A DNA stretch of 64,000 bases from a virus, in the IMG/VR virus record IMGVR_UViG_3300046779_001754, positions 1-64,000 of that record; one strand, given 5' to 3'. Made by a program: the position numbers and the translations under genes. Positions 1 to 64,000 of this stretch are shown here, piece by piece. The notes beneath the pieces are model-generated. The model searched no databases, was not told the DNA's origin, and saw only the letters and a list, made by a program, of their open reading frames with translations. Positions within the stretch are counted from its first letter, which is position 1; every line of letters begins with the position of its first letter.

Positions 1-11
1 ATAATGCAAGT

Positions 12-209
12 GTGCCCTGGCCTAAAAACGATGATCCACAAATGGATTGGGCCTGGGGAGTATATTCTCTAGAAGAATGGTTACGCCAACATGTCGGACC
101 CAGATATAAACACTGGGCCTATGACGACTGTAATGTAATGTTTAACATCGGGGTAGCATTTAGATGGGAGCGCGATCGCACTCTTTTTGTGCTGACCTGG
201 ACAAGATAA
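12..209 (+). CDS. small phage protein with C-terminal F-x2-E-x-D-x3-F-x-L-x-W motif (probably 5'-truncated by window edge)
   Basis: Frame is open to the window start; ends FRWERDRTLFVLTW, a motif shared with other small ORFs here. Confidence 0.6.
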   Translation: MPWPKNDDPQMDWAWGVYSLEEWLRQHVGPRYKHWAYDDCNVMFNIGVAFRWERDRTLFVLTWTR

Positions 210-210
210 T

Positions 211-302
211 GGAAGTGTGGCAGAGTCTGGTTTATTGCACCGGTCTTGAAAACCGACGGTTCAGAAATGGGTCCGTGAGTTCGAATCTCACCGCTTCCAC
301 CA
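211..302 (+). tRNA. tRNA-Ser(TGA)
   Basis: Cloverleaf, loop CT-TGA-AA, long variable arm, TTCGAAT, CCA. Confidence 0.93.
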
Positions 303-307
303 ATTCG

Positions 308-383
308 GCTGATGTGGCACAGTAGGTAGCGCACATCCTTGGTAAGGATGAGGTCACCAGTTCGATTCTGGTCATCAGCACCA
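308..383 (+). tRNA. tRNA-Thr(GGT)
   Basis: GCTGATG/CATCAGC acceptor stem, CATCC-TTGGTAA-GGATG, CCA. Confidence 0.95.
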
Positions 384-384
384 A

Positions 385-413
385 TTGACAATTTATATCA
401 ACTATGCTATAGT
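385..413 (+). promoter_or_regulatory. sigma70-type promoter
   Basis: TTGACA-17nt-TATAGT with extended -10 TG. Confidence 0.6.
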
Positions 414-414
414 A

Positions 415-489
415 CGGTCTGTAGCTCAGTGGAAGAGCTCTGGTCTTCGGAACCAGCTGTCGGCAGTTCGAATCTGTCCAGACCGGCCA
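415..489 (+). tRNA. tRNA-Arg(TCG)
   Basis: CGGTCTG/CAGACCG acceptor stem, CTGGT-CTTCGGA-ACCAG anticodon arm, CCA. Confidence 0.85.
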
Positions 490-490
490 A

Positions 491-567
491 CTCTGTATAG
501 CGCAGCCTGGTAGCGCACTTGCATGGGGTGCAAGGGGTCGGGAGTTCAAATCTCTCTACAGAGACCA
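491..567 (+). tRNA. tRNA-Pro(GGG)
   Basis: CTCTGTA/TACAGAG acceptor stem, CTTGC-ATGGGGT-GCAAG, CCA. Confidence 0.93.
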
Positions 568-569
568 AG

Positions 570-636
570 TATAAATATTTTTGTTGTAGTGCCTTAGGGG
601 CTACAACAAAATCTTGCTTATTTTAAGGAGAAAAAT
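570..636 (+). promoter_or_regulatory. TATAAATA late-type promoter plus ROSE-like RNA thermometer 5'UTR of dnaK
   Basis: TATAAATA 570-577; hairpin 579-611; TCTT-G-CTTA/TAAG-GAGA hairpin sequesters the SD with a bulged G (UUGCU motif). Confidence 0.7.
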
Positions 637-2511
637 ATGAGCACAATTATTGGTATTGACCTAGGTACCACAAACAGTTGCGTAGCCGTTGTTGAAAACG
701 GTGTGGCAAAAATTATTGAAAATTCTGAAGGCGCACGTACTACCCCTAGTATTGTTGCCTACACCGACGCAGAAGTTCTTGTTGGAGCCCCAGCAAAGCG
801 TCAAGCAGTAACCAATCCCCGAAATACAATCTATGCTGCCAAGCGACTAATTGGTCGTAAGTTCCGGGAACAGGCGGTACAAAAAGACATTGACCTAATG
901 CCGTATCAGATTGTAGAAGCCCAAAATGGTGACGCATGGGTCCGAGCAAACAATCAAGACCTGGCACCTCCGCAAATCTCCGCAGAAGTTCTGCGTAAGA
1001 TGAAAAAGACTGCAGAAGATTATCTTGGTCACGAAGTCACAGAAGCTGTAATCACAGTTCCTGCTTACTTTAACGATTCGCAACGTCAAGCTACAAAAGA
1101 CGCAGGTAAGATTGCAGGCCTAGATGTCAAACGTATTATCAATGAGCCTACTGCGGCTGCCCTGGCCTACGGTGTTGACAAAGCAAGTAATCGCGATCGT
1201 AAAGTTGCGGTGTATGATCTAGGTGGTGGTACATTTGATGTATCAATTATTGAAATCGCCAATGTAGACGGTGACAAACAGATTGAAGTTCTCAGCACCA
1301 ATGGTGATACATTCCTTGGTGGCGAAGACTTTGACAATCGTATCATGGATTATCTTGTTGCTGAATTTAAAAAGGAATCTGGTGTTGACCTAAGCCGGGA
1401 CGTTATGGCGCTGCAACGTCTCAAAGAAGCAGCCGAACGTACTAAAATTGAACTCAGTAACGGCTCACAGACCGATGTCAATTTGCCTTATATCACAGCC
1501 GATGCCACAGGGCCAAAGCATTTAAATATTAAGATGACTCGTGCTCGACTGGAATCCCTAGTTGAAGATCTAATTCAACGCAGTATTGAGCCATGCCGGG
1601 TTGCCATGAAGGATGCAGGTGTTACAGCCGCTGACATTGATGAAGTTATCTTAGTCGGTGGTCAAACACGTATGCCCAAAGTACAAGAAGCAGTTGAACG
1701 ACTATTTGGTCGGGCACCTCGCAAGGATGTCAATCCTGACGAAGCAGTTGCAGCAGGTGCAGCAGTACAAGGTGCAGTGCTAGGCGGTGATCGCAAAGAC
1801 GTACTGTTACTTGACGTAACACCGTTGAGCCTTGGAATTGAAACGCAAGGTGGTGTGTTTACTAAATTGATCAACAAGAACACCACTATTCCCACAAAGC
1901 ATAGTCAGGTGTTTTCAACCGCAGATGATAATCAACCTGCTGTGACAATTAAAGTTGCGCAAGGCGAACGTGAACTATTCCAGTATAACAAGCTACTAGG
2001 TGAATTCAACTTAGAAGGTATTGACCCTGCGCCACGTGGTATGCCACAGATTGAAGTTACTCTTGACATCGATGCCAATGGTATTATTCATGTATCGGCA
2101 AAAGACAAGAAAACTGGAAAAGAAAATAAAATCACTATCAAGTCAGACAGTGGTCTAAGTCAGGAAGAAATTGACCGTATGGTCCAAGATGCCGAGGCCA
2201 ATGCCGAGGCTGATAAGAAACAACGCGAGTTAATTGAAGCTCGTAACCAAGCTGAATCAGCAGTACATGGCATTCGCTCTGATCTAAAGGACACAGGGTC
2301 ACAGCTCTCTGAGAGCGAGCGTCAGACTATTGATGATGCATTAAATGAAGTAGAAAAGGCCCAAGCTCAAGATGATGTCGCAGCAATTAAGTCTGCTGTT
2401 GAAAAAGCACTTAAAGCGTCAGCTGCTTTGTTTGAGGCCAAGGCCAAGAGTCAGTCTACGTCAGATTCCGACGACACGGTAGTTGATGCCGAGTTCAAAG
2501 AATCCAAGTAG
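637..2511 (+). CDS. dnaK: molecular chaperone DnaK (Hsp70)
   Basis: [38 protein letters not shown]-terminal VVDAEF. Confidence 0.99.
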
Positions 2512-2518
2512 ATCCCCA

Positions 2519-2542
2519 GGCCCAGTGTAACTGGGCTTTTTT
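2519..2542 (+). terminator. rho-independent terminator
   Basis: GGCCCAGT-GTA-ACTGGGCT followed by T-run. Confidence 0.8.
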
Positions 2543-2558
2543 GTGAAAGGAAAGTAAA

Positions 2559-3113
2559 ATGAACGTTCTTGCATTAGACATTTCAGGGCTACCACGCAAA
2601 TGGATCAGCTTTGAGGAAGCGATCTTATATCATGCTAAAAATCAAGTCGCTTGGAGTCTAGGCGAGACAGTGGCAACGTTCCGCGGTGGTTATCAACGCG
2701 GCGGCGAGCAAAGCGTTCTAGAAACTCCAAGTATCATTGCTGTAAAAGGACAAGGTTTTAGTTTAAAACGTGCGGGTCGAGTTATCCTGACTAACCGCAC
2801 ATTGTTTGCACGTGATCTGCATGTGTGTGCATATTGCGGCGAACGACATACTACGCCAAATCTAAGTCGTGACCATGTGATTCCCCGGAGTCGCGGTGGT
2901 GAGGATATATGGACCAACGTAGTTACGTCATGTCATCGGTGTAATCATTCCAAAGGAGCTCGTACTCCCGAGGAAGCTCGTTTACACTTACGTTATGTTC
3001 CTTACGAACCTAACCATTACGAGAACTTAATTCTGCAAAATCGTAAGATACTTGCAGATCAAATGGAATACTTACTGGCAGGCGTTCCAAAAAGTTCAAG
3101 ACTATGGCAATAG
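2559..3113 (+). CDS. HNH endonuclease (McrA-like)
   Basis: RD..CAYCG, DHVIPRSRGG..W.NVVTSCHRCN..KG. Confidence 0.92.
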   Translation: MNVLALDISGLPRKWISFEEAILYHAKNQVAWSLGETVATFRGGYQRGGEQSVLETPSIIAVKGQGFSLKRAGRVILTNRTLFARDLHVCAYCGERHTTPNLSRDHVIPRSRGGEDIWTNVVTSCHRCNHSKGARTPEEARLHLRYVPYEPNHYENLILQNRKILADQMEYLLAGVPKSSRLWQ

Positions 3114-3131
3114 GTTGGTAAGTAACGGATT

Positions 3132-3206
3132 GCGGGTATAGCACAGTGGTAGTGCGACACGTTGCCAACGTGTAGGTCATCAGTTCGAATCTGATTATCC
3201 GCTCCA
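3132..3206 (+). tRNA. tRNA-Gly(GCC)
   Basis: GCGGGTA start, ACACG-TTGCCAA-CGTGT, TCCA end. Confidence 0.95.
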
Positions 3207-3214
3207 AGAATTTC

Positions 3215-3290
3215 GGGAGGTTAGCTCAGTTGGTAGAGCGTTGCCCTTACAAGGCAAATGTCGCCGGTTCGAACCCGTCACCTCCTACCA
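3215..3290 (+). tRNA. tRNA-Val(TAC)
   Basis: TTGCC-CTTACAA-GGCAA, CCA. Confidence 0.95.
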
Positions 3291-3296
3291 AACAAT

Positions 3297-3372
3297 CGCG
3301 GATTAGGGAAGTGGTCATCCCGCTAGGCTCATAACCTGGAGATCGTTGGTTCGAATCCAGCATCCGCAACCA
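3297..3372 (+). tRNA. tRNA-Met(CAT), initiator-like
   Basis: CGCGGAT start with C1:A72 mismatch, CTCATAA loop, CCA. Confidence 0.9.
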
Positions 3373-3378
3373 TTTATT

Positions 3379-3454
3379 CCGACCGTGGCCGAATGGATTA
3401 GGCAACAAGCTTCTACCTTGTACCACGTGGGTTCGAATCCTGCCGGTCGGGCCA
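3379..3454 (+). tRNA. tRNA-Arg(TCT)
   Basis: CCGACCG/CGGTCGG acceptor stem, ACAAG-CTTCTAC-CTTGT, CCA. Confidence 0.9.
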
Positions 3455-3512
3455 TAAAACCAGCTAAATATGAAACAGACTTTTTGTCTGGCATAGTTAG
3501 ACGGAGTAGACA

Positions 3513-4367
3513 TTGAAAAAAATATTAATAATCGTATTGGCCGCTCTATGTTTAGTTACTGGTGCCGAAGCAAAACAAAAAAAACATCGGCATCATCACG
3601 TAGCGACAAAAAAAGTCGCAGTGACCAAAACAAAATATAGTTCTGTTCGCACTGTAGCACCAATAAGCATATTGGCGTATGACATCAAATCTCATACCGC
3701 AGTGCATGGATATGCCACTAGTGTTGTGAGGCCAATGGCCAGTTTAACTAAGTTAATGACAGCAATGGTGAGTTTAGATGCCAATCATGACTTACAACAG
3801 TCTGTGAAATATCAAGGACGTTGGGTACCTAGAGAACAATTGTTTCAACGCCTGTTGATTAGAAGTGACAACAGTGTTGCAGAATTCTTGAGTCAAGATT
3901 ACCCTGGCGGTCGAGATGCATTTATCTCAGCGATGAATCACAAGGCAGCACGACTGGCCATGCTTGACACACACTTTGACGACCCCAGTGGTCGCATACA
4001 TACCAATGTCAGCACCGCAGAAGATGTTGGTCGTATGTTAGAAGCTGCACATGGTTATCAAACCATTCGTAGAATTTCAACCTATCAAGATTTAACAACC
4101 ACCACAGTGGTTAAACGACGCAACAAAACCACTATCAATGTTAATCATGCACCAAACACCAACACCATGGTGCTAACTGCTTTCCCTGAAGTGGTAGTAA
4201 GCAAAACTGGTTTTACCAACCCCGCAGGATACTGTGTGGGAGTTGTTGTAGAACAAAATGGACGTACCTATGTAGTAGTTGTCATGGGTGCCCATAATCG
4301 ATATGAAAGATTTGACAAAGTAAAAGATGTCATGTACAATCATATTGTTGCAGCGTCAAACACATAA
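3513..4367 (+). CDS. D-alanyl-D-alanine carboxy/endopeptidase (peptidase S11, PBP7-like), exported
   Basis: Signal peptide; SxxK (ASLTK), SxN (SDN) and KTG motifs; TTG start with GGAG SD. Confidence 0.9.
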   Translation: MKKILIIVLAALCLVTGAEAKQKKHRHHHVATKKVAVTKTKYSSVRTVAPISILAYDIKSHTAVHGYATSVVRPMASLTKLMTAMVSLDANHDLQQSVKYQGRWVPREQLFQRLLIRSDNSVAEFLSQDYPGGRDAFISAMNHKAARLAMLDTHFDDPSGRIHTNVSTAEDVGRMLEAAHGYQTIRRISTYQDLTTTTVVKRRNKTTINVNHAPNTNTMVLTAFPEVVVSKTGFTNPAGYCVGVVVEQNGRTYVVVVMGAHNRYERFDKVKDVMYNHIVAASNT

Positions 4368-4368
4368 A

Positions 4369-4446
4369 CTCGGAGTAGTTCAGCCTGGTTAGAACGCCTG
4401 CTTTGGGAGCAGGAGGTCGAGAGTTCGAATCCCTCTTCCGAGACCA
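4369..4446 (+). tRNA. tRNA-Pro(TGG)
   Basis: CCTGC-TTTGGGA-GCAGG, CCA. Confidence 0.93.
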
Positions 4447-4450
4447 AATT

Positions 4451-4666
4451 ATGACAAGACTTAACATTTGCCCCAAAGGATCCACACCATATTTTGCTAT
4501 GGGTGCCAAATCTCAACACATGAAACATGAGTTTGAAAGCTGGTGCCGTCGCAACAGTATTGGTGCTGTGAACTGGTTTGGGACTAATATTGTTGAGTTT
4601 GAACAAGAAGAAGATTTAACTTTCTTTTTGATGACTTGGCAACACGAATACGAAGTTATAAAATAA
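4451..4666 (+). CDS. small phage protein (F-x2-E-x-D-x3-F-x2-x-W family)
   Basis: ATG just after tRNA-Pro; C-terminal FEQEEDLTFFLMTW. Confidence 0.7.
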   Translation: MTRLNICPKGSTPYFAMGAKSQHMKHEFESWCRRNSIGAVNWFGTNIVEFEQEEDLTFFLMTWQHEYEVIK

Positions 4667-4667
4667 C

Positions 4668-4743
4668 GCGGGTAAAGTGTTTACGGTTACACGTCAGTCT
4701 TCCAAACTGAAATAGAGGGGTTCGAATCCCCCTTCCCGCTCCA
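4668..4743 (+). tRNA. tRNA-Gly(TCC)
   Basis: TCAGT-CTTCCAA-ACTGA, TCCA end. Confidence 0.93.
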
Positions 4744-4750
4744 AAACAAT

Positions 4751-4826
4751 GCTGGCGTAGCACAATTGGCAGTGCAACTGATTTGTAATCAGTAGGTTGA
4801 GGGTTCGATTCCTTTCGCCAGCACCA
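4751..4826 (+). tRNA. tRNA-Thr(TGT)
   Basis: GCTGGCG/CGCCAGC acceptor stem, ACTGA-TTTGTAA-TCAGT, CCA. Confidence 0.95.
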
Positions 4827-4839
4827 AATAAATATTAGT

Positions 4840-4968
4840 ATGGGCACAGAGCAGTTATATTTCATTATTGGATTTTTGCTTGGCACAATACTAACCGGTT
4901 GTATACTAGGTATCAGTTTCATACTATGGCATGAATGGTACTATAGACCAAAAAATATCGAAGAGTAA
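4840..4968 (+). CDS. 42-aa single-pass membrane peptide (not in ORF track)
   Basis: MGTEQLYFIIGFLLGTILTGCILGISFILWHEWYYRPKNIEE; TAATG overlap with next gene; TAAATA upstream. Confidence 0.65.
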   Translation: MGTEQLYFIIGFLLGTILTGCILGISFILWHEWYYRPKNIEE

Positions 4969-5597
4969 TGGGCGCTAGAAATCATCATTTAATAGTTGAC
5001 TATCTAGATCAACTGTCAGGATCAATCGTAGAAATTGGTGCAGGACGCTGTGAAGGCAGCACTGATTTCTTTGCAGGTATTGCTGCATGTAGACCTGATT
5101 TAACCTATCATAGTGTAGACTTTGATCCCGAACCTCACAAGGTCATGGGCAAGTATGCCGTTAAACTACCAAACATGACTGCACATCAAATGCTTGGTGA
5201 GCAGTTCTTAGAAGATATACTAATACCTTCGGGAGAACGTGTGTGTTGGGCGTACCTAGATAATTTTGACTGGATATATTATGCTCCTGAAGATCAACCG
5301 GTGTGGTTACAAAAACAAATCATGAGATACGCACAGTTTGATTTGATCATGAACAATGAAAATAGTCAACGTGCTCATCTAGTACAAACTCAACTCATTG
5401 CTTCTATTGCTGCCGAACGATGTGTGATACACTTTGATGATACTCGTGTTGTTAGAGCTGACCAAGAACAGGGTATTCCTAGAAGCTATGATGGCAAAGG
5501 TGGTACTGCTGTGCCCTGGTTACTGACACAGGGCTGGCGTGTAATACACGGTGACAATTCCAATGTTGCCTGTGCAAATTTTAGTATTGTTGTATGA
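4968..5597 (+). CDS. putative class I SAM-dependent methyltransferase
   Basis: IVEIGAG motif I, YLD and IHFDDT downstream motifs. Confidence 0.6.
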   Translation: MGARNHHLIVDYLDQLSGSIVEIGAGRCEGSTDFFAGIAACRPDLTYHSVDFDPEPHKVMGKYAVKLPNMTAHQMLGEQFLEDILIPSGERVCWAYLDNFDWIYYAPEDQPVWLQKQIMRYAQFDLIMNNENSQRAHLVQTQLIASIAAERCVIHFDDTRVVRADQEQGIPRSYDGKGGTAVPWLLTQGWRVIHGDNSNVACANFSIVV

Positions 5598-5904
5598 AGC
5601 AAACTGAAAAGGGTTCTGGACGTGGGTTCGACTCCCACCTGGTCCACCAAAAGCATTGGGTTCGAACCCCACCGTATGCCAAGGACACCCGAAAGGGACC
5701 AACTTACACTTGCGGACTATATGGTTAGTATGCTTTTGATGGGCCAGACAAGGCTTCGACAGGGTAATGAGTAGGCAAGCAGACAACACGAGAGTCGACT
5801 GACGTAATCAGCGAAACATAGTAACTGCAAACGCAGCTAACGACGAGGTTTTTGCTCTAGCAGCCTAACCTCCGGGGCAGTTATGCCTTGTAACCCAAAA
5901 TAAC
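5584..5904 (+). ncRNA. ssrA: circularly permuted (two-piece) tmRNA; tag (A)ANAANDEVFALAA
   Basis: T-arm plus CTGGTCC-ACCA ends at 5649; intervening segment 5650-5740; 5' acceptor half GGGCCAG at 5741 (G3:U70); tag ORF 5827-5868; outer ends approximate. Confidence 0.9.
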
Positions 5905-5930
5905 AAGCCCGCTTCGGCGGGCTTTTTCTT
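5905..5930 (+). terminator. rho-independent terminator
   Basis: AAGCCCGC-TTCG-GCGGGCTT plus T-run. Confidence 0.9.
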
Positions 5931-5941
5931 GGCCAAAAAAT

Positions 5942-6039
5942 TTGCAACCTGATTGCTAAAAATGTATAATTACTATTTGCGTAGTGCTCTTGGAGATTAC
6001 GCATACTTTCTTGCTTATTTTTAAAAGGAGAAGGCAACG
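5942..6039 (+). promoter_or_regulatory. sigma70 promoter plus ROSE-like RNA thermometer 5'UTR of groES
   Basis: TTGCAA-17-TATAAT; hairpin 5978-6003; CTTTCTT-G-CTT/AAG-GAGAAGG hairpin with bulged G over the SD. Confidence 0.7.
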
Positions 6040-7957
<1,918 letters not shown>

Positions 7958-7959
7958 AC

Positions 7960-7983
7960 AAAGCCCACTTCGGTGGGCTTTTT
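7960..7983 (+). terminator. rho-independent terminator
   Basis: AAAGCCCAC-TTCG-GTGGGCTTT plus T-run. Confidence 0.9.
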
Positions 7984-8001
7984 GTTACAATTTTTTTCGC
8001 C

Positions 8002-8047
8002 GAATCATGATTTTGTAATAATGTTGTAACATTATGATGTTTAAATA
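8002..8047 (+). promoter_or_regulatory. putative Pho box (PhoB site) and -10 element
   Basis: 11-bp periodic heptamers GAATCAT/TTGTAAT/TTGTAAC (consensus CTGTCAT), then 10 nt, then TTAAAT. Confidence 0.7.
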
Positions 8048-8081
8048 ATACTGCATTGCAATAATCATTCAAGGAGATATT

Positions 8082-9107
8082 ATGAATAAACTCGTAGCTA
8101 TTGTAGCTATTTTATTTTCAACAGTGGCATCAGCAGCAGACATCACAGGTGCCGGGGCAACTTTCCCTTACCCAATTTATGCCAAATGGGCCGAAGCATA
8201 CAAAGCAGCAACAGGCATAGGTCTTAACTATCAAAGTATAGGCTCAGGTGGTGGCATTCGTCAAATCAAAGCCAAGACAGTTGACTTTGGTGCAAGCGAC
8301 ATGCCATTGAAACCCGAAGAATTAGATCGCGACGGGTTAGTGCAATTTCCAGCAATTATCGGTGGTGTTGTTCCAGTGGTAAATCTTGATGGTGTAGAAC
8401 CAGGACAATTAAAATTAACAAGTGATGTTGTGGCAGGTATTCATCTAGGTCGAATTACTAAGTGGAACGATCGAGCAATTGTAGAATTAAATCCAGGTGT
8501 TACGCTACCGGCAATCAACATTACCGAAGTACATCGTGCAGATGGTTCAGGTACAACATTTATTTGGACAAATTATCTAAGTAAAGCTAATCCAGAGTTT
8601 GCTAAAGTAATTGGTGAAGGTACAGCAGTTAAATGGCCAGTTGGTGTTGGTGGTAAAGGTAACGAAGGTGTTGCAGCCAATGTACAACGTGTTAAAGGTT
8701 CATTTGGTTACGTTGAATATGCATACGCTAAGAAAAACAAAATTGCATGGGCACAGTTAAAGAATCGTGACGGCCACTTTGTTCAACCAGATGACAGTGC
8801 ATTTAAAGCAGCAGCGTCAGGTGCAGATTGGGCAAATGCTCCAGGCATGTATCTACTATTGACTAATCAAACAGGAAAAGATTCTTGGCCAGCAACTGGT
8901 GCAAGTTTTATTTTAATGCATAAGCAACAAGCAGATGCATTGACAGGTCGTGCTATTCTTAAATTCTTTGATTGGAGTTATCGGAATGGTGCAAAAATGA
9001 GTGAGGAACTTGAATACGTTCATATGCCTCAGTCTGTAATTAAGTTGATTCAAGACAATTGGCGTCGTGACTTCAAAGGGCCTGATGGCATAGCAGTTTG
9101 GAAATAA
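8082..9107 (+). CDS. pstS: phosphate ABC transporter substrate-binding protein PstS
   Basis: GAGATFP, YQSIGSGGG, DFGASD, RADGSGTT. Confidence 0.98.
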   Translation: MNKLVAIVAILFSTVASAADITGAGATFPYPIYAKWAEAYKAATGIGLNYQSIGSGGGIRQIKAKTVDFGASDMPLKPEELDRDGLVQFPAIIGGVVPVVNLDGVEPGQLKLTSDVVAGIHLGRITKWNDRAIVELNPGVTLPAINITEVHRADGSGTTFIWTNYLSKANPEFAKVIGEGTAVKWPVGVGGKGNEGVAANVQRVKGSFGYVEYAYAKKNKIAWAQLKNRDGHFVQPDDSAFKAAASGADWANAPGMYLLLTNQTGKDSWPATGASFILMHKQQADALTGRAILKFFDWSYRNGAKMSEELEYVHMPQSVIKLIQDNWRRDFKGPDGIAVWK

Positions 9108-9112
9108 GAAAC

Positions 9113-9155
9113 TTGACAACTGATAGTTGGAAATGTTACCATTACTGGTTGTCAA
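9113..9155 (+). promoter_or_regulatory. intergenic inverted repeat / possible sigma70 promoter
   Basis: TTGACAAC...GTTGTCAA hairpin; also TTGACA-18-TACCAT. Confidence 0.4.
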
Positions 9156-9172
9156 CAATTTAAGGATTATAT

Positions 9173-10585
9173 ATGAAAACAATTAAGAAATTAGCACTAG
9201 CAGCAACCTTGATGTCTGCATTTGTTGCATCAGCAATAGCAGATGATTACACAGATACGTTGGACATTCTTTTGCAAAAAGGAATACTAACCAAGCAAGA
9301 ACATTCTGCTAAAATTGAAGCACACAAAGATCGTTTGGAGAATACACAATTCAATTCCAGTCGTATCGACAAAGACCTAAGAGATAACAACAATTACCGT
9401 CTAAGTAAAGCGAACGATGGTGCTGTTATGGAAAATGGGTTAGGCATTAAGTCTAAAGATGGTAACACCACTGCGCAGTTTACTGGTCGTATTCATATGG
9501 ATTATAGAAATTACAGTCCAGACTATGCCGCAGGTCAAACTACAGATGGTTACCAAGATGCCATGGAAATGCGTAGAGGTCGTTTTGGTGTACGTGGGCA
9601 GATTGCTCGAGATTTCAAATATCAATTGTTAGCAAACTTTGGTAATGATGTCGGTGCTAGTAGTACATCCAGTACTATCGATGAATTCTGGGTAAACTAT
9701 GATGCCAACCCTGCTGCTCAATTTCAGTTTGGTACATTTAAGATGCCATTCAGTTTGGAACAGTTGACCAGTTCAAACAACATCGATTTCATGGAACGTA
9801 GTTTGGTTGGTCAGAACGACAGCGAATTGATTCCAGCAAAAGAAACCGGTGTAATGATTCATGGTGTTCCTGCTACAGGATTCACTTATGCACTAGCAGC
9901 AAGTCGTGGTCGTGCTAATAAATCTGCCACAGTCGATGGCGCAGATATCATTGGTCGTGTGACTACAAACATTGCTGAAGTGATTCAGAACAAAGACTTT
10001 GTTGCTCACTTAGGTGCTGCATACAGTACAGGCAACATCAAAACTGGTGTTACTGCTGCCAGTGGACGTACCGAAGCACGAAATCAAAGTGCATGGTTCA
10101 CAGGTTCAGCGATGAGTGGTGAAACAGAACGTACACGCCAAGGTCTTGAAGCAGCATTTGCTTGGAAGAATGTAAAGTTACAAGGTGAACAGTTTAATTT
10201 CAAGTATGATCCAACAACAGGTTCAGATCAAGAGATCAAAGGTCACTATGTTCAAGCTGTGTATAATCTAACAGGTGAAAGCCACAACTACAAAAATGGT
10301 ATCTTCAATTGGATCAAACCCAACGCCGCTGTAACCAGTGGTGGTCCAGGTGCATGGCAAGTTGCTGTACGTGCCAGTGAATTCAACGCCGAAGATGTTT
10401 CAGTGGCCACAGGCAAAAGCAATCGTGCTACAGCAATGACCTACGGAGTAACTTGGTTTTGGAACGACAATGTGCGTTTCATGTTAAACTATGTTGACAC
10501 TAAATTTGATGCTCCAGTAGGCACATCAGGTAGTCGTGTAAATGGCGAAAAGGCTGTAATGTTGCGTAGTCAACTTAGTTTCTAA
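9173..10585 (+). CDS. phosphate-selective porin (OprO/OprP family)
   Basis: Signal peptide, RRGRFG, QFGTFKMPFSLEQLTSS..IDFMERS, C-terminal RSQLSF; follows pstS. Confidence 0.9.
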   Translation: MKTIKKLALAATLMSAFVASAIADDYTDTLDILLQKGILTKQEHSAKIEAHKDRLENTQFNSSRIDKDLRDNNNYRLSKANDGAVMENGLGIKSKDGNTTAQFTGRIHMDYRNYSPDYAAGQTTDGYQDAMEMRRGRFGVRGQIARDFKYQLLANFGNDVGASSTSSTIDEFWVNYDANPAAQFQFGTFKMPFSLEQLTSSNNIDFMERSLVGQNDSELIPAKETGVMIHGVPATGFTYALAASRGRANKSATVDGADIIGRVTTNIAEVIQNKDFVAHLGAAYSTGNIKTGVTAASGRTEARNQSAWFTGSAMSGETERTRQGLEAAFAWKNVKLQGEQFNFKYDPTTGSDQEIKGHYVQAVYNLTGESHNYKNGIFNWIKPNAAVTSGGPGAWQVAVRASEFNAEDVSVATGKSNRATAMTYGVTWFWNDNVRFMLNYVDTKFDAPVGTSGSRVNGEKAVMLRSQLSF

Positions 10586-10654
10586 TCAATAAACGTTAAT
10601 TAAATCGGGCGCAAAGATTGGGCGATCACTGGAACCCGTAACCAGTAGCAACAC

Positions 10655-10677
10655 AGGGCTCTTCGGAGCCCTTTTTT
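10655..10677 (+). terminator. rho-independent terminator
   Basis: AGGGCTC-TTCG-GAGCCCT plus T-run. Confidence 0.9.
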
Positions 10678-10719
10678 CATAACCTCGTAACACAGTTGTA
10701 ATATCCAAAGGCTTAAATA
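10674..10719 (+). promoter_or_regulatory. second putative Pho box and -10 element
   Basis: TTTTCAT-aacc-TCGTAAC-acag-TTGTAAT, 10 nt, TTAAAT: same geometry as the pstS box. Confidence 0.65.
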
Positions 10720-10726
10720 TTTTATA

Positions 10727-11545
10727 ATGAAAACATATCGTACCATCTTTATCAGTGACGTTCACTTGGGTACTAAAGATTGCAAAGCCGAAGCTCTCAA
10801 TAATTTTCTAAAACATAACACCTGTGACACGCTGTATCTAGTTGGTGATATAATTGATGCCTGGAAGATAAAACAAAACAAATGGCGTTGGAAGCAAAGT
10901 CATACCAATGTAGTTCGTAGAATTCTAGGACATGCCAAACGCGATACCAGAGTAGTTTATGTACTAGGAAATCACGATGAATTTTTAAGACCATTCCTGC
11001 AGTACAATTTAAATTTTGGTATGGTTGAAATAACCAATCAAATTGAACATATAGGTGCAGATGGCCAACACTATCTAGTTGTACATGGAGATCTGTTTGA
11101 TGGAATCACTAGACTGGCACCATGGTTATCAATGTTAGGAGATCGTGCATATGATTTTATCCTCAGTCTTAACTCTAGATTTAATTGGCTGCGTCATAGG
11201 CTTGGTTTTGGTTATTGGAGTCTTTCTCTTTTTCTTAAGCATAGAGTCAAAAAAGCCGTAGACTTTATATTTCAATTTGAACGTAACTTAGCATTGTATT
11301 GTAAGAAGCGCGGATTTGATGGTGTAATATGCGGACACATACATCATGCAGAAATTAAACTCATAGACGGCGTTGTGTACATGAATGACGGTGACTGGGT
11401 TGAATCAATGACTGCTCTAGTAGAACACCACAGTGGCCGTTGGGAAATTGTAACTTGGATACGGGAGAAGGATGATGTGGTTGATGATATTGATAGCGGT
11501 CAACGCAAGCGATCCAAAGGACATTCCAGCAAAAGTAATGCTTGA
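10727..11545 (+). CDS. PlcP-like metallophosphoesterase (LpxH-like family, P-starvation phospholipase C)
   Basis: SDVHLG, LVGDIID, GNHD, HGDLFD, GHIH, NDGDWVES. Confidence 0.8.
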   Translation: MKTYRTIFISDVHLGTKDCKAEALNNFLKHNTCDTLYLVGDIIDAWKIKQNKWRWKQSHTNVVRRILGHAKRDTRVVYVLGNHDEFLRPFLQYNLNFGMVEITNQIEHIGADGQHYLVVHGDLFDGITRLAPWLSMLGDRAYDFILSLNSRFNWLRHRLGFGYWSLSLFLKHRVKKAVDFIFQFERNLALYCKKRGFDGVICGHIHHAEIKLIDGVVYMNDGDWVESMTALVEHHSGRWEIVTWIREKDDVVDDIDSGQRKRSKGHSSKSNA

Positions 11546-11645
11546 ATTTCCCGATCAGATTACTTGTGAGCATAGTCGACAGTCAATTAGCTATTGGATT
11601 AAATTTGATAACTTTAAGGTTGAAGCTAAATGCGTGAAGAAATGA
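11472..11645 (+). CDS. 57-aa protein with hydrophobic N-terminus and two Cys (not in ORF track)
   Basis: GGAG SD; MMWLMILIAVNASDPKDIPAK...TCEH...AKCVKK; ATGA overlap with the glycosyltransferase. Confidence 0.65.
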   Translation: MMWLMILIAVNASDPKDIPAKVMLEFPDQITCEHSRQSISYWIKFDNFKVEAKCVKK

Positions 11646-12355
11646 TCAAACTTAGTGATCTAATTACTATTGTTGTTCCTTGTAAAAATGAAGAAAATTA
11701 CATTCACCATCTATTAGATTCCTTACGCCTACAAGATATTGGCGGCACTAGAATAATAATTGCAGACTGTTCTACAGATAATACCAGACAAGTTATAAGA
11801 GACAATAGTGCTTTTTTGAATGTAGAAATCATTGAAGGAGGTCCTGTGAGTGTGGCAAAGAATCGCGGAGCTCAATTGGTCACTACACCTTATATTTTGT
11901 TCATTGATGCTGACGTGAGGTTCTTCAATCCCGCTGTTATAAAAGACGCTGTGTTTGCTGTCGAATCAAACAAGTTAGATCTAATTGGGTTGAACATCAA
12001 GTGCTACGACGGTGATTGGAGAACCGTAGTTGGCTTTGCTGCATTTAACTTTGTCAACAACATTTTAAAGCATTTTGCACCGTTTGCTGTGGGTGCGTTT
12101 ATGCTTACCCGCAGGGATAGATTTGAGGAGTATGGTGGATTTCCTGAGAGATTTTCAACCTCAGAAGATTACTTTCTATCTAGACGCTACAGTCCAAAAA
12201 AGTTTCAAATCATCAATCATTACTTTGGACAGGACAGCCGCAGATTTAGAAAAATGGGTTATTTTGGCATGGCTGCATATTTGATCAAAAACTTCATCAA
12301 TCGCAACAATCAATCTTATTGGGACAGCATAGACAACAGCAGATACTGGGCGTAA
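11642..12355 (+). CDS. glycosyltransferase family 2
   Basis: IVVPCKNEE, DCSTDNT, AKNRGA, FIDAD, ED motif. Confidence 0.93.
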   Translation: MIKLSDLITIVVPCKNEENYIHHLLDSLRLQDIGGTRIIIADCSTDNTRQVIRDNSAFLNVEIIEGGPVSVAKNRGAQLVTTPYILFIDADVRFFNPAVIKDAVFAVESNKLDLIGLNIKCYDGDWRTVVGFAAFNFVNNILKHFAPFAVGAFMLTRRDRFEEYGGFPERFSTSEDYFLSRRYSPKKFQIINHYFGQDSRRFRKMGYFGMAAYLIKNFINRNNQSYWDSIDNSRYWA

Positions 12356-12387
12356 ATGATCGATAAATATGTACATTAAGGTGATAT

Positions 12388-12513
12388 ATGGATCTGAAAA
12401 AGAACCCCCGTTGGACTAACGCTGCTGAAATTTTTGACATGGTTTTACGAGTTTGCTGGTTTATACTGCTAGTGACTTGGATTCTAGGCGAGCATAAATT
12501 AATTATTCAATAA
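12388..12513 (+). CDS. 41-aa putative membrane peptide (not in ORF track)
   Basis: AAGGTG SD; MDLKKNPRWTNAAEIFDMVLRVCWFILLVTWILGEHKLIIQ. Confidence 0.55.
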   Translation: MDLKKNPRWTNAAEIFDMVLRVCWFILLVTWILGEHKLIIQ

Positions 12514-12514
12514 A

Positions 12515-13153
12515 ATGCCCCCAAAAATTGCTTTGTTTGTACATCAACCACGATGCTCAGTGCAAAGCATAAACGGTATCATACGAGCTCTAACACCGCA
12601 TTACACGTTTAAAATTTTCACACGTCATGACTTAGAATCTGACTTTTTCAACGACGTTGACATGGTCTGCTTTCCCGGCGGCATAGGTGAATCAGACAGC
12701 TATGATTATCTAATGAAGATTCACGCCCAAAACATACGCAATTACGTGGCATCTGGGGGTAGATATCTAGGTATATGCATGGGAGCGTACTGGGCCGATA
12801 CTGACTATTTCGGTTTGCTTGATAACATTAGAGTAATTCAATATATCAAAAGCCCCGGCACCGATACTCGTAGACCACACGCCAAAGAGATGCCAGTGAG
12901 CTGGCGCGGACACGCAACTTCAATGTATTTTTACGATGGCTGCACCTACAATGGAACTGGTTACTGTGACAGAGTGGCCTGGTATCCCAACGGAGATCCC
13001 ATGGCCATCATACAAGATCGAGTGGGATTGTTGGGTTGTCATCCTGAAGCTGACCAACATTGGTACAATAGTTATACATGGATGCGACGTCGTTGGCATG
13101 GCGGCCGGCACAGTTATTTGCTCGAATTTGTTGACTCCTTGATGCAAAACTGA
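12515..13153 (+). CDS. class I glutamine amidotransferase-like (BPL_N-type) protein
   Basis: FPGG, YLGICMGAY nucleophile elbow, HPE. Confidence 0.8.
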   Translation: MPPKIALFVHQPRCSVQSINGIIRALTPHYTFKIFTRHDLESDFFNDVDMVCFPGGIGESDSYDYLMKIHAQNIRNYVASGGRYLGICMGAYWADTDYFGLLDNIRVIQYIKSPGTDTRRPHAKEMPVSWRGHATSMYFYDGCTYNGTGYCDRVAWYPNGDPMAIIQDRVGLLGCHPEADQHWYNSYTWMRRRWHGGRHSYLLEFVDSLMQN

Positions 13154-13159
13154 TATAAT
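13131..13159 (+). promoter_or_regulatory. sigma70 promoter for the tRNA(CUA) unit
   Basis: TTGACT-17-TATAAT with extended -10 TG. Confidence 0.8.
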
Positions 13160-13167
13160 TACTATAT

Positions 13168-13243
13168 GCGTTAGATGCTAATTGGGAATAGCCGGAGCTT
13201 CTAAACCTCCTTACAGCAGGTTCGAATCCTGTCTAACGCACCA
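13168..13243 (+). tRNA. amber suppressor tRNA (anticodon CTA)
   Basis: GCGTTAG/CTAACGC acceptor stem; GGAGC-TTCTAAA-CCTCC arm centres on CTA (C31:C39 mismatch); T-arm and CCA intact. Confidence 0.75.
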
Positions 13244-13249
13244 GATTTT

Positions 13250-13346
13250 AAGCCGGACCCGTAACCATATTCCGGCTCCGCTGACGCGAAAACGGGATGG
13301 GCTGCGCTCACGGGGTTTGGTAGTTTCCTGACACAAAAATAACTAC
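13250..13346 (+). ncRNA. candidate structured non-coding RNA
   Basis: GC-rich; hairpins AGCCGGA/TCCGGCT, CCG/CGG and GTAGTT/AACTAC, plus possible pseudoknots. Confidence 0.45.
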
Positions 13347-13362
13347 TTTTTAGGAAACCGAA

Positions 13363-13536
13363 GTGCGCTACTTAATAATTTTATTATTATTGGCAGGATG
13401 CTCAAGCAAGTTTGAAGATTGTATTGAGCGTGAAAAAGAAGCATTTAGACAAAGAAATCCCAGTGCTTCGTATGGACTCGTAAACTCCAAGTATCGCGAG
13501 TTCGAAACAGCATGTTCTAACTTTAAAGGAAAATAA
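13363..13536 (+). CDS. 57-aa lipoprotein (not in ORF track)
   Basis: AGGA SD, GTG start, MRYLIILLLLAG-C lipobox. Confidence 0.75.
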   Translation: MRYLIILLLLAGCSSKFEDCIEREKEAFRQRNPSASYGLVNSKYREFETACSNFKGK

Positions 13537-13537
13537 A

Positions 13538-14104
13538 ATGTCATAGATTGAATACGCATGTAGAGACCTAGTGTTTCATTTCAACAAGAAACATCTAGAA
13601 GATAATACCATTCCAATGTGGGTCGTAAAAACACACGGTGAAACTTTTTACGTAGACCACGTCACTGCTTCAATACCATGGAGTACCAAAGAGACTCCAG
13701 ACAACTCCCATACCAAAGGTAGTATCAAGTTCCGAGAATGCTTATTGACCATCAACGGGGACAATGAAGCTGAAATCTCAACCTTGACTATCATTGACAA
13801 GATACGACTACGTAATCAAAAGCTGGGAATTACTAGGATTATTTTTAGCTATGGAAGTAAGTTTCACGAATCTCTAAAACAAAACGAGTTTAAACATTCG
13901 CCATTTAAAAACGTAAGAGGCGGCTGTGGCACTAGTTTTGTAGTTTGTGACTTGTTGAAAAAGGACGAAGCTACATTTGCTACTCTCAAGTACAAAGATG
14001 GTTTTAGAATTATGAAACCCAACGAGACTTACTATCAGGCCTACGATAGTAAAGAAGTGTACATCGACGAGGATGATTATGCCCACGATGAAGACTTTGA
14101 ATAA
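13538..14104 (+). CDS. hypothetical protein with in-frame TAG at codon 3 (readthrough candidate; ORF track starts it at GTG 13571)
   Basis: AAAGGA SD, then ATG TCA TAG ATT GAA TAC GCA TGT AGA GAC CTA GTG..., in frame with the 177-aa ORF. Confidence 0.7.
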
Positions 14105-14113
14105 ATTTTTTCT

Positions 14114-14189
14114 ATTATAGCCATTAAAAAATACCATAGCAAAAACCTATGAAAAACCGTTGACAATAGGTTTTTTAAGGATATATAAT
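14114..14189 (+). promoter_or_regulatory. OxyR/LysR-like box and sigma70 promoter of ahpC
   Basis: ATAG-N7-CTAT at 14136-14150; TTGACA-18-TATAAT 14160-14189; inverted repeat AAAAACCTAT/ATAGGTTTTT. Confidence 0.6.
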
Positions 14190-14223
14190 TGCAGTGCAAC
14201 ATAAATTTTTTTTAGGAGATAAT

Positions 14224-14757
14224 ATGAAAACAGTAGGCGATAAAATTGAGAAGTTTGCCGTAACAGGCGTTAATCCAGGTAAAGATGATTTCTTTACCAT
14301 CACTGATGAATCATTTGCTGGCAAGTGGAAAGTGATTGTGTACTATCCAAAAGATTTTACATTCGTTTGCCCAACTGAAATTGTAGCATACGACAAGTTA
14401 TTCTCGGACTTTGCTGACCGTGACGCAGTATTGCTAACTGGTTCAACAGACAACGAGTTCTGCAAACTGGCATGGCAAAAGGCTCATGAAGATTTAAGCA
14501 AGATTAAGCATATTCAGTTTGCAGACACACAGCGTGGCGAACTAAGCCTGATCGAACAACTCGGTGTGTTCTATGCTCCAGCAGGTGCAGCACTTCGCGC
14601 AACATTCATCGTTGATCCGGACAACGTTATACAGCACGTTACGGTCAACAACTTGAACGTTGGTCGTAGTCCAGAAGAAACACTACGTATTCTTGACGCA
14701 TTACAAACTGGCGAGCTTTGTGCATGTAATCGTACTGTCGGCGGCGAAACTCTATAA
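14224..14757 (+). CDS. ahpC: peroxiredoxin AhpC
   Basis: YPKDFTFVCPTE, LRATFIVDP, VGRSPEE; ATG with AGGAG SD. Confidence 0.96.
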   Translation: MKTVGDKIEKFAVTGVNPGKDDFFTITDESFAGKWKVIVYYPKDFTFVCPTEIVAYDKLFSDFADRDAVLLTGSTDNEFCKLAWQKAHEDLSKIKHIQFADTQRGELSLIEQLGVFYAPAGAALRATFIVDPDNVIQHVTVNNLNVGRSPEETLRILDALQTGELCACNRTVGGETL

Positions 14758-15044
14758 TGAAAACTCTATTAGTTTTAATATTAGTTACAAACCTAAGTTT
14801 GGCCAATGACGGAGAATCATTGGCCAAACAACGTGCCTGTTTAGGATGTCACACTACAAAGCACATTGGTATAAGTTATCCTCCTGCTTTTGAGAGAGTA
14901 GCCGAAAAGCATAAAGATAACAAAGACTATGTTAAAAATGTCATAAGAAATGGCAAAGGAAAAATGCCTGCTCACCCTACACTATCTGACGCAGAAATTA
15001 ATTTACTCGCAGACTATATTTTTACATTTAAGGAAACACAATGA
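14757..15044 (+). CDS. class I c-type cytochrome (c551/c552-like)
   Basis: Signal peptide, CLGCH haem motif, GKGKMP axial Met. Confidence 0.9.
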   Translation: MKTLLVLILVTNLSLANDGESLAKQRACLGCHTTKHIGISYPPAFERVAEKHKDNKDYVKNVIRNGKGKMPAHPTLSDAEINLLADYIFTFKETQ

Positions 15045-15553
15045 GTTGGATTGATACAATCAAAGAAAGTTTACCGGACTATGCCAAAGATACTAAACTT
15101 AATTTGGATGCTGTTATTAATCGTAGCAGTTTGGATGTTGTTGAGGCCAATGCCTGCGCTCTTTCAGCCGCTATGGCCACAGGCAATGGAAAACTCGTTG
15201 CATTTATACAGTCAGGTATGGAGGATACCACTGAGCGAGATGCGGCGTTGACCGCGGCTGCAATCATGGCGCAAAACAACATATGGTACCCTTATGTTGA
15301 AATGGCCGATGACAGTAATCTTACCGGATTACCAGCACAATTGCGCATGAATGCTATTGCCTCGCATGGTGGCACCACCAAGGCTCGTTTTGAAGCATAT
15401 AGTTTAGCTGCAAGTATTGTTGGTAAGTGTCATTTCTGTGTAAAAGCACACTATGAAACATTAAAGAAAGAAGGCTACACTGTGGAACAACTTCGTGACA
15501 TTGGTCGTATTGCTGCGGTGATAACATCGGTGGCTCGAGTTCTAAATAGTTAA
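15041..15553 (+). CDS. ahpD: alkylhydroperoxidase AhpD
   Basis: LPDYAKDTKLNL, CHFCVKAH; linked to ahpC. Confidence 0.93.
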   Translation: MSWIDTIKESLPDYAKDTKLNLDAVINRSSLDVVEANACALSAAMATGNGKLVAFIQSGMEDTTERDAALTAAAIMAQNNIWYPYVEMADDSNLTGLPAQLRMNAIASHGGTTKARFEAYSLAASIVGKCHFCVKAHYETLKKEGYTVEQLRDIGRIAAVITSVARVLNS

Positions 15554-15651
15554 TTAGGTTATTTTAATGATTATACGTATGCAGACGCAGTGCAACATAC
15601 CGTAAAATTGTGATACATATGATTGCATATGTTTTTTAAAGGAGAACTAAC

Positions 15652-15726
15652 ATGGCATGGACTACACCAGCAGCTCAAGATATGCGTTTTGGTTTTGAAA
15701 TCACAATGTATATTGCCAATCGCTAA
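15652..15726 (+). CDS. pqqA: PQQ precursor peptide PqqA (not in ORF track)
   Basis: AAGGAG SD; MAWTTPAAQDMRFGFEITMYIANR with ExxxY motif; followed by terminator. Confidence 0.95.
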   Translation: MAWTTPAAQDMRFGFEITMYIANR

Positions 15727-15742
15727 TCACTGGCATTGCACC

Positions 15743-15775
15743 AAACAGGCCAAAATACTTGGCCTGTTTTCTTTT
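15743..15775 (+). terminator. terminator overlapping a promoter (TTGGCC-17-TATAAT, 15759-15787)
   Basis: AAACAGGCCAA/TTGGCCTGTTT plus T-run. Confidence 0.75.
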
Positions 15776-15797
15776 GTGTAGTATAATAAGGTCTTTA

Positions 15798-15876
15798 GGG
15801 CCGGAAGCATAAACCTGGTATAGGCGCCCGACTCATAATCGGAAGACAGAGAGTTCAAATCTCTCCCGGCCCACCA
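15798..15876 (+). tRNA. tRNA with CAT anticodon (Ile2-like or elongator Met)
   Basis: GGGCCGG/CCGGCCC acceptor stem, CCGA-CTCATAA-TCGG, CCA. Confidence 0.85.
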
Positions 15877-15909
15877 AATATATAAGTAAATATCAGTTTA
15901 AGGAAAACC

Positions 15910-16146
15910 ATGTCAAGTGAAGATCACCACGGTTTAACCAGCGAAATAGCCGCTAGAAAAATTGGATTGTTTAACACAGTTCTTGTTGCATCGCGAAGAG
16001 TACGAGAACTCAAACACGGACACGCTTCGTTGATCAAACCTGACCGTCACGGCATTAACATCACCGCACTTCGCGAAATCGAAGAAGGTAAAATTGGTTC
16101 TGAGTATCTCTACAAAGATCCCGAAGTAACCAAAAAATCACGCTAA
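15910..16146 (+). CDS. rpoZ: RNA polymerase omega subunit-like protein
   Basis: F..VLVASRRVREL..G...ITALREIEEGKI matches the omega signature. Confidence 0.8.
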   Translation: MSSEDHHGLTSEIAARKIGLFNTVLVASRRVRELKHGHASLIKPDRHGINITALREIEEGKIGSEYLYKDPEVTKKSR

Positions 16147-16154
16147 GGAAAACA

Positions 16155-16328
16155 ATGTACAAACCAGGAAAAACCTTTAATATGTCTAAACCAACGAAAT
16201 GTCTGTTGGCTCGACATAGCGGCTCTCGCAGAGCTGACATCAAGGCGTCAATGATTCAAGCCGAAATTCAAAGTCGGATTCAGGTCAAGCGCGAACGCAA
16301 CAGGGATACCAACGATGCCCGATTATAA
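16155..16328 (+). CDS. 57-aa basic hypothetical protein (not in ORF track)
   Basis: AAGGA SD; [15 protein letters not shown]...MIQAEIQS; overlaps the ahcY start. Confidence 0.6.
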
Positions 16329-17604
16329 AATTGCCGACATAGGACTTGCTGATTGGGGTCGACGAGAAATAGCAATAGCCGAACATGAGATGCCAGGACT
16401 GATGGCATTGAAACAAAAATACCAAGAAAGTCAACCTCTCAAGGGTGCCAGAATTGCCGGTAGTTTGCATATGACTATTCAAACCGCGGTGCTAGTTGAA
16501 ACCTTGATTGCATTGGGCGCCACAGTGCGTTGGTCAAGTTGCAACATATATTCCACACAAGATCATGCTGCTGCTGCCCTAGCAGCTCGAGGTATTCCGG
16601 TATTTGCCTGGAAAGGTGAAACTGAATCAGAGTATTGGTGGTGTATTGAGCAAACCCTGGAAGGCCCTGATGGTTGGCGTCCAAACCTGTTGCTTGACGA
16701 TGGACACGATTTAACTGCCTTTGTTCATGATCATAGACCTGAACTTATTGACGACATCGTCGGAGTCAGTGAAGAAACTACCACTGGTGTTCATAAGTTA
16801 ATAGAACGCATCAAGGAACGCACTCTCCTAATGCCAGCTATCAATGTCAACGATTCGGTGACTAAATCAAAGTTTGACAACTTATATGGTTGCCGCGAAA
16901 GTCTTGTGGACTCTATCAAACGTGCAACTGATGTCATGATTGCTGGCAAGATTGCTGTGGTAGCTGGCTATGGCGATGTGGGCAAAGGATCGGCCCAGGC
17001 CCTACGTGCATTGAGCGCACAGGTCTGGATCACTGAAATAGATCCCATCTGCGCACTACAAGCTGCCATGGAAGGCTATCGTATTGTCACAATGGATTAT
17101 GCCTGCGAACATGCTGACATCTTTGTCACTGCTACAGGCAACATCAATGTTATTGACTATGGTCATATGTTCCGAATGAAAAACAATGCCATTGTTTGCA
17201 ACATTGGACATTTTGATTCGGAGATTGATATTGCATCATTGAAAGACTGTCAATGGGATGAAATCAAACCCTTGGTAGATCACGTAACTATGCCAACAGG
17301 AAAGAAAATCATTGTGTTGGCCAAAGGCAGACTGGTTAACCTAGGCTGTGCCACGGGTCATCCCAGCTATGTCATGAGCACAAGTTTTGCCAATCAGGTT
17401 CTGGCTCAAATTGAACTTTGGCAGCATCCGAAGAAATACAACCAAATTGGCATTTATCTGTTGCCAAAACATGTGGATGAGGAGGTAGCGCGGTTGCATT
17501 TAAATCACGTTGGTGCTATACTAACAACTCTTACACAAGAGCAAGCCGAGTATATTGGCGTTGATATTAATGGACCGTTTAAATCAGACACGTATCGCTA
17601 TTAA
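16315..17604 (+). CDS. ahcY: S-adenosylhomocysteine hydrolase
   Basis: [45 protein letters not shown]. Confidence 0.99.
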
Positions 17605-17608
17605 TCCT

Positions 17609-17848
17609 ATGAGTAAACTTCAACTATTGCATCGCCCCTGGGTAGTTTTTGATCCTTACAACAAAGACCATAGAAAATACTACGCTGAGTTTGTGCAGTA
17701 TCGAACTTGGGGTCGTTGTCCTGTGCGCTTCTTTGTTGACGATGATTCCGGAGACCTGATTACTATGATCCAACGCAAGTTGGTGGACTATTATGTAACA
17801 CAGGAGTTCTTACGAAAACAACAAAAGTTGTTGAAAGTGCAAGCTTAA
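17609..17848 (+). CDS. hypothetical protein
   Basis: ATG after the ahcY stop, followed by terminator. Confidence 0.7.
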   Translation: MSKLQLLHRPWVVFDPYNKDHRKYYAEFVQYRTWGRCPVRFFVDDDSGDLITMIQRKLVDYYVTQEFLRKQQKLLKVQA

Positions 17849-17861
17849 CTGATTTGCAACT

Positions 17862-17885
17862 GGCCCTTGTACGCAAGGGCTTTTT
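17862..17885 (+). terminator. rho-independent terminator
   Basis: GCCCTTG-TACG-CAAGGGC plus T-run. Confidence 0.85.
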
Positions 17886-17886
17886 C

Positions 17887-17940
17887 TTGACCAATTATTT
17901 CCAATTTCGTACAATACGGGTATGGTGAACAACAAGGAGA
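17887..17940 (+). repeat. promoter/leader repeat, copy 1
   Basis: TTGACC-17-TACAAT-ACGGGTATGGTGAACAACAAGGAG. Confidence 0.85.
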
Positions 17941-17945
17941 AACAA

Positions 17946-18158
17946 GTGAATACAGTATTAGACCAGTTCCAGGAGTTGGGACTAAGTGCCAGTTTTCATT
18001 TTGCTGATGACAGCGGTCGAGAATGGGATTCAGCCCAGCGAGATAAACGTGCAGCAGAAGCGTTGTTTATTCAACATCCAGAACTTAGAGACGAAATGAT
18101 TGCAATGGCTCGCAAGTTTTTGTGGACCTTGGATGTTAAAAAGTTGTTAGATCAGTAA
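17946..18158 (+). CDS. hypothetical early protein
   Basis: GTG after the repeat SD. Confidence 0.7.
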   Translation: MNTVLDQFQELGLSASFHFADDSGREWDSAQRDKRAAEALFIQHPELRDEMIAMARKFLWTLDVKKLLDQ

Positions 18159-18168
18159 CAACTTTGAG

Positions 18169-18221
18169 TTGACCAATAACTGCCCGTTTGTTATAATACG
18201 GGTATAGTGAATAACAAGGAG
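18169..18221 (+). repeat. promoter/leader repeat, copy 2
   Basis: TTGACC-17-TATAAT-ACGGGTATAGTGAATAACAAGGAG. Confidence 0.85.
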
Positions 18222-18227
18222 CCCGAG

Positions 18228-18467
18228 ATGATACTAGCTGACGAACTTAATAAATTAGTAACACTTGACCGCAATCAACTCAGCGACATCCTTGCGCATA
18301 CCGGTTACTTTGGTATTGTTTTTAAATCTGTAAAGTTCCTGGGTCTTACCAACGGCGGTGATTTTTGCTACAGTGCAACCTACTTTGATGAAAGCGGCAC
18401 CGGCGAAGAAACTTGCAAAGTATTTGTTAGCAAAGATACAACAGGAAAAATCACAGCAGAGTTTTAA
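18228..18467 (+). CDS. hypothetical early protein
   Basis: ATG after the repeat SD. Confidence 0.75.
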   Translation: MILADELNKLVTLDRNQLSDILAHTGYFGIVFKSVKFLGLTNGGDFCYSATYFDESGTGEETCKVFVSKDTTGKITAEF

Positions 18468-18472
18468 ATCGG

Positions 18473-18525
18473 TTGGCCAATAAATCTCAATTTCGTATAA
18501 TATTGGTATAGTGAATAACAAGGAG
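18473..18525 (+). repeat. promoter/leader repeat, copy 3
   Basis: TTGGCC-17-TATAAT-ATTGGTATAGTGAATAACAAGGAG. Confidence 0.85.
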
Positions 18526-18531
18526 CCCCAA

Positions 18532-18831
18532 ATGTCCAAGCTTACCGCATATACTGTAGAGCTTTACAAATCAGATCGTCGTATTCGTAAAGACGAGCGG
18601 TATGGTCGTAATCGGGTAGGCATGCGTTTTGTTGAAGCAGTAGATTTTGCACCCAGCACCCCAGACTATATTAACACCGTTGTTGCAGATATGCAAAAAC
18701 GAGGTTTCATGGTCACTGTGTTTGAAACGTATGTTACCCGCAAGAACATGATATCAGGCAAAGAGTATCAAGAGCGTTATGACACTCCCAGCTATTGTTC
18801 ACCAAGTTCCGAACAATTTTGGAGTATGTAA
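18532..18831 (+). CDS. hypothetical early protein
   Basis: ATG after the repeat SD; C-terminal DTPSYCSPSSEQFWSM. Confidence 0.75.
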   Translation: MSKLTAYTVELYKSDRRIRKDERYGRNRVGMRFVEAVDFAPSTPDYINTVVADMQKRGFMVTVFETYVTRKNMISGKEYQERYDTPSYCSPSSEQFWSM

Positions 18832-18836
18832 GAGTG

Positions 18837-19088
18837 ATGCCCATACTTAATTGCCGACAACAATACAAAGTGTCTTTTTGGATTATTACCTTACCAATAG
18901 GTATGTATGTTCTTGTGTTATTGGTGCTGGTTAATCTAAATCCTTTTTGGTTTAGGCAAAATTTCATGGATTGGTTACTGAATCATGTCAACAATCTTGC
19001 AAGTTGGCGAAGCAAGTTATTAGAACCGTTGAAGTTCAAGATGAATCTTTTTGACACATTGAAAAAAGATTACAAAGAAGATGCTTGA
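18837..19088 (+). CDS. putative membrane protein
   Basis: Hydrophobic segment; start uncertain. Confidence 0.55.
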   Translation: MPILNCRQQYKVSFWIITLPIGMYVLVLLVLVNLNPFWFRQNFMDWLLNHVNNLASWRSKLLEPLKFKMNLFDTLKKDYKEDA

Positions 19089-19113
19089 CACAAAAAACAT
19101 AATTGCATATAAT
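19085..19113 (+). promoter_or_regulatory. sigma70 promoter
   Basis: TTGACA-17-TATAAT, perfect consensus. Confidence 0.85.
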
Positions 19114-19166
19114 AGAGTTTCAGTAGTAGATAAAAGTTTTTCCCGTAACTAGATTAGGAGATAAGT

Positions 19167-20255
19167 GTGTCAGATAACCGCACAGTAAACATTAAACAGG
19201 CACGCCGTAGCATTCTTAAAGCATTCAAAGTCAAGCGTCCTATTTTTCTCTGGGGTCCGCCCGGTATTGGTAAGAGTGATGTTGTAGCCGACATTACTCG
19301 AGAGCTTGGTGGCTTTATGATTGACCTTCGACTGGGTCAGATGGAGCCAACAGATATTCGTGGTATTCCTTATTTCAACAAGGACAAAGGTGTTATGGAT
19401 TGGGCTCCACCTATTGACCTTCCTACTGAAGAATTTGCAAGTGAATATCCTGTTGTGGTGTTGTTTATGGACGAGCTTAACTCTGCTCCGCCCAGTGTCC
19501 AGGCTGCTGCTTATCAGCTAATTCTAAACCGACGTGTAGGTAAGTATCGCTTGCCTGACAATGTTGTGATGATTGCTGCCGGTAATCGTGAGTCAGACAA
19601 AGGGGTTACGTTCCGTATGCCAACTCCGCTGGCAAATCGTTTTATCCATCAAGAGCTCAAACAAGACTTTGGTGTGTGGCAAGAGTGGGCTACTCAAAAC
19701 AAGATTCACAAAGACGTTGTAGGTTACCTGAGCTTTGCCAAGCAAGACCTATATGACTTTGATTCTAAATCTAGCTCACGTGCTTTTGCTACACCTCGTA
19801 CCTGGAGCTTTGTTAGCGAACTGCTGCAAGACGATGACCTTGACGAGGAAACAGCAACTAACCTAATTGCTGGTACTATCGGCGAAGGTCTTGCAGTTAA
19901 GTTTGCAGCACACCGTAAGATTGCAGGTAAGATGCCCAAGCCCGAAGATATTCTCAGCGGCAAGGTCACTAAACTTGAAGTCAAAGAAGTTTCAGCTATG
20001 TATTCTCTAGTGATCTCAATGTGCTATGAGCTCAAAGATGCTGTTGAGAACAAAGTCGAAGACAAGAAGTTTCATACCATGGCCGACTACTTCTTCCGTT
20101 ATATGATGGATAACTTTGAAGTTGAACTTGTGGTTATGGGTGCGCGGATTGCGTTGACTACTTACAATCTTCCATTCCAACCTACCAAGCTTACTAACTT
20201 TGATGAGTTCCATCAGCGTTACGGCAAGTACATTTTGTCTGCTTCAAGTAACTAA
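19167..20255 (+). CDS. MoxR-like AAA+ ATPase
   Basis: GPPGIGKS, LFMDELN, IAAGNR, LANRF, TPRTW. Confidence 0.92.
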   Translation: MSDNRTVNIKQARRSILKAFKVKRPIFLWGPPGIGKSDVVADITRELGGFMIDLRLGQMEPTDIRGIPYFNKDKGVMDWAPPIDLPTEEFASEYPVVVLFMDELNSAPPSVQAAAYQLILNRRVGKYRLPDNVVMIAAGNRESDKGVTFRMPTPLANRFIHQELKQDFGVWQEWATQNKIHKDVVGYLSFAKQDLYDFDSKSSSRAFATPRTWSFVSELLQDDDLDEETATNLIAGTIGEGLAVKFAAHRKIAGKMPKPEDILSGKVTKLEVKEVSAMYSLVISMCYELKDAVENKVEDKKFHTMADYFFRYMMDNFEVELVVMGARIALTTYNLPFQPTKLTNFDEFHQRYGKYILSASSN

Positions 20256-21133
20256 AACTGTGCGGGGGGTCGGGGGCTTAGGCTCTCGGCCTTTTTTCTT
20301 GATAGATCTGCGGTGGCACAATGAATGCCACAGTCCCAAAAAGGTGCATGTCTAAATGGAACAATGTGTGCAGTTACGTTATATCTTTGCAATGCAGCGG
20401 CCACAGTGTCATCAATGCAGTTTGTTACAATATTGTTCTTATCTATTATTAACATATTGAGTTCAAATACTGTTTCGTCAGGATTACCAACCCAGGATTC
20501 AAGATATTGATTTAAAAATTCTAGCGTAGGAGTGTTTCTGTAAACGTTCCAGTTGGGTTTAGTTGAGGTTTCGTTAACGTACACTACCTCGTAATCGTTG
20601 AAGTTTTTTTTATAAAAAAGCGTGAGAAGATCTGGTCTTTGATAATCTCGGCTGCTGATGATCAACCCCGGACAAGGAATAGTAAACCATCCGTCAATGT
20701 GACCAGGTTGATAAAACCTAACTATTTGATAGTCAGAGAAATGTTCCAGCACTGTTAAATCAACGTCGCGACTCAAGCATATTTTATCACCAAAATGATG
20801 TATTGAACTAGCATTAACTGTTGGTAATTTAATTGCATTAAATTCTGGAAAGTTGGCTTGATCCACAAAGATTCTATCATCAATCACAAGTATATGATCC
20901 CTAGGACTTACAATTGGACGATGGTTAAAATTACTATCACATTGTGGACGGTACACTGTAATGCCGCGATTGGTTAACCATGTGGCAAGGTCATCTAAGT
21001 CATCTTGCGTTTCGCGGACTATGGTCAACAGTTGATTACGTATGTTGGAATCTTCTACCCACTCTAAACTAGTACGGCACGTTCCGACCATGACATCAGT
21101 TAAGGGTGCCCAAGGATCATCAATAGAGAACAT
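20252..21133 (-). CDS. amidinotransferase-family protein (paralog 1)
   Basis: W.PL.DVMVG, SPRD, GHIDG, FWDCGIHCAT; start placed at MFSIDD by analogy with the paralog. Confidence 0.8.
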   Translation of the reverse strand: MFSIDDPWAPLTDVMVGTCRTSLEWVEDSNIRNQLLTIVRETQDDLDDLATWLTNRGITVYRPQCDSNFNHRPIVSPRDHILVIDDRIFVDQANFPEFNAIKLPTVNASSIHHFGDKICLSRDVDLTVLEHFSDYQIVRFYQPGHIDGWFTIPCPGLIISSRDYQRPDLLTLFYKKNFNDYEVVYVNETSTKPNWNVYRNTPTLEFLNQYLESWVGNPDETVFELNMLIIDKNNIVTNCIDDTVAAALQRYNVTAHIVPFRHAPFWDCGIHCATADLSRKKAESLSPRPPAQF

Positions 21134-21144
21134 TGTGATATTTA

Positions 21145-21357
21145 ATGGAAAAACACTACATAACTCGAACTTTTGATCCGTATGATCGTGATAAGTTTTT
21201 AGAGTTTGGTATATCCTTGCATCGAGAATTTGGGCGGTTTGGGATTCGTTGGGGTGCTGAGTATCAAGAAACTCGTGGCAATGCAAGAACAATTCGTTAT
21301 TGGTTTGCTAACGAAAATGACCGACTAATATTTGCTATAAAGTACCTACATGATTGA
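21145..21357 (+). CDS. small phage protein (F-x2-E-x-D-x3-F family)
   Basis: WFANENDRLIFAIKY. Confidence 0.65.
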   Translation: MEKHYITRTFDPYDRDKFLEFGISLHREFGRFGIRWGAEYQETRGNARTIRYWFANENDRLIFAIKYLHD

Positions 21358-21382
21358 CCATTTATTCGAACTAAGTTATAAT
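21354..21382 (+). promoter_or_regulatory. sigma70 promoter
   Basis: TTGACC-17-TATAAT. Confidence 0.8.
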
Positions 21383-21405
21383 AGTGAAACACTTGGAGGT
21401 AATAC

Positions 21406-22701
21406 ATGACTAAAAGCAGCGGCACTACAAAAAACGATAAAGAACTAGCAAAGAAATTTGCTAACCTTATTGGTCCCACAGATCCCAAACTTGATCGCGA
21501 AGTACGAGAACTTTTGATTACTGCGCGAGTTGGCTTGCTACTTAAATCTAGTTTCTTTGGAAATCTTGCAACACGATTGAAACTTGTCAATGCCGACGAA
21601 TGGTGCGCCACTGCTGCCACAGATGGTCGTAACTTTTATTACAACACTCGTTTTGTTAAAATGCTGGGCTCTCGTGAGCTAGAGTTTTTGTTTGGACACG
21701 AGGTCCTACACGTAGTTTATGATCACTTTGGTCGTCGTCACAGTCGTGATCCGCAATTATGGAACATTGCCAATGACTATGCTGTCAATGCAGACTTGAA
21801 AAAACACCGCGTTGGTGAGTTTATTACTTCGGTTCCTTGCTTGTATGACTCAAAATTTGAGGGCATGAGCTCAGAAGAAATTTACGATAATCTATACGAG
21901 AATGCCGAAAAAATTGATATTAATCAGCTGATTGATAAACTGCTTGATGATCACATGGATGGTCAAGGCGACGGCGAGGACGACAGTGAAGGCAGCAACA
22001 AAGATGGTCAAAGTGGAGGCAAGCGTCCCAAGCTAACCGACGAAGAACGCCAGGCTATCCGTGATGAGATTAAAGAAGCAGTGCTGAGTGCAGCACAGGC
22101 ATCAGATGCAGGTTCTATTCCTGTTGGTGTCAAACGCATTATTCAAAATCTCACTGAACCCAAGATGAACTGGCGTGAGATGCTACGTATGCAAATGGAG
22201 TCAACTATTAAGTCGGACTTTACATGGATGCGGGCAAGTCGCCGGGGATGGCACATGGATGCTGTGATGCCAGGTATGAAGCCCGACGAAATGATTGACA
22301 TTTGTGTTATGCTTGATGCTTCAGGTTCTATTGGTGAAGTTATGCTTAAAGACTTCCTTAGTGAAGTACAAGGCATCATGGATCAATTTGGACAGTTCCG
22401 TATTCACATTGCTACGTTTGACACCGAAGTATATAATCCTGCTAGTTACGACAGCGAGAACATGGACACTATGTTAGATTACGAAGTGTCTGGTGGTGGT
22501 GGCACTGACTTTGAATGTATGTTCCATTATCTCAAAGATCAACAAATTGAACCCAAACGATTGATTGTGTTCACTGACGGTTATCCGTTTGGTTCTTGGG
22601 GTGATGAAAACTACGCCGACACATTGTGGATCTTACACGGTACCAAGAGTATTGTTCCACCCTGGGGGCAATATGCTTACTACGAAGAGGAATCAAACTA
22701 A
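21406..22701 (+). CDS. metallopeptidase-like plus VWA domain protein (DUF2201-type MoxR partner)
   Basis: TAATDG, HEVLH, WNIANDY, DASGS MIDAS, GGGGTDF, FTDGY. Confidence 0.9.
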   Translation: MTKSSGTTKNDKELAKKFANLIGPTDPKLDREVRELLITARVGLLLKSSFFGNLATRLKLVNADEWCATAATDGRNFYYNTRFVKMLGSRELEFLFGHEVLHVVYDHFGRRHSRDPQLWNIANDYAVNADLKKHRVGEFITSVPCLYDSKFEGMSSEEIYDNLYENAEKIDINQLIDKLLDDHMDGQGDGEDDSEGSNKDGQSGGKRPKLTDEERQAIRDEIKEAVLSAAQASDAGSIPVGVKRIIQNLTEPKMNWREMLRMQMESTIKSDFTWMRASRRGWHMDAVMPGMKPDEMIDICVMLDASGSIGEVMLKDFLSEVQGIMDQFGQFRIHIATFDTEVYNPASYDSENMDTMLDYEVSGGGGTDFECMFHYLKDQQIEPKRLIVFTDGYPFGSWGDENYADTLWILHGTKSIVPPWGQYAYYEEESN

Positions 22702-22713
22702 GTCAATTTAGCC

Positions 22714-22749
22714 AAAACACCGTAGAATTTATTTTCTACGGTGTTTTTT
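22714..22749 (+). terminator. rho-independent terminator
   Basis: AAAACACCGTAGAA/TTCTACGGTGTTTT. Confidence 0.8.
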
Positions 22750-22764
22750 CGCTTAAATATCTGC

Positions 22765-23004
22765 ATGGAAAACACTGATACAAATACCCCAAATATCACA
22801 GTTCAAGACCTACAAGGCTTGAAATCGGCACTTGAAGTGGCTTGTGCTCGTGGCGCTTTTCGCGCAGAAGAAATGCAGGCAATTGGTACACTGTACAACA
22901 ATGTCGCACAGTTCTTAAATGCGATTGAACCACAGCTACAATCAGCTCCTGCTGAGCAACCTGCTGCCGCAGAACCCGAAGTTGCACCAGTTCAAGGAGA
23001 ATAA
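22765..23004 (+). CDS. hypothetical phage protein
   Basis: ITVQDL...ACARGAFRAEEM; ATG after TAAATA. Confidence 0.7.
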   Translation: MENTDTNTPNITVQDLQGLKSALEVACARGAFRAEEMQAIGTLYNNVAQFLNAIEPQLQSAPAEQPAAAEPEVAPVQGE

Positions 23005-23005
23005 A

Positions 23006-23734
23006 ATGTTTTTGAAACATATCGGACGTCACAATGATCGAAAGGTTGTTGTGATATTTAAAACCATTCCTGCCATGGATCATATGTGCTTGGTAATCTA
23101 TCCTGAGATACTACCAGCACACTGGCATGATGCTATCATGCGAGTATTAGAAAGTGACGTAGGACAACAGGCGGATGAATTTGCCGATGCACTGCATCGA
23201 AATTTCCTACCAGATGGACGCAACATTCTTGAAACTCTGCATCGTGAAGGCATGATGAAAAAAGCCAATACCGAGCAAGTTATCATGACACCAAATACCA
23301 ACAGCACAATTCGTCTTGACGAACTCAACAAAATGTTGAATGAAATGAAAATGGGCGAAGAAGCAGTAAGACGTATGGCTGAGATTGACAAAAATCGTGG
23401 CTTAGTTGATGCACCTACGAAACGTGCAGCAGAACAGGCTTACAAAGAAAGTCGCGGTGTACAACAATCACCCATGCCACAGGCTCGTGCCGGCGCAGAC
23501 TCTTTTCTTAACGATCACGATCTAGCCAATAACATGTTAGCCCAGGCACAACGCATGGAAGCCGATGCCAAAGGTCTGCTTTCCGAAGCTGCACGTATGA
23601 AGAAAGATGCCGAACGTATGTATCCAGGTGTTAATACAAGAGAAACTAAGGTATCAGTTGCTCCTGAAACCGCGGTTGCACCAGCAAAGCGTGGTCGTCC
23701 TAAAAAGGTAGCAGCCGGTCATGAATCTCAGTGA
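23006..23734 (+). CDS. hypothetical protein with C-terminal AT-hook-like motif
   Basis: AAGGAG SD; coiled-coil-like region; KRGRPKK. Confidence 0.75.
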   Translation: MFLKHIGRHNDRKVVVIFKTIPAMDHMCLVIYPEILPAHWHDAIMRVLESDVGQQADEFADALHRNFLPDGRNILETLHREGMMKKANTEQVIMTPNTNSTIRLDELNKMLNEMKMGEEAVRRMAEIDKNRGLVDAPTKRAAEQAYKESRGVQQSPMPQARAGADSFLNDHDLANNMLAQAQRMEADAKGLLSEAARMKKDAERMYPGVNTRETKVSVAPETAVAPAKRGRPKKVAAGHESQ

Positions 23735-24026
23735 TGATTTTTTAGAGAAGTGGGAACACATCATATCAGGAATTGATGAAAAAACTGCAATTCCTCTTGA
23801 GTGTATTAAAAAAGTAATCATTAAAATTGAAGGTCGTCGTCGCAAAACAATCAACCTCCAGGCCTTGAAAAAACAGGGCCTGGAATTAGATGAAATAGAG
23901 TTAGTTATATCACGTCAGCTGGCCGAGCTAGACGATCTTGTACAGGATTTAGAATTTGTACTTGACGTCAATGCAGTGGCCGAATTAGTTCAACCCGAAA
24001 CAAATAGAATACTAAGCGGATTATAA
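23721..24026 (+). CDS. hypothetical protein
   Basis: Overlapping ORF in the same operon. Confidence 0.7.
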   Translation: MNLSDDFLEKWEHIISGIDEKTAIPLECIKKVIIKIEGRRRKTINLQALKKQGLELDEIELVISRQLAELDDLVQDLEFVLDVNAVAELVQPETNRILSGL

Positions 24027-24713
24027 ATGAATGTTAAACTTGTTTCCTTCAGCCAACCAACTGAAGAATTCTCCCATCACGGCATTTCAGATGTCCAGGA
24101 ACTCATTGCCTATTGCGCCCGTGTCTCAAACCCAAGCAACCAGTTCAACACTGAAACATCGGCTAAACTTATTCGATACTTGGTCAAACATGCTCACTGG
24201 AGCCCGTTGGAAATGGTTTCGGCCTGCTGCGAAATTACCACCACCCGAGACATTGCCCGACAAATTCTTAGGCACCGAAGTTTTAGTTTCCAGGAGTTCA
24301 GTCAGCGATATGCTGACCCTACGGAGGACTTGTCGTTTGTACTCCGAGAAGCCCGACTACAGGATCCAAAAAATAGACAAGCTAGTATAGAACTTGATCT
24401 AGCCAATGACTTTGAAGCTCGAGCAATTTCTGCAGAATGGGCTAATCGTCAACAGAAAGTTATTACCGAAGCACGTATTCAATATCAATGGGCTGTAGAA
24501 AATGGTATTGCCAAAGAACAAGCTCGATCAGTATTACCTGAAGGCAACACAGTTAGTAAACTTTATATGAATGGAACTCTTCGTAGTTGGATACATTTCA
24601 TAGAACTTAGATCAGGCAATGGCACTCAAAAAGAACACCAAGAAGTTGCTCGAGCCTGTGCTGAAGTAATTGCCGCGGTGTTTCCCATGACAACAGAATT
24701 TGTCAATGGCTAA
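24027..24713 (+). CDS. thyX: FAD-dependent thymidylate synthase
   Basis: HWSPLE, RHRSFSFQEFSQRY, EQAR.VLP. Confidence 0.98.
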   Translation: MNVKLVSFSQPTEEFSHHGISDVQELIAYCARVSNPSNQFNTETSAKLIRYLVKHAHWSPLEMVSACCEITTTRDIARQILRHRSFSFQEFSQRYADPTEDLSFVLREARLQDPKNRQASIELDLANDFEARAISAEWANRQQKVITEARIQYQWAVENGIAKEQARSVLPEGNTVSKLYMNGTLRSWIHFIELRSGNGTQKEHQEVARACAEVIAAVFPMTTEFVNG

Positions 24714-25017
24714 AAACTATCTTAAATTACCCGAACGATTTGTAATGCATAATCTCAATAGGTCCTCACAGTACACTGAAAAAGTTATCTTGCATAGTTT
24801 TACCATCGGTGATGTTGAAGATCCAATGCTGTATGCAGCACCGCCTATTGGCGAATGGCAACAAACTGAAAAAGGTCAGTGGTGTATGCAGCATTGTGAA
24901 GGTGAAATAGTGTTCCACAGCATGCAAGATCACATTGGCTGGGGTTACAAAATTGTACTACAGGGCGCATTGAGCCCTAAAAATCTAACTTATTTTCAAT
25001 TAAAGTGGGGCAAATGA
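24706..25017 (+). CDS. hypothetical phage protein
   Basis: GDVEDPMLYAA; C-terminal TYFQLKW. Confidence 0.7.
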   Translation: MAKNYLKLPERFVMHNLNRSSQYTEKVILHSFTIGDVEDPMLYAAPPIGEWQQTEKGQWCMQHCEGEIVFHSMQDHIGWGYKIVLQGALSPKNLTYFQLKWGK

Positions 25018-25979
25018 AAATCCTAGTTACCGGAGGCCTGGGACTTATTGGTCACAATGTAGTACAGATTCTCAAAAAACAGGGTCATAAAGTGTCTATC
25101 ATCGACAACATGACCAACTATGGTGTAATACCCCAGAACGAACTTGATTATCTCATGCGAGAGCGCAGAGCCAAACTACCGCTGTCTGTGTGTCATTACA
25201 CCGATGATATTGCTCGAGCAGAATCAATTGACAGTATTTTTCTAGCTGAATGGCCTGATATTGTCATACACATGGCTAGTTTTCCCCGACAAAAAGTAGT
25301 CAATGCAGATCCGCGACGCGGCGCTAGAGTAATGACCGAAGGCTTGATAAACCTGTTAGAAAGTTCAGTGACTTATCAAGTAAAAAGATTTGTATACATT
25401 TCAAGTTCAATGGTCTACGGACCGTTTAATAACGACACTCGAGAAGATGCAGTTTGTCGTCCACAAGGACAATATGGTATACTAAAACTTGCCGGCGAAG
25501 ACCTAGTAAAAGATTACGCACGTCGCGGGTGTTTTGATTATACTATAATTCGCCCCAGTGCGGTATATGGACCATTAGATGTTGAGGATCGTGTTATATC
25601 ACGATTTATGATGCAGGCCATGCGTGGTGGCGTATTACAAGTAAATGGTGCCCTTGAATCATTGGACTTTACCTATGTTGATGATGCTGCCCAAGGTATA
25701 GCCGCTGCCAGCACTGCTGATACAACTGCTAATCGCACATATAATATCACTAAGAGTCACGCCTACACACTGTTGCAAGCAGCAAAAATGATCCTTCAAT
25801 TAGTAGGTAGTGGCACTATTGAAATTGGAGATCGTGATCCTGATTTTCCTAGTCGCGGGTCATTGAATTGTGATGCTGCTCGTCAAGACTTTGGTTACGA
25901 TCCACAAGTAGATGTTGCTGAAGGGTTTGAACATTATTATCAATGGTTATCGTCAAGCTCTTATCATAAATGGGCATAA
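25014..25979 (+). CDS. NAD-dependent sugar epimerase/dehydratase (extended SDR)
   Basis: ILVTGGLGLIG, SSSMVYG, YGILK. Confidence 0.93.
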   Translation: MKILVTGGLGLIGHNVVQILKKQGHKVSIIDNMTNYGVIPQNELDYLMRERRAKLPLSVCHYTDDIARAESIDSIFLAEWPDIVIHMASFPRQKVVNADPRRGARVMTEGLINLLESSVTYQVKRFVYISSSMVYGPFNNDTREDAVCRPQGQYGILKLAGEDLVKDYARRGCFDYTIIRPSAVYGPLDVEDRVISRFMMQAMRGGVLQVNGALESLDFTYVDDAAQGIAAASTADTTANRTYNITKSHAYTLLQAAKMILQLVGSGTIEIGDRDPDFPSRGSLNCDAARQDFGYDPQVDVAEGFEHYYQWLSSSSYHKWA

Positions 25980-26596
25980 AAATACTTGTTGTCAGCGCAC
26001 ATCCCGACGATGCAGAAATTGCCTGTGGTGGGACCTTGCGTCGCTACCAAGAACAAGGCGCTGAAATTGTCAGTGTAGTCGCTGTGCAGCCCAGTACTGA
26101 AGTTAATCCAAAACGAACACATGCCATTGTCAGCCAAGAACTTGAGAACAGTTACAAGTTAAGCAGATGGAATCTCAAAATATTTCCAACACCGTTGCAT
26201 TCAGGTGGTAGACCAAATCTTGTGACAGACAATGTCACAATGACCGGACTAGAAAAATTACTAGAACCCTGTGATATTGCAATTATACCCAATCCCGAAG
26301 ACAGTCATCAAGATCATAGAGCCACTTACGAACTAGCATACCCGTATGTTCGTCGACACGCACAGCAAACTTGGTTAATGCACAGTTGGCCTTATTGTCA
26401 TGATTATAATCATGCCGCTAATCATTATGTTGAAATTTCCAAGCAATGGCAATTCAAAAGACAACTGTTAGAATGCTATGCCAGCTATCTATCCACAGAA
26501 GCTGTTTCTCAAATTTACACTGCCAATCAATACTGGGCACAAAAGAATAGACAAATACTCTCAGAATGTTTTACAATAGTAAACTCTTATGAATAA
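25970..26596 (+). CDS. PIG-L/LmbE-family deacetylase
   Basis: AHPDDAEIACGG, HQDH. Confidence 0.9.
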   Translation: MGIKILVVSAHPDDAEIACGGTLRRYQEQGAEIVSVVAVQPSTEVNPKRTHAIVSQELENSYKLSRWNLKIFPTPLHSGGRPNLVTDNVTMTGLEKLLEPCDIAIIPNPEDSHQDHRATYELAYPYVRRHAQQTWLMHSWPYCHDYNHAANHYVEISKQWQFKRQLLECYASYLSTEAVSQIYTANQYWAQKNRQILSECFTIVNSYE

Positions 26597-27635
26597 GATA
26601 GAACTATTTCAAACTGCCAAAGTCTGGGACCAAATACGTGATAGAGTCTGGGAAATGACCAACGATGCGCACCAAGAAGGTCGCGCACAAAATTCACGCA
26701 TAGTAAAAAGTCTTGAAAGCAGATTGGCTACTCAGTATGGTCGTCAATATTGTGTTACAACTGCCAGTGGCACTGATGCATTGATCGTTGCAATCAAATG
26801 CCTACAGTTGCCTCCTCAAAGTCGTATTGCAGTAGGCACATATACCTTCGTTGCCACAGCTCATGCCATTGCTCGAGCAGGACACATTGCTATACCAGTA
26901 GACATCAGTGACAACTATTGTATCAATTGGCATAAAATACCACCATGTGATGCTGTTGTAGGTATTGACATATTTGGTAACTCCTGTGACTGGAATGCCA
27001 TACGTCGTCTTGGAGTTCCTGTTATCTGTGATGCTGCACAAAGTTTAGAGAGTGTGGACCGAGAAGGCTATTCAAGTTTGCAACATGGTTTCATAGCTTG
27101 TACTAGTTTTGCGCCCAGCAAACCCATTAGTAGTTTTGGTAGTGGCGGAGCCTTGTTAACCGACAATGCCACAGTCAACGATCTTGCTCAAGAATATCGA
27201 ATTCATGGTAAAACTCAAAGCGAACAGGCCTGTCGTGATTCAGGACTAAACAGTATGATCAGTAGCTTTGAAGCTGCTTGTGTTCATGCCGGCATTGAGC
27301 ACAGTCAAGCATGGCAAGATCGTAGAATTAAAATTACAGAATACCTACTGGACCGCAGTCATTACATGAGTCCTTTAGATCGTAATCTCAAAAGACACAG
27401 TTACAGTAAATTGGTTTTCCGCAGCACCGAACGCGACCGGACTATAGAAAAATTGCACATGGCTGGTATTGCCACTGCCATACACTATCCTAGGTTAATA
27501 CATCAGGAACCCTTGTATCAACAATTGGATCAATGTCCTGTTGCTAGTGCTGCTAGTCAAATGACATTTACAGTACCAAACCAACATACACTCACCGACA
27601 GTGAAGTAGAACGCATTGCTGAGGCACTACAATGA
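26589..27635 (+). CDS. DegT/DnrJ/StrS sugar aminotransferase
   Basis: SGTDAL, TFVAT, DAAQS, SFAPSK(PLP)..GSGGA. Confidence 0.92.
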   Translation: MNKIELFQTAKVWDQIRDRVWEMTNDAHQEGRAQNSRIVKSLESRLATQYGRQYCVTTASGTDALIVAIKCLQLPPQSRIAVGTYTFVATAHAIARAGHIAIPVDISDNYCINWHKIPPCDAVVGIDIFGNSCDWNAIRRLGVPVICDAAQSLESVDREGYSSLQHGFIACTSFAPSKPISSFGSGGALLTDNATVNDLAQEYRIHGKTQSEQACRDSGLNSMISSFEAACVHAGIEHSQAWQDRRIKITEYLLDRSHYMSPLDRNLKRHSYSKLVFRSTERDRTIEKLHMAGIATAIHYPRLIHQEPLYQQLDQCPVASAASQMTFTVPNQHTLTDSEVERIAEALQ

Positions 27636-28594
27636 ACATATTAATACTAGGAGGACACGGATTTATCGGACACAACGTGGCTCGCATGTTAAAAGACTGC
27701 TCCCATCAAGTCGCCACAGTTGACTGTCATCATCAATACGGGGACTATCCCTGGTGGGAATATTATCCTGTGCTAGATCAACGATTAGATCTTATAGGAA
27801 AGCATCAACATTTTCAAGGCAATGTCAGAGACGAAGCATTTATGACCATGGTGTTTGAAGAAGTGTCTCCGGATGTGGTCATAGATCTCGCTACCTATCC
27901 CAATGCTAAAATGGTCCAACGTAACATTGTTGATGCTACAGAAAACATGATCACTGCCACAGCCCTGGCTCTTAAATTGTCAACTCAATACAGTGTTCGC
28001 CGTTTTGTTCTAGCATCGTCAAGCATGGTCTATGGTGAGTTTGGTAATACTCCACCTGATGAAACTGCTGTATGTAATCCCATGACGTTGTATGGCAGTT
28101 ACAAATTGCAGTGTGAACAGATGTGCAAGATATTTGCTGCCAACTCTGGCTTAGAATATACCATATTAAGACCCAGTGCATTATATGGTACTAGAGATAT
28201 GATCGTGAGAGCGATTAGTAAGATGACTGTGTCGGCAATTACACAGGGTAAAATTGTTGTCAACGGCGCCGACAATCGACTGGATTTTAGTAATGTCATT
28301 GATGTAGCTCAGGCATTTGTCTGGGCCAGCACCGAAGCTGCTTGCGCCAATCAAATATATAACTGTACTCGAGGTCGTGGACGTCGTATTATTGAAGCAG
28401 CGGAAATTATACAACAATACATTCCGGCCAAGATTGAATTGCAACCACACGACAGTTTTTATCCCAATCGAGACACACTCAACAGTGATAAACTGCAAAA
28501 TCACACAGGATGGCGGCCATCAATAGATATTGAAACCGGTATAGGGGAATATATTCAATGGCTTCAGGATCAAAGTTATATCAATCGGCTCTAA
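27632..28594 (+). CDS. NAD-dependent sugar epimerase/dehydratase (paralog)
   Basis: ILGGHGFIG, SSSMVYG, YGSYK. Confidence 0.92.
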   Translation: MNILILGGHGFIGHNVARMLKDCSHQVATVDCHHQYGDYPWWEYYPVLDQRLDLIGKHQHFQGNVRDEAFMTMVFEEVSPDVVIDLATYPNAKMVQRNIVDATENMITATALALKLSTQYSVRRFVLASSSMVYGEFGNTPPDETAVCNPMTLYGSYKLQCEQMCKIFAANSGLEYTILRPSALYGTRDMIVRAISKMTVSAITQGKIVVNGADNRLDFSNVIDVAQAFVWASTEAACANQIYNCTRGRGRRIIEAAEIIQQYIPAKIELQPHDSFYPNRDTLNSDKLQNHTGWRPSIDIETGIGEYIQWLQDQSYINRL

Positions 28595-30188
28595 GCCAAA
28601 GTTGGAATCCATGACGTTGTTCAAACCATTGCTTTAACCATGCCCAGTCAAAGCTCAACAACAATGCATCATAACTTCCGTTGACTTCGCGATAATATTC
28701 CAAGGCATCTTGCGCACCCTGTAATACCCATTCAGCATTGTCTCCTTGAGCATGATTACACCATGTATCAAGTCTGTGTTGTATTTCAACGTCGGCGCCT
28801 AGATCAACCTCGCGACGAAGCTTTAACACTTCTCTAAATGCGCTGCGCCAGCTGACCCAAGGATCAGTGTTAAATCGTGAGATACTGGCCACGGTGGGTA
28901 CTACTTCGTGTGCCGAACTCAATGTAAAGTCCAGACCCGGCCTGGTATCCAATGTAAGTTGTCGATTGTACAAGTTAATATTCATAGCACCATATTCTAA
29001 TCCGTTCACAGGATTACGACTATAAAATATATAATGCTTTGGTGCTTGCATACGATCAGGTTGGAAATCAAACTGAAAGGTTGGCAACACTTCAGTCTTG
29101 GCAAACACAGCAAAGAACCACGGCGTTTTGCTCATATCAGCAGCAGCCTTGTAAGCAGCTTCGCGTCCCGTAACTCCGTCGCTGCGTTGGGCTCTTGGGC
29201 ATAGTTCTTGAAGATTATGCCAGTTTGCTTCGGCCATGGGTTCACCATTACTGATAAAAATCACATCTTGCAAACGATCTTCAACTATGTTGGCGTGAGA
29301 TTTGTCTATATAGGGATAATCGTATAATTGTGTTTGTATCATAGGTGCTGCCACTTGCGGTACTATCACTGCTGATGCGCCTATGCTCAACGGCATAATA
29401 GTTTTAGTTTTTCCGCGCCAAAGATTTACTGTGGGCAAAGGACGATCAATATTTGTTGTAGTAAATATTTCCAATGGTGCTTGGAAAGTATGTTCTTTTA
29501 CAACATCAATGTGCGTGTCTCTTTGATGATAATTCACAGGCATGTGATGTCTTGGCACTGCGATGTCCTGAACAAAATTCAAAGAATACCAATCTAATAA
29601 TTCAACATCGTCTAATCTTGCCTGCGCACTAGGTACATGCATATAGAATGTGTCTCCAAACTTTTGATCTCCGCTGGCAAACACATGAATCATGTCCGAC
29701 TGCCACGGCTCAGGATGCCACGAAAAATCAAAATTGGTATAATCACAGATACTGCTAGTAATCCATACATGTTCGGTCACAGCATTCTTGGCAATACGTC
29801 GCAATGTGTCAAGATAATTGTCAACGTATCGAGTGCGCTGGCTAAACTCTACAGTTGGTGGATTGAGATTGCCGTGATCAATGTAAACTATGTTATTGTC
29901 GGCTCGTCGGAGAATTTGTTGAACATGATAGTTTGTATCTTCGAAGCCTGCCGTGGGCACTAGTTGCGTTCCTCCGTCAACTTGCCACTGGCTAGGCCAT
30001 ACATGACGTTGTTCGCTTTCCCAAGGTTTTGGTTCCCAAAGAAAATCAAAGTCAGTGTAGTCCGATAAGTAGTTTACTATCCAAAAAAACCGTGTGCGGC
30101 TTTTAACCGAAGCATCAGCTAAATTTATAGCAGATTGTTCATGCGGGAACAGTCCAGGTTTACATCCAAAGTAAAATACATCAAACAT
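28581..30188 (-). CDS. putative glycosyltransferase-like protein with internally repeated domains
   Basis: Repeated DYT.FDF.W.P.PW unit; C-terminal WRSAFRE..K shared with 47237-48142; start placed at MFDVFY. Confidence 0.55.
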   Translation of the reverse strand: MFDVFYFGCKPGLFPHEQSAINLADASVKSRTRFFWIVNYLSDYTDFDFLWEPKPWESEQRHVWPSQWQVDGGTQLVPTAGFEDTNYHVQQILRRADNNIVYIDHGNLNPPTVEFSQRTRYVDNYLDTLRRIAKNAVTEHVWITSSICDYTNFDFSWHPEPWQSDMIHVFASGDQKFGDTFYMHVPSAQARLDDVELLDWYSLNFVQDIAVPRHHMPVNYHQRDTHIDVVKEHTFQAPLEIFTTTNIDRPLPTVNLWRGKTKTIMPLSIGASAVIVPQVAAPMIQTQLYDYPYIDKSHANIVEDRLQDVIFISNGEPMAEANWHNLQELCPRAQRSDGVTGREAAYKAAADMSKTPWFFAVFAKTEVLPTFQFDFQPDRMQAPKHYIFYSRNPVNGLEYGAMNINLYNRQLTLDTRPGLDFTLSSAHEVVPTVASISRFNTDPWVSWRSAFREVLKLRREVDLGADVEIQHRLDTWCNHAQGDNAEWVLQGAQDALEYYREVNGSYDALLLSFDWAWLKQWFEQRHGFQLWLRAD

Positions 30189-31287
30189 GATCAGAATTGA
30201 CGAAATATACAATCATACATTTTGGCCTTTTATTCAAAAAAACTTACCAAGAACTCGCATGTGGTATTGTGATCCACCAGGATATTCTGGTGTAGAGTAT
30301 CTCAATATTCATGATACACCAGGTGAAGACTTTTATTATGTATTCTTGTTTGATCAAGAACCAATTAATTTTCGTCGTATGCAACCAATGACACAGTATA
30401 TCTATACTAATCAAAATAATACACTTAGGAGTCCCGGTCGCGGTGCTATTGTCACAAGCGAATTTAATAGTAGCACAGTTGATAGAATATGTCAACTTTA
30501 CGACTGGGATAGTTATTACTATTTTTTCAACGGTTGGGCAGCACTTGATTGGTTTAGAGGCTATGACAAAACATTTATAACCACTCCAATTCAAGAACGT
30601 AAGATCAAACATACCTTTATATCTCCCAATCGTATTATCAGTGGTGAAAGACATCATAGACTACTGCTGTTATATCATTTGTTTAAACAGGGTCTAGGAC
30701 ATAATCTTATAAGTTGTCCGGAAAAATGCCCAGCAGGTGATATTCATACAATTGATGTTGCCAGAAGTCTTGAACACATATATTCAGACATTGTTAAAGT
30801 ATTCCAGCAAGCACAGTTACCGATGCATCTTGATAGAGATGCGCCAAGTTATGCCAGTGCTACACTAGACTTACACGATGAATCTGCTGAATGTTTATTA
30901 TATCTTGTTACGGAAACCGTGGGATCAGGACAACGTTTACACTTAACTGAAAAGATTTTCAAACCAATTTGTATGCAAATGCCGTTTGTGCTGGCCAGTA
31001 CAAAAGGAAGCTTGGCATACCTACGTAGTTACGGATTTAAAACTTTTGGTGATATATGGGACGAAAGTTATGATAACGAGCCCGATGACCGTTTACGCAT
31101 AGTTAAAATTGCCGAGTTGCTGAGATGGTTAGAAGATCAAGGTACTCGTCGTCAAGACATATTTGCACAATGTCAGGATATTATCCTACACAACTTCCAA
31201 CATTTTTATAATGGAGGCTTTGAAAAAATTCTCTGGCACGAACTGCAAGGAATGCTCAATGACATGCGAATTAAATTTAGTATTTGA
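30187..31287 (+). CDS. putative glycosyltransferase (GT10/fucosyltransferase-like motif)
   Basis: ET...LTEKIFKPI...PF...GFKTF...DESYD. Confidence 0.55.
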   Translation: MIRIDEIYNHTFWPFIQKNLPRTRMWYCDPPGYSGVEYLNIHDTPGEDFYYVFLFDQEPINFRRMQPMTQYIYTNQNNTLRSPGRGAIVTSEFNSSTVDRICQLYDWDSYYYFFNGWAALDWFRGYDKTFITTPIQERKIKHTFISPNRIISGERHHRLLLLYHLFKQGLGHNLISCPEKCPAGDIHTIDVARSLEHIYSDIVKVFQQAQLPMHLDRDAPSYASATLDLHDESAECLLYLVTETVGSGQRLHLTEKIFKPICMQMPFVLASTKGSLAYLRSYGFKTFGDIWDESYDNEPDDRLRIVKIAELLRWLEDQGTRRQDIFAQCQDIILHNFQHFYNGGFEKILWHELQGMLNDMRIKFSI

Positions 31288-32446
31288 TAATTTTGTCAAG
31301 GACAAACCTTATCCCAATCTTGTGCCCTTGCAAGATCTAAGTAGTGGATATAGTCGTCTTGGTACTGAGTATCCATATATAGTACCATTGCGTTTACTGT
31401 ATTACGCTGAAGATCATGATTTTACAATCAATGTATATTCATTGGGTGACCAATTACCTAATAAATGTTTCTACCCAATTGGGTTGGGATTTTTTAGTTT
31501 TGATATTGATTATTTTTCATTGATGTCAGTGGCAGCACTTACATTGGTACGTCAAGAAAAACTTCAAGTACTGTTCTATTACCACGAAGGTGACAATCCT
31601 TATAAACAAAAAATTAGGATTGATGAACTATGTCAAACACACAACTTGAGCACTGACTGTTATAGATTCGTCAGTGGCAATACTGCTGCTAAAAACATAT
31701 CTAAGTTTGTGTATTTTGCTGACCATGAACTATTTTATTGGCGTGCTAATAAAAATCATCAAGCATTGGTATGGAATGATTTACCTCGCAGTCGCAAGTT
31801 CACTATACTAAATCGAACTCACAAATGGTGGCGTGCAACTGTCATGGCTGATTTACATAGAGCTAGGTTACTTGATGATGCGTATTGGAGTTATAATACT
31901 ATAAGTATCAATGATCGGAGAGAAGACAATCCCATCCGTGTAGATTGGTTTCCAAATTTAAATGAACATATCACAAAGTTTGTTGCTGGAGCTCCATATC
32001 AATGTGATGATTTAAATTCTGATGAGCACAACCGCCATCACAATGTGGTGATTCCGCATTTTAGAGATAGTTATTTTCAAGTGGTTTTGGAAACAATGTT
32101 TGATGCTGATCAAAGCGGAGGAACTTTTCTCACAGAGAAAACATTCAAACCAATCAAACATGCACAACCGTTTGTATTGATTGCTCCGCCTAGAAGTTTG
32201 GCGACATTGAAAGAACTGGGTTATCAAACATTTGATGATATAATTATCAATGGGTATGATGATGTTGTAGACAATACACAACGATGGATACATGTTAGAT
32301 CAACAATATTTGCTTTGCTTGTTCAAGATTTATATCACTGGGCCGATCAATGCTATCACCAATGCATGTATAATCAGGAATTATTTCTTGCATCAAAAAT
32401 TAACCGTTTAAATAAACTAGCTTCGGATCTCACCCAAACTCTATGA
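31259..32446 (+). CDS. putative glycosyltransferase (GT10-like)
   Basis: ETMF...FLTEKTFKPI...GYQTF; start placed at MTCELN. Confidence 0.55.
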   Translation: MTCELNLVFDNFVKDKPYPNLVPLQDLSSGYSRLGTEYPYIVPLRLLYYAEDHDFTINVYSLGDQLPNKCFYPIGLGFFSFDIDYFSLMSVAALTLVRQEKLQVLFYYHEGDNPYKQKIRIDELCQTHNLSTDCYRFVSGNTAAKNISKFVYFADHELFYWRANKNHQALVWNDLPRSRKFTILNRTHKWWRATVMADLHRARLLDDAYWSYNTISINDRREDNPIRVDWFPNLNEHITKFVAGAPYQCDDLNSDEHNRHHNVVIPHFRDSYFQVVLETMFDADQSGGTFLTEKTFKPIKHAQPFVLIAPPRSLATLKELGYQTFDDIIINGYDDVVDNTQRWIHVRSTIFALLVQDLYHWADQCYHQCMYNQELFLASKINRLNKLASDLTQTL

Positions 32447-33204
32447 CTGCCACAGTTAGAAAATTAGATAAAGTATTCACAACACAACACCAAACTCGTT
32501 TTAACAATCTACTAGTCAGTGGGTGTAGTTATACCTGGAACAATTCTGATCAGCATATATGCACCTGGCCATACTATCTCAGAGATCTTGCTGGGTTCAA
32601 AGAAGTGTTTGATTGTAGCCAAGGCGGTGCTGGTAGTAATCATATATTCAATAGTGTTGTAAATGAAGTTTTGACTAATGTCAACGTTACACCCGATGAC
32701 ACTGCTATCGTTATTATGTGGTCTGGGCTTGAGCGAGTTGACTTTATTTGTACATCAGACCTAGTCAAAACTACAAGACCAAAAAGTCTAACTGGTTATT
32801 ATCAATTTGATTCACAGGATACATTTGCATCACTAAGTGTCTGGCCCAGTAGCGACGATGCATTACAAAATTTACTTAAACAATATAGAGTCACTGTTGA
32901 TTCATCGGCGCAAATTCTAGAAAGTTGCATAAAAATTTTAGCTCTTGGTAAATTTCTTGAGTCGCTTGGATACAGTTTTAGCTTTGTGAACTGGCGAGAT
33001 CAATCCTATGAAATTTCAAAATTTGAATTTGATAATACAATTACCACACAAGCAGCAGCAAGGATTGATAACATTGAAACCCTTGATGGTTTTACGTCTC
33101 GTCGAGGAACTAGAGTGCAAGACGGCCATCCCACACCTGATAGTCACTTGTCCTGGACAAGAGAAATTTTACTACCACATCTAATCAACAATCAAATAAT
33201 ATGA
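32443..33204 (+). CDS. SGNH/GDSL hydrolase-like protein
   Basis: GCSYT block, GAGS, DGHP. Confidence 0.6.
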   Translation: MTATVRKLDKVFTTQHQTRFNNLLVSGCSYTWNNSDQHICTWPYYLRDLAGFKEVFDCSQGGAGSNHIFNSVVNEVLTNVNVTPDDTAIVIMWSGLERVDFICTSDLVKTTRPKSLTGYYQFDSQDTFASLSVWPSSDDALQNLLKQYRVTVDSSAQILESCIKILALGKFLESLGYSFSFVNWRDQSYEISKFEFDNTITTQAAARIDNIETLDGFTSRRGTRVQDGHPTPDSHLSWTREILLPHLINNQII

Positions 33205-34238
33205 TTATTAATTCATTCACTAGTTGGCAACCACTTGAAGAAGTCATTGTAGGAAGAGCTTACAGCCCGGAGTATTTTGATTTCATTAGCAACAGCCAGG
33301 TACGACATCAATTACAACAAATACTTTCTGAGACTCAAGAGGATCTTGATAATCTTCAACGCACGATTGAACAGTTTGGTGCAAAAGTTCAGCGTCCTTC
33401 TTTGCCCGATCTACACTGGTTTCATGACAGTCAAATCAATAATCAAGGCGTACCATTGCCGCCACTGACTCCTAGGGATTGGCAAATTACACTTGGTAAT
33501 AAATTGCTAAGAGTATTGCCAATAGAAGAACTTAACAAAATTTGTACGGAATACGAAACTGCTGAACCAGGATCTGTTATTAATCCACATGGACGTTGGG
33601 GGTGGAATCCAGATTGCATACTCAACAGTGCTTCGGCAAGCTGTATTGTACGTGTGGGTCGTGATGTGTTCTTTGACAACAGTGACTTTTTACGTCCTGA
33701 TCAAAGTCGTTGGATAGTTGAAAATGTTCTAGGGCCTGAATATCGAATACACGAAGCAGTGACTGATGGTCACGGCGATGCTGTGTTTGCAATTCTTAAA
33801 CCCGGTGTGATACTGTCAAGTAAACATGATGTTAACTTAAACTTTGATAGAGATTTTCCTGGATGGGAAGTGTGTAGAATTTGGGATAGCAGCATTTGGG
33901 CAGCCATGGAAGTTGGCAAATTTAAGTACGATACCAATCCTGGTGCATGGTATGTGCAAGGTCAAATACCTACTCCTGAATTTACCGACTATGTTAATAC
34001 CTATCTTAATAAGTGGACTGGATATGTTGCTGAAACTGTATTTGATGTAAATTGTTTGGTACTAGATGAATCGCATGTGATTTTTTCAGCATACAATAAA
34101 ACTGTGTTTGATTTTTGTGAAAAGCATGGCATTGAACCTATTATATCAGAGCTGCGACACAGTTATTTTTGGGACGGCGGTGTAAGTTGTTGTACGCAGG
34201 ATATTAGACGAACAGGCGGATTAGAGACTTATCTCTAA
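33201..34238 (+). CDS. amidinotransferase-family protein (paralog 2)
   Basis: WQPLEEVIVG, TPRD, GHGD, FWDGGVSCCTQD. Confidence 0.85.
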   Translation: MIINSFTSWQPLEEVIVGRAYSPEYFDFISNSQVRHQLQQILSETQEDLDNLQRTIEQFGAKVQRPSLPDLHWFHDSQINNQGVPLPPLTPRDWQITLGNKLLRVLPIEELNKICTEYETAEPGSVINPHGRWGWNPDCILNSASASCIVRVGRDVFFDNSDFLRPDQSRWIVENVLGPEYRIHEAVTDGHGDAVFAILKPGVILSSKHDVNLNFDRDFPGWEVCRIWDSSIWAAMEVGKFKYDTNPGAWYVQGQIPTPEFTDYVNTYLNKWTGYVAETVFDVNCLVLDESHVIFSAYNKTVFDFCEKHGIEPIISELRHSYFWDGGVSCCTQDIRRTGGLETYL

Positions 34239-35770
34239 CTGCAGACCTTTACACCATACAACATTTCAAATCTATTGGCATCTGCACGATCATTGACCAT
34301 AGGCTCTCCACGGACATTTAAACTTGTATTGAGTAACATTGGACACCCAGTTGCTCCGTGCCATTTCTCTAAGAGCATTCTGATTCCTGAACCGTTTTTT
34401 GGAACCGTCTGTACTCTACTGGTCCCATCAACATGGCAGATAGCAGGAAAACGGTCAGGAAACCTACAACGAGCGACTGACTGCATATAATGGCTATTAC
34501 ACCACCCAGGGCTGAAATCAAAGTACTGATCAGCCATCTCCTCCAATACCACAGGGGCGAAAGGTCTAAATTTTTGTCTACGTTTAATTTCATTTACACG
34601 ATCCTTGATATCTGCACCACGTGGGTCTGCTAATAGACTACGATTACCTAGTGCCCTAGGTCCAAACTCTGCGCGACCACTAGCAACACCAACAATGCCA
34701 TCAGCCAGTAGGCTATCAAGAAGGGAATCAATAGGGTATGCGCCAGATATATCATGCCCAAGATAAGCATTGCGCCAGTTGAGACGATGACCATAGGCCA
34801 GTGCCGCAGCACCAAGGCTACTACCAGCATCACCAGGATTAGGCATAATCCATATATGTTCAAAGTATTCTCCTAGGTTTCTATTTGCTAGACAGTTAAG
34901 TGCAACGCCGCCCATAAAAACAAGATTTTCGCAACCGTTGCTGAGAGTTCTAGCCTTGCTCATTACACTTGTTATCAAACGTTCCAACACCTGTTGAGCA
35001 CAAGCAGCAGCATCTTCAGGAGGTAATTCATTCCAAATGCCCAATGGTGGCAATCCAATGTGATAGTTATCTTTGAAAGTTAGTGCATCTATATCCCTAA
35101 CTATCTGTGATTGCAATAAGTCAGCACAGTCAGTTTTTCCATATGCTGACATGCCCATGAGAATGTATTCCTCTTCCATGGGCACAAGATCGCAGTGTTT
35201 GGTCATTGCCGAATAAAACAATCCTATGCTATGAGGATATGTTTGTTTCCATAACTGTGTATATTGTGCATTGCCTTGGCTGTTGTATCTGGCACGATAA
35301 ATTGATATTGTATCAATTTCACCTATAGCATCGATCACTACCACAGTGGCGTAATCAAACGGGCTGGTTTGAAATCCAGCCGCTGCATGACTCAAATGAT
35401 GATCAAATGCCACTCGTGACACGCCCATGTCAACACAAAATTCATCGGCCCAACTATTACTATCACATAGTTGTTGATAATATTTTCCTAGATACTGATT
35501 CAAACATTGATCTATGGTGAGATTGCCCCATTGAAGTCGTTCGCCGCTGCGTAATCTACGCAACTGCTTGCGCCAAGGCTTTTCATAATATGCCACTGTT
35601 TGAATATCAAATTGCTGTATATCCTCAATGAGTCTAGGATGGATATTTGAATCATGTTTGATTTTACTATACCTTTCGCTGTGAGCAGCAAATAATATTT
35701 CGCCCTGCGGACTTACAACCGACAATGCTGCATCATGAAATCCGGCGCTGACACCTAGAATATTACTCAT
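34235..35770 (-). CDS. carbamoyltransferase (NodU/CmcH family)
   Basis: HDAA, ERYS..KH, HHLSHAA, GGVALN, EFGPRALGNRS, RPFAP, LNTSLN. Confidence 0.96.
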   Translation of the reverse strand: MSNILGVSAGFHDAALSVVSPQGEILFAAHSERYSKIKHDSNIHPRLIEDIQQFDIQTVAYYEKPWRKQLRRLRSGERLQWGNLTIDQCLNQYLGKYYQQLCDSNSWADEFCVDMGVSRVAFDHHLSHAAAGFQTSPFDYATVVVIDAIGEIDTISIYRARYNSQGNAQYTQLWKQTYPHSIGLFYSAMTKHCDLVPMEEEYILMGMSAYGKTDCADLLQSQIVRDIDALTFKDNYHIGLPPLGIWNELPPEDAAACAQQVLERLITSVMSKARTLSNGCENLVFMGGVALNCLANRNLGEYFEHIWIMPNPGDAGSSLGAAALAYGHRLNWRNAYLGHDISGAYPIDSLLDSLLADGIVGVASGRAEFGPRALGNRSLLADPRGADIKDRVNEIKRRQKFRPFAPVVLEEMADQYFDFSPGWCNSHYMQSVARCRFPDRFPAICHVDGTSRVQTVPKNGSGIRMLLEKWHGATGCPMLLNTSLNVRGEPMVNDRADANRFEMLYGVKVCS

Positions 35771-35771
35771 G

Positions 35772-35873
35772 TTATTTGTAAATGAAAGGATCTCTCTTGC
35801 GCAATTCGCGCAACTTACGTCGATAACGTATTTCTAATTTTAGTGCGTCCCACCACTTGCGTATGAACTTCAT
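35772..35873 (-). CDS. 33-aa basic peptide ending KRDPFIYK (not in ORF track)
   Basis: MKFIRKWWDALKLEIRYRRKLRELRKRDPFIYK; ATGA overlap upstream, 1 nt from the carbamoyltransferase start. Confidence 0.75.
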   Translation of the reverse strand: MKFIRKWWDALKLEIRYRRKLRELRKRDPFIYK

Positions 35874-36955
35874 TGTGTTTTCCTTGAGCTGTATGCATAT
35901 CCTGGTTTCAACATATCAATTTGTAGTTGATCGTAATTGTCGTCGCTCCAGACATAATCGTACACAGCTTGATAGCCATTGACTTCTATTGAATATATAT
36001 CTAAATGTGCACCTAGCATTTGCCATATTTGATAGGGATCATCGGTACCAAAACTAGATTCAAGTAACACTTTTCCTATAGGTAAGTGCCCTAGACTCAA
36101 TCTAGTGTCGTTGGCATCAAGACCTTGTGATATAATCCAATCGTAAAACGGTTGCATATTTTTGTTCCACCAGTCTTGATTGTGATCTACTGTGCGTCCC
36201 CACTCAATATCAAACTCTCCTGAATAATACTGTAAATGAGTAATGGCCTCACACACAGTGTCAGTTAATTTGGGAGCACCTTCATCGCGCCATACTTCAA
36301 AATATGTTTTACCAATTTGGCACCAGTGCATGTACACAGTACCAAAGTGTCGCTGGTATCCGTTGAGTCGAAACCCATTGCGATGCTGGTCAGTTAACTG
36401 ATGTCTTGGTGCATTTAACCATGTGGTTATTTGACTGGGGCGCACCCATTCAGGATCACGTTGTAATTTGCGTTGGCTTAAAATTAAACTTTCAAGTTCA
36501 TGGCAAATGTTGTTGAGTTGCCTGATAGCAAATTTTGTTTGATCGTTGGCACTGCGATAGAACGTACTGAGATTGTTAACAGTTCCTTGTAATCTTTCAA
36601 AATGATTATGTAACAGATTTAGTGTTTCGTGATTGGGTCCAAGATCTATTGCAACAACTGTGTCTGGAGTATATGATTCAGAGATACAATAATGCCCACC
36701 AAAAAAGTCGTTGATACATTGAATATGTTTGTTTAATGTGTTACACAAGTAGTCAAGGTTTCTTGCTGAGTGAGGGAAACCTAGGAAACAAAAATTTTTC
36801 TCCAACATTAGACCACGACGTAGTAAATTTTCTAGTGCTATAATCCAGTCTTGAGCAAGTTGATGATCAGCGGGTTCAATGTAATAGCTTAACTGATCAT
36901 CCTTGTCAAGAGGGTTACGCAAGGTAACTTTAACTAATGTTTTTCCACCACTCAT
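35870..36955 (-). CDS. hypothetical protein
   Basis: Long ORF within the operon; His motifs LNLLHNHFE, LNNICHELE. Confidence 0.75.
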   Translation of the reverse strand: MSGGKTLVKVTLRNPLDKDDQLSYYIEPADHQLAQDWIIALENLLRRGLMLEKNFCFLGFPHSARNLDYLCNTLNKHIQCINDFFGGHYCISESYTPDTVVAIDLGPNHETLNLLHNHFERLQGTVNNLSTFYRSANDQTKFAIRQLNNICHELESLILSQRKLQRDPEWVRPSQITTWLNAPRHQLTDQHRNGFRLNGYQRHFGTVYMHWCQIGKTYFEVWRDEGAPKLTDTVCEAITHLQYYSGEFDIEWGRTVDHNQDWWNKNMQPFYDWIISQGLDANDTRLSLGHLPIGKVLLESSFGTDDPYQIWQMLGAHLDIYSIEVNGYQAVYDYVWSDDNYDQLQIDMLKPGYAYSSRKTQ

Positions 36956-38228
36956 AAACTTTAGGCCTCTGTGAAAGTATTCGGTCCATGTCTGTTGTAC
37001 AGGGACGCATTGATTCTAATTGTAATATGCGATTTTTGCCCTTGACTACCCCGGCTGGGTATTGTTCGGGCCATTGTTCTTCAAATGTTGGTCTTGACCG
37101 TAGTTGCAGCAGCACATCTTTTATAGATCCCACTGCTGTCTCTAACAATTCATCAATCCAAGGTTCCAACAATCTACGAGGCAATATCAACGGACTCATA
37201 AAAATATCCGGACTAAAAGCAAATACAGTTTTGGCCAATATGTCAACTCCAAGGTTGTTGGCCATTTGTTGTATGGCATCTGTTTCAAACATGCCCGGTA
37301 ATGTCAATGTAAAGTCAACACGCATCTGTCTTGGATGTTGTTGGTGTTCTACTCCTTGTGAGAAGTTACGGAGCCAGTTTTGGTAGTCAAGTCCTGTGCG
37401 GACATATTCGCCAATCTCTCCGGTGCCATCAATGCTAGCGCAAATTTGCCAATCGCGTAGATGATCAAGAATATCGGTGTACAAATTAATACCCCGGTAA
37501 TTAATCCTACTAAGATTTGTGTTGTATCGAGCATAAACATGTTTTCCATCTCCTAATTCAATAATTCGTTGCATATAGCGCCAATGCTGTTCAAACATCA
37601 AGGGTTCGCCACCAACCCAATATACTTCTTCAATGCGATGCTCTTCGACTGCTTGGCTAAATTCTTGTTCTATTTGTGTGTCTTGAAACTGAGTTATTTC
37701 CCTGCGCACATCAGGAATCATCCAATTGTTATTGGGATTACTGTAGTCAACCATGTTGTATTGCCGTTGTTCTGCTTCCCAACTACTACTCAACATATCG
37801 CCACACATACGACATTTAAAATTACAAAGATTACTGAACCTATAGTCCCAAGAAATTGGCTTCATTGTGGTGTAACCAGTTTCGTCTGTGCTGGACCATA
37901 TGTCGTTGTATTTGTGTTTAAACAGATGCCAAAAATAATCTCTATAGACGTCGGTGTTGAGTAATTTATTGTTACAGACATCGCATTCGGGCATAGTGTT
38001 TCCGGCCATCATACGACGACGGACGTCTCGCATGTGTTCACTATTCCAGTGTTCTTCAAGTGTCAATGGTTGATACTGATTTGATCCTGACTTGGTATCT
38101 ATGTATTGTTGAAAATTTTGTGCGGGTTCTCGGCTAGCACAACACATACGACGTTCAGTTATTGGAGAAAGATATGTATGTACCCAAGGTGCCATACACA
38201 ATGATTCGGGCTTGTCAGGCGGCGTCAT
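36930..38228 (-). CDS. radical SAM protein with N-terminal twitch/SPASM-like domain
   Basis: CMAPW..CC..CDVC; CNFKCRMC; GGEP. Confidence 0.92.
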   Translation of the reverse strand: MTPPDKPESLCMAPWVHTYLSPITERRMCCASREPAQNFQQYIDTKSGSNQYQPLTLEEHWNSEHMRDVRRRMMAGNTMPECDVCNNKLLNTDVYRDYFWHLFKHKYNDIWSSTDETGYTTMKPISWDYRFSNLCNFKCRMCGDMLSSSWEAEQRQYNMVDYSNPNNNWMIPDVRREITQFQDTQIEQEFSQAVEEHRIEEVYWVGGEPLMFEQHWRYMQRIIELGDGKHVYARYNTNLSRINYRGINLYTDILDHLRDWQICASIDGTGEIGEYVRTGLDYQNWLRNFSQGVEHQQHPRQMRVDFTLTLPGMFETDAIQQMANNLGVDILAKTVFAFSPDIFMSPLILPRRLLEPWIDELLETAVGSIKDVLLQLRSRPTFEEQWPEQYPAGVVKGKNRILQLESMRPCTTDMDRILSQRPKVYEWWKNIS

Positions 38229-39456
38229 CGTAATATGGTCCTTGGTAATGTATAAATTTTGCCAACAATGGTGCTACATCTACAAGACTTTGCTTCCGAA
38301 GTTTATCTAAGCAATCTATTTCATAAGTCAACGTTCCGCCACGACCGCAACCCATCCACCCTTCTCGCGAATACATAAAGTCTATTATTTTTTGCAGATC
38401 ATCAACAAACTGATCTGGTATTAACTTGTTTCGCAAATACATAGCTATGCGATCTTTTACTACATCAACAACATTAGCAATACACCATACCGGTGAATCG
38501 TGTAAGTAGTTCCAATAAACAAAATCCCAAGGAAACAAACTGGCCCAGGCAGCAATTTCATCAAAGTACGCTACATTCCATATGCTTATGGTACAGCACA
38601 ACTGTAGTTGAATATTCTTTGACTGGCGGCGTAGTGTTCTAAACTTATAAAGATTAGACAACACTTCATCCCACTTTGCATTGCTGCGTTGGTATTCAAA
38701 GCGAGCACCAATATCGTCAATGCTAAAGGCAATTTCAACTGTTTTAAAATGTGGCCAAAGTTCTATACCTCGCTCGGGATATTGTGTGCCATTGGTGTTG
38801 TAATGTATCTCAATGTTGCCAGCAACTCCGCGACCTACAAGTGTTTGCAGGAAATCAAAATGCTCGGCAATCATAAATGGTTCGCCGCCAGTAAACTCAA
38901 GGTAACGTATTTGATCAGCAATGTCACTGAGTTGCTGCCAGAAGTCTGGCGATTCCCTAGGCCAACGACCTTCTCGTAACATCTGATAAGCATAGGTTTG
39001 CTTTTTGTCCAGCGACATAACAGTGCCAATCTCTTCCGAGGCATAGGTACTTGAACTCCAAGGCCCGCAGATACGACATTTTAAATTACAGATATTTCCT
39101 AATTTGAGATCTAAAAAGATCAGATCCTTGGCATCTTCGGTCCATTCAGTGTCGCCAATTATATGCTCGAGTCGATTAAGGGTGTGTTGTCGCTTGGAGG
39201 TTCCGCCCGAGTCTTCGACCGCCCAGCAACGTTCACATGTTGATGGAAGTTGATTCGCAAGGAATTCCTGTCGGAGTTTTTGCATGTGACTGCTATTTCG
39301 TATTTGATCAAAGGTCGAGGTTTTAAGGTGGAATTTGTTGTTGTTGTCATCTACAATCTCATCTTTGGCTAGACAGCACGGGCGCACTGTTCCGATAGGT
39401 GATGTTTCTAAACTTACCCAAGGTAATATGCAAAATTTATCGTGTGGAATTTTCAT
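38215..39456 (-). CDS. radical SAM protein with N-terminal twitch/SPASM-like domain
   Basis: CILPW..PCC..CERC; CNLKCRIC; GGEP. Confidence 0.92.
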   Translation of the reverse strand: MKIPHDKFCILPWVSLETSPIGTVRPCCLAKDEIVDDNNNKFHLKTSTFDQIRNSSHMQKLRQEFLANQLPSTCERCWAVEDSGGTSKRQHTLNRLEHIIGDTEWTEDAKDLIFLDLKLGNICNLKCRICGPWSSSTYASEEIGTVMSLDKKQTYAYQMLREGRWPRESPDFWQQLSDIADQIRYLEFTGGEPFMIAEHFDFLQTLVGRGVAGNIEIHYNTNGTQYPERGIELWPHFKTVEIAFSIDDIGARFEYQRSNAKWDEVLSNLYKFRTLRRQSKNIQLQLCCTISIWNVAYFDEIAAWASLFPWDFVYWNYLHDSPVWCIANVVDVVKDRIAMYLRNKLIPDQFVDDLQKIIDFMYSREGWMGCGRGGTLTYEIDCLDKLRKQSLVDVAPLLAKFIHYQGPYYDDAA

Positions 39457-40738
39457 TTAACTCTGCTAACTCGGGTATCGTATCTAGTATATTTTCATTG
39501 CGCATTTGATCTAGTTGATGTGTGCGTTCCCAAAATTTAGTTTGTAAATGTGAGTTATCCTGTGCCATCATAAAGTTTATGGCGCTTTCAAAACCTTTGG
39601 TTGCACGTTGCAATGAATCGTGTGGTCTAAGCCACTCTAAATGTTCTTCAAATCTTGCTTTTAGTTGTTCTTTGTAGGCAGCACCGGCTATGTCAATTCT
39701 ATAAAATTCTGGATCTTGTAATATATTGACATTTAGATCTTGATGACGTATAAATCCACGCTCAACCCAGTTACGATGAAAGTCAGGTAAGTGCCATGCA
39801 TTCATAATACTCAACGTTGGTGAGATATAAAAATCAACTTGCGGACAGATACGAAGCATGTCTACTCTATTCTGCTCAATTTGATCCCAGTTGGATCCTT
39901 TGCGTATGTATTCTGCATAACCTTCGGCACCATCAAGACTTGCACCTACACTGACGCTGTCAAACAATTTCCAATATTCAAAAACACTGCGATCTTTTAA
40001 TTGAGTATGCGTAAAGTTTGTGTTGTAAACTAATCTAACGTGAAATAGACTGCGATTCACAAGTTCCTCAAGGATGCGATAGTGCTCATGCATCAAGAGT
40101 GGTTCGCCACCAGCAAAATAAATTTGTTCAACATAATCTAAGTGCGGTAACAGTTGGTTGATCATATCATCTTCGTCACGTCCAGCAATGTTTAGCACTT
40201 GATGATTTTTAGCCCATTCTGCTCCAGCAAGTTTGACCTGATCTTGATACCATTGACTTGAAAATATGTGTCCACAACTACGACATTTTAAATTGCAAAG
40301 ATTACTGAAACGTATATCCCAATAGGACATTTCAAATGTGTCAAGATGGCCGTCTTCGGATGTAGCATCAATTTTATGTATGTGATGACCATGATGTTTG
40401 TTAGCACTATTTCTTCCGCTGCGAAACCCAGCAGCTTCTTGTTCGTAACAGCGGCCACAAGCTCCGTTGGGACGATCGTTCAACATATTTTGTCGCAGCT
40501 TTCGCATGGGTTGATCGTTCCAGATTTCTTCTAGAGTATTGTTTTTTGCTGAACCCACTGGCGCCCACATTTCTGCCATACAACATGGAAACACTTCGCC
40601 AGTGGGATATGAGTGCAAGTGAATCCAAGGATAAATGCAAAAAGTTTTTGACTCAGTTAACATGTATACCTTGCGTTTGTCTAACGAATCAAGAGAAATG
40701 TTTACTGGATCGGTACTGTTATAATCAAATTTTTTCAT
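39437..40738 (-). CDS. radical SAM protein with N-terminal twitch/SPASM-like domain
   Basis: CIYPW..PCC..CGRC; CNLKCRSC; GGEP. Confidence 0.92.
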   Translation of the reverse strand: MKKFDYNSTDPVNISLDSLDKRKVYMLTESKTFCIYPWIHLHSYPTGEVFPCCMAEMWAPVGSAKNNTLEEIWNDQPMRKLRQNMLNDRPNGACGRCYEQEAAGFRSGRNSANKHHGHHIHKIDATSEDGHLDTFEMSYWDIRFSNLCNLKCRSCGHIFSSQWYQDQVKLAGAEWAKNHQVLNIAGRDEDDMINQLLPHLDYVEQIYFAGGEPLLMHEHYRILEELVNRSLFHVRLVYNTNFTHTQLKDRSVFEYWKLFDSVSVGASLDGAEGYAEYIRKGSNWDQIEQNRVDMLRICPQVDFYISPTLSIMNAWHLPDFHRNWVERGFIRHQDLNVNILQDPEFYRIDIAGAAYKEQLKARFEEHLEWLRPHDSLQRATKGFESAINFMMAQDNSHLQTKFWERTHQLDQMRNENILDTIPELAELNENSTR

Positions 40739-42059
40739 ACCAATCTTTCAAAGTATCAAATGTCTGTACAAAGGTTTTACTACGACGCTGATCATATTGT
40801 GTATAAAACTTTTTAAAATCTTGTTGTAGTATTGCTTGCTCAGCTGCACCGGCATGTGGAGTTTTAACAACATCAAGATAATCCACTAATCTTTGTAAGT
40901 GATTCCACTCGTGTTCGTGAAGGTAGCTGTGACCTTTATGACGTACCATGAATTGTGAAATCTGGTCTCGGTACTGTGTGCGAAGCTCGCCTGGCAATAC
41001 CAATGGACTTTGAAAGCTAGGGAATCGTAAAATATTTAACGTAAAACTCACTGCATCATGACCAAATTCTAATTTCCAGTTCACCACACATTCTAAAAAA
41101 TCAACCAAACTTTCCAAACACAGAGCATTGATGGTTGACATAATATGTAACCCACGCAGTCGGTCGCTGTGATTGTTTAGTATAAGTTCTACACTATTAG
41201 CCCAATCGTCCCACACCAATCCGTCTCTAATATACTCTGCATGAGCTCCGATAGATTCGTTACTAGTGTATAGGTCAATGGGTGTGTCCACACTATCAAA
41301 TAAGCGATTGATATCAACGTCGTTTCCTAGGTTTGAGTTAATTGCTAGTCTTGTTTTGCTCCGGCCTTGGTTTGCTCGGAACCAGTCAAGGAGTTGCCAG
41401 GTGTACCCAGACATGAGTGGCTCACCTCCGGTAATTCGGAGTTCGTCAAGTGTTCTGTGTAAGTCTGATTCCCACCAGGCAAAGAAGGCTTCGACATAAG
41501 GATTAATCTCACCGAATTTATAAAGTTGAGAATGATCATGAGTGTGAGTAAAATGGTTCCTACCATCGCTTTCCAGTCCCACATATGGGCCGTTGTTTCG
41601 TATATCCCGAACCCAAGTGCTACTAAAGGCAGGATTGCAATAACTACAAGCAAATTGGCAAGTACGATCAAAGCTAATTTCCAAGGTTTTGAGATTGACG
41701 TCTTGGTCCGCGGGTGTGTTGAATGCACGATCTAAGTCCTCCAAAGGATAAATTTTACTTTTGTACACACGATCACTTATGGCATTGCGATTCATGTCTT
41801 CTATTTTCCAACAATATTCACAACCTGCTGGACGTTCGCCACGTTGCATTTGTTCGCGGTCTTGCTTTTTTTGTGTGGTGTTGTGCAGTAACCCAGGGTT
41901 AGCACGGAGATTATCGGCCTCCACTAAATGAGCCGGTGGATGATGGCATGATGTGGTCATGCCTGAACCCAGCCAAATGGTCGCATTATACCACTTTGCT
42001 GCACAAAAACTTTTACTTTTAGTATCAAGTATCTGCTGTCGGAACTCTAAGTCGTTCAT
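40725..42059 (-). CDS. radical SAM protein with N-terminal twitch-like domain (CxHP subtype)
   Basis: CAAKW..SCHHP..CEYC; CQFACSYC; GGEP. Confidence 0.92.
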   Translation of the reverse strand: MNDLEFRQQILDTKSKSFCAAKWYNATIWLGSGMTTSCHHPPAHLVEADNLRANPGLLHNTTQKKQDREQMQRGERPAGCEYCWKIEDMNRNAISDRVYKSKIYPLEDLDRAFNTPADQDVNLKTLEISFDRTCQFACSYCNPAFSSTWVRDIRNNGPYVGLESDGRNHFTHTHDHSQLYKFGEINPYVEAFFAWWESDLHRTLDELRITGGEPLMSGYTWQLLDWFRANQGRSKTRLAINSNLGNDVDINRLFDSVDTPIDLYTSNESIGAHAEYIRDGLVWDDWANSVELILNNHSDRLRGLHIMSTINALCLESLVDFLECVVNWKLEFGHDAVSFTLNILRFPSFQSPLVLPGELRTQYRDQISQFMVRHKGHSYLHEHEWNHLQRLVDYLDVVKTPHAGAAEQAILQQDFKKFYTQYDQRRSKTFVQTFDTLKDWYEKI

Positions 42060-42762
42060 ATATTTTAATTAATTGTTTGGCTATGTGTTGATGCCCTTGC
42101 ACATTGGGATGACAATACCCGGGTTTTACATATTGATCTAAATAATAACTTTGCTCATTCCATTGCGAATTCGTTATTACTGGTCTATCACTGTCTACAA
42201 CAGTACCCGATTGATTGTCAATTAGGGGCATAATTAATTGCGAAATACATTGATCCCTGGGCAGTAACCAAGATTCTTTGGGAACTAGATCAATCATTGT
42301 GAGGGGTTCGGTAGTGAATAAATTCACAAACCAACATTTTACACCCAAACTCTGACACCAAAGCCATAGTAAGTTTACAGCACAATCATAATTGTACAGC
42401 CTTTGTGTTGGTGTGTCAAAATATTTGTACCATAAATTGGATTCTGCGTGTACATGAGCATTGTAGTTTGGTCCAGGAATAATTTGTTCTGGAATACCTT
42501 GCTCGTTAAAAATTGCTGTTCGGTGGCTTGCACTTAGGCAAAAGAATACCTGGTCATTGGCATCTAGCTGGTTGACAATTTTTGCAAATTTCCATGGGAT
42601 GATATCTGGGCTAGATCCAGATTCACCTAAATTAACACAGTCAGCAGAGTAATGATCGCTAAACAATTTTGCAAAAACATATTGCTTTCTTTCTGCATAC
42701 GCAACTGTGAGCTCTAGCTCGTCGCCAACTAACCAGCTATCACCAAACCAATAAAATTTCAT
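42025..42762 (-). CDS. SGNH/GDSL hydrolase-like protein
   Basis: FGDSW, NLGESGSS, HPNVQGHQHIA. Confidence 0.7.
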   Translation of the reverse strand: MKFYWFGDSWLVGDELELTVAYAERKQYVFAKLFSDHYSADCVNLGESGSSPDIIPWKFAKIVNQLDANDQVFFCLSASHRTAIFNEQGIPEQIIPGPNYNAHVHAESNLWYKYFDTPTQRLYNYDCAVNLLWLWCQSLGVKCWFVNLFTTEPLTMIDLVPKESWLLPRDQCISQLIMPLIDNQSGTVVDSDRPVITNSQWNEQSYYLDQYVKPGYCHPNVQGHQHIAKQLIKIYERLRVPTADT

Positions 42763-43916
42763 AGACCAATTCCGTGATAACGCATGAACTGCAAAAACTT
42801 TTCAGGAAATTCGCGACGTACAGTTTCGCGCATATTCCACAAGTGTTTTTGATTATAATCGCATATTGGCCTTGCTGCTGCTAAAAAATCAATTAAGTTT
42901 CTTTCGCTGCTGCACAAATCTTCAACAATATGTTGAATCCTAGTCAAACGATCTAGATCGTTATCTATGGTATCAAACGATTCATCAATGATGTTTTCAA
43001 AAGTTCTGAATCCTAACTTTCTAATGTCTCGATAATAACCAGCATTTGAAACCGCTATCCAAGGATGTCCAATTGCAATAGGTTTCCAAATTTTTTCTGT
43101 TCTAAAACTGTAAGGATAGTTAAAGATAGTTTCTGTCACAAGACTGAAATAGGTATCAATGTATGGTGTATGATGCACATAAACTTCGCCCCAGTCAAAC
43201 CCATTGCCATTGTTAAATAAATCTGCCTTGGCAAAGTTGTTAGTTGGTTCAACTGCTAAATTTGGTCTATAGCGAGGCACTTCGTAACCAGCATCAAGAT
43301 ATTTTATTTCAAGAGGTTCCAACATTAGATCAATGCCATTGTACATCAACTTCATGTTTTTATGTGATCTCCCCGAACTATCAAGATTAGACCATATTGC
43401 TTGATCCAGTAATCCACTTAGTTGAAAACTTTGCAACAAGAACTTTCTATGCGGACGAAACCTGCCGTTGAGAAATAAAAATTTAAAAGGTTTGTATATC
43501 TTGGTAAAAATATCATCTGTGTAATGATGTAATATTCGGTTTTCAGGTATATCAAAAATTTTGGGTAGAAAACTTTCGTAGGGCAAATGATGAAAGCGTG
43601 GTTCAATATCTCCGCCGCCAATCAACAACATTCGTCCTTGAGCAACATATTCATCTAATTTCAATGTAGTGATTTGCCACTTCAAAGTTTCAGATCCTTC
43701 GGTGGGATTACTCAACACTATAAGTGCCTGACCGCTTTCAATGACCTCTATCACTTTTACAATGTTGTGATTAACTTGCGCTCGCCCCAACACATACACA
43801 GCATTGTTGACAATTTCTTCATCGGCAAATTGATGAATCACATAATCTGTATAGGGCGTAAGCAAATCAGTTACTTCAGAGAACCCGTCAACAATTAGTT
43901 TTTTATGACCTATCAT
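42759..43916 (-). CDS. putative glycosyltransferase (GT10-like)
   Basis: ETIF...TEKIWKPI...GFRTF..IIDESFD. Confidence 0.55.
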   Translation of the reverse strand: MIGHKKLIVDGFSEVTDLLTPYTDYVIHQFADEEIVNNAVYVLGRAQVNHNIVKVIEVIESGQALIVLSNPTEGSETLKWQITTLKLDEYVAQGRMLLIGGGDIEPRFHHLPYESFLPKIFDIPENRILHHYTDDIFTKIYKPFKFLFLNGRFRPHRKFLLQSFQLSGLLDQAIWSNLDSSGRSHKNMKLMYNGIDLMLEPLEIKYLDAGYEVPRYRPNLAVEPTNNFAKADLFNNGNGFDWGEVYVHHTPYIDTYFSLVTETIFNYPYSFRTEKIWKPIAIGHPWIAVSNAGYYRDIRKLGFRTFENIIDESFDTIDNDLDRLTRIQHIVEDLCSSERNLIDFLAAARPICDYNQKHLWNMRETVRREFPEKFLQFMRYHGIGL

Positions 43917-44953
43917 ACAAATAAATTATCTTTTTTGGTGTGTTGCTCTTGAGCATACTCATAAAATCTATTGTGATTGTGTTCAAGTGCAGGCATCATT
44001 TCATAGTACAAATTCATGATGTCATTGCTAGTCAATGTAGTAAGATATTTGATTGCAGCAATCAATGTATCGTGTACTTGGTTTTCATTTATATCTTCAA
44101 ATTTAATACCAGGAAAATAGTGATTAAAAGTTCGGAACCCGTTGTCTCGCAACCAAGCATAGGTTCGAGTATTACCGTTTATCAAGAATGGACGTTTACC
44201 AATTATGGGTTTCCACTGTGTTTCACTAACAAAAATGTCATCCCAGGGCCAAAACTCTGTGGCACCTATGATATGTAAAAAGTGATTTTGCCAAACTTCT
44301 AAGTTATGTAAACTCAAAACGTCATGAGGTATACCAAACTCATCATCACTATACCAATGACCAGTGGATCTATAATCGTCAATTCGTTCGCCAATGCTAA
44401 AATATAAGTTGTTACTGGGATCCTGGTCGTAAATTACGTTAGGTTTACCAAGTGTAATTATGCCTACTTGATCTAATTTGTTTTCTACTAGTTTACGTAC
44501 AAACTCTACTCTATGTTGCCTAGGTTTACGATTGTAGTTACAATATAACCAACGCACAGACTTCAATGTGATATCTTCAACTGTGTAGGATTTAAAACTT
44601 GTTGCTAGTATTGGAGCAAAAAAATTATAGTGATACTTGGTATCAAAGTTGCCTATTTTAAACAAACAGGGATTACCTAGATGTCTGACAATTTCACTGA
44701 TTTGTTGAGGATTGATCATTGGTGGATCAACAGTGGCCAACAAAAACAAATTGTCAAAGGTTTTGTTAAGTTTTTGATAATCTACCCAAGAGTGATTTGG
44801 GAATTGTGGGCCAAACCAAGTAAGGTTAATGATTAGATTTTGTTTATCAGCAAAGTGTAGGTTAACTTGATTCTTGAGTGATTCAATGCACTGCATTTCG
44901 TGCATGCCCCAGAGACAGTCCTGGCTGAAGTGTGTTCCAATATAATCAAGCAT
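43913..44953 (-). CDS. putative glycosyltransferase (GT10-like, divergent)
   Basis: NRKPRQHR; FVSETQWKPIIGKRPF...GFRTF. Confidence 0.5.
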   Translation of the reverse strand: MLDYIGTHFSQDCLWGMHEMQCIESLKNQVNLHFADKQNLIINLTWFGPQFPNHSWVDYQKLNKTFDNLFLLATVDPPMINPQQISEIVRHLGNPCLFKIGNFDTKYHYNFFAPILATSFKSYTVEDITLKSVRWLYCNYNRKPRQHRVEFVRKLVENKLDQVGIITLGKPNVIYDQDPSNNLYFSIGERIDDYRSTGHWYSDDEFGIPHDVLSLHNLEVWQNHFLHIIGATEFWPWDDIFVSETQWKPIIGKRPFLINGNTRTYAWLRDNGFRTFNHYFPGIKFEDINENQVHDTLIAAIKYLTTLTSNDIMNLYYEMMPALEHNHNRFYEYAQEQHTKKDNLFV

Positions 44954-46319
44954 AACTTAACGCTCTGCATTCATTCCAGAATGTTGCCATCCCAGGAAAC
45001 ACTTCAAGAAAATAGTCTCGGTTCAGACCAACTGATCTACGATCATATTCATTGAAGAATCTATAAAAGTCTGCACGATCACGTTTTATTTGTTCGGGGT
45101 CTTGTGGTTCCTGCATCCAATCAAGTGCTCGCTGCATACGTTGTACTTCATAATCTTTAAATCCCACAAAACTGTTGTCAGGCATTAGATTTTGTTGCAT
45201 GAAGTCTATGTGTTGCTGCATGCGTCGTTGATAACTTTCAGGAAGTATCTGTAGGCTTTGCCAACGTGGTTGTCGCAGAACCGGAGTGTCAAACCATATG
45301 CGTTGATAGGTGTGACTGTATCTTGAGCGAAGTTCTAATATGTAATCCAACAATTGATCTAGGCCTACCACACTGAGATTGTTGAGTGTAATGATAAAAG
45401 TAAGACTGTTTTTTGCCGGCACTTCTTCAAGGTACTGATTGATGTTGACTAGAAACTGTGTGGGATTTAGGCCTCTGCGAATGTACGCAGCCTGTTGCCA
45501 GTCTCCGGTATCAACACTGACGTATTGCATAAAATGTTCAATCTGTGTGCTGCACAGACGCTTGACGTAATCGAGGTACTTTGTGAATACCTCCCCGGGC
45601 ACACTGAAGTTCGAAGTTACGTTTAGATGCAAATCTGGTTTAGGCACAGCCAATACGTAGTCAAAAACTCTGTAAGTGTTTCGATCTAGCAGTGGCTCGC
45701 CACCAGTCATGCGGAAGTGTTGTAGCCGTGGGTATAATGTTGGCCACCATGCCCAGAAGGCATCAAGATATGGATTATCTTCTCTATTAGCAAGAGCTCG
45801 TCGACGACCGGTAAAATGGGAAGGATCATTATGAACAGTGGAAGTGGGATATCCTCCGTAGCGTCTAACTTCATCATCCCAGCTACTGCTAAACTGAGGA
45901 CTACAATAGGAGCACTTAAGATTGCAAACATTACTGAAATTGACTTCAACATAGGTTGGTATGACATCTTCATCTCCGGTTAGATTTCTAGGATCCATTG
46001 CGGCCCAGGGTTCGCCTGAACGATAGTGGCGATCACTTAACTGTCCTAGATCTTCCATGTTCCAGCAATATTGACATTCTGCAGGACGCTCGTTGCGCAG
46101 CATAATTTTGCGCTGTGATTTTTTATGCGGTGTGTTATGTAACACACTGGGATTGTCGGCTAGTAGGGCAACATCTATTTCATGTAGCGGAGGATGATAA
46201 CAACTATTGGTCATACCCGTGGTTAGATGCAGACTAACTTGTTTCCATTTAGCATAACACATTGCAGGACCAAGTTCCTGTTGTTTTTGCTGTGCTGCAC
46301 TCATAAATTCACTGCTCAT
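44946..46319 (-). CDS. radical SAM protein with N-terminal twitch-like domain (CxHP subtype)
   Basis: CYAKW..SCYHP..CQYC; CNLKCSYC; GGEP. Confidence 0.92.
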   Translation of the reverse strand: MSSEFMSAAQQKQQELGPAMCYAKWKQVSLHLTTGMTNSCYHPPLHEIDVALLADNPSVLHNTPHKKSQRKIMLRNERPAECQYCWNMEDLGQLSDRHYRSGEPWAAMDPRNLTGDEDVIPTYVEVNFSNVCNLKCSYCSPQFSSSWDDEVRRYGGYPTSTVHNDPSHFTGRRRALANREDNPYLDAFWAWWPTLYPRLQHFRMTGGEPLLDRNTYRVFDYVLAVPKPDLHLNVTSNFSVPGEVFTKYLDYVKRLCSTQIEHFMQYVSVDTGDWQQAAYIRRGLNPTQFLVNINQYLEEVPAKNSLTFIITLNNLSVVGLDQLLDYILELRSRYSHTYQRIWFDTPVLRQPRWQSLQILPESYQRRMQQHIDFMQQNLMPDNSFVGFKDYEVQRMQRALDWMQEPQDPEQIKRDRADFYRFFNEYDRRSVGLNRDYFLEVFPGMATFWNECRALSYA

Positions 46320-47244
46320 TACGCACCTTTAAAAAATCTTCAAGTGCTAGACCCATTAAAGTCTCATAGTTATGGTCTAATATGTCATTCATCTCTTGAT
46401 ACATTGCATATATCTCTTGTGTTGTCTTTGATCCAAGATATTCAAGTACACGGCTTATTTCAATGGGTTGGTGATCTGCAGGATCTTCACTGTAACCTTC
46501 GTCCCACCAACGATCAAATGTTTTAAATCCCATTGTCTTGAGGTTCTGTAGAAAATTTTGCGGACCTTGCACGATAAAAGGAGTGCGCATCGCAATTGGT
46601 CTCCAGATTTTTTCTGTGCAAAAAAATGTACTACCAGTAAAATAAGTTTCACAGACTATTTCAATAAAAAACTTTGCGTAGTATTCGGCAATGTCTAAAT
46701 GATGGTTGACAAGTATCGGATACTCAGATATAGAATCTAAAGTGATCGGAGCTTGTTGCAAAAATTCTGCAACCAATGGTAACGACTCTGCTCCGTATCT
46801 ATCAGCAAGTTTATCTAGTCCTAGATTTGATTTGTGAAAAACACTGTTTGGTCGCCAATGAAATGTTTGCAGTGTAGGATACTGTGATGCTAGAGCTGAC
46901 AAATATAATCTTGGAGCGTTACTTCGCCCAATAAAGATGCCAAATGTTTTGGCATCATGTTCTTTACCCGTGTTACCATCAAGCTGTTGTGTTGATTCAA
47001 CAAAATGCATAGGCGGTTGATACACTGTGTTGGGCCATGCGTATTCCAATGCATTGGATGTCACAATCTGGATACTGTTGGCTGTGCTGTATCTCAGCAG
47101 AGATTCAATGCCAAGACTGTCAAGGCACGGGCCTTCTGCACAAAAATCTATAACAACGTCTTGGGTGGTCCGTAGTTCGGCTGCTAGCTCATCACGGTTC
47201 CAAACCACTTCATCACTGGTATAAACTTTAATAGTTTTAGGCAT
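46309..47244 (-). CDS. putative glycosyltransferase (GT10-like)
   Basis: ETYF...TEKIWRPI..PF...GFKTF..WDEGY. Confidence 0.55.
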   Translation of the reverse strand: MPKTIKVYTSDEVVWNRDELAAELRTTQDVVIDFCAEGPCLDSLGIESLLRYSTANSIQIVTSNALEYAWPNTVYQPPMHFVESTQQLDGNTGKEHDAKTFGIFIGRSNAPRLYLSALASQYPTLQTFHWRPNSVFHKSNLGLDKLADRYGAESLPLVAEFLQQAPITLDSISEYPILVNHHLDIAEYYAKFFIEIVCETYFTGSTFFCTEKIWRPIAMRTPFIVQGPQNFLQNLKTMGFKTFDRWWDEGYSEDPADHQPIEISRVLEYLGSKTTQEIYAMYQEMNDILDHNYETLMGLALEDFLKVRNEQ

Positions 47245-48142
47245 TGCCCTCTCGTATCATTATACCTAAATTTTTCCAATTGGCTTGATAGTGGTGTTTG
47301 AAAAACTTACTATCATTGCCCATGGTAAAATTCATAGGCAGCGAAAGTTGTGTTGCAAGATCATCAGCTAGTCTGCCTGCTAGTACATCAGCAGTTTGAT
47401 CTTTGACTGTATCCCATAGTTTAATTAATTCATCAAAGTCTTGTACCTGGCGATAATCCCAGTTGGTCAACATTGTCATGTATGTGCCCATTCTAGCGCC
47501 GGCAATGGCCCAATCACCATGCGGAACATCACGACCAATGTTATGCCATATTGTTAGGTTATCTAGATTACGTTGTGCTACAAGGTCTTGAAATTCACTG
47601 ACACTGGGTCTGCGCCCACGATCCAGGCACATCTTAACCCCTTCGCGGAATCCTGCACGCCAGGCCTGAAAGTCTGTGGAATTGATATGTGTAGTTGAAT
47701 AACAATCATGCATTGCCCAATAACGTGGATCAAAACAAAACTCTACCGCAGTTTCATCTGTACCGTCACTGGCTTCGTGGGTACGCATCGTCATAACAAA
47801 CTCTCGAGTCCAGCAACTTATACCTCCGTTGCCATACATCAGTCCATTAACACTATTCCTAGCACGCCAGCGGAATACACAATCGCGGTTGGTATCATCC
47901 AATACCAGCTGACATGAAAAAAAGCTAATATCAGGGATATTGTCACCATCAATGAGCACAAAACGATCAGTGGACGAACCCATCGCTGCCGCTTTGTGAG
48001 CGGCGTCTGACCCTTTAATACCATCCACTCGTCTTGCCCAGGGTACCATGTTCCGAACATGCACCCAATTTTCCTCAGCATTTGGTTCATCATAAGTTAA
48101 AAATATACAATCTAAATCTGCAATATCAATTGTTTGATTCAT
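47237..48142 (-). CDS. putative GT-A fold glycosyltransferase
   Basis: FLTYDEPNAEENW, LIDGDN (DxD), WRAGFREGVKM. Confidence 0.6.
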   Translation of the reverse strand: MNQTIDIADLDCIFLTYDEPNAEENWVHVRNMVPWARRVDGIKGSDAAHKAAAMGSSTDRFVLIDGDNIPDISFFSCQLVLDDTNRDCVFRWRARNSVNGLMYGNGGISCWTREFVMTMRTHEASDGTDETAVEFCFDPRYWAMHDCYSTTHINSTDFQAWRAGFREGVKMCLDRGRRPSVSEFQDLVAQRNLDNLTIWHNIGRDVPHGDWAIAGARMGTYMTMLTNWDYRQVQDFDELIKLWDTVKDQTADVLAGRLADDLATQLSLPMNFTMGNDSKFFKHHYQANWKNLGIMIREGNA

Positions 48143-48461
48143 GTGTTTTTATCATCCATTTTGTGGCATTGGGATAATCACCAACTAACAATATATTGTT
48201 GGGGTGACATGCTATACCAGTGCTTCCTGGCGTTAGCTTTTTACTGATTATTCGTTTATACTTTACAAGTTCACCGTTGACCACTTTTACATGTGGACTG
48301 CCAATAAAAAATGTTTCAGAATCTACAGTAATATAGTTACCAGGTAAATCCTCCATGGTATACAATATAGGATCTCCGTTGTCATCGTAGTACAAACGAT
48401 GTTGGGGTTTATCAACACCGGGTACTGCATGTAATATATGCCAAAATTCTTCGGGTGTCAT
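48126..48461 (-). CDS. hypothetical protein
   Basis: Start MTPEEFW by ATGA overlap. Confidence 0.65.
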   Translation of the reverse strand: MTPEEFWHILHAVPGVDKPQHRLYYDDNGDPILYTMEDLPGNYITVDSETFFIGSPHVKVVNGELVKYKRIISKKLTPGSTGIACHPNNILLVGDYPNATKWMIKTHESNN

Positions 48462-49198
48462 GGTTGCCAATCTTTTGTATAGTAATGAAACGCTCCCCAC
48501 TGTGGCACGGTTTGTATCCGCAGTGGATCTGTTTCCCAGATCAACTCCTTGGTCCAATCCGCTGTGCGTATGGGAATAATATGCTGCTTCATATGCACAA
48601 TTTTAGGATAGGTGGCAAACGGCATAGTCACACGTTCGGGTCCGACAATCTGTGCAGCCATAGCATAAACAACATCTGTGCTGGGTTCATCATCAGGGAA
48701 CTTTAATAATTTACGAAACTCTGACCAATTGCCAAATATAGATCTAATCCAACGAAAAAATTCAGCGGCAGTATCACTGCGTCGCCAATAAGTCACAGCA
48801 TTGTACACATCAGGTAAATTATTCTGATCAAATAGTCGTCGATAAAATCTTACATTGCTGACGTTGTCATAGAAATCTCTACAACCTGTGCTGACAACAA
48901 CATCGCGATGCCTAAACATAGTCCACCAATGATCAATCGGTGATGCAATTAACATATCAGCTTCTAGTTTGATGGTTTCGTGATAAGGACTGAGACGATA
49001 AGCATAGTAATCCAGAGCTTGTCCTGTTTCCACAGTCTTGGGCAAGTCAGCATTGGTTAAAATAGTAATATTGACCGTGGGATGAAACTTTCTAATAGAA
49101 TCAGCTAATCGTTGGGCCAGGTCAGTGTAACAAACATCAGTGTCAAACGCTGGTATTACGTAACCTTGATTAGATGCTGGCTGCAACAATTTCTCCAA
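48458..49198 (-). CDS. putative nucleotide-diphospho-sugar transferase (GT8-like)
   Basis: SPYHETIKLEADM (DxD-like), STDVVYA, VHMK. Confidence 0.6.
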   Translation of the reverse strand: MEKLLQPASNQGYVIPAFDTDVCYTDLAQRLADSIRKFHPTVNITILTNADLPKTVETGQALDYYAYRLSPYHETIKLEADMLIASPIDHWWTMFRHRDVVVSTGCRDFYDNVSNVRFYRRLFDQNNLPDVYNAVTYWRRSDTAAEFFRWIRSIFGNWSEFRKLLKFPDDEPSTDVVYAMAAQIVGPERVTMPFATYPKIVHMKQHIIPIRTADWTKELIWETDPLRIQTVPQWGAFHYYTKDWQP

Positions 49199-49988
49199 GT
49201 TGCTGTTTATTCATAGCATGGAAGTCTAACCCTCTCCATCCAACTGACTTGGGTCGTCCAGATTTATCAATGTATTCAACTGTGTAATAGTCTTGATCAA
49301 TCTGTTGTAGTTTATCTTCAGGCATAACTGATGGCATCATACCTAGATAGTTAGAATCAGAACCACGGCTTGGGTATACTAATTTCAATGCAATACTTAA
49401 TGCAATGTCGTTACGATATGTAGGACGTTGTATTTTATAAATGTCCCTGTAGTGATCCCAATTATTTCTAATCATTTGCATAGAGTCAAAAACAAATCTT
49501 GCTTGATTGGTTCGATTGAATATCATGACTGTAGCCCATGACATTGGGTATTGATGTTCGCCAAATGTTTTTGAACTATCAAGGCGGTCTTGACTTGTTA
49601 GATCGTATGCTGTATGAAAGCACCAAAAATCTTGTCCGGGCATTAACAGCGGAGTTGACAATGAACTAGACGCTATTACATAATCAGCATCTAATACTAG
49701 AGTTCGATCCCAAGGAGTAACATTTAATGCGTTGGGTCGATTGGTATTGTACCAGTTCACTGTTTTGCCAAGATCATCAAAATACCGTTGCTCTGGATTG
49801 GGTTTATCTAAATGGATTACATGATCGAAACAGTGGTGTACAGAGTAAAGTGATGGCCCAGGATAATCAGTTACCAGTGCTACCGGTATGCACAAATGCC
49901 TGCGTATGTTTTTTGCGCTCCATGCAGCCATTCTAACATAGTCAATGTCATCGTTGTTATAGGCAAATATAAGAGCACCGGTTTTCAT
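49170..49988 (-). CDS. putative nucleotide-diphospho-sugar transferase (GT8-like)
   Basis: TPWDRTLVLDADY, RNDIALS, FHAMNK. Confidence 0.65.
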   Translation of the reverse strand: MKTGALIFAYNNDDIDYVRMAAWSAKNIRRHLCIPVALVTDYPGPSLYSVHHCFDHVIHLDKPNPEQRYFDDLGKTVNWYNTNRPNALNVTPWDRTLVLDADYVIASSSLSTPLLMPGQDFWCFHTAYDLTSQDRLDSSKTFGEHQYPMSWATVMIFNRTNQARFVFDSMQMIRNNWDHYRDIYKIQRPTYRNDIALSIALKLVYPSRGSDSNYLGMMPSVMPEDKLQQIDQDYYTVEYIDKSGRPKSVGWRGLDFHAMNKQQLGEIVAASI

Positions 49989-50296
49989 CGTTGTTGTCTC
50001 ATTTCTTCAAATTCCACAAGCCATGCATTCATTTGTTCTTGCCAACGACTAGCTGCTAGATTCCAAAGTTCCATTGTTTTTATTTTAACTGGATTCTCGT
50101 ATAAATCTAACAACACCACTTCTGCATCATCTGTAATACGACAATAACTTATAGTTGACAGTAATTCCGGGCCAGCACGCCACATGCCGCCGCGGTAGGC
50201 AAACAACATCTTGGCTTCATATTTTTCTTTGAGTAAGCGGCGAGCAGCTTCGTGGTCAAACCGAGCGCGGGCCTGCGTGATTAGATCAGAGTTCAT
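49985..50296 (-). CDS. hypothetical protein (first gene of the minus-strand modification operon)
   Basis: ATGA coupling to the next gene. Confidence 0.75.
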   Translation of the reverse strand: MNSDLITQARARFDHEAARRLLKEKYEAKMLFAYRGGMWRAGPELLSTISYCRITDDAEVVLLDLYENPVKIKTMELWNLAASRWQEQMNAWLVEFEEMRQQR

Positions 50297-50302
50297 TTGA
50301 TT

Positions 50303-50331
50303 ATTTTACAGTATTACTAGATAAAAGTAAA
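50303..50331 (-). promoter_or_regulatory. sigma70-type promoter predicting a leaderless mRNA
   Basis: Minus strand TTTACT-17-TAAAAT-6nt-ATG. Confidence 0.55.
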
Positions 50332-50352
50332 GGGCCCTAAAGCCCTTTACTT
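50321..50352 (-). terminator. terminator after the tail genes
   Basis: AAGTAAAGGGC/GCCCTTTACTT hairpin. Confidence 0.75.
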
Positions 50353-50367
50353 GACCAAAACTTTTAA

Positions 50368-51333
50368 TTAGGCTGTTGTTGCTGCTACAGTGGGAGTGCC
50401 CCAGGCTGCTGAGGTTAGATAAACGCTAGATGGTGGATAATATGTCACAACTGTAGCCGGAGCGGTACCAAATGAAATACCCGATGTTGCAGTTCCGCCC
50501 GAAACTGTGTCACCTTCGGCATTGAACCATGTAGTGGTCAAATCTAAAGTTGTAGCTGTATTACCAGTTTTTGCTTGCACTTGAATATAGTTACTGGTGT
50601 ATGGTGCAGAATCAGCAAATTGTTTGTAAATTATTTGATTTGAAGTTGTTAGCTGATACCAACCCGTTGTTGTAGTCAACGTGTTTGGAGTACCTGAACC
50701 GCCAATTTTGGTTGTACCTGTATACGCTGTGCCTGCAATAGTTTGCGCAGCATTACTAATTCGTCCCGAAATAAAGATTGCGCCGCACAGCGTTTGTGCC
50801 AAATCATTCCATTCTGGATCACCGAAGTTTCCTGTTGAACTCTTGCTAAATTGAATTTTTACAAGTCCGCCTGCGTTCCAAAAATAGCGAGCAGCAGTAG
50901 CACTAGGAAAGGTAACAGTATGAGTATAGACAATAGTTGAGTTTACACCGGTAATATTATTGGTCTGACTTGATGTGCCTGTCCATGAAGTATACTGTGT
51001 GCCTGATGCTGAAGCATTGCCTCGATATGTTGAAATGTTGGTTATATCAGTATTGACGTTAGCTAAAACTGCAATGGTATTACCAGCAACAGGAGCTGTA
51101 CGACTTGTAATCGCCACACCGGTTTGATTTGCCATTGTAGAAACTTGGTTAACCAACGTTGCCCATTGTGTAGCAGTAATAGTTGACGTTGCTGATACAG
51201 TACTTAATGCAGTTTCGCCCCAACCAAAATCACTAGAGCCCGAACCCCACACAGCATTGATATTAGCTGCGTTTGTTGAAACAAACCCATTATAATCCGT
51301 GGCTTCAATCAACCCACCTGATGAATATGTCAT
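50368..51333 (-). CDS. putative virion structural (tail-associated) protein
   Basis: Thr/Ser/Gly-rich; YFWNAGG motif; structural gene context. Confidence 0.65.
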   Translation of the reverse strand: MTYSSGGLIEATDYNGFVSTNAANINAVWGSGSSDFGWGETALSTVSATSTITATQWATLVNQVSTMANQTGVAITSRTAPVAGNTIAVLANVNTDITNISTYRGNASASGTQYTSWTGTSSQTNNITGVNSTIVYTHTVTFPSATAARYFWNAGGLVKIQFSKSSTGNFGDPEWNDLAQTLCGAIFISGRISNAAQTIAGTAYTGTTKIGGSGTPNTLTTTTGWYQLTTSNQIIYKQFADSAPYTSNYIQVQAKTGNTATTLDLTTTWFNAEGDTVSGGTATSGISFGTAPATVVTYYPPSSVYLTSAAWGTPTVAATTA

Positions 51334-51343
51334 TACTTTGTCC

Positions 51344-52747
51344 TTACTTGATTGTTACTATGGCTTCGACCATACCTTCATTTGATTCTAATTTAGACGC
51401 TAGTGCGCGACCAATAGTATTAAATGCTGTGGCTTCACCGGGGAGTGCTGCTCTAGCTAAACCATTACCGGCGCTGACTAATCTATCGCCTTTGTTAACT
51501 AAACCAACACAGCGAACTGGAACTCGCCCAGTCATTGCAACGGGTGGGTGGGTATCATCTTCGCCAGCACCACCGTTCATTAAGAAAGCTGCTCGTGTAC
51601 TTATGACCCCAAATACGTTTTCGCTCAATTCGTCAAGTGATTTAGTAATTTCTTTAACACCACCTAACTCAACAACAGTGCCTGGAGCATATTCAGTGTC
51701 AGCAGCAAAGCGTTCAGCAACGTCAGCGTAGAGTGCTGTGGTAGCTGTTGCAAACACGCGATTGAAGTAACTTGAGCTTGATCCAATATTGCCCACAGCA
51801 TTTGAGCCTGTTTTAGTGATGCTCGATACACTAACATTACTAAACACAGGAGCGGTATTACCAAAATTCACAACGCCGTTGGCACCATCAAGAGTCATAA
51901 CTGTGGTTGTAACACCACCATCGTTAACTACAAAAGCTATGTTGCCGTCTTGTGTTTGATTTTGAACAGTTACCGCAGTTCCTGAAACCGAAACTTTGAA
52001 GTCACTGTTTGTACCAACAGTGATACCATTATTACTTAAAACGCCCAGTGACACGCTCATTGTTTGTCCAGTGCCGCTATTGCGTACAAAACCTGTGCTG
52101 GTTACACCATTTAGCAACACTGCATTGGCAGCAGTACCTTGGAATAAAGGTACTTGACCACCAACAGTGCTGGCCAGTGTAATACCTGGCTTGACTGTGG
52201 TAAATCCTGGTATACCAGCTCCGGCTGGAGTAAATTCTGCGTCCTGACTAACAATACCAACAACAGTATCAGCAACAGTTATCTTGATAACAGTGTGAGT
52301 AATACCAGCTGGAGTATCTGTGATCTGCGCTGGAATGGCACCAGTAGTACCAGTACCTGCGCTACTCTGTGGTCCAACAAGAATAAATGTTGTACCGTTG
52401 TAAACGTTTAGCTGCTGGTTGATGCTATCATACCACAAGTCACCTAAAACATTGCTGGTTGGCTGTGTTGCTGATGCTGTTGCAGCTGAAATAGTTTTAA
52501 ATGTAGCACCATTGTAAACTTTGAGTAAGTTTGTGCCTTTGTCCCACCAAAGTTGCCCTGTTAAAGGATTACCTGGTGCGGTCACGCTTGCAGCGTTTTC
52601 AAGCAAATGGATAAAGTTGCCGTCTAAAAACTCGCCGTAACCAGCATAGTTTTTGCCAACTAACACCATGTTACTTTGAGTGTTGATGGTACCATCTGCA
52701 ATTGTTGCAAACGGTGTACCGTCAGTTAAGTTAATCTGATAAGCCAT
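51344..52747 (-). CDS. putative tail fibre/baseplate protein with C-terminal intramolecular-chaperone/autocleavage-like domain
   Basis: LVGKNYAGYGE, repeated GQLWWD/GDLWYD, YADVAERF...PGTVV...VAMTGRVPV...KGDRLVS. Confidence 0.7.
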   Translation of the reverse strand: MAYQINLTDGTPFATIADGTINTQSNMVLVGKNYAGYGEFLDGNFIHLLENAASVTAPGNPLTGQLWWDKGTNLLKVYNGATFKTISAATASATQPTSNVLGDLWYDSINQQLNVYNGTTFILVGPQSSAGTGTTGAIPAQITDTPAGITHTVIKITVADTVVGIVSQDAEFTPAGAGIPGFTTVKPGITLASTVGGQVPLFQGTAANAVLLNGVTSTGFVRNSGTGQTMSVSLGVLSNNGITVGTNSDFKVSVSGTAVTVQNQTQDGNIAFVVNDGGVTTTVMTLDGANGVVNFGNTAPVFSNVSVSSITKTGSNAVGNIGSSSSYFNRVFATATTALYADVAERFAADTEYAPGTVVELGGVKEITKSLDELSENVFGVISTRAAFLMNGGAGEDDTHPPVAMTGRVPVRCVGLVNKGDRLVSAGNGLARAALPGEATAFNTIGRALASKLESNEGMVEAIVTIK

Positions 52748-52794
52748 TTTCTAACCTGTCCTTGTCAGTTATTTATTGTAAAATCTACCCATAT

Positions 52795-53400
52795 TTATGC
52801 ACCATTACTTAGGTTAGTTAGGGTTTGTATGCGTAGAGTATAATCAATTTGAATCTGTCTATTAAGGCTTTTTTGCACTGGATGAAAAATAACGTGCGTA
52901 ATTAGTCTTAAATCTGTGGCAGATCCATTCCATGTTTTTAATCCCAATTCATCAAAAACATATTCGCCACTAAAATTTGTACTGTTGTCAAACGCTTGCT
53001 GGCCAGCAGGCTCGCCATAATCTAACAAACAAGTTACCAAAATATCACTATAAAACTTACCAGGGGTGTGCAACACAGACATTTTGTTATTGACTGGGTC
53101 TGAATTTTCCACACTGTTATCGTCAACTACTTTTTGATAGGTCTGGTTGTACAATGTAGCGTTTTGTCCCACAGTATTTGGTGGTAGATACGTAATAACA
53201 CCTGTGGGATCTACCGAGCTACCGCCATTACCAAAAGCCATTTGATAGATGTAACCAGTGTTTCGATCTGCTAGTGTTTGAGCCATACTCACCGAAATGT
53301 TTTCGTAGTGAATGGCGTTGTTTTTATCTACAAACATTTCCCCGTTGTTGGGGTCGTAAATCTTCAATGATCCTACGATCATAACAGGAATCTGTATCAC
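52795..53400 (-). CDS. putative structural (baseplate/tail collar) protein
   Basis: NAIHYEN, YVFDELGL, HVIFHPVQKSLNR; context. Confidence 0.6.
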   Translation of the reverse strand: MIQIPVMIVGSLKIYDPNNGEMFVDKNNAIHYENISVSMAQTLADRNTGYIYQMAFGNGGSSVDPTGVITYLPPNTVGQNATLYNQTYQKVVDDNSVENSDPVNNKMSVLHTPGKFYSDILVTCLLDYGEPAGQQAFDNSTNFSGEYVFDELGLKTWNGSATDLRLITHVIFHPVQKSLNRQIQIDYTLRIQTLTNLSNGA

Positions 53401-53543
53401 GCTCGTCCCTCCACAAAAGTTTCTTTGGTTTTTGGATCAAATATGCGCATAAACGCTTCAACATGTACAGCGCCGTTTTCGTTGGGGCGAGCATTTTTAG
53501 TTTTATCTTCCACTGCGGGTTCCGGTTTGGTTTGATTTTCCAT
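53397..53543 (-). CDS. 48-aa hypothetical protein (not in ORF track)
   Basis: MENQTKPE...RPNENGAVHVEAFMRIFDPKTKETFVEGRA; GTGA overlap; resembles the N-terminus of the next gene (KIYDPNNGEMFV). Confidence 0.7.
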   Translation of the reverse strand: MENQTKPEPAVEDKTKNARPNENGAVHVEAFMRIFDPKTKETFVEGRA

Positions 53544-53576
53544 GATATATTATTTACCTAGTATAAAATACCCCAT

Positions 53577-56500
53577 TTAAACTACTCCGCGCAAGAAGAA
53601 AGCTGCTGGATTAATTTGTTCCTGTAACGGTATGCCGTCGCTTGGAGTATTTGGTCCTGGATCGTACCATGACAAAGATCTTAGAACACCAATTGTCACA
53701 ATTACACCTTGTTTTGGTGGTTCGTAGAAAGTAATTCTAACTGGATTTGGTGAGTTTAGAATATACTGTGTTGGGGGTACTGGTATACCACCTATTAGAA
53801 CTCTAAGAGCTTCAGTATATTCGGTACTGTCAATGTCTGTAATATTAACATTTGGTGCTTCAAACACAACATTAGATCCGTTGGCAACAGTATTGGTATG
53901 AACAAATGTATCCTCGTATCCTTGCTCTAAGATACTTTCGCGTCCCATTGATATAACTTCATCGTTGACTTGATGGTCTGCTGCTGCGGTACCAGCAGTT
54001 CCGCGTAGTAGCCCCGACAACGTATTGTTTTCAATGTCACGATAACGATACATGATACGTTCGCCACCAATAGTAACAACTCCCCAGGCGTTTTGAGATA
54101 AGTTTGGTTCACCACAGGCCAGTGCATTTGCAACTTGTACAATGTCATCATCGTAGGCCAGGAATTCTCTAAGTCTAGTAGTGGTTGTTGGTAATATTCT
54201 ATAGGTTGCCTGTACACCACGCATATCCTGGAATATTCTAAATGCCATAGCTGGTGGTACCACACTACCTGTAAACAATGTTGCTACTACAACATCCAAT
54301 GGTCCAATGGTAAAATTCAAAGAAATGTACGAAGTGTAGTTAGACTCAAGGATAGTATAGTGTAATCCATTAAATAGTCTACGCCCGTTCCAGGTCACTA
54401 TCATCCTGTAAGGATTTTGGTTACCGCGGTAGAGGTCAAAATCATTGTATGATATAGTAATACCTTCGCTATAATCATAACTGCCTGGTGCTGATGGCAC
54501 TGATCCAAAGTCAAACGGGAATTCATCATACGCTTCAAAATCAACTCCGCCAACTGACACTGGTCCAACCCAAACTCGCTGAACAATATTTTGCTCGCTA
54601 GTATCATTCCAAGTTGTAACTGCAATAATGTCACCAGGTTGTAAACCAAATGACAACGATGGTCTAAAAGTGATATCGTAGTCAGTACCGTTAAATGCAA
54701 TAACATAATCTGCTCTAGTATTAACACAAACTAAAACATTGTCGTTCACTGCAGGAACATAACTTAACAGTATAGTTCTTGGGCTAAATCCATCCCATGG
54801 AACTACAACAAAATCACTTCCCAAAACCTGTGCAACGTCATTGACATAGACGTGTACTTCATTGTCGGCAATAAGACCTTGGCTAAATCCACCACGTTCA
54901 GGCATTAGGAACTCTGCACTAGAACCATCCCCACTCCATAGAATACCCTGTGATGGTCTTAGTGTGCGTCCGTTTACTTCAACCCACGCATTGTCAATGT
55001 TAGATCCCATCATACTATTGTCTAATGTGTAGGTTAGTTGAGCAGAAAATCCAGTTACTGGTGGTACAACAATATATTGTGTGACTGGTAAACTCCAAGA
55101 ATGCTGTGGAGTTTCAAAGCCCATAGCAGTCAATGTCAGAGCATCATTGCTGGTTAAAATAACGTTGAATCGTATGATTGTTGTAGCAGGACTTATGCCT
55201 TGAACGTATGTATAATCAGTACCGGCTTGCAGTAATTCACCGTTGACAAACATCACTAATTCGTAAATTTCTGCATAGGCAACATCAATTTCAACTTCAA
55301 GTCCTATGTCAGCCCCGTTGTAATTGGCCTGCAGCAATTGATTGCCGCCACCTACTTGATACACAGTGATAACAATGATGTCGTTGGGTGCAACGTTGTT
55401 GTAGACCAACACTGTTCGGTTGACCCAATCAACTGTGAAGTCAATATCAGGTATCAAATCTCTAGCTTGAGTGGCATTGCTTACTTCAACAGCACTGGGA
55501 TAAATTTCTAAGTAGTGTAACGGTCTACCAATATTACTCCAGTCAATTACAGGATTGAGCGGATTCCACTCTGCACGTAGTTGAAGTATAGTAAAGCCAA
55601 AACCAAACCCGCTCCAATCGCTGCCTGGTCGAGTATACACACGCATGTCAAGAGTATCAAATTCTTGTCCTGGTACTAGTTCCTGTGGTGCATGACTTGA
55701 ATAGGTGTCTACAAATGCACCACCGTCAACAATGACATCGCTGGCTCTAGTACCAAGATAAACGTCTAAGAAACTGCTTTCGTATTGTGCATTTAAAATT
55801 GTATCGCTGTAAGTTGGACGACCTTCAGCACCAAATTCAATGTTGTCCCAGGGAGTTACATCAAAAGGGCCATGGTCATATCCAGTGTCGTATTCAAACG
55901 GAACACCGGCAACTTGTACACCAGGGTAATCAACACCGTCAATTAACAGCGGTAATTCACGACCTGGTTGATTCACGCCAGCAACATAATAGCCCATGGT
56001 ACGGTCAACACCGCTTAGATCACCAATGGGCACTAGTACCCAATCAATAGGATCAAATGTTGGAGTGTTAACACCGGTACTGTCTGGGCTATTTGCTGCC
56101 CAAATTTTATCACCGAACCGCACTAATTGTCCGTTGTCAAATGTAATATTTGGTTCCCATTCAACAATATTGGTGTTGTACTCGCAACGGTCAAACTTAA
56201 TTGTTGTTGTAATGCTGCGAACTAGACCATTGGTCATGTAAATTGTTGCTCGAGCTCCAGTGCCATTGCCGCCAGTTATTGTAACTGTAGGAGTGGTAAT
56301 ATATCCTGCGCCAGCGTCAATCACAACAACTTCAATTACTGTGCCCGCTGAATCAATACGAGCCACTGCTGTAGCAGTACGAGCAGCATCACCAATAATA
56401 TTGACAGTTGGCACTGACGTATATCCTGATCCGCCGCTGGTAACAACAATTTGTTCTACAAACAATGTGTAGTTTTGATACCATTGATTCCAGGGCGTGG

Positions 56501-59500
56501 TTTGCCAAATTATGTTGTTGCTGAGCCTATCACTTGGTTCAGTGATTGTAGTAGCTAAAATTGGGCTCACATACTGTGGTGGTGACAATTCTGCATCGTA
56601 GTACGCTGGAACATCAAAGTCAGAAATGTCACCGGCAAAATCGTCAAAGCCGTTATATTTTAGATTGAACTCTCTAATTTGAACATGGTATGGTTTAACC
56701 TCGTTTAGATAATCCAATACAAAGTCTTGATTGTCACGACGATAAATTGGATACGGTAACAATTCTCGAATTGTGTGTTCAACATCAATTAAACTGGTCT
56801 TGAGTAACCACTGTGGTGCTAACTGTTCGGTTAAGATATAGTTAAACATCAAGGTCATCAAGGTATTACGCTCAATTAACAAATCATCAATTAATAGTTC
56901 TTCGTTAATACTTTGAATAATTTTACGAGTTTCAATTTGAGGAGTTTGATCAAAATACTGTGCATCAAACACTTCACCATCAAATCCCAATTTACCAGCA
57001 GCATAGTTCCAAATACCCGATGATATTTGAATAGTTCCGTCTTGCAAACCCACACGCTGCCATCCAGTTGAATCAAGTTGATATAATTCCCACTTGCCTT
57101 GGCTGTTACTGATTACTCGTCCCACTGTGCCCACTGGAACAACTAGTGTAATCAGCTCAGCATAGCTTGCAACTTGAACGCTCGGTGCCGTGGTACGATT
57201 AAACCCTGGAGAATACCAATCAATATAAGTCCAATACTCTTTGGTAACATAACTTTGTACTTTGATAAGAACTAAAATGTGGATGCCCAATGTATTGGCT
57301 TGTACTTCGTATATGGTCCAACGACCGTTGTTGTTACTGTCACTCAACACAAGATACTTGTATCCAACAGGCACAATGACAATATTTTGCCAGCTTAATT
57401 CTTCAAGATTGGCCACTACTTCGTTGTAGTTGCCTGCTGGTGCAGGTATTGGATCTTCACTATTAAGCAATGTCAGAGTGCGACTTTCAGCAATAGGATA
57501 TAAAGAAATAATATTGTTAGTTCTTGTAATGTAATTTTCCAATGCTGTGAAGCGGTTAGTGAACATTGACTGGCGTGGTCTAAATTGCACACCATAACGC
57601 TCGGCTGGGCTTAGATTTGGATCAGGAACTGGGCTACCTTGTGTGTCTACACCACAGAAACTATCTTGCAGTTTTCTATATAGTGTTGGAGTTAAAAAAC
57701 TTCCGGCTCGGCCCTGCGCCAAAAGTTGAAACTCAGTGTGAATATTATCATCATTTATTTGACGATCAAATTCAATGTGGACAATGGTATCATATGCGCT
57801 GAGAAAACTTTCGCAATTATATATGGCAAAACAGCTTGATGTAATTGGCGCCATAAATGGTATGCCGCTGGCAATTGGAGACTCAATATATCTCCCCACA
57901 GATTCAGCACTGAGTGTTTTATTAGCAGCAGTATTCACTGTGGTAATACCACGCACCCAGAAATAATACGACGTGATAAACGCACCCGAAGCATTTATTG
58001 AAGAACCCACTGAGTAACTCACAATTGAATATGGTGTGCCTGGGCCGGTATAATTTGCTGGTGGAACATTACTTTCAATCCACTGATAAATGTCAACACT
58101 GCTACCAGGGAACACTTGCCCCCAGCGCCGACTTGCATACACAATATCATCTTGTCCAGGTTCAACAAAACGAACAGTGGTAGTATCCCACCACATTTGT
58201 CCTACACGACTTGCACCCCAAGAATTGCCTTGATTGTTTATAGAACCGTTGTTGTATCCAGCTGGATCATATGTAGTAATATAATCAATATTTTGACGTG
58301 CTGCCCCAAGGATCTTACCTTGCAATGGATCAAAGAAATCCAAGAATGTAGTCTTGGCACTTTGCAATCTATCATAGAGCGTCACTGAGTTCAATGCATA
58401 GATGTTTACTGCTGGTTCTTCAAAGTGTTTGATGGCCCATGCTGGTGAATCATTGTAGTTCCAGAACACACTCAGTGATCCGTTATTGTTCACTGATGTA
58501 TCAAATGGTGTTCCTGGGGCACCAACAATCAGCGACGTTCCGGTATAATTGACAGATTTACCAAACAGATAATTAGACTGTGCTGCAGAATAGTATATCT
58601 GCTCTCCGTATACATAAGCACCTGGGTTTATTGATGACTCGTTGCTGGCTGGTAGATAATCATACTGATATACTACACCTGACCTTGGAATGTCATCGTA
58701 GAATCCAGTACTGCCCGCATCAAATGTTGTGTCACCGGCATCAAATGTATCTATAACATGGGGTGTACCGTATGGGGCACCAATGATTAATTCTAATCCT
58801 TTAGTGGTAATTGAACTACCAAACTGTGCTCCATCGGTGTTATATGGACTTATCAACGTTTCAATAGACTGATATGGTTCAAAACCCAATAGGTCATAAA
58901 CACTGTTGGCACCAGTACCAATGGCTCCGGGTTTTACAAATAGTTTTTGGTATGGTGTTGCTGCTTGTTTGTTGATCAAATCAATGGTTATTAATCCAGT
59001 TGATGCCGACGATGCTGCAATCACATTGGGAATACCAGCACTGTTAATTGCATCAACAAGACCACTGGGAGTGTTGTTTGGACTGACAGGCACTGCGACT
59101 TCATATCCATTGATGTTTATAGTGCAACCAGCAGTGAAAGACGACGGATGTAAGGTGCTTGAAATAGTACCATATAAACGTGCCTGATCAACTGCAATGT
59201 CTACAATACCTTGTTGCGGATTTGTCACTTGTGCGCCTGGAGCACCAACAATTGCAGCACAATCAAACAGACCATACGAAACGGCATTGCCAAAGAAACC
59301 ATTTTCACTTGCAGTGCTTGGAATAATTTTATCAGTTTGAGCAAAGATATTGGTTTCAATTGTTACAATCTCACCAAGAGTCAAAGGTTGATTAATAGTT
59401 ATGCTTGAAGCAGTCCAAGGATTACCAACATAATTCACTGTAAAAGTATTGGGGATTGATGTTCCCCATTGTGCAGTGTTGTATAGGTATTGATTGTTGA

Positions 59501-62500
59501 CCATCACTGACGGTGGGAATTGCAATGACCCGTTTACTGTAAATGTTGGATTTAAAATCAAATCTGAAGTAACAGTAAACTTTTGAATATTTCTATTAAA
59601 TGTATATGCAGTACCTGCACGTGATGTTCCATCAACTTGTTCGTAAGGACAACCAACAATAACTTCACTACCGTCTGCATTAGTAGCCACTGAGAAACCA
59701 AATTTTGCATTTTGCGCAAGACCACTCACCGACAACTTACCAGCGTATGCATAGTAAGTTCCGGCCGCAGCAAAAATTTCAGCACCGGCTGGGGGAGAGT
59801 TTACAAATACAAGATCATAATCACCTAGAGTACTGTCTGGTAAGCTACTGTCAGACTCTTCCCACTCATAATCAATCTTGGGACGTTGAATAGTACCATT
59901 TACAGTCACAGTAAATGAGTTAATGTTTTGAGCAGTGTATAGATATTGTTGAATAGGAAATCGATCTTGTATTGAAGGTCGAGATCCCGAAACACTAAAC
60001 TCAGTAATTCCGCCAGCAAATGTTGTGTCGTCAACAGTGATATAACAGTTGTCAGTGGGAGTGCTTCCGCCAATTTGAGCACCATAGATAGTTATAACTT
60101 CACCAACGCTAAAATTAAATCCTGGATTCGCTATAGTTGCCGAATACACACCGCGTGTCACATCAATATTGAATTTTGCACTTTCGCCAACTCCGGTCAC
60201 ATGCCCTGGAGGAACGTCCAAATATTGATAGAAATCTAACTGTACCAGTTGACGTCGGTTGATGTAAATGGTTTGATTGGGCCCGGTGAGAGCAGTAAAC
60301 TGGATGTATGAAAGCGTTGCTGTGTAATCAACACCTAGTCTCTGTGGACGATTTTCAATGTAAACATCAAGTTGATCTATTGAATCATACTGAATGCCAG
60401 CTGTACTGTATCTTAGAGTTTGCCCATCTGTACTGTATGTAATAACTTGTGTGGGCACCGGAACTTGTCCGTAGGCATAAACTGCGTTGCTGCCGGGAGC
60501 ACCAACATATAACCAACGCTCATCGGAGCTCATTGCAACACTTCGACCAAAGTCAGCAGGACCTGGTTGATCTAGAGCAATCAACAGTTGAGTATTTTCA
60601 AACGCTTGCAATTCACCGTTGTAGGTAAGAATCGCAGTGTATCCCACAGATCCAAAACTTGTTGGAGCACCAACTGCACCGTAAGTATTCTTACCAATAG
60701 CCAACGACAGTCCATAGCCACTGACAGCAGATGCATTCAAACTCAATGTTGAACCTTCGGCAAATAGACCTAAACTGTTTAGTGCATATTGATAAATGAT
60801 ACCTGTGCTGATGTATGGAGCGGCAGCTAGAACAATGGTGTTGTTGTTTGTTTGTGCAATAGACTCAGTCCAATAGGCATTTGCTGTTCTGGTTGGCAAC
60901 AAGAACTGGTTAAACACCCATGGTTCAGTTTTTTCTAATACTATCCATTGCCCGTCTGAATTTTTATCAATCCATAATAAACTACCAACATTTAGATTGT
61001 CAATGAACGGTAAATTTTTCGCATCACTGGCTTGGCTGACTCTTGAACTTTGTAAAATTAATCCCACACCCTGGCCAACGATGTTAGTAACTGCCTGACC
61101 CACAAATTGGTAGGCAATTGTTATGGTATTGATTGATGGAACTGTGATAACTTTATAAACGCCATTGATCGCTGCATCAAAGAATTTGATGATAATAGTG
61201 TCATTGACTTCTAATTTATGCTGAGTACTGAATGTGACAATGCTGGTTCCATCAAGATTGTCAGCAACTTCTGCAATGTATCCTGGAATATGATTGCATC
61301 GAAAAACTCCCCAATCATAGTCATTTATTTTTGCAATCCAAATATATGTACCAACGCCAATTGCTCCAAGATTAGCATTGATATTGGCACCGTCATTGAT
61401 GTCAAATACCGTGACGTCAACGTCATTTAAATTAACGTAACCAGCACTGGGTAAGTTGACATCAGTGATTTCATGCGGATCAATAGTTGGAAGAATGTTA
61501 GGTGTAGTGATCTTGTAACTTTCTCTCCATAGATCATCAATTAACACGGTCTGATCAGCTTGAGAAAATTCAAAAGGCACAATGACTTGCACAGTACTGG
61601 GGTTTGATGTCAACAATGCTTGATTTAATCGGACATCAAAGAAACTTCGGTTTGCCTGTGCTCCATAAGTTCCTTTGAGCACAGCCCAGTTTTCATAGAC
61701 AACGTAGTCTGCTGCAACGTTTTCAAAGTTTGCGTTACCAAACAAGTCAATACTGTATTTGGTACCTTTGGTACCTAGAAACTGTTGATAGACATTAACC
61801 TGGCTGGCATCACTGAGATTCAACGCAGTCATGTACTCCCTTGGACGGAAACCAATTAGTCCATAACTCAATAGATCTTGATCTCGCTCAAGGTTGGCAG
61901 TGATAATATCATATGACTGACGAATTTGATTGGCTTTGTTGGCAATATTAGGCAACAGGCCTTTTTGTATTTTATTATAGTCACTGATTAACCAATCGTT
62001 GAAATCAAATTCAGCTTTGGGTTGGACAATGTCGGCTGCGCTATAGTAAACATTCTTAAACAGTACAATTTGTCCACGAGTATACTTGACGTTTGGTGAC
62101 CATTCTTCAATATTGTTTTGATTTAAAATAAAGCCTTGTGCATCTAGCTGTCCGTTCCAGTCATCTGTGGTAGCAGCAATCATCAACAGTCGACCTTGAC
62201 GAGCAGCAGTAATTGGATCATAAATTAAATCACCAAACACACTGACATTTTTAAAAACTATGATATGCTCGTAAGCAGTGAACTTGAGATCAATTGAGTT
62301 AATAGTTTGTTCGTTTTGACTTACAATTTTAAACGAATTGTCAAATCTATCAACCACAAGATCTTGCACGTAAATTCTACGACGATTTTGATCTTGAATA
62401 ATAGTTGCTGCGCCACGATCAACAATGCTGTCTACCACAGCATCAGGACGTGTGACCATTAATGTACGTGCTGTTGGGTTAAGATTCACAATACTACCTG

Positions 62501-64000
62501 ATCCCCAACCCTGTGCGCTCCAATACAAAAATTCCTGCGCCATTTGACGCCAGCTTAGAATCATTCCGTTTTCTACGTCGTCAAACACCATGCCACGGCG
62601 AGCAAGTAATTGGCCATAGCTTATGATAAAATCGCATACCGCAGTTTCATTTGAAAACACATAGCCGTAAGGAACTTGTACTATATCGTTGGTATATGTA
62701 ATAGGAACTGTGGCAGATTTGCCACCGGCATAGATTGTTTCTTTTAGACCCGCAGGTTGGCTGATTAATATTTCAAAATATGGACGTTGAACTCCGTAGC
62801 CAAACACGCTATAACCATCATTGACTTTTTGTACAATAATTGAACTGTAAAGTATCTCGCTAAATGGTTGGTTCTTGTATAAGAACAAGTCATAGCCATC
62901 ATCAGGCAGCAACAGACTGGTGTTGACACTATTTGGACTTGGTTTCTCTATGTACATTTTTATGTACTTTTTGTCTGAGAAACTAGCCATACGATATGCC
63001 AGTTGAACGCCAATGGTTTTTAAATTTGCAGCCAATACAGTTGGTGTTTGAGTATTGCCCAGGTATGTGTTGTAATCAACAATCCAGTTAATAAAGCTGG
63101 CTTTGCTTTGGCCTTGTCCGTAGATTTGAATATTGTTGGCATCAACTCTATAACGACCGTTGTATAGATATTGATCTAATTCAGCATCGTACTTGTAGAG
63201 GTCTCGGTCAACAAACAGCGAAAAGAATTCTGCTGGTCGAGTCAAGGCCATTAAACGCATTATGGCAAACGGATAACTTGAGCTGGTTCTCCAGGCGTTT
63301 TCAACTGGACCATCATCGCCAAACTTCCAACTGCGTTGGAATGTGCTAGGAGAATACAAACCCACCACACTGTCAAGTGGCGACACCAAGTTTCCATGCG
63401 CATCCACTGGCAACACTTGTGTGAGTTCGGGTCTAGCGTATTCAGGTAAAATGTATGCACCGGCTGGATCGGCTACACGTCCTAGACTTAGATCATCCCA
63501 TAATACCATGTTACCTGACGTATAAGGTGGAAGACCGTAACGTGATTCCCACCAGTCTGGTTGTGCGGTAAATCCAAGCATCTCCCAAGGAGCCTGAGCT
63601 GGATTATAAGTATCATAGAAGTAGTTGTATATGCCGCGCCAGGCGCCCAGCAATGGTTGCCCGGTTAACTTATTTGAACTCTGACTATAGTTGTAGGTGT
63701 ATGGATTTGACGCAATATATTCCTGAGCAGCATAGTCAATCTTATTGGTTGCAACCCACGTTAGAAAATCAGCTGACAGGATACCATTAACTTCAGCAAG
63801 ACTGTATTCAGTTGTACGGAACTGTCCAGGGATGATGTCAGTGACCTTGATTGGTATTTCACTGTGTACTTTTAAATTATCGTAAATTCTTGTTTCAAAT
63901 TCTAATAGAATATCGTCGCGAATATCGTTGAATGCCACAGTGATGCTGCCGTCGTGACCACGTATAACTGTAGTTGGCTCAATATAGGTTTCGTCAACAT
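53577..64000 (-). CDS. giant virion protein (baseplate/tail; >3450 aa, 5'-truncated)
   Basis: Frame open to the window end; FG-GAP-like repeats, W.P...Y..G..V repeats, EVKPYH baseplate-like motif. Confidence 0.8.
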   Translation of the reverse strand, partial: VDETYIEPTTVIRGHDGSITVAFNDIRDDILLEFETRIYDNLKVHSEIPIKVTDIIPGQFRTTEYSLAEVNGILSADFLTWVATNKIDYAAQEYIASNPYTYNYSQSSNKLTGQPLLGAWRGIYNYFYDTYNPAQAPWEMLGFTAQPDWWESRYGLPPYTSGNMVLWDDLSLGRVADPAGAYILPEYARPELTQVLPVDAHGNLVSPLDSVVGLYSPSTFQRSWKFGDDGPVENAWRTSSSYPFAIMRLMALTRPAEFFSLFVDRDLYKYDAELDQYLYNGRYRVDANNIQIYGQGQSKASFINWIVDYNTYLGNTQTPTVLAANLKTIGVQLAYRMASFSDKKYIKMYIEKPSPNSVNTSLLLPDDGYDLFLYKNQPFSEILYSSIIVQKVNDGYSVFGYGVQRPYFEILISQPAGLKETIYAGGKSATVPITYTNDIVQVPYGYVFSNETAVCDFIISYGQLLARRGMVFDDVENGMILSWRQMAQEFLYWSAQGWGSGSIVNLNPTARTLMVTRPDAVVDSIVDRGAATIIQDQNRRRIYVQDLVVDRFDNSFKIVSQNEQTINSIDLKFTAYEHIIVFKNVSVFGDLIYDPITAARQGRLLMIAATTDDWNGQLDAQGFILNQNNIEEWSPNVKYTRGQIVLFKNVYYSAADIVQPKAEFDFNDWLISDYNKIQKGLLPNIANKANQIRQSYDIITANLERDQDLLSYGLIGFRPREYMTALNLSDASQVNVYQQFLGTKGTKYSIDLFGNANFENVAADYVVYENWAVLKGTYGAQANRSFFDVRLNQALLTSNPSTVQVIVPFEFSQADQTVLIDDLWRESYKITTPNILPTIDPHEITDVNLPSAGYVNLNDVDVTVFDINDGANINANLGAIGVGTYIWIAKINDYDWGVFRCNHIPGYIAEVADNLDGTSIVTFSTQHKLEVNDTIIIKFFDAAINGVYKVITVPSINTITIAYQFVGQAVTNIVGQGVGLILQSSRVSQASDAKNLPFIDNLNVGSLLWIDKNSDGQWIVLEKTEPWVFNQFLLPTRTANAYWTESIAQTNNNTIVLAAAPYISTGIIYQYALNSLGLFAEGSTLSLNASAVSGYGLSLAIGKNTYGAVGAPTSFGSVGYTAILTYNGELQAFENTQLLIALDQPGPADFGRSVAMSSDERWLYVGAPGSNAVYAYGQVPVPTQVITYSTDGQTLRYSTAGIQYDSIDQLDVYIENRPQRLGVDYTATLSYIQFTALTGPNQTIYINRRQLVQLDFYQYLDVPPGHVTGVGESAKFNIDVTRGVYSATIANPGFNFSVGEVITIYGAQIGGSTPTDNCYITVDDTTFAGGITEFSVSGSRPSIQDRFPIQQYLYTAQNINSFTVTVNGTIQRPKIDYEWEESDSSLPDSTLGDYDLVFVNSPPAGAEIFAAAGTYYAYAGKLSVSGLAQNAKFGFSVATNADGSEVIVGCPYEQVDGTSRAGTAYTFNRNIQKFTVTSDLILNPTFTVNGSLQFPPSVMVNNQYLYNTAQWGTSIPNTFTVNYVGNPWTASSITINQPLTLGEIVTIETNIFAQTDKIIPSTASENGFFGNAVSYGLFDCAAIVGAPGAQVTNPQQGIVDIAVDQARLYGTISSTLHPSSFTAGCTININGYEVAVPVSPNNTPSGLVDAINSAGIPNVIAASSASTGLITIDLINKQAATPYQKLFVKPGAIGTGANSVYDLLGFEPYQSIETLISPYNTDGAQFGSSITTKGLELIIGAPYGTPHVIDTFDAGDTTFDAGSTGFYDDIPRSGVVYQYDYLPASNESSINPGAYVYGEQIYYSAAQSNYLFGKSVNYTGTSLIVGAPGTPFDTSVNNNGSLSVFWNYNDSPAWAIKHFEEPAVNIYALNSVTLYDRLQSAKTTFLDFFDPLQGKILGAARQNIDYITTYDPAGYNNGSINNQGNSWGASRVGQMWWDTTTVRFVEPGQDDIVYASRRWGQVFPGSSVDIYQWIESNVPPANYTGPGTPYSIVSYSVGSSINASGAFITSYYFWVRGITTVNTAANKTLSAESVGRYIESPIASGIPFMAPITSSCFAIYNCESFLSAYDTIVHIEFDRQINDDNIHTEFQLLAQGRAGSFLTPTLYRKLQDSFCGVDTQGSPVPDPNLSPAERYGVQFRPRQSMFTNRFTALENYITRTNNIISLYPIAESRTLTLLNSEDPIPAPAGNYNEVVANLEELSWQNIVIVPVGYKYLVLSDSNNNGRWTIYEVQANTLGIHILVLIKVQSYVTKEYWTYIDWYSPGFNRTTAPSVQVASYAELITLVVPVGTVGRVISNSQGKWELYQLDSTGWQRVGLQDGTIQISSGIWNYAAGKLGFDGEVFDAQYFDQTPQIETRKIIQSINEELLIDDLLIERNTLMTLMFNYILTEQLAPQWLLKTSLIDVEHTIRELLPYPIYRRDNQDFVLDYLNEVKPYHVQIREFNLKYNGFDDFAGDISDFDVPAYYDAELSPPQYVSPILATTITEPSDRLSNNIIWQTTPWNQWYQNYTLFVEQIVVTSGGSGYTSVPTVNIIGDAARTATAVARIDSAGTVIEVVVIDAGAGYITTPTVTITGGNGTGARATIYMTNGLVRSITTTIKFDRCEYNTNIVEWEPNITFDNGQLVRFGDKIWAANSPDSTGVNTPTFDPIDWVLVPIGDLSGVDRTMGYYVAGVNQPGRELPLLIDGVDYPGVQVAGVPFEYDTGYDHGPFDVTPWDNIEFGAEGRPTYSDTILNAQYESSFLDVYLGTRASDVIVDGGAFVDTYSSHAPQELVPGQEFDTLDMRVYTRPGSDWSGFGFGFTILQLRAEWNPLNPVIDWSNIGRPLHYLEIYPSAVEVSNATQARDLIPDIDFTVDWVNRTVLVYNNVAPNDIIVITVYQVGGGNQLLQANYNGADIGLEVEIDVAYAEIYELVMFVNGELLQAGTDYTYVQGISPATTIIRFNVILTSNDALTLTAMGFETPQHSWSLPVTQYIVVPPVTGFSAQLTYTLDNSMMGSNIDNAWVEVNGRTLRPSQGILWSGDGSSAEFLMPERGGFSQGLIADNEVHVYVNDVAQVLGSDFVVVPWDGFSPRTILLSYVPAVNDNVLVCVNTRADYVIAFNGTDYDITFRPSLSFGLQPGDIIAVTTWNDTSEQNIVQRVWVGPVSVGGVDFEAYDEFPFDFGSVPSAPGSYDYSEGITISYNDFDLYRGNQNPYRMIVTWNGRRLFNGLHYTILESNYTSYISLNFTIGPLDVVVATLFTGSVVPPAMAFRIFQDMRGVQATYRILPTTTTRLREFLAYDDDIVQVANALACGEPNLSQNAWGVVTIGGERIMYRYRDIENNTLSGLLRGTAGTAAADHQVNDEVISMGRESILEQGYEDTFVHTNTVANGSNVVFEAPNVNITDIDSTEYTEALRVLIGGIPVPPTQYILNSPNPVRITFYEPPKQGVIVTIGVLRSLSWYDPGPNTPSDGIPLQEQINPAAFFLRGVV

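Follow-up and report, generated by a model that had tools for sequence, protein, structure and literature searches.

Does a phage that carries its own chaperone genes also control their translation by temperature? This question is raised by a short leader in front of a viral dnaK gene near the start of the window (the whole stretch of DNA analyzed, comprising positions 1–64,000 of an IMG/VR virus record of 100 kb). The completeness of the 100-kb contig was estimated by CheckV at ∼17%; the source is, therefore, a very large phage, of freshwater origin, that carries its own dnaK and groES-groEL genes (Table 1). A preliminary description of the locus had considered the leader a ROSE-like RNA thermometer through which the phage controls synthesis of Hsp70 by temperature, independently of the sigma32 of its host.

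Table 1. Features of the dnaK and groES-groEL units, with positions in the window.
Feature	Position	Strand	Evidence or remark
Four tRNA genes	211–567		upstream, running up to the TATAAATA box
tRNA-Pro	491–567		directly 5′ of the TATAAATA box
TATAAATA box, T4-late-promoter-like	570–577	+	putative promoter of the dnaK unit
Hairpin P1	579–611	+	RNAfold; covariation in relatives
Anti-SD strand UCUUGCUUA, ROSE motif UUGCU at 614–618	612–620	+
SD strand UAAGGAGA, GGAG at 627–630	624–631	+	pairs with 612–620
Competing helix UGCUUAU (615–621)/AUGAGCA (637–643)	615–643	+	masks the start codon
dnaK, 624 aa	637–2511	+	Pfam HSP70, E = 5e-257
Terminator-like hairpin closing the dnaK unit	2518–2538		terminator scan
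tmRNA terminator	5905–5924		upstream of the groES promoter
sigma70-like promoter TTGCAA-17-TATAAT, groES-groEL unit	5942–5970	+	after the tmRNA terminator
Second leader copy, on groES	5978–6034	+	fold and covariance-model match
groES	6040–6324	+	ORF, GroES N-terminus
groEL	6335–7957	+	ORF; relatives at 69–86% identity

The dnaK leader and its predicted folds

The region between positions 568 and 645 is predicted to fold with unusual stability (z = −4.1; RNAfold). Its upstream part forms hairpin P1, which confirms the upstream hairpin with a GTAGTGC core (586–592) of the preliminary description; P1 is built from 12 outer pairs, an unpaired or bulged G591, and apical C592-C593 paired with two of the residues G597–G599, which leaves a loop of 3–4 nt. 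A role of P1 as terminator of the tRNA array was dismissed, as no U-run follows it on either strand. The pairing of UCUU-G-CUUA with UAAG-GAGA around a bulged G, also proposed previously, is present letter for letter. The proposed pairs of this second helix, P2, are U612-A631, C613-G630, U614-A629, U615.G628, C617-G627, U618-A626, U619-A625, and A620-U624, with G616 bulged between the U615.G628 wobble and C617-G627; the ROSE motif UUGCU thereby faces AGGA at 626–629, and the SD strand ends 5 nt before the dnaK AUG.

ROSE-like elements are defined in the field by two to four hairpins, the last of which contains U(U/C)GCU in imperfect pairing with the SD, and by a predicted bulged G; the crystal structure of the oppF element contains the succession U.G, bulged G, C-G (PMC11342760, PMC11182007, PMC3669281). 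In the dnaK leader, two hairpins (P1 and P2, the latter spanning 612–631) lie in the 5′-UTR and the SD lies in the 3′-proximal one; U(U/C)GCU is located opposite the SD, and G616 is bulged next to the U.G wobble and C-G. The hallmark on which the earlier proposal was built, U(U/C)GCU opposite the SD with a bulged G, thus has the geometry that defines the class (PMC11342760, PMC3669281).

By energy alone, P2 is no better than chance (608–645, z = −1.25; 24 of 200 shuffled sequences were as good), and it is comparison (two copies, conservation; see below), not energy, that makes the dnaK leader more than a chance occurrence. The anti-SD helix was calculated at −2.2 kcal/mol at 37°C and −5.8 kcal/mol at 15°C. 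Which fold RNAfold returned depended on whether coding bases were included. When the leader was folded without coding sequence, the state expected during its transcription, exactly P1 stacked on the UCUU-G-CUUA/SD helix was obtained, and pairing of the SD decreased from 96% (5°C) to 82% (37°C) and 62% (50°C). This in silico melting resembles that of the validated E. coli ibpA element used as a control, for which the same calculation gave 95% at 5°C and 60% at 50°C. When coding bases were present, the minimum-energy fold was the UGCUUAU/AUGAGCA helix (−5.2 kcal/mol at 37°C), which leaves the SD in a loop. The expected anti-SD helix was, thus, reproduced for the leader on its own, whereas the longer RNA was predicted to mask the start codon; it may be the AUG and not the SD that is hidden in dnaK. 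In public RNA data, matches were limited to tRNA and conserved pieces of dnaK from other organisms, with none to the leader.

Pairing between UTR and coding region was rejected as a shared, conserved feature because groES and hsp20 leaders are followed by unrelated start sequences; furthermore, two related dnaK loci (L051 and L055) break it. For dnaK, this pairing had been attractive because G616:C642 is changed to A:U in the leaders of a clade using a UCU codon.

A second copy of the leader precedes groES

A leader of the same build was found 5.4 kb downstream of the first, in front of groES. Its P1 (5978–6003) contains the bulged G5986, and its P2 is formed by CUUUCUU-G6013-CUU (6006–6016, G6013 bulged) and AAG-GAGAAGG (6025–6034), again ending 5 nt before the AUG at 6040. 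For this copy, RNAfold returned the anti-SD helix with the bulged G as the structure of minimum energy (−7.1 kcal/mol at 37°C). The composite motif occurs at only two sites in the whole 100-kb contig, 5′ of dnaK and 5′ of groES. A covariance model, built from the leaders of related phages and run over the 64-kb window, likewise matched only at 581–639 (56.6 bits) and 5976–6039 (36.3 bits). A strong SD is present at 13 of the 86 long ORFs of the contig, yet the motif is found at two only.

Conservation and covariation in related phages

Related phage loci were fetched by protein similarity, irrespective of whether the motif was present or not (hsp20 relatives via a single protein query). CTTGCTT or a pair-preserving variant was present in all 66 distinct dnaK leaders (CTTGCTT in 49, CTTACTT in 12, CTCGCTT in 3, and CTCACTT in 2), in all 48 distinct hsp20 leaders with a GGAG SD, and in 29 of 55 distinct groES leaders; the groES leaders lacking it belong to phages with plain sigma70 leaders. 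Most relatives contain UUGCU and others UCGCU, and this natural U/C alternation reproduces the published consensus U(U/C)GCU.

The core of P2 is almost always paired. Among 143 distinct leaders, five of its six pairs were paired in every case and the loop-closing pair in 97% (139/143), the four exceptions being U.U (three times) and G.A (once). All 20 pair-type changes observed within the six core pairs preserve pairing (10 from U.G to C-G, eight from C-G to U.G, and one each from the innermost U-A to A-U and G-C). At the bulged position of P2, 126 of these leaders have G and 17 have A. These numbers come from an anchored count, as model-based alignment split the SD strand of P2 between two registers, which makes P2 counts from that alignment unreliable. 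True compensatory changes in P2 are few because its SD side is not free to vary.

Covariation of P1 is strong: its score was 0.481, compared with 0.225 after shuffling (none of 500 as high) and at most 0.151 with slid partners, and one of its pairs occurs across relatives as GC (47), UA (28), CG (18), and AU (12). Pairing of the leader is, thus, conserved in related phages, as the thermometer proposal would have it. Beyond the core, the helix of groES leaders extends further than in permuted controls (2.26 vs 1.59; 4 of 2,000 permutations as high), and for most related groES leaders the anti-SD helix is the minimum-energy fold. The corresponding extension in dnaK leaders was not above the permuted controls (1.19 vs 1.24).

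The leader is confined largely to chaperone genes

Viral contigs were scanned for an unbiased pattern consisting of CTTGCTTA, a gap, AAGGAG, a gap, and ATG, which gave at least 81 matches. Among the 81 matches listed, ∼70 precede proteins of 134–165 aa with IbpA-like N-termini and three precede dnaK; Pfam HSP20 was detected in 9 of 10 of these IbpA-like proteins tested. When all fetched loci were combined, 341 unique instances of the motif were obtained, of which 317 are located 5′ of genes for HSP20 (216), DnaK (71), or GroES (30), the remainder preceding very short ORFs (16) or other genes (8). In many phages, the chaperone genes are clustered, with one leader per gene.

Comparison with known thermometers and operators

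No Rfam model of the ROSE type (ROSE, RF00435; ROSE_2, RF01832; ROSE_3, RF02523) matched positions 1–3000 of the window at E values up to 10. For a 111-nt slice, the best ROSE model was ROSE_2 with 11 bits, compared with a cut-off of 65, and freshwater-2 reached a weak 16 bits; both scores are at noise level. Neither in the window nor in this slice nor in 38 related loci did any Rfam family reach its threshold, and none of the 38 loci contained a match to a ROSE model at gathering score, whereas ibpA of E. coli, the positive control, gave 100.4 bits with ROSE_2 using the same tool. As no ROSE model of Rfam reached its threshold, the element represents a hitherto undescribed variant found in phages and not a member of the family by score.

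The closest relatives are the two-hairpin ROSE-like elements of Pseudomonas ibpA (Krajewski et al, 2013, PMC3669281; ROSE_3), which are 61–62 nt long, compared with ∼60 nt for the phage leader. In both, a stable hairpin I at the 5′ end is followed by a short hairpin II at the 3′ end, whose U(U/C)GCU is imperfectly paired with the SD around a bulged G, and both precede a heat-shock gene; hairpin I of Pseudomonas ibpA does not melt (PMC3669281). Unlike the Pseudomonas element, the phage leader has an A/U-rich hairpin II, devoid of the flanking G-C clamps that have been stressed for Pseudomonas; its P1 has a conserved bulged purine of its own, and a bulged-A variant exists. Moreover, the phage leader is found on dnaK and groES and not on small heat-shock protein (sHSP) genes alone, the AUG can be masked in dnaK, and phage-type or sigma70-type promoters take the place of sigma32 promoters. 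ROSE_3 is the Rfam model nearest to the relatives of the phage leader, but all of them score below its cut-off of 43 bits (e.g., 17.6 bits for the hsp20 leader of cyanophage Syn9).

The SD hairpin of E. coli ibpA (three pairs, a bulged G, three pairs, and a 4-nt loop) has the same shape, CUC-G-CUG-AUUU-CAGGAG compared with CUU-G-CUU-AUUUU-AAGGAG in the phage, the innermost pair being changed from G-C to U-A; the E. coli element differs in having three hairpins and a sigma32 promoter. Bacterial ROSE-like elements outside sHSP genes demonstrate that the UUGCU/SD core functions there as well, albeit on other classes of genes than in the phage, and ROSE-G contains CUGCU with two opposed G bulges, which the phage leader lacks. 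Only two validated phage-borne RNA thermometers, those of lambda cIII and SPbeta blyA, have been counted, in addition to a sigma70 candidate reported in a Caudoviricetes genome; like the proposed function of the leader, they represent translational temperature control carried by a phage, but none is ROSE-like and none is located on a chaperone gene (PMC11182007). A description of the leader on phage chaperone genes was found neither in the literature searched nor in Rfam 15.

Two other known elements were considered and rejected. The leader is not a FourU thermometer, the strand opposite the SD being CUU-G-CUU and not UUUU. Nor is it a CIRCE/HrcA operator: TTAGCACTC-N9-GAGTGCTAA has no match in the window with up to three mismatches, the loop of P1 comprises 3–4 nt, and P1 stems vary between relatives.

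Promoters and a possible bacterial origin

The TATAAATA box upstream of dnaK is its sole occurrence in the window, in which ATAAATA is depleted altogether (5 observed vs 16.6 expected). Of 322 related leaders, 199 likewise have ATAAATA in the 90 nt that precede them. The box, thus placed, is probably the promoter of the dnaK unit.

The 80 bacterial loci with the most similar DnaK (66–73% identity) are mostly from Burkholderiales, including Polynucleobacter and Limnohabitans. All 80 have sigma32-type promoters (of the type CTTGAAA...CCCCAT) and none has the leader motif; therefore, the leader did not come with dnaK, and its co-acquisition with the gene from a host was rejected. Searching 301 Burkholderiales genomes for the pattern gave a number of matches near chance (70, compared with ∼45 for the reversed control), and only 1 of 30 loci read precedes hsp20. 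This Burkholderiales hsp20 gene (L463) nevertheless has a sigma32 −10 box followed by a P1 with bulged G and CUUGCUU...AAGGAG, and ROSE_3 scores its leader with 28.6 bits over the full model (cut-off 43). Through this two-hairpin leader, the phage form is connected with the ROSE-like elements of bacteria. In the simplest reading, phages would have acquired a bacterial ROSE-like leader of the sHSP type, which then came to be used for phage dnaK and groES genes as well.

Concerted bulged purines and alternative readings

P1 and P2 have one bulged purine apiece, located 5′ of C-G pairs, and the identity of one is matched by that of the other: both are G in 215 leaders and both are A in 25, whereas at most two leaders, apparently misfolded, are discordant. 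In genomes of the A type, every leader (on dnaK, hsp20, and groES) is A/A, despite the fact that the P1 stems differ, so whole leaders have not been homogenized. On a tree of 78 DnaK proteins (FastTree), the A type occurs in a 13-member clade and, separately, in L051/L055 within a well-supported clade of the G type (L007 and L008 are G type); the statistics of the switch are weak because it comprises approximately two independent events, and leaders may have been exchanged between phages. A plain zipper thermometer does not predict a matched identity of the bulges in P1 and P2.

The concert of G/G and A/A possibly reflects a trans-acting reader, a tertiary contact between P1 and P2, or a common shift of set point, and it is a hint that the leader may be read by more than heat alone. 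In its furthest-reaching form, which we regard as doubtful, this reading would make the leader more than a zipper thermometer: the two bulged purines would be one functional unit, either because a trans-acting reader contacts both of them or because they form a tertiary purine–purine contact, and on at least two occasions they would have co-evolved from G/G to A/A throughout the chaperone leaders of a genome. The switch of the phage regulon of hsp20, dnaK, and groES would then be a dedicated factor or a tertiary fold of the two hairpins, without counterpart in the described ROSE elements.

The same data bear on whether temperature is the primary signal at all. A trans-acting factor, either a small RNA or an RNA-binding protein of phage or host origin, could use the leader as a translational operator by recognizing hairpins with a bulged purine next to C-G pairs, as in phage coat-protein or RegA-type operators. 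The concerted switching of the bulges, the single bulge state per genome despite differing P1 stems, the all-A state at two separated places on the DnaK tree, and a near invariance of CUUGCUU that exceeds what base pairing demands are all as expected from such an operator. It is, nonetheless, a rather unlikely explanation: no candidate factor emerged from the analysis, the complementarity between motif and SD is precisely that of ROSE elements, the motif also serves in bacteria (ibpA of E. coli; L463, the hsp20 gene from Burkholderiales), and the A state could stem from as few as two events or from leader exchange.

That P1 simply stabilizes the 5′ end of the mRNA while a weak SD or AUG helix damps or paces translation of the abundant chaperones, with no switch involved, appears quite improbable. 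Such constitutive tuning would be compatible with the weak helix of dnaK, whose predicted occupancy shifts only gradually with temperature, and with the known role of 5′-terminal hairpins as mRNA stabilizers (PMC3669281), but it leaves unexplained why the exact ROSE core is retained and why the leader is confined to heat-shock genes (two instances per 100 kb here and 317 of 341 elsewhere).

It is extremely unlikely that CTTGCTTA acts as a DNA signal and not in the RNA, e.g., as a middle-promoter element like the MotA box of T4 (whose core TGCTT resembles) or as another operator: despite the fact that the phage uses the T4-late-like TATAAATA box, a −10 element 11–13 bp downstream would overlap SD and AUG, so that transcripts would begin inside the gene, and none is conserved there, the substitutions obey the pairing rules of RNA, no CIRCE element occurs in the window, and no MotA_activ domain was found in the 100-kb contig (∼17% of the genome; control genomes were uninformative).

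Proposed mechanism

The preferred reading, held with moderate confidence, is that the leader probably acts as a heat-labile cis switch, i.e., a short two-hairpin ROSE-like element. Transcription would start just after the predicted TATAAATA promoter, so that P1 would be the 5′-terminal structure of the mRNA, with the most likely function of guarding the transcript and setting the fold. Behind P1, UCUU-G-CUUA would pair with UAAGGAGA and occlude the ribosome-binding site at low temperature. As P2 is short and A/U-rich, with a U.G wobble beside the bulged purine, it should open with rising temperature, and opening by heat, or by other cellular destabilization, would allow 30S subunits to bind. 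In dnaK, UUGCUUA may alternatively pair with AUGAGCA, so that either the SD or the AUG would be hidden.

The leader, shared by groES in this phage and by hsp20, dnaK, and groES in hundreds of others, would define a chaperone regulon owned by the phage, which is controlled at the level of translation and transcribed from phage- or sigma70-type promoters. The earlier notion of ROSE-like control independent of sigma32 is, thus, partly supported. In its favor, a phage-type TATAAATA box is found where the bacterial dnaK loci (80/80) have sigma32 promoters, and the leader is predicted to be ROSE-like and to occlude the ribosome-binding site; on the other hand, the temperature response is a prediction, and the thermodynamic optimum of the dnaK leader hides the AUG, not the SD.

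ROSE-like thermometers have so far been bacterial and located mainly on small heat-shock genes, and the leader would extend the principle to the major chaperones. If it senses temperature, a large share of aquatic phages would hold a self-contained translational heat-shock regulon (hsp20, dnaK, and groES) uncoupled from the sigma32 of their hosts, with consequences for our view of how phage production in lakes and oceans depends on temperature. The carriers would then include cultured cyanophages and pelagiphages; among cultured phages, the leader was found on hsp20 in cyanophages S-PM2 and Syn9, in Pelagibacter phages Mosig and HTVC115P, and in Sinorhizobium phage Phosso.

Start codons and variation among leaders

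Phage DnaK encoded behind the leader, a ROSE-like two-hairpin RNA, starts with M-S-K/T, the serine codon being AGC, AGU, or UCU (640-642 in the window); the closest bacterial DnaK N-termini are M-G-K or M-A-K (second codon GGC or GCA). In the clade whose dnaK leaders carry a bulged A, not G, in both hairpins, the dnaK codons are UCU AAG, so that pairing to the leader forms a fully matched helix of 7 bp, GAUCUUA/UAAGAUC.

Many related dnaK leaders contain an additional small hairpin between the 5′ hairpin (P1) and the one pairing the anti-SD word with the SD (P2), in the form GGGC-AUAGR-GCCC or GGAC-ACGAG-UCC, the purine-rich loop being conserved. The window dnaK leader is without it. The anti-SD word occurs three times, overlapping, in the dnaK leader of phage locus L007 (CTCGCTTGCTTACTTAAGGAG), as CTCGCTT, CTTGCTT, and CTTACTT; it looks as if the motif had been tandemly duplicated.

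In several phages, the full leader (ATAAATA, P1, ACTTGCTTA, and AAGGAG) precedes a very short ORF, just 7-11 codons long (example product, MSKQTFLT). A groES with a separate σ70-type promoter lies ∼100 nt 3′ of this ORF, which could encode a leader peptide or represent the decayed start of a gene.

Putative promoters and other genes of the window

The window has far fewer copies than expected of ATAAATA, part of the T4-late-promoter-like box at the putative dnaK promoter (5 observed vs 16.6 expected; 100/100 shuffles higher), and the copies present lie directly 5′ of ORF starts or 3′ of tRNAs. Such placement would be expected of a promoter word avoided elsewhere. Because no terminator intervenes, transcription from a predicted σ70 promoter within the tRNA array could read through into dnaK.

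The D-alanyl-D-alanine carboxypeptidase-like ORF is surrounded by tRNA genes. Together, the paralogues with weak radical-SAM matches and the adjoining Nol-like carbamoyltransferase look like a modification or biosynthesis cluster.

Coordinates of leaders, promoter words, and genes (window unless a phage locus is named)
Feature	Position	Strand	Details
Leader with 7-11-codon ORF	L099:696-786; L100, L102, L104, L108, L109, L117, L142, L155, L159, L160
dnaK leader with additional hairpin (examples)	L020:2935-3003; L039:2937-3003; L014:2935-3003
dnaK leader, overlapping anti-SD words	L007:2930-3003
ATAAATA	571-577; 4828-4834; 12363-12369
ATAAATA	52770-52776; 52792-52798	−
σ70 promoter	385-413		near-consensus TTGACA-17-TATAGT, upstream TG; tRNA-Thr/tRNA-Arg gap
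HNH endonuclease	2559-3113		Pfam HNH_5, E = 4e-17; directly between dnaK and next tRNA block
Second HNH endonuclease	21406-22701		phrog_1314, E = 9e-110
D-alanyl-D-alanine carboxypeptidase-like ORF	3513-4367		Peptidase_S11, E = 1e-29
Nol-like carbamoyltransferase	34235-35770		E = 9e-91; adjoins paralogue run
Several paralogous ORFs	36930-46319	−	∼430 aa each; weak radical-SAM matches phrog_14086, phrog_1802
Single 3453-aa ORF	53577-63938	−

Follow-up and report, generated by a model that had tools for sequence, protein, structure and literature searches.

A two-hairpin, ROSE-like leader of phage groES-groEL, a probable RNA thermometer, and its relatives on other heat-shock genes

The groES-groEL unit of a large phage is preceded by a short two-hairpin 5'-UTR, the second copy of an element that stands also before dnaK of the same phage. 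We regard it as a likely cis-acting RNA of the ROSE-like type, with the Shine-Dalgarno (SD) sequence hidden in the cold and opened in the warm. The presence of this second leader, pointed out in the initial annotation of the DNA, is confirmed, and its interpretation as part of an RNA-based regulon of chaperone genes is supported by sequence comparison, from which we infer thermosensing. In comparative scans, the predicted leader is specifically linked to dnaK, groES and hsp20, and this holds for hundreds of phages. New in this analysis are this groES copy, the family-wide count of specificity, the link to E. coli ibpAB, and the cellular copies on dnaK, rpoH-like and clpB genes.

The window, that is, the whole 64,000-nt stretch analyzed here, constitutes the first 64 kb of the 100,171-bp IMG/VR virus record IMGVR_UViG_3300046779_001754, whose completeness of about 17% (CheckV) indicates a fragment of a very large phage. 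The DNA sequencing runs containing this stretch are mostly freshwater metagenomes. The genes at the window start are ordered as tRNAs, dnaK, an HNH endonuclease gene, tRNAs, a permuted tmRNA gene, groES, groEL, pstS, and a phosphate porin gene (Table 1). Genes for HSP20, DnaJ and GrpE were not identified in the 100-kb contig, which does not mean that the phage lacks them, since the contig covers such a small part of the genome. Among GenBank phages we found no DnaK close to that of the window, the best matches having about 70% identity and resembling host DNA.

Several other features of this region deserve mention. The permuted tmRNA gene (segment 5537-5959), encoding the tag peptide ANAANDEVFALAA, matches the Rfam models beta_tmRNA (121.6 bits) and tmRNA_permuted (118.3 bits). 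The pstS gene and the OprO/P-type phosphate porin gene lie directly downstream of groEL (8082-10585). A tRNA gene at 13168-13243 has the anticodon CUA (tRNA-Pyl according to ARAGORN) and thus corresponds to an amber suppressor; the phage ORFs otherwise fit translation table 11 well. The segment 2512-3113 following dnaK contains a terminator-like hairpin and the HNH endonuclease gene (2559-3113), followed by tRNAs, while relatives carry at this position a small heat-shock protein (sHSP) gene with its own leader; the endonuclease gene may be a homing-type insertion replacing the hsp20 cistron.

Table 1. Positions of the features in the two chaperone units of the window, and loci with related leaders discussed in the text
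Feature	Position	Strand	Details
TATAAATA box (T4-late-promoter-like)	570..577	+	before the dnaK leader; sole copy in the window
Hairpin I, dnaK leader	579..611	+	dG37 -17 kcal/mol
Hairpin II, dnaK leader	612..631	+	UCUU-G-CUU paired with AAG-GAGA, dG37 -2.2 kcal/mol; UUGCU at 614-618
dnaK (Hsp70, 624 aa)	637..2511	+	PF00012, E = 5e-257
Permuted (two-piece) tmRNA gene	5537-5927		Rfam
Intrinsic-terminator-like hairpin	5905..5924	+	8-bp stem with 6 GC pairs, T-run; ends the tmRNA gene
Sigma-70-like promoter TTGCAA-17-TATAAT	5942..5970	+	10/12 consensus matches
Hairpin I, groES leader	5978..6003	+	11 pairs, bulged G5986, loop UUG, dG37 -10.6 kcal/mol
Hairpin II, groES leader (weak, SD-sequestering)	6006..6034	+	dG37 -6.2 kcal/mol
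Anti-SD UCUUGCUUA	6009..6017	+	holds the ROSE motif UUGCU (6011-6015) with bulged G6013
Shine-Dalgarno AAGGAGA	6025..6031	+	8 nt before ATG
groES (Cpn10, 94 aa)	6040..6324	+	PF00166, E = 4e-34
groEL (Cpn60, 540 aa)	6335..7957	+	starts 10 nt past groES; own SD
Three-hairpin dnaK sub-lineage with bulged A, coding sequence starting with ATGTCT (loci L058, L059, L065, L070, L074, L075, L077, L079, L089, L094, L109, L111)	about 2900-3003		
Cellular leaders (loci L247-L262, L263-L270)			GTDB; rpoH-like genes in L269 and L267, clpB in L270

Architecture of the groES and dnaK leaders

The groES leader (5978-6034) lies between a sigma-70-like promoter and groES, and comprises two hairpins, of which the first (I) is stable and the second (II) weak. 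The -10 element of this promoter extends to TATAATTA (5965-5972), one base off the TATAAATA box of relatives, and the transcription start probably falls near 5977-5978, at the foot of hairpin I. The 5' arm of hairpin II, CUUUCUU-G-CUU, faces the 3' arm AAG-GAGAAGG, so that UCUUGCUU, with the bulged G, pairs to the SD, while the start codon of groES remains unpaired in the predicted fold. RNAfold returns this same two-hairpin structure (-17.6 kcal/mol, z = -2.8), and none of 200 shuffled sequences folds as well. The element is absent from the groES-groEL junction. Two assembled contigs from RNA sequencing match the unit, a 151-nt metatranscriptome contig of a relative, covering 6001-6143 with eight mismatches and one gap over approximately 142 nt, and an exact 188-nt contig from public RNA runs that falls within groEL; strand, start and RNA origin cannot be read from either.

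As claimed in the initial annotation, hairpin I, hairpin II and the pairing of the SD are all present before groES, and the dnaK leader (579-631) follows the same two-hairpin plan, with outer stems that differ between the two leaders and pair in both. The words described as common to them are to be separated: the 13-mer TCTTGCTTATTTT is identical in both, and these two sites (612 and 6009), equally spaced from the identical SD, are its only ones in the 100-kb contig, while GTAGTGC taken alone is found seven times against seven expected, that is, with chance frequency, although it has the same position in both hairpins and includes the conserved U-G(bulge)-C top. At the position where hairpin I of the other leaders bulges out a G, G591 of the dnaK leader stands opposite G599, forming a 1x1 G-G internal loop. 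This leader has also an alternative pairing, UGCUUAU with AUGAGCA, that would hide the start codon, and if folded together with the coding sequence, it prefers this AUG-hiding structure over the SD-hiding one.

The two units had been said to be under different promoter types. This holds insofar as groES has a pair of -35 and -10 elements, and dnaK, a lone TATAAATA box, to which transcription continuing from the tRNA promoter (385-413) may add. However, the boxes are nearly identical, both conforming to TATAA(A/T)TA just upstream of hairpin I and differing by one base, and TATAAATA is found before groES as well in relatives. The single occurrence of TATAAATA in 64 kb, compared to 4.2 +/- 1.7 expected, would fit avoidance of the T4-type late-promoter word outside real promoters.

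Both leaders are located just after stable RNA genes: the dnaK hairpin begins 12 nt after the end of tRNA-Pro at 567, and the tmRNA gene ends approximately 50 nt before the groES hairpin, with no terminator between the tRNAs and dnaK. Such a neighborhood might point to a signal of RNA processing or decay, either a maturation site of the RNase III/E/P type or a device protecting the SD tetranucleotide GGAG from a RegB-like endonuclease. We find this quite improbable, as the terminator-like hairpin and the promoter separate the groES unit from the tmRNA gene, and in relatives the leader comes after the stop codon of dnaK or after ordinary intergenic DNA, no tRNA being close by. Moreover, the complementarity between the anti-SD and the SD would be left unexplained.

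Conservation, covariation and specificity

Twenty phage loci were retrieved with GroES, sixteen of them encoding GroES proteins 59-87% identical to that of the window. All sixteen keep the TATAA(A/T)T(A) box, hairpin I, TCTTGCTTA and the SD; the stem of hairpin I varies in sequence and still pairs, TCTTGCTTA is invariant, and so is the anti-SD UCUUGCUUA in the listed groES relatives. Retrieval with DnaK yielded 80 of 526 loci (75-84% identity), and the leader is present at nearly all of these 80, in some cases with an extra small hairpin. Model R1, built from three dnaK leaders, did not reach the groES leader of the window at E <= 1; it recovered the dnaK leaders and, unexpectedly, a second copy directly after dnaK in approximately 45 loci, where the gene led by this copy is a small heat-shock gene of the IbpA type or, in few loci, groES. 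Operons of the dnaK-sHSP or dnaK-groES-groEL-sHSP type in relatives have one copy of the element per gene (in locus L053, dnaK, groES and the sHSP gene each have their own), and the element is observed also between cistrons, directly after stop codons.

Within the phage itself, the two copies share the identical 13-mer and SD and no variation is visible, as one would expect of a chance resemblance or of a recent functionless duplication of a leader. We give this explanation next to no credence: the element is kept in groES leaders where GroES is only 59% identical, in the 80 dnaK loci, and in cultured phages and bacteria, and the comparative data refute it.

The leaders were aligned under the guidance of the models, since MAFFT versions misaligned the helices and the SD. 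Among 67 distinct leaders, 12 out of 14 pairs of hairpin I change on both sides, with 135 compensatory cells compared to 41 +/- 4 in shuffles and 6-20 for slid partners, and the same pattern is seen in the eleven groES leaders alone. One conserved pair is U-G in 33 cases and C-G in 18, which points to RNA on this strand and not to a DNA palindrome. In the family as a whole, hairpin II has 97% of its cells paired, and its changes are one-sided only (U-A/U-G, U-G/C-G), as expected given that one arm is the SD; hence the pairing of hairpin II rests on conservation and not on compensatory proof.

These patterns bear on a further explanation, that hairpin I is a DNA operator. It is indeed an inverted repeat beside a promoter that might bind a repressor, as CIRCE binds HrcA, with TCTTGCTTA acting either as a promoter element or as another protein site, and ROSE, too, was initially believed to be a DNA operator (PMC4166951). 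Still, this is very improbable, since the stem sequence varies both between loci and within one phage with the pairing kept, the conserved G-U pairs and the bulges are strand-specific, and the element occurs also between cistrons. The CIRCE/HrcA operator itself, TTAGCACTC-N9-GAGTGCTAA, has no match in the window with up to three mismatches; moreover, the loop of hairpin I has 3 nt, and its stem is variable in sequence.

The motif CUUGCU is found in 101 out of 128 distinct leaders (103 if CUCGCU is also counted), and 119 of the 128 show pairing between the SD and the motif. A dnaK sub-lineage, 22 out of the 128 leaders, has the anti-SD UCUUACUU with a bulged A. The element is short and abundant, and its natural variants include a bulged A for the bulged G, as well as an extended or minimal hairpin II. 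A dnaK sub-lineage with the coding sequence starting with ATGTCT has a three-hairpin leader with an additional GGGCA..GCCC hairpin, and its anti-SD is UCUUACUUU, with A bulged and not G.

We also observe a local unit common to both hairpins (5986 and 6013 in the groES leader; columns 17-19 and 93-95 of alignment A5), comprised of a U-G or C-G pair, a bulged G, and an invariant C-G pair. At its top, hairpin I pairs Y-G-C-C with G-G-R, which, by sequence, resembles a duplicate of the SD-sensing core in hairpin II.

Specificity was assessed with model R2, built from 67 phage leaders and excluding the groES leader of the window and its near relatives (L013-L020). Scanning of the whole contig with filters off identified the dnaK leader (67.1 bits) and the groES leader (5974-6042; 30.9 bits, E = 1.7e-5), with nothing else above 14.4 bits. 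Hence the earlier statement that the motif is confined to the two chaperone units is valid for the 100 kb, and the covariance-model scan proposed with it matched only these two leaders, as predicted. A narrow exact pattern retrieved nine loci from IMG/VR (seven sHSP genes, one dnaK, one groES). A wider pattern yielded 125 matches in 120 loci, of which 102 precede sHSP genes, ten dnaK, and one groES, while eight have no following ORF and four precede other ORFs. As 90% of these matches (113 out of 125) precede hsp20, dnaK or groES, the motif is not equally represented before non-chaperone genes. R2 also matches hsp20 leaders of cultured pelagiphages and cyanophages, such as Pelagibacter phage HTVC103P (34 bits), P-RSM4 (29 bits), S-SKS1, C48C1, and S-SRM01.

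Judging by sequence and predicted structure, the leader is not phage-specific. Nine out of 80 motif matches in GTDB precede heat-shock genes, most of the matches being chance occurrences inside genes; among the 18 matches with a following ORF the nine make up one half (eight sHSP genes, one dnaK), mostly in alphaproteobacterial MAGs and SAGs. The cellular dnaK copy has a chromosomal setting (purC, dnaK-dnaJ, dapB, nth). Sampling of 101 genomes from the order of this genome gave 17 R2 matches in at least 16 genomes: ten before dnaK, six before sHSP genes (confirmed by BLAST), and one before a 49-aa ORF with an sHSP-like N-terminus and no BLAST hit. A class-wide sample gave matches in at least 7 out of 151 genomes, located before sHSP genes, two rpoH-like sigma factor genes (283-296 aa) and one clpB; the counts for both the order and the class are lower bounds, as only a part of the candidates was scored. 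One genome (G188) has three copies, on an sHSP gene, an rpoH-like gene, and clpB. No cellular groES copy was seen in the sampled genomes. These data suggest a translational heat-shock regulon in small-genome Alphaproteobacteria. In the idea of an RNA-based phage heat-shock regulon put forward in the initial annotation, the word "phage" is too narrow, because some Alphaproteobacteria carry the leader on dnaK, rpoH-like genes and clpB.

Predicted temperature response and proposed mechanism

The median dG37 over the family (128 leaders) is approximately -13 kcal/mol for the region of hairpin I and -2.2 to -3.3 kcal/mol for hairpin II. Nearest-neighbour calculations predict that the energy of hairpin II changes from -12.9 kcal/mol at 10 C to -4.9 kcal/mol at 42 C, while hairpin I stays folded. 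A gradual opening with a high melting point is predicted, the probability of the SD being unpaired amounting to 0.05 at 5 C and 0.19 at 37 C. Comparable occlusion is predicted for 18-32% of the other SD-bearing genes of the phage, and hence this measure is not discriminating; the unpaired probability is below 0.1 in 18% of the phage genes, and dnaK is ranked last because of its alternative fold.

A gradual opening, as well as SD occlusion being common among the other genes, might also be expected of a temperature-independent throttle combined with an mRNA stabilizer, with hairpin II either setting a fixed low initiation rate or being opened by a trans factor, such as a protein, an sRNA, or infection-stage signals. 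The start of hairpin I at the putative transcription start agrees with such a role; UCUUGCUUA is conserved more strictly than pairing alone needs, and the conserved top of hairpin I, Y-G(bulge)-C-C with G-G-R, could be a protein site. On the other hand, the element is confined to chaperone genes and bears the exact hallmark of validated thermometers, the phage-derived model picks the E. coli ibpB and ibpA thermometer leaders, and no candidate trans factor has been seen. Overall, we consider a throttle of this kind unlikely.

Under the preferred thermosensing reading, hairpin II would hide the SD at low temperature, and little GroES and GroEL would be produced. Warming would open the weak, A-U- and G-U-rich helix, by analogy with validated ROSE-like thermometers, and allow for binding of the 30S subunit. 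Hairpin I would remain folded, serving as a folding scaffold and probably also protecting the mRNA, as it is located at or next to the RNA 5' end. The chaperone genes would be driven from phage promoters, sigma-70-like or TATAAATA, and not from sigma-32 ones; accordingly, heat control would operate through translation alone, without dependence on the host heat-shock transcription.

A broader scenario, which we put forward tentatively and hold to be somewhat less probable than its negation, is that a ROSE-type module is the translational master switch of a whole regulon (dnaK, clpB, the rpoH-like gene and sHSP) in streamlined aquatic Alphaproteobacteria, and that large T4-like phages have captured this module or copied it onto dnaK, groES-groEL and hsp20, so that chaperones are raised with temperature during infection from the phages' own promoters without the host sigma-32. 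That both hairpins contain the U-G / bulged-G / C-G unit would, in this scenario, reflect the origin of hairpin I from a duplicated sensing hairpin.

If the thermosensing interpretation is correct, the leader would provide self-contained, protein-free matching of viral chaperone production to temperature, and would bear on the response of aquatic phage infection to warming. The cellular dnaK, rpoH-like and clpB copies suggest a wider regulatory reach of the ROSE class than described.

Comparison with known thermometers

To our knowledge, the lambda cIII switch is the only RNA thermometer known among phages, and we know of ROSE-class thermometers only as textbook regulators of bacterial small heat-shock genes. 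Our literature search yielded no description of ROSE-like leaders for phage genes, nor for dnaK or groES.

ROSE-like thermometers are defined by a U(U/C)GCU anti-SD that is imperfectly paired with the SD in the 3'-proximal of two to four hairpins (PMC3669281), and a review links ROSE in all cases to small heat-shock genes (PMC4166951). The leader studied here is the 5'-UTR of a heat-shock gene, located at 5978-6034 between the promoter (5942-5970) and the ATG (6040). Single-sequence folding and the family alignment give it two hairpins, the 3'-proximal one holding the SD, and UUGCU (6011-6015), with G6013 bulged, faces the SD. The gene is not of the small heat-shock (ibpA/hspA) type here, being groES-groEL or dnaK; in relatives the element precedes sHSP genes as well.

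The Rfam models RF00435, RF01832 and RF02523 have no match to the groES leader at E <= 10. RF02523 and RF00435 have none in the whole contig at this threshold, and ROSE_2 (RF01832) matches only the dnaK leader, with 11 bits against a threshold of 65. Permissive Rfam thresholds gave noise (P24, freshwater-2 16 bits; ROSE_2 11 bits). A fourU thermometer, which requires a run of four uridines opposite the SD, was rejected, as the partner of the SD, UCUU-G-CUU, has C-G pairs and a bulged G. Since the Rfam models fail and the gene is groES, we class the groES leader, on the basis of its predicted structure, as a ROSE-like variant outside the catalogued families.

A close likeness exists to the validated two-hairpin ibpA thermometers of Pseudomonas (ROSE_3, RF02523), in which hairpin II melts and hairpin I is left folded (Krajewski et al. 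2013, PMC3669281). Both have a 5'-UTR of approximately 60 nt with two hairpins, a stable hairpin I, a short and weak hairpin II in which U(U/C)GCU pairs imperfectly to the SD, and an unpaired AUG. Unlike the Pseudomonas elements, the one described here is phage-borne, it precedes groES-groEL (and dnaK) rather than a small heat-shock gene, and the promoter is sigma-70-like or TATAAATA, not sigma-32. Moreover, the SD/anti-SD core is flanked by A-U and G-U pairs and not by G-C clamps, and the U-G / bulged-G / C-G top conserved in hairpin I is peculiar to the present element.

With rhizobial hspA and E. coli ibpA/ibpB (RF00435, RF01832) the leader shares U(U/C)GCU with the bulged G opposite the SD in the 3'-proximal hairpin, while these classical elements are longer and have three or four hairpins. 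Among the R2 matches in the E. coli ibpAB locus, the ibpB leader ranks first (16.6 bits, E = 0.007) and the ibpA leader second (8.7 bits). The E. coli K-12 ibpB leader (L271, 2896-2954, minus strand), located between the ibpA and ibpB cistrons, with ACUCGCUU paired to GAAGGAG, thus outscores the classical ibpA thermometer under this model.

The Anabaena "avalong" thermometer (Cimdins et al. 2014, PMC4152365) also has two hairpins with a heat-stable hairpin I, and the bulged base of its ROSE-like anti-SD is not G, which parallels the bulged A of the phage dnaK UCUUACUU sub-lineage. It differs in being cyanobacterial and located on an sHSP gene, and in its long hairpin I with an alternative anti-SD in the loop. 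The chromosomal leaders of Alphaproteobacteria, finally, have the same layout as the phage leader, the same hairpin I top and the same pairing of UCUUGCUUA with AAGGAGA; they differ in being cellular, mostly with one copy per genome and with three in one.

What the first reader, a model, noticed from the sequence alone, without database searches (positions are those of the whole stretch)
8002..12355. Pho-box-controlled phosphate scavenging plus membrane-lipid remodelling module in a phage
Seen: pstS and an OprO/P porin, then a PlcP-like phosphoesterase (DWVES motif), a small protein and a GT2. Both units have 11-bp-periodic Pho-box-like repeats placed 10 nt before TTAAAT. Established: bacterial PlcP releases diacylglycerol from phospholipids under P starvation, and a glycosyltransferase converts it to P-free glycolipid; phage pstS with Pho boxes is known in cyanophages. 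Inference: this phage mines host membrane phospholipid for P and backfills with glycolipid, beyond the usual pstS/phoH repertoire.
Basis: partly seen in the sequence, partly recalled or inferred. Interest (0 to 1): 0.8.

Follow-up and report, generated by a model that had tools for sequence, protein, structure and literature searches.

The report
Phage phosphate-uptake and membrane lipid-swap module
A large T4-like phage carries phosphate-uptake genes and a bacterial-type enzyme set that probably strips phosphate from host membrane lipids and replaces them with sugar lipids. Both gene sets sit behind repeats that look like the host's phosphate-starvation switch, and I found no paper describing this in a virus.

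Summary
On a 100-kb T4-like phage contig, two same-strand units follow groES/groEL.

- **Unit 1:** pstS plus an OprO/P porin.
- **Unit 2:** a PlcP-type metallophosphoesterase, a 56-aa protein and a GT2, with overlapping reading frames.

**The enzyme is PlcP-type, not LpxH.** It scores 42 bits against the LpxH model (cut-off 134). It has GNHD and GDWVES where true LpxH has GNRD. Bacteria that hold a true LpxH keep a separate paralogue of it. Its bacterial relatives sit directly before Agt-type GT4 genes.

**The GT2 fills the Agt slot.** At least 594 viral contigs carry the enzyme. In the 80 fetched, the small protein follows it wherever the sequence reaches. The next slot holds the GT2 (35 loci) or an Agt-like GT4 (35 loci), never both. 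The two alternate at least 13 times on the PlcP tree. The GT2 therefore probably does Agt's job. Its acceptor is inferred, not shown.

**The Pho-box-like repeat is specific and conserved.** It occurs only twice in the contig, before pstS and plcP. Related phages keep it there, exactly 10 nt before xTAAAT. That hexamer is part of TAAATA, which also precedes late genes, so the promoter class is open.

This scan has already noted the same module in at least 27 other genomes. I found no paper on it.

The parts
7960..7983 (+). Stem-loop plus T-run after groEL, which closes the chaperonin unit
   Evidence: Read from the sequence: a G+C-rich inverted repeat followed by TTTTT.
8013..8030 (+). Pho-box-like direct repeat 1 (TTGTAAT-N4-TTGTAAC, 11-bp period)
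   Evidence: The homologous position upstream of pstS holds the same repeat in 16 of 24 distinct related phage promoters, 14 of them exactly 10 nt before xTAAAT.
8040..8047 (+). TTTAAATA, the promoter core (NNTAAATA class). A 34-nt leader with an AAGGAG Shine-Dalgarno follows.
8082..9107 (+). pstS, periplasmic phosphate-binding protein
   Evidence: NF008171 equivalog 420.7 bits (cut-off 339) and TIGR00975 378 bits. Best of 400 sampled Burkholderiales genomes is 73% identical.
9113..9142 (+). Sigma-70-like promoter match (TTGACA-18-TACCAT) in the pstS-porin spacer. A consensus match only.
   Evidence: sequence.
9173..10585 (+). OprO/OprP-family phosphate-selective outer-membrane porin
   Evidence: PF07396 1.6e-48, 166 bits. 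N-terminal signal-like segment. Follows pstS in about 24 of the related loci.
10602..10645 (+). Copy of a two-hairpin element that in sister phages lies 5-6 nt before the plcP ATG. Here hairpin 2 (10629-10645) is intact and hairpin 1 is degraded.
   Evidence: No Rfam family matched.
10655..10672 (+). Intrinsic-terminator-like stem-loop plus T-run, which ends the pstS-porin unit
10685..10702 (+). Pho-box-like direct repeat 2 (TCGTAAC-N4-TTGTAAT)
   Evidence: A matching repeat lies upstream of plcP in 39 of 69 distinct related promoters.
10712..10719 (+). CTTAAATA promoter core, 7 nt before the plcP ATG. There is no Shine-Dalgarno, so the mRNA is probably leaderless.
   Evidence: The portal gene has the same layout (GGTAAATA, 7 nt, ATG).
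10727..11545 (+). PlcP-type metallophosphoesterase (predicted phospholipase C that releases diacylglycerol)
   Evidence: PF00149. LpxH equivalog 41.6-41.9 bits against cut-off 134. Motifs DVH, GDIID, GNHD, HGD, GHIH and GDWVES are intact. Tree and paralogy. Bacterial relatives precede agt.
11475..11645 (+). 56-aa phage-specific protein (MWLMILIAVH...C...C). It overlaps the plcP 3' end by 71 nt and has its own GGAGAAGG Shine-Dalgarno.
   Evidence: Present after plcP in every related locus where the sequence reaches it. 8 invariant residues, including two Cys. AlphaFold2 model at pLDDT 89 shows strand-strand-helix-strand. No Pfam or PHROG hit and no convincing fold match.
11630..12355 (+). GT2 (GT-A fold) glycosyltransferase, with DAD and ED motifs. 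Inferred to be a diacylglycerol glycosyltransferase. The start may be the second ATG at 11642, which overlaps the small ORF's TGA.
   Evidence: PF00535 3.4e-18. Invariant D93/D95 and E179/D180. Model pLDDT 84; best PDB matches are generic GT-A enzymes. Occupies the slot that an Agt-like GT4 fills in sister phages.

Best explanation
This is a phage-borne phosphate-stress module made of two transcription units.

**Unit 1** (Pho-box-like repeat, pstS, OprO/P porin, terminator) raises phosphate capture across the outer membrane and periplasm. It feeds the host's own Pst transporter.

**Unit 2** (Pho-box-like repeat, plcP, 56-aa protein, GT2, with overlapping frames) is a viral version of the bacterial PlcP-Agt lipid-renovation pathway.
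1. PlcP cleaves the phospho-head group from membrane phospholipids and leaves diacylglycerol.
2. The glycosyltransferase converts diacylglycerol into a phosphorus-free glycolipid, so the membrane holds until lysis.
3. The released phosphate esters become available for phage DNA synthesis.

**What is shown:** gene identities, the PlcP rather than LpxH clade, operon layout, conservation in hundreds of phages, GT2/GT4 alternation, and the repeat's specificity and fixed spacing.

**What is inferred:** phospholipase C activity, diacylglycerol as the GT2 acceptor, PhoB binding, and timing. The role of the 56-aa protein is unknown. My best guess is a PlcP-bound accessory or regulator, because it always travels with the viral plcP whichever transferase follows.
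For: - **Phage origin:** structural and late-transcription genes lie on the same contig.
- **pstS and porin:** both score above curated cut-offs.
- **PlcP, not LpxH:** 42 bits against a cut-off of 134. Three bacterial genomes hold both a true LpxH (288-339 bits) and a homologue of the phage protein (28-45 bits). In the tree, the phage clade (support 100) nests among alphaproteobacterial homologues and is separated from LpxH by a branch of about 3.7 changes per site. The PlcP group has GNHD and GDWVES where LpxH has GNRD.
- **Bacterial synteny:** in L012, L015, L023, L027 and L030 the bacterial relative is directly followed by a GT4. That is the published plcP-agt arrangement (PMC4796936, PMC8528852, PMC13691135).
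- **Spread in phages:** at least 594 viral contigs encode the enzyme at 77-89% identity.
- **Transferase slot:** in 74 informative loci it holds the GT2 (35) or a GT4 that is 36-43% identical to a bacterial Agt (32 adjacent, 3 one gene away). No locus has both and 4 have neither. At least 13 switches occur on the PlcP tree, including among the window's closest relatives.
- **Repeat specificity:** it occurs twice in 100 kb, at the two phosphorus-related units. 52 of 75 matches in related loci lie upstream of plcP or pstS, at a fixed 10-nt spacing. In L109 and L116 a perfect copy precedes a second metallophosphoesterase.
- **Host-type sites:** the pstS promoters of the nearest Burkholderiales genomes carry TGTCAT- or TGTAAC-type 11-bp repeats 10 nt before a -10-like hexamer.
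- **Precedents:** cyanophage genes with Pho boxes bind host PhoB (PMC10976474). The isolated Pelagibacter phage Mosig has a plcP homologue transcribed divergently from its pstS.
Against: - No activity, expression or binding data exist for any part.
- No experimentally characterised PlcP sequence could be placed in the tree. Orthology rests on synteny and on exclusion from LpxH.
- The GT2 is not related to Agt. It had no close homologue in 400 alphaproteobacterial genomes. Its fold matches only generic GT-A enzymes that act on teichoic acid, polyprenyl phosphate or oligosaccharides.
- Four related phages have plcP and the small protein with no transferase. Phage Mosig also has none. Backfilling is therefore not obligatory.
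- The element 10 nt after the repeat belongs to the TAAATA class, which also precedes late structural genes. Expression could be late and constitutive.
- About 30 related phages replace the repeat before plcP with a hairpin element, or carry the repeat inverted.
- Predicted phage Pho boxes are unreliable without an EMSA (PMC10976474).
- No phosphatase that would free orthophosphate from the released head groups lies in this window.
Confidence: 0.68

Rival explanations
1. PlcP supplies phosphorus, but the GT2 has a different acceptor, such as LPS, a polyprenyl phosphate, a phage protein or DNA. Diacylglycerol is then handled by host enzymes. The GT2 sits next to plcP only because this region is a hot spot for accessory genes.
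For: - The GT2 is unrelated to Agt.
- The nearest curated model is TIGR04283, at 61 bits against a cut-off of 182.
- Its PHROG match is a weak GtrB-like hit.
- Fold matches are TarS, DPMS and GtrB types.
- Some phages carry plcP with no transferase.
- Other accessory genes (nuclease, PhoH, ATP-grasp) also land beside plcP.
Against: - GT2 and Agt-like GT4 are mutually exclusive in the same slot, 35 against 35 with none holding both.
- Both overlap the small ORF's stop codon.
- They switch repeatedly between near-identical plcP genes.
- GT-A-fold glycolipid synthases next to plcP are known in bacteria (arrangement types 3 and 5 in PMC4796936).
Confidence: 0.15
2. The module remodels the host envelope for the phage's own protection or timing, for example to block superinfection by changing receptors or to tune lysis. 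Phosphorus economy is not the purpose.
For: Lipid remodelling changes membrane proteins and phage attachment in bacteria (PMC9804370, PMC9938194). The TAAATA core would allow late expression regardless of phosphate.
Against: - The module is tightly linked with pstS, a phosphate porin, and in sister phages PhoH, a nuclease and a second phosphoesterase.
- The repeat is shared only with pstS.
Confidence: 0.08
3. The repeats are not PhoB sites. They bind a phage-encoded or other host regulator, or merely accompany late promoters, so the module is not phosphate-gated.
For: - TAAATA also precedes late genes.
- Inverted and palindromic variants of the repeat occur in some related phages, which is unusual for PhoB.
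- The warning in PMC10976474 applies.
Against: - The repeat is found only at phosphorus-related genes, in this contig and in relatives.
- Its 7+4+7 layout, 11-bp period and 10-nt spacing match the published Pho-box consensus CTGTCAT-N4-CTGTCAT (PMC8528852).
- The same layout is seen in the pstS promoters of the nearest bacteria.
Confidence: 0.15
4. The enzyme is a viral LpxH that acts in lipid A synthesis, as database annotation says.
For: Source annotations name it LpxH. GenBank records for phages Mosig and S-SRM01 do the same. An AMG survey lists a viral lpxH (PMC9611531). Solved LpxH structures match the N-terminal half weakly, at E about 3e-4.
Against: - It is far below the LpxH equivalog cut-off.
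- It has GNHD rather than GNRD.
- It is a separate paralogue in genomes that hold LpxH.
- Its alphaproteobacterial relatives sit next to agt.
Confidence: 0.02

Closest known systems
Bacterial PlcP-Agt lipid-renovation operon: Phaeobacter MED193 and SAR11 HTCC7211 (PMC4796936); P. aeruginosa PA3219-PA3218 (PMC8528852); B. cenocepacia plcP-agt-dagK (PMC13691135); S. meliloti SMc00171 (my own knowledge)
   Same: - A PlcP-clade metallophosphoesterase is followed directly by a glycosyltransferase.
- A Pho-box-type repeat lies upstream.
- Sister phages carry an Agt-like GT4 that is 36-43% identical to a bacterial Agt.
   Different: - It is encoded by a phage.
- A conserved 56-aa gene, absent from the bacterial loci examined, is inserted between the two enzymes.
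- In this phage the GT4 is replaced by an unrelated small GT2.
- There is no dagK.
- The mRNA is probably leaderless, from a TAAATA-type promoter.
Cyanophage pstS/phoA and other genes under host PhoBR control (S-PM2d, PMC10976474; P-SSM2 as cited there)
   Same: A T4-like phage carries pstS behind a host-type Pho box. The logic is that the phage reads the host's phosphate status.
   Different: The repeat here is of the TGTAAY type, not the cyanobacterial PyTTAAPyPy(T/A) type. The module adds an outer-membrane porin and a lipid-remodelling unit, which those papers do not report.
LpxH (UDP-2,3-diacylglucosamine diphosphatase)
   Same: Same metallophosphoesterase superfamily, with a weak N-terminal match. 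This is the name given by automatic annotation.
   Different: It fails the equivalog cut-off, has GNHD rather than GNRD, and is a separate paralogue and clade.
Pelagibacter phage Mosig EXVC030M gene Mosig_00120 (MT647606) and Synechococcus phage S-SRM01 homologue
   Same: These are isolated T4-like phages with a PlcP homologue (47.5% and 39% identity). In Mosig it is transcribed divergently from pstS, with TTAACA-type 11-bp repeats between them.
   Different: Both are annotated as LpxH. No glycosyltransferase is adjacent. The small overlapping ORF in Mosig shows no visible similarity to the 56-aa protein.
Phage-encoded oprP in freshwater amoC-phages (bioRxiv 10.64898/2026.06.18.733297)
   Same: A phosphate-selective porin gene in large freshwater phages.
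   Different: That preprint does not mention pstS, lipids, LpxH or glycosyltransferases. No relative of this window's porin was found among deposited phage genomes.
GT-A-fold glycolipid synthases next to plcP (processive glycosyltransferase of Mesorhizobium, arrangement types 3 and 5 in PMC4796936)
   Same: A GT-A-type transferase lies downstream of plcP. The window's GT2 has a weak Pfam GT21 match at 9e-6.
   Different: The window's GT2 is much shorter (241 aa). No specific relation was shown.

Membership tests
PlcP (Pho-regulated phospholipase C of the metallophosphoesterase superfamily) | Intact metallophosphoesterase metal-binding motifs | tested here: met
   DVH, GDIID, GNHD, HGD and GHIH are all present and are invariant in the phage clade. 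PF00149 matches.
PlcP (Pho-regulated phospholipase C of the metallophosphoesterase superfamily) | Forms a clade apart from LpxH and coexists with LpxH as a paralogue | tested here: met
   GDWVES is shared with 24 of 31 bacterial homologues, whereas LpxH differs.
PlcP (Pho-regulated phospholipase C of the metallophosphoesterase superfamily) | Groups with experimentally characterised PlcP (SMc00171, PA3219, the MED193 enzyme, BCAL2364) | not tested
   None of these sequences could be obtained by reference with the tools. The proxy is that bacterial relatives in the same clade are followed by agt.
PlcP (Pho-regulated phospholipase C of the metallophosphoesterase superfamily) | Phospholipase C activity on PE, PG or PC that yields diacylglycerol | not testable with these tools
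   Needs an enzyme assay or lipidomics.
LpxH | Score above the NCBIfam equivalog cut-off (NF003743, 134 bits; TIGR01854, 190 bits) | tested here: not met
   41.6 and 28.9 bits; 41.9 bits. True LpxH in G001-G003 scores 288-339 bits.
LpxH | GNRD in place of GNHD | tested here: not met
   The phage protein has GNHD. The two above-cut-off LpxH sequences that entered the alignment have GNRD; the third was lost in extraction.
Agt (GT4 glycolipid glycosyltransferase of the PlcP pathway) | GT4 / GT-B two-domain architecture (PF13439 plus PF00534) | tested here: not met
   The window's enzyme is GT2 with a GT-A fold. Sister phages do carry such a GT4 in the same slot.
Agt (GT4 glycolipid glycosyltransferase of the PlcP pathway) | Transfers a sugar to diacylglycerol | not testable with these tools
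   Inferred only from the mutually exclusive occupancy of the slot.
PhoB-dependent (Pho-box) promoter | Two 7-nt direct repeats with an 11-bp period resembling CTGTCAT-N4-CTGTCAT | tested here: met
   the consensus is quoted in PMC8528852. The half-sites are T(T/C)GTAA(T/C), so 5 of the 7 consensus positions are matched in three of the four half-sites and 4 in the fourth.
PhoB-dependent (Pho-box) promoter | The box replaces the -35 element and ends about 10 nt before the -10 element | tested here: inconclusive
   The spacing is exactly 10 nt and is conserved. The downstream element is TAAATA, which is also used by late genes and is a poor sigma-70 -10.
PhoB-dependent (Pho-box) promoter | Binding by phosphorylated PhoB and induction on phosphate starvation | not testable with these tools
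   The host is unknown.
PstS | Score above the equivalog cut-off | tested here: met
   NF008171 420.7 bits against 339; TIGR00975 377.9 bits against 205.
OprO/OprP phosphate-selective porin | Pfam PF07396 above the gathering score, plus an N-terminal export signal | tested here: met
   166.3 bits against 20.9. A hydrophobic N-terminus ending in an Ala-X-Ala-type site was read. Anion selectivity is not testable here.

The most novel reading that the evidence does not exclude
Large freshwater phages run their own phosphate-gated lipid swap. A host PhoB signal switches on a leaderless viral operon. The viral PlcP acts with an obligatory, previously unknown 56-aa partner. One of two interchangeable transferases completes the swap, and the small GT2 would then be a new kind of diacylglycerol glycosyltransferase. 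Host membrane phospholipid thereby becomes phage DNA phosphorus. A further possibility is that PhoB acts on a promoter whose core is the phage's own late-type TAAATA element.
Probability: 0.4. Interest if true: 0.8.

Novelty: new variant of a known kind. Interest (0 to 1): 0.7.

Why it matters
Known phage phosphorus genes (pstS, phoA, phoH) act on uptake or have an unknown role. A viral PlcP-glycosyltransferase pair would add a second strategy: mining the host's own membrane.

As a rough estimate from my own knowledge, membrane phospholipid holds about as much phosphorus as one to a few host chromosomes. That would supply several to tens of genomes of a 200-kb phage.

The module is common, with at least 594 viral contigs, and it is currently filed as LpxH under lipopolysaccharide synthesis. 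Viral AMG surveys therefore misreport it.

It also offers three things to test:
- a cheap gain-of-function lipidomics test in E. coli;
- a natural experiment in which GT2 and GT4 replace each other;
- an uncharacterised 56-aa protein tied to PlcP.

Tried and rejected
**LpxH reading.** Rejected.

**Acceptor of the GT2 from sequence or fold.**
- NCBIfam gave only sub-threshold hits.
- The protein atlas listed viral and assorted bacterial GT2 clusters.
- Foldseek against the PDB returned only generic GT-A enzymes.
- 400 alphaproteobacterial genomes held nothing above 28% identity.

**The 56-aa protein.** There was no Pfam or PHROG hit. Foldseek found nothing at E <= 0.001. The wide structural search gave at best Z 5.4 (PurS, MzrA), which is within the noise range stated by the tool. 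The small ORF after plcP in phage Mosig shows no visible similarity to it.

**Rfam for the hairpin element.** No match.

**Pho boxes upstream of bacterial plcP relatives.** Only 9 of 32 had a loose match within 200 nt, so this is uninformative.

**Other box-preceded genes.** Two ORFs had no family. One was a ribonucleotide reductase, behind a two-mismatch box about 120 nt away, and I give it no weight.

**Literature.** No paper describing a phage plcP or phage-driven lipid renovation was found.

- One script call was lost.

Full report
**What the DNA is.** The window is the first 64 kb of a 100,171-bp linear virus record that CheckV rates about 17% complete. The rest of the contig encodes a portal, major head protein, T4-type late sigma factor, baseplate hub/lysozyme and a gp46-like nuclease. 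This is a large T4-like phage. Upstream of the finding lie eleven tRNA genes, dnaK, a tmRNA and groES/groEL. Earlier notes of this scan call the phage freshwater; I did not verify the habitat.

**Genes.**
- pstS (8082-9107) passes two equivalog cut-offs.
- The next gene (9173-10585) is an OprO/P porin by Pfam.
- 10727-11545 is a calcineurin-type metallophosphoesterase.
- 11630-12355 is a GT2.
- Between them lies a small ORF. Its conserved start is the ATG at 11475, giving 56 aa, preceded by GGAGAAGG inside the plcP coding frame.
- plcP and the small ORF overlap by 71 nt. The small ORF and the GT2 overlap by 16 nt, or by an ATGA overlap if the second ATG is used.
- A stem-loop with a T-run follows groEL and another follows the porin. 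There are therefore two units: pstS-porin and plcP-small ORF-GT2.

**PlcP or LpxH.**
- The enzyme scores 41.6-41.9 bits against the LpxH equivalog model, whose cut-off is 134.
- Solved LpxH structures match only the N-terminal half, at E about 3e-4.
- Three beta/gammaproteobacterial genomes that carry a homologue of the phage protein also carry a true LpxH (288-339 bits). The homologue itself scores 28-45 bits there. Two alphaproteobacterial genomes have only the homologue.
- In a FastTree of 44 sequences the phage proteins form one clade (support 100). It lies inside alphaproteobacterial homologues, next to Hyphomonadaceae-type and Parvularcula sequences at up to about 60% identity. A branch of about 3.7 changes per site separates the two LpxH sequences from everything else.
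- All phage and bacterial homologues have GNHD, and most have GDWVES. The LpxH sequences have GNRD and a different C-terminal motif.
- In five bacterial loci the gene directly downstream is a GT4 with Glyco_transf_4 and Glycos_transf_1 domains. That is the plcP-agt arrangement shown experimentally to make glucosyl and glucuronosyl diacylglycerol under phosphate stress (PMC4796936, PMC8528852, PMC13691135).
- I could not place an experimentally characterised PlcP in the tree, so orthology is by synteny and exclusion.

**Spread and anatomy in other phages.** At least 594 viral contigs encode the enzyme at 77-89% identity, and 80 were fetched. The nearest bacterial sequences are about 60% identical. 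A 65% match comes from a 5.6-kb contig binned as Bacteroidia that also carries the small ORF, so it is probably phage DNA.
- The small ORF follows plcP wherever the sequence reaches. None of the bacterial loci has it.
- Directly after it comes either the GT2 (35 loci) or a 330-340-aa GT4 (32 adjacent, 3 with one gene between) that is 36-43% identical to the Agt of an Emcibacter MAG (L015). No locus has both, and four have neither.
- On the PlcP tree the state changes at least 13 times, of which at least 3 are forced by well-supported branches. The window (GT2), L039 (GT2) and L040 (GT4) are nearest neighbours.
- This repeated in-place exchange is the main argument that the GT2 does Agt's job. 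It is an inference.
- The GT2 has its DxD (DAD) and ED motifs invariant and a confident GT-A model. Neither fold search, curated models, the protein atlas nor 400 alphaproteobacterial genomes say what it glycosylates.

**The 56-aa protein.** Thirty-seven distinct sequences share 8 invariant residues, including two cysteines. The model (pLDDT 89) is a strand-strand-helix-strand unit with no convincing structural or family match. Its function is unknown. Its fixed linkage to the viral plcP, whichever transferase follows, points to a role with PlcP.

**The repeats.**
- In 815 kb of related loci, YTGTAAY-N4-YTGTAAY with at most one mismatch occurs 75 times. Of these, 34 lie 23-45 nt before the plcP start and 18 lie 41-86 nt before the pstS start, all in sense orientation.
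- The gap to xTAAAT is exactly 10 nt in 25 of 39 plcP sites (the rest at 20-21 nt) and in 14 of 16 pstS sites.
- In two related loci a perfect copy precedes a second metallophosphoesterase.
- Of 12 pstS promoters from the Burkholderiales genomes most similar to the phage PstS (best 73% identity), most have TGTCAT-type boxes and three have TGTAAC-type boxes. The latter show the same 10-nt gap to a -10-like hexamer. One unpublished genome, G784, was among those searched. None of the 12 promoters read comes from it; it enters only the tally of genomes with a pstS match, and no other claim rests on it.
- The layout fits the published consensus CTGTCAT-N4-CTGTCAT (PMC8528852).

**A correction to the promoter reading.**
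- The hexamer TAAATA is 12.5 times denser in non-coding than in coding DNA of this contig.
- It lies upstream of the portal gene (7 nt before its ATG), four other large presumed structural genes (two with virion-protein PHROG hits), dnaK (as TATAAATA), pstS and plcP.
- It matches the last six bases of the T4 late promoter TATAAATA (my own knowledge).
- In plcP promoters of this type the ATG follows TAAATA after 4-8 nt with no Shine-Dalgarno, so the mRNA would be leaderless. pstS has a normal leader.
- Good sigma-70 consensus promoters exist nearby for other genes, so the host-type -10 is TATAAT, which TTAAAT fits poorly.
- Whether PhoB drives early sigma-70 transcription from a weak overlapping -10, modulates a late-type promoter, or does neither cannot be told from sequence. 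PMC10976474 shows that predicted phage Pho boxes can fail.

**Variants.** About 30 related phages have no repeat directly before plcP. Instead they have a conserved two-hairpin element ending 5-6 nt before the ATG. Six of its 10 predicted pairs show compensatory changes, and no Rfam family matches it. The window keeps a partly degraded copy after the porin stop, cut off from plcP by the terminator and the repeat-bearing promoter. Some relatives carry the repeat inverted.

**Prior knowledge.** Cyanophage pstS under PhoB control is established (PMC10976474). Phage oprP was reported in a 2026 preprint on amoC-phages, which does not mention pstS or lipid genes. Deposited phages Mosig and S-SRM01 carry homologues annotated as LpxH, and a Lake Baikal survey lists a viral lpxH under lipopolysaccharide synthesis. 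PHROGs has no family for the enzyme, the porin or the small protein. I found no paper on a phage plcP or on phage-driven lipid renovation. This scan has already noted the same module in at least 27 other genomes. My tests here were run independently of those notes.

**Verdict.** It is a new, phage-borne variant of a known bacterial pathway.

Noticed in passing
window 10602-10645; L041:5935-6000 and 23 other related loci: A conserved two-hairpin element (AAATCGGTCAC...GTGAC, then CTGG-ANCCGTAA-CCAG) ends 5-6 nt before the plcP ATG in many sister phages. No Shine-Dalgarno is present, compensatory changes occur in both stems, and no Rfam family matches. It may be a processing or translation signal that yields a leaderless mRNA.
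   Followed up: partly
whole contig; e.g. window 570, 8040, 10712; contig 94111 (portal), 80071, 71252, 91709, 96193: TAAATA is 12.5 times denser in non-coding than in coding DNA and precedes late structural genes. This is probably the phage's late-type promoter core. The portal gene, like plcP, has its ATG 7 nt after it, which suggests a leaderless mRNA.
   Followed up: partly
window 8051-8062 and the pstS leaders of L039, L101, L108, L110 and others: A short palindrome (TGTGCAATGCACA-like; TGCATTGCA in the window) is kept between the promoter core and the pstS Shine-Dalgarno in many related phages.
   Followed up: no
window 9108-9172: The pstS-porin spacer holds a sigma-70 consensus match (TTGACA-18-TACCAT) inside an 8-nt inverted repeat (TTGACAAC...GTTGTCAA). 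The porin may also be expressed on its own.
   Followed up: no
L109:7907-8868 and L116 (same positions): A perfect CTGTAAC-N4-CTGTAAC box after the Agt-like GT4 precedes a second metallophosphoesterase of 272 aa. It is a candidate enzyme for the released head groups.
   Followed up: partly
L070:7398-8216, L106:2212-3063, L059:7540-8256, L066:2069-2959: In sister phages, a DNA/RNA non-specific endonuclease, PhoH or a RimK-like ATP-grasp gene follows the plcP-small ORF pair in place of the transferase, or (the ATP-grasp gene, L066) lies between the pair and the GT4.
   Followed up: partly
window 12388-13153: A 41-aa ORF and a 212-aa protein with a BPL_N / class-I amidotransferase-like domain follow the GT2 with no terminator between. 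The 212-aa gene is a frequent neighbour of plcP in related phages. Its role is unknown.
   Followed up: no
L131:4850-5001 (Pelagibacter phage Mosig): The divergent pstS/plcP spacer holds 11-bp-periodic TTTAACA/CTTAACA repeats. This is a different, host-specific Pho-box flavour in an isolated phage in which PhoB binding could be tested.
   Followed up: no
window 3513-4367: A D-Ala-D-Ala carboxypeptidase (Peptidase_S11) gene lies between the tRNA clusters, behind a GCTAAATA motif.
   Followed up: no

What the first reader, a model, noticed from the sequence alone, without database searches (positions are those of the whole stretch)
13131..14104. Amber-suppressor tRNA apparently co-transcribed with a gene whose 3rd codon is TAG: candidate readthrough-gated expression system
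Seen: a strong promoter (TTGACT-17-TATAAT) precedes a tRNA whose anticodon arm centres on CUA, then a structured RNA and a lipoprotein. The next gene has AAAGGA SD + ATG TCA TAG ATT GAA TAC GCA TGT..., in frame with a 177-aa ORF whose only track start (GTG 13571) lacks a good SD. The rest of the window uses the standard code, with TAG ending dnaK and the HNH gene. Inference: the full 188-aa protein is made only when the phage suppressor tRNA is charged, giving a single-gene translational switch rather than genome-wide recoding. A separate Arg(TCT) tRNA at 3379 makes the off-register Arg reading less likely.
Basis: partly seen in the sequence, partly recalled or inferred. Interest (0 to 1): 0.9.

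Follow-up and report, generated by a model that had tools for sequence, protein, structure and literature searches.

The report
Phage gene gated by own amber tRNA
A large freshwater phage that otherwise uses the normal genetic code keeps a UAG stop as the third codon of one conserved gene just downstream of its own UAG-reading tRNA; about 140 distinct relatives do the same, so the protein is very probably made only when that tRNA overrides the stop.

Summary
A canonical tRNA with anticodon CUA lies at 13168-13243, behind an 11/12 promoter. Downstream, an AAAGGA ribosome-binding site is followed by ATG TCA TAG, in frame with the ORF that ends at 14104.

The TAG is neither an error nor private. 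Two independent metagenomes carry it. 121 of 130 distinct homologous genes in viral contigs, and 21 of 56 single-domain relatives, have the same layout: ribosome-binding site, ATG, 1-8 more codons, TAG. One is the cultured Rhizobium phage RHph_I1_18, where the gene is unannotated.

Codons directly after the TAG evolve as coding sequence, and they form the first beta-strand of a confident model. The stop is never TAA or TGA, and the next base is always a purine.

The 100-kb contig and a complete 364-kb relative both use the standard code, and no other gene in them shows this layout.

New here: TAG-free members of the family also sit beside a tRNA(CUA). The N-terminal domain has no known fold and is fused to the peptidyl-tRNA hydrolase Pth2 in some phages. 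The protein therefore looks like a partner of the suppressor tRNA, not an arbitrary cargo.

Its function and the inserted amino acid remain unknown, and nothing has been tested experimentally. This scan found the same cassette before on other genomes. I found no paper describing it.

The parts
13131..13159 (+). Sigma-70-type promoter, TTGACT-17-TATAAT with a TG extension. It lies in the 3' end of the upstream gene.
   Evidence: 11 of 12 matches. The next strong promoter on this strand is at 14160-14189.
13168..13243 (+). Amber-suppressor tRNA, anticodon CUA, elongator type (G1:C72, A73, encoded CCA).
   Evidence: In the family alignment A4 (57 sequences), 17 of 19 pairs covary and U33-C34-U35-A36-A37 is invariant.
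13252..13346 (+). Conserved structured RNA: P1 13252-13257/13271-13276; pseudoknot 13258-13262/13292-13296; P2 13277-13280/13311-13314; P2a 13285-13288/13303-13306; last hairpin 13320-13323/13343-13346. Family unknown. It is not a general part of the cassette.
   Evidence: 100% of cells paired, 3 compensatory pairs; found in only 4 of 75 representative loci. Rfam gives no match.
13363..13536 (+). Small lipoprotein ORF (57 aa, lipobox LLAGC) lying between the tRNA and the gated gene in this lineage.
   Evidence: A homologous ORF is visible in L005 and L006. Many relatives lack it: there the tRNA lies 24-55 nt before the TAG.
13525..13530 (+). Ribosome-binding site AAAGGA, 7 nt before the ATG.
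   Evidence: All 115 distinct leader contexts among relatives have such a site.
13538..13543 (+). Leader codons ATG TCA (Met-Ser).
   Evidence: Leaders in relatives vary (MS, MA, MK, ML, MTQQ and others), 2-9 codons counting the ATG.
13544..13546 (+). In-frame UAG, the gating codon, followed by ATT.
   Evidence: No variant in independent DNA runs. The next base is A in 109 and G in 6 of 115 contexts.
13547..14104 (+). Body of the gated gene (185 codons plus TAA). N-terminal all-beta domain about 13547-13807, ferredoxin-like domain about 13820-14062, acidic tail.
   Evidence: pLDDT 83; N-domain pLDDT 95.6. Codons after the TAG vary mostly at third positions.
14144..14177 (+). Possible terminator: AACCTAT / ATAGGTT stem followed by a T run. 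It overlaps the next promoter.
   Evidence: Read from the sequence. The scan did not flag it because the loop is 15 nt. Inferred.

Best explanation
**What it is.** This is a two-part cassette. One promoter drives an amber-suppressor tRNA(CUA) and, further along what is most likely the same transcript, a gene whose third codon is UAG.

**How it most likely works.** Ribosomes start at the ATG, which has a good ribosome-binding site. After Met-Ser they meet UAG.
- If release factor 1 wins, only a dipeptide is released.
- If the charged phage tRNA wins, translation continues in frame and gives the 188-residue protein.

The protein's amount therefore depends on promoter activity and also on how much processed, charged suppressor tRNA there is relative to release factor 1. 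This is a coherent feed-forward (AND) gate. It delays expression and damps leaky expression.

**Why this gene.** The UAG sits where any residue is tolerated. In TAG-free relatives the initiator Met occupies that position. A failed read costs almost nothing there.

**What the protein is.** The family is tied to tRNA(CUA) genes even when it carries no UAG, and its N-terminal domain is fused to the peptidyl-tRNA hydrolase Pth2 in some phages. I infer that it works with the suppressor tRNA or on UAG decoding. The UAG in its own message would then act as a sensor of suppressor activity.

**Shown:** the anatomy, the conservation, the coding signal across the UAG, standard code elsewhere, and the linkage between family and tRNA.

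**Inferred:** that suppression happens, which amino acid is inserted, co-transcription, and what the protein does.
For: 1. The tRNA is real and under selection. Searches identify it. I collected 85 distinct tRNA(CUA) sequences next to homologs. In the 57-sequence alignment, 17 of 19 pairs covary and the CUA anticodon is invariant.

2. The UAG is conserved at one position. 121 of 130 distinct homologous genes have it, as do 21 of 56 single-domain forms and 3 of 3 MAG contigs. RHph_I1_18 has ATG AGT GAG TTC ATG TAG followed by the homologous sequence, with a tRNA(CUA) 12 nt after the gene. TAA or TGA never takes its place, although TAA ends 54 of 89 genes in this contig.

3. The leaders differ in length and sequence, yet all 115 distinct contexts have a ribosome-binding site and an in-frame ATG.

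4. Sequence right after the UAG is coding. Variation is at third positions (ATT/ATC, TAC/TAT, GCA/GCT/GCG, TGT/TGC). tblastn similarity starts at residue 1 after the UAG. These residues form strand 1 of the model, with pLDDT above 90.

5. No ordinary start codon (ATG, GTG or TTG) is available in many relatives. RHph_I1_18 has none for 23 codons after the TAG. The codon after the UAG includes AAC, AAA, AAG, GTA and GTT.

6. A tRNA(CUA) lies on the same strand within 3 kb in about 77 of 90 UAG-bearing loci with full flanks. In three more it lies 3.7-8.5 kb away.

7. It is not a sequencing error. Contigs from two independent DNA runs cover the UAG without a variant. A contig from an RNA library spans 13332-13601 and is identical.

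8. The standard code holds elsewhere.

9. Family-level link: 8 of 9 TAG-free two-domain genes and 28 of 35 TAG-free short forms also have a tRNA(CUA) nearby. The Pth2 fusion is in P0066.
Against: - There is no experimental evidence for suppression, for the N-terminus of the protein, or for a shared transcript. The RNA evidence consists of low-depth contigs, and RNA libraries can contain DNA.
- In 92% of contexts the codon after the UAG is ATT, ATC or ATA. These are weak start codons, so termination followed by re-initiation cannot be fully excluded.
- TAG-free relatives keep the tRNA, so gating this gene cannot be the tRNA's only role.
- The phage ends about 6-8% of its own genes with TAG and shows no extra back-up stops behind them. 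An efficient suppressor would therefore extend those proteins.
- This contig is only about 17% of its genome.
- About 10 loci with full flanks show no tRNA(CUA) in the DNA held here.
Confidence: 0.8

Rival explanations
1. Upstream mini-ORF with re-initiation. ATG-TCA-TAG is a two-codon regulatory ORF. The ribosome terminates at UAG and restarts at the adjacent AUU, so the protein is made without any suppression. The suppressor tRNA at most modulates this.
For: The codon after the UAG is ATT, ATC or ATA in 106 of 115 contexts. AUU is a known weak bacterial start codon, as in infC (my own knowledge). In TAG-free relatives the initiator ATG sits exactly at the UAG position.
Against: Any stop codon would serve a mini-ORF. 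Yet about 140 distinct sequences all use TAG and none uses TAA or TGA, despite divergence down to about 40% protein identity. About 8-10% of relatives have GTA, GTT, AAC, AAA or AAG after the UAG, and none of these is a start codon. This model does not explain the tight linkage to a tRNA(CUA).
Confidence: 0.08
2. Partial genome-wide recoding. The phage reads TAG as a sense codon in a set of genes, for example late genes, that lie in the part of the genome not held here. This gene would be just one of many.
For: The contig is about 17% complete. Recoded phages with suppressor tRNAs are well documented (bioRxiv 10.1101/2021.08.26.457843).
Against: Under the standard code, ORFs cover 95% of the 100-kb contig. 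In a complete 364-kb relative with the same cassette, 94% of the DNA is coding under the standard code. There TAG ends 33 genes, none with an in-frame extension of 60 or more codons, and only the family gene has the leader-TAG layout. The first 100 kb of RHph_I1_18 shows no other case.
Confidence: 0.04
3. Ordinary gene with an incidental upstream stop. The protein starts at GTG 13571 or a later ATG, and the upstream ATG-TCA-TAG has no meaning.
For: Gene callers start the protein at GTG or at the Met of IPMW in many database entries.
Against: Homology, purifying selection and the first beta-strand all extend upstream to the codon after the TAG. GTG 13571 has no ribosome-binding site. In many relatives that codon is GTC.
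Confidence: 0.02
4. Nonsense mutation, pseudogene or assembly error.
For: None beyond the presence of a stop codon.
Against: The stop is at the same position in about 140 distinct sequences. Independent runs carry it. The reading frame behind it is intact and conserved.
Confidence: 0.01

Closest known systems
Stop-codon-recoded phages with their own suppressor tRNAs (TAG read as Gln, 'code 15': crAss-like, Lak, Garnet, Topaz; bioRxiv 10.1101/2021.08.26.457843)
   Same: A phage-encoded tRNA(CUA) reads in-frame UAG in phage genes while the host uses the standard code. The authors propose that it acts as a timing device.
   Different: In those phages 26-71% of genes carry in-frame stops, and gene calls under the standard code are fragmented. 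Here a single gene carries one UAG at a fixed N-terminal position, and TAG still ends 6-8% of genes. This could be an early step towards recoding, or an independent use of the same tool.
'Orphan' CUA suppressor tRNAs of standard-code jumbo phages, e.g. Xanthomonas phage XacN1 (PMC5852040)
   Same: A large standard-code phage carries tRNA(CUA) genes.
   Different: [quoted passage not shown] Here a target exists, but at the 5' end of a gene, where a search for C-terminal readthrough would not find it. No homolog of this protein was found in XacN1.
Synthetic suppressor-tRNA feed-forward loop (PMC7969014)
   Same: The logic is the same: a suppressor tRNA and a target gene that depends on it form a coherent feed-forward loop that damps leaky expression (abstract).
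   Different: That circuit is engineered in E. coli. This one is natural, conserved in more than 100 phage lineages, and its target protein is itself linked to the tRNA.
prfB (release factor 2) autoregulation through an early in-frame UGA (my own knowledge)
   Same: An in-frame stop codon early in a gene acts as a sensor of how that stop codon is being decoded.
   Different: prfB escapes by a +1 frameshift, and its product is the release factor itself. Here the reading frame is unchanged, a dedicated tRNA reads the stop, and the product's action on UAG decoding is only inferred.
Programmed readthrough that makes C-terminal extensions (Q-beta A1, retroviral gag-pol; my own knowledge)
   Same: A stop codon is read as sense in a regulated fraction of translation events.
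   Different: Those use host near-cognate tRNAs at the end of a complete protein and yield two products. Here the stop precedes the whole protein, so the outcome is all or nothing, and the virus brings its own cognate tRNA.

Membership tests
Bacterial-type elongator tRNA (Rfam RF00005) | Cloverleaf scoring above the family's gathering score. | tested here: met
   45.2 bits against a cut-off of 29. ARAGORN also calls it. 17 of 19 pairs covary in 57 relatives.
Bacterial-type elongator tRNA (Rfam RF00005) | Elongator rather than initiator: position 1 paired with 72, and no run of three G:C pairs at the foot of the anticodon stem (my own knowledge). | tested here: met
   G1:C72 in 56 of 57 sequences. 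The anticodon stem varies.
Amber suppressor tRNA | Anticodon CUA at positions 34-36, flanked by U33 and a purine at 37. | tested here: met
   U33-C34-U35-A36-A37 is invariant in A4.
Amber suppressor tRNA | It is aminoacylated and inserts an amino acid at UAG in vivo. | not testable with these tools
   Needs a reporter assay or mass spectrometry. The acceptor features (G1:C72, mostly C2:G71, A73, short variable loop) do not fit the E. coli GlnRS rules. Lys or Leu seem more likely, but this is inference.
Pyrrolysine system (ARAGORN's label 'tRNA-Pyl') | The unusual tRNA-Pyl shape: 6-bp anticodon stem, 3-nt variable loop, no G18G19, no T-psi-C sequence (my own knowledge). | tested here: not met
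   The D-loop has the canonical GG, the T-loop reads GGTTCGAAT, and the variable loop is 4-5 nt. The label follows from the anticodon alone.
Pyrrolysine system (ARAGORN's label 'tRNA-Pyl') | pylS and pylBCD genes present. | not tested
   I did not search for them. No neighbouring gene with such a match turned up.
Stop-codon-recoded (code 15) phage | A large share of genes carries in-frame TAG, and gene calls are fragmented under the standard code. | tested here: not met
   Standard-code ORFs cover 95% of the contig. One gene has the layout. The complete relative gives the same result.
Stop-codon-recoded (code 15) phage | TAG is no longer used as a terminator. | tested here: not met
   TAG ends dnaK, the HNH gene, a carbamoyltransferase gene and others, and 33 genes in the complete relative.
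prfB-type autoregulation | The gene product acts on the stop codon that interrupts its own gene. | not testable with these tools
   Context only: linkage to tRNA(CUA) with or without the UAG and the Pth2 fusion.
prfB-type autoregulation | The stop is bypassed by a +1 frameshift. | tested here: not met
   The ORF continues in the same frame.
Theta / HDV-like ribozyme next to a suppressor tRNA (PMC10879173) | The ribozyme cleavage site lies within 5 nt of the tRNA's 3' end, with a nested double-pseudoknot core. | tested here: inconclusive
   The structured RNA begins 9 nt after the CCA. In relatives it lies far from the tRNA. Rfam gives no HDV-type match. I did not run the published motif.

The most novel reading that the evidence does not exclude
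The protein is a dedicated co-factor or regulator of phage amber-suppressor tRNAs. It might tip the competition between the tRNA and release factor 1 at UAG, or handle the peptidyl-tRNA released at UAG. The UAG in its own leader would then close an autoregulatory loop. The cassette would be a self-tuning natural suppression system, comparable in logic to prfB, built on a protein domain with no known fold.
Probability: 0.3. Interest if true: 0.9.

Novelty: new variant of a known kind. Interest (0 to 1): 0.8.

Why it matters
- **A target for 'orphan' suppressor tRNAs.** Published work on jumbo phages could not find what these tRNAs read (PMC5852040). The answer here is a stop codon at the start of a gene, not at the end.
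- **A natural single-codon translational gate.** It has the same logic as engineered amber-suppressor circuits, and more than 100 phage lineages keep it.
- **A plausible first step towards stop-codon recoding in phages.**
- **A new protein family.** It is restricted to phages and linked to tRNA, its N-terminal domain has no structural relative, and it may act on UAG decoding.
- **An annotation problem.** Gene callers truncate or miss this gene. It is unannotated in RHph_I1_18.

Tried and rejected
**Function of the protein**
- Pfam, PHROGs, NCBIfam and PADLOC give no match.
- A profile search of PDB sequences finds nothing.
- Fold searches: the N-domain has Foldseek E above 0.7 and a best VIA Z of 3.4. 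The C-domain shows only a generic ferredoxin-like fold, Z about 6.
- The ESM Atlas gives no hit of 0.9 or more.

**Inserted amino acid**
- Database proteins P0001, P0003 and P0025 show Q at the UAG position. The DNA of a close relative (L092) has TAG there, so the Q is probably the product of a gene caller using code 15, not evidence for Gln.
- Pairwise tRNA identity did not settle the tRNA's origin.

**Neighbouring genes**
- Apart from the tRNA, no neighbouring gene is conserved. The commonest are a zinc-ribbon protein, AhpC and AhpD, in 14-21 of 74 loci.
- The metallophosphatase in the window is not related to the one beside the Phosso homolog.
- Pth2 and RF-1-domain genes are not consistently present in relatives.

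**Structured RNA as part of the cassette**
- It is present in only 4 of 75 representative loci.

**Adaptation of TAG-ending genes**
- They show no shorter extensions or extra back-up stops.

**Other**
- A fuzzy-regex scan timed out and was replaced by blastn.
- The RNA runs gave only short, low-depth contigs, so they show no transcript ends or expression levels.
- Only 3 hits in 185,579 prokaryote genomes, all on short MAG contigs. The family is in effect restricted to phages.
Full report
**Observation**

The window is part of a 100,171-bp viral contig, which CheckV rates at about 17% complete. ARAGORN finds 12 tRNAs and a two-piece tmRNA. One tRNA, at 13168-13243, has anticodon CTA. Rfam's tRNA model scores it 45.2 bits against a cut-off of 29 and puts CUA at positions 34-36.

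A promoter, TTGACT-17-TATAAT with a TG extension, lies at 13131-13159 and ends 9 nt before the tRNA. No terminator was found before 14104.

Behind the tRNA come three features:
- a structured RNA;
- a 57-aa lipoprotein ORF at 13363-13536;
- AAAGGA, 7 nt, then ATG TCA TAG ATT GAA TAC GCA TGT. This is in frame with the ORF that ORF lists start at GTG 13571.

**Is the TAG real, and is it conserved?**

A tblastn search of cultured phages hit Rhizobium phage RHph_I1_18 at a place with no annotated gene. There a ribosome-binding site is followed by ATG AGT GAG TTC ATG TAG and then the homologous sequence. No ATG, GTG or TTG follows for 23 codons, and a tRNA(CUA) starts 12 nt after the gene.

Four scans of IMG/VR gave these counts:
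- 130 distinct homologous genes, of which 121 have a ribosome-binding site, ATG, a short leader and TAG at the same position (analysis).
- 56 distinct single-domain relatives from a fifth scan, of which 21 have the same layout.
- Three short MAG contigs, the only hits among 185,579 prokaryote genomes, all of which have it too.

The 115 distinct leader contexts all have a ribosome-binding site. Leaders are 2-9 codons long counting the ATG, and their sequences vary (MS, MA, MK, ML, MTQQ and others). The stop is always TAG. The next base is A in 109 and G in 6. The next codon is ATT, ATC or ATA in 106, and otherwise GTA, GTT, AAC or AAA.

Contigs from two independent DNA runs of different studies cover the TAG without a variant. 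Nearby differences are synonymous or conservative. A contig from an RNA library spans 13332-13601 and is identical. This is weak evidence, because RNA libraries can contain DNA.

**Is the sequence after the TAG translated?**

- Similarity to relatives starts at the first residue after the TAG.
- Those codons differ mainly at third positions.
- In the AlphaFold models, residues 2-12 after the TAG form the first beta-strand. pLDDT is above 90 in the whole-protein model (mean 83) and 95.6 for the N-terminal domain alone.
- GTG 13571 has no ribosome-binding site and is GTC in many relatives.

**The tRNA family**

I collected 85 distinct tRNA(CUA) sequences next to homologs. In an alignment of 57, U33-C34-U35-A36-A37 is invariant, A73 is nearly so, and 17 of 19 base pairs show compensatory changes.

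A covariance model built from this alignment recovered copies that ARAGORN had missed. It also found copies 3.7-8.5 kb away on long contigs.

About 77 of 90 UAG-bearing loci with full flanks have the tRNA within 3 kb on the same strand. It is often only 24-55 nt before the TAG, which leaves no room for a separate promoter.

The tRNA is not pyrrolysine-type, because its D and T loops are canonical. Its acceptor features do not fit the E. coli rules for Gln. Which amino acid it carries is open. The 'Q' shown in some database proteins is probably an artefact of a gene caller using code 15.

**One gene or many?**

- Standard-code ORFs cover 95% of the contig.
- TAG ends 5 credible genes of 89 ORFs called, each followed by a short extension. 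No other gene has the leader-TAG layout.
- Because the contig is a fragment, I fetched a complete 363,943-bp relative with the same cassette. There 94% of the DNA is coding under the standard code. Its stops are TAA 244, TGA 147 and TAG 33.
- In that relative, no TAG-ending gene has an in-frame extension of 60 or more codons, against 26 for TAA and 5 for TGA.
- The leader-stop layout occurs only in the family gene, apart from one spurious case. The TAA and TGA controls give none.
- The first 100 kb of RHph_I1_18 gives the same picture.

1. TAG-free members exist. In them the initiator ATG sits exactly where the TAG is (for example ATG GTT GAA TTA GCA TGT). On the family tree they are nested among TAG-bearing members, which needs 2-5 changes of state.
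2. TAG-free members also sit beside a tRNA(CUA): 8 of 9 two-domain genes and 28 of 35 short forms. The linkage therefore belongs to the protein family, not only to the stop codon.
3. The N-terminal domain occurs in three other settings: alone, as the C-terminal half of proteins in the jumbo phages Phosso and Atu_ph07, and fused to Pth2 (P0066, Pfam PF01981, E 1.6e-7). In Phosso a peptidyl-tRNA hydrolase gene lies two genes upstream.
4. The N-terminal domain has no structural relative in the PDB. The C-terminal domain is a generic ferredoxin-like fold.

**Mechanism**

The best-supported reading is that the phage tRNA reads UAG at codon 3. Full-length protein is then made only when processed, charged suppressor tRNA out-competes release factor 1.

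With tRNA and gene under one promoter, this is a coherent feed-forward gate, like the engineered circuit of PMC7969014.

The position of the stop makes sense. Any residue is tolerated there, and a failed read yields only a dipeptide. The invariant purine after the UAG fits contexts known to favour amber suppression and weaken termination (my own knowledge of the E. coli literature).

Because the family keeps the tRNA even without the UAG, I think the protein works with the suppressor tRNA or on UAG decoding. Its own UAG would then act as a sensor, in the manner of prfB. That last step is inference.

**Rivals**

- *Mini-ORF with re-initiation at the adjacent AUU.* The high share of ATT, ATC and ATA favours it. 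The exclusive use of TAG, the non-start codons in about 10% of relatives and the tRNA linkage count against it.
- *Partial recoding elsewhere in the genome.* The complete relative counts against it.
- *An ordinary start at GTG, or a sequencing error.* Both are refuted.

**Literature**

- Recoded phages carry in-frame stops in 26-71% of their genes (bioRxiv 10.1101/2021.08.26.457843).
- The XacN1 paper reports CUA suppressor tRNAs for which no target could be found (PMC5852040).
- Atu_ph07 carries an opal suppressor tRNA (PMC6102473).
- Five searches found no paper describing a single gene gated by a phage's own suppressor tRNA.
- This scan has reported the same cassette on other genomes.

**Limits**

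- Nothing here is experimental.
- The contig is a fragment.
- The inserted amino acid and the protein's function are unknown.

Noticed in passing
window 13252-13346: Structured RNA with a pseudoknot supported by covariation. It is 92-99% identical across relatives whose proteins are only 67-75% identical. In several relatives it lies directly before the gated gene, far from the tRNA. In metagenomes its depth is 5-10 times that of its flanks, it joins to different flanking sequences, and it appears in RNA libraries. It therefore also occurs in other contexts. Rfam has no match.
   Followed up: partly
window 15798-15876: A tRNA with anticodon CAU that ARAGORN missed (Rfam 49 bits, my tRNA model 50 bits). 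A TATAAT-like box lies just before it. Whether it is an elongator Met or an Ile2 type was not determined.
   Followed up: partly
window 5537-5927: Two-piece (permuted) tmRNA of the betaproteobacterial type (Rfam RF01850 121.6 bits, RF04321 118.3 bits). Several relatives have one within 1-1.5 kb of the gated gene.
   Followed up: no
L242 (MN988519.1) 4766-4843 and 10911-10988: In RHph_I1_18 the tRNA annotated as Leu(taa) has a short variable arm, unlike bacterial tRNA-Leu. It shares its whole T arm with the tRNA(CUA), at 73% identity overall. The two may be paralogs, which hints at a Leu-type origin for the suppressor.
   Followed up: partly
L003 1477-1725 (MN988519.1 about 11003-11248, minus strand): The homologous gene in the cultured phage RHph_I1_18 is not annotated in GenBank, presumably because of its in-frame TAG.
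   Followed up: yes
L005 2479-2559 and L006 2481-2561 (minus strand): A freshwater-2 RNA motif (Rfam RF02980, 70-78 bits) lies just upstream of the tRNA(CUA) promoter region in two close relatives. Rfam found none in this window.
   Followed up: no
L027 2540-2608: A 69-nt tRNA-like sequence with a CUCUAAA loop but a much reduced D arm lies about 330 nt upstream of a TAG-free short form of the gene.
   Followed up: no
L345 (G004:C1:231273-231590, minus strand): The complete 364-kb relative encodes a small protein with only an RF-1 domain (ArfB-like, Pfam PF00472, 70 bits) beside its large tRNA array. The other relatives checked lack it.
   Followed up: partly
window 53577-63998 (minus strand): An open reading frame of more than 3,450 codons runs off the end of the window. 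I did not examine it.
   Followed up: no
window 12515-13153: The gene just upstream, which holds the tRNA promoter in its 3' end, has a BPL_N / class-I glutamine-amidotransferase-like domain. A homolog lies near the cassette in 5 of 74 representative loci.
   Followed up: partly
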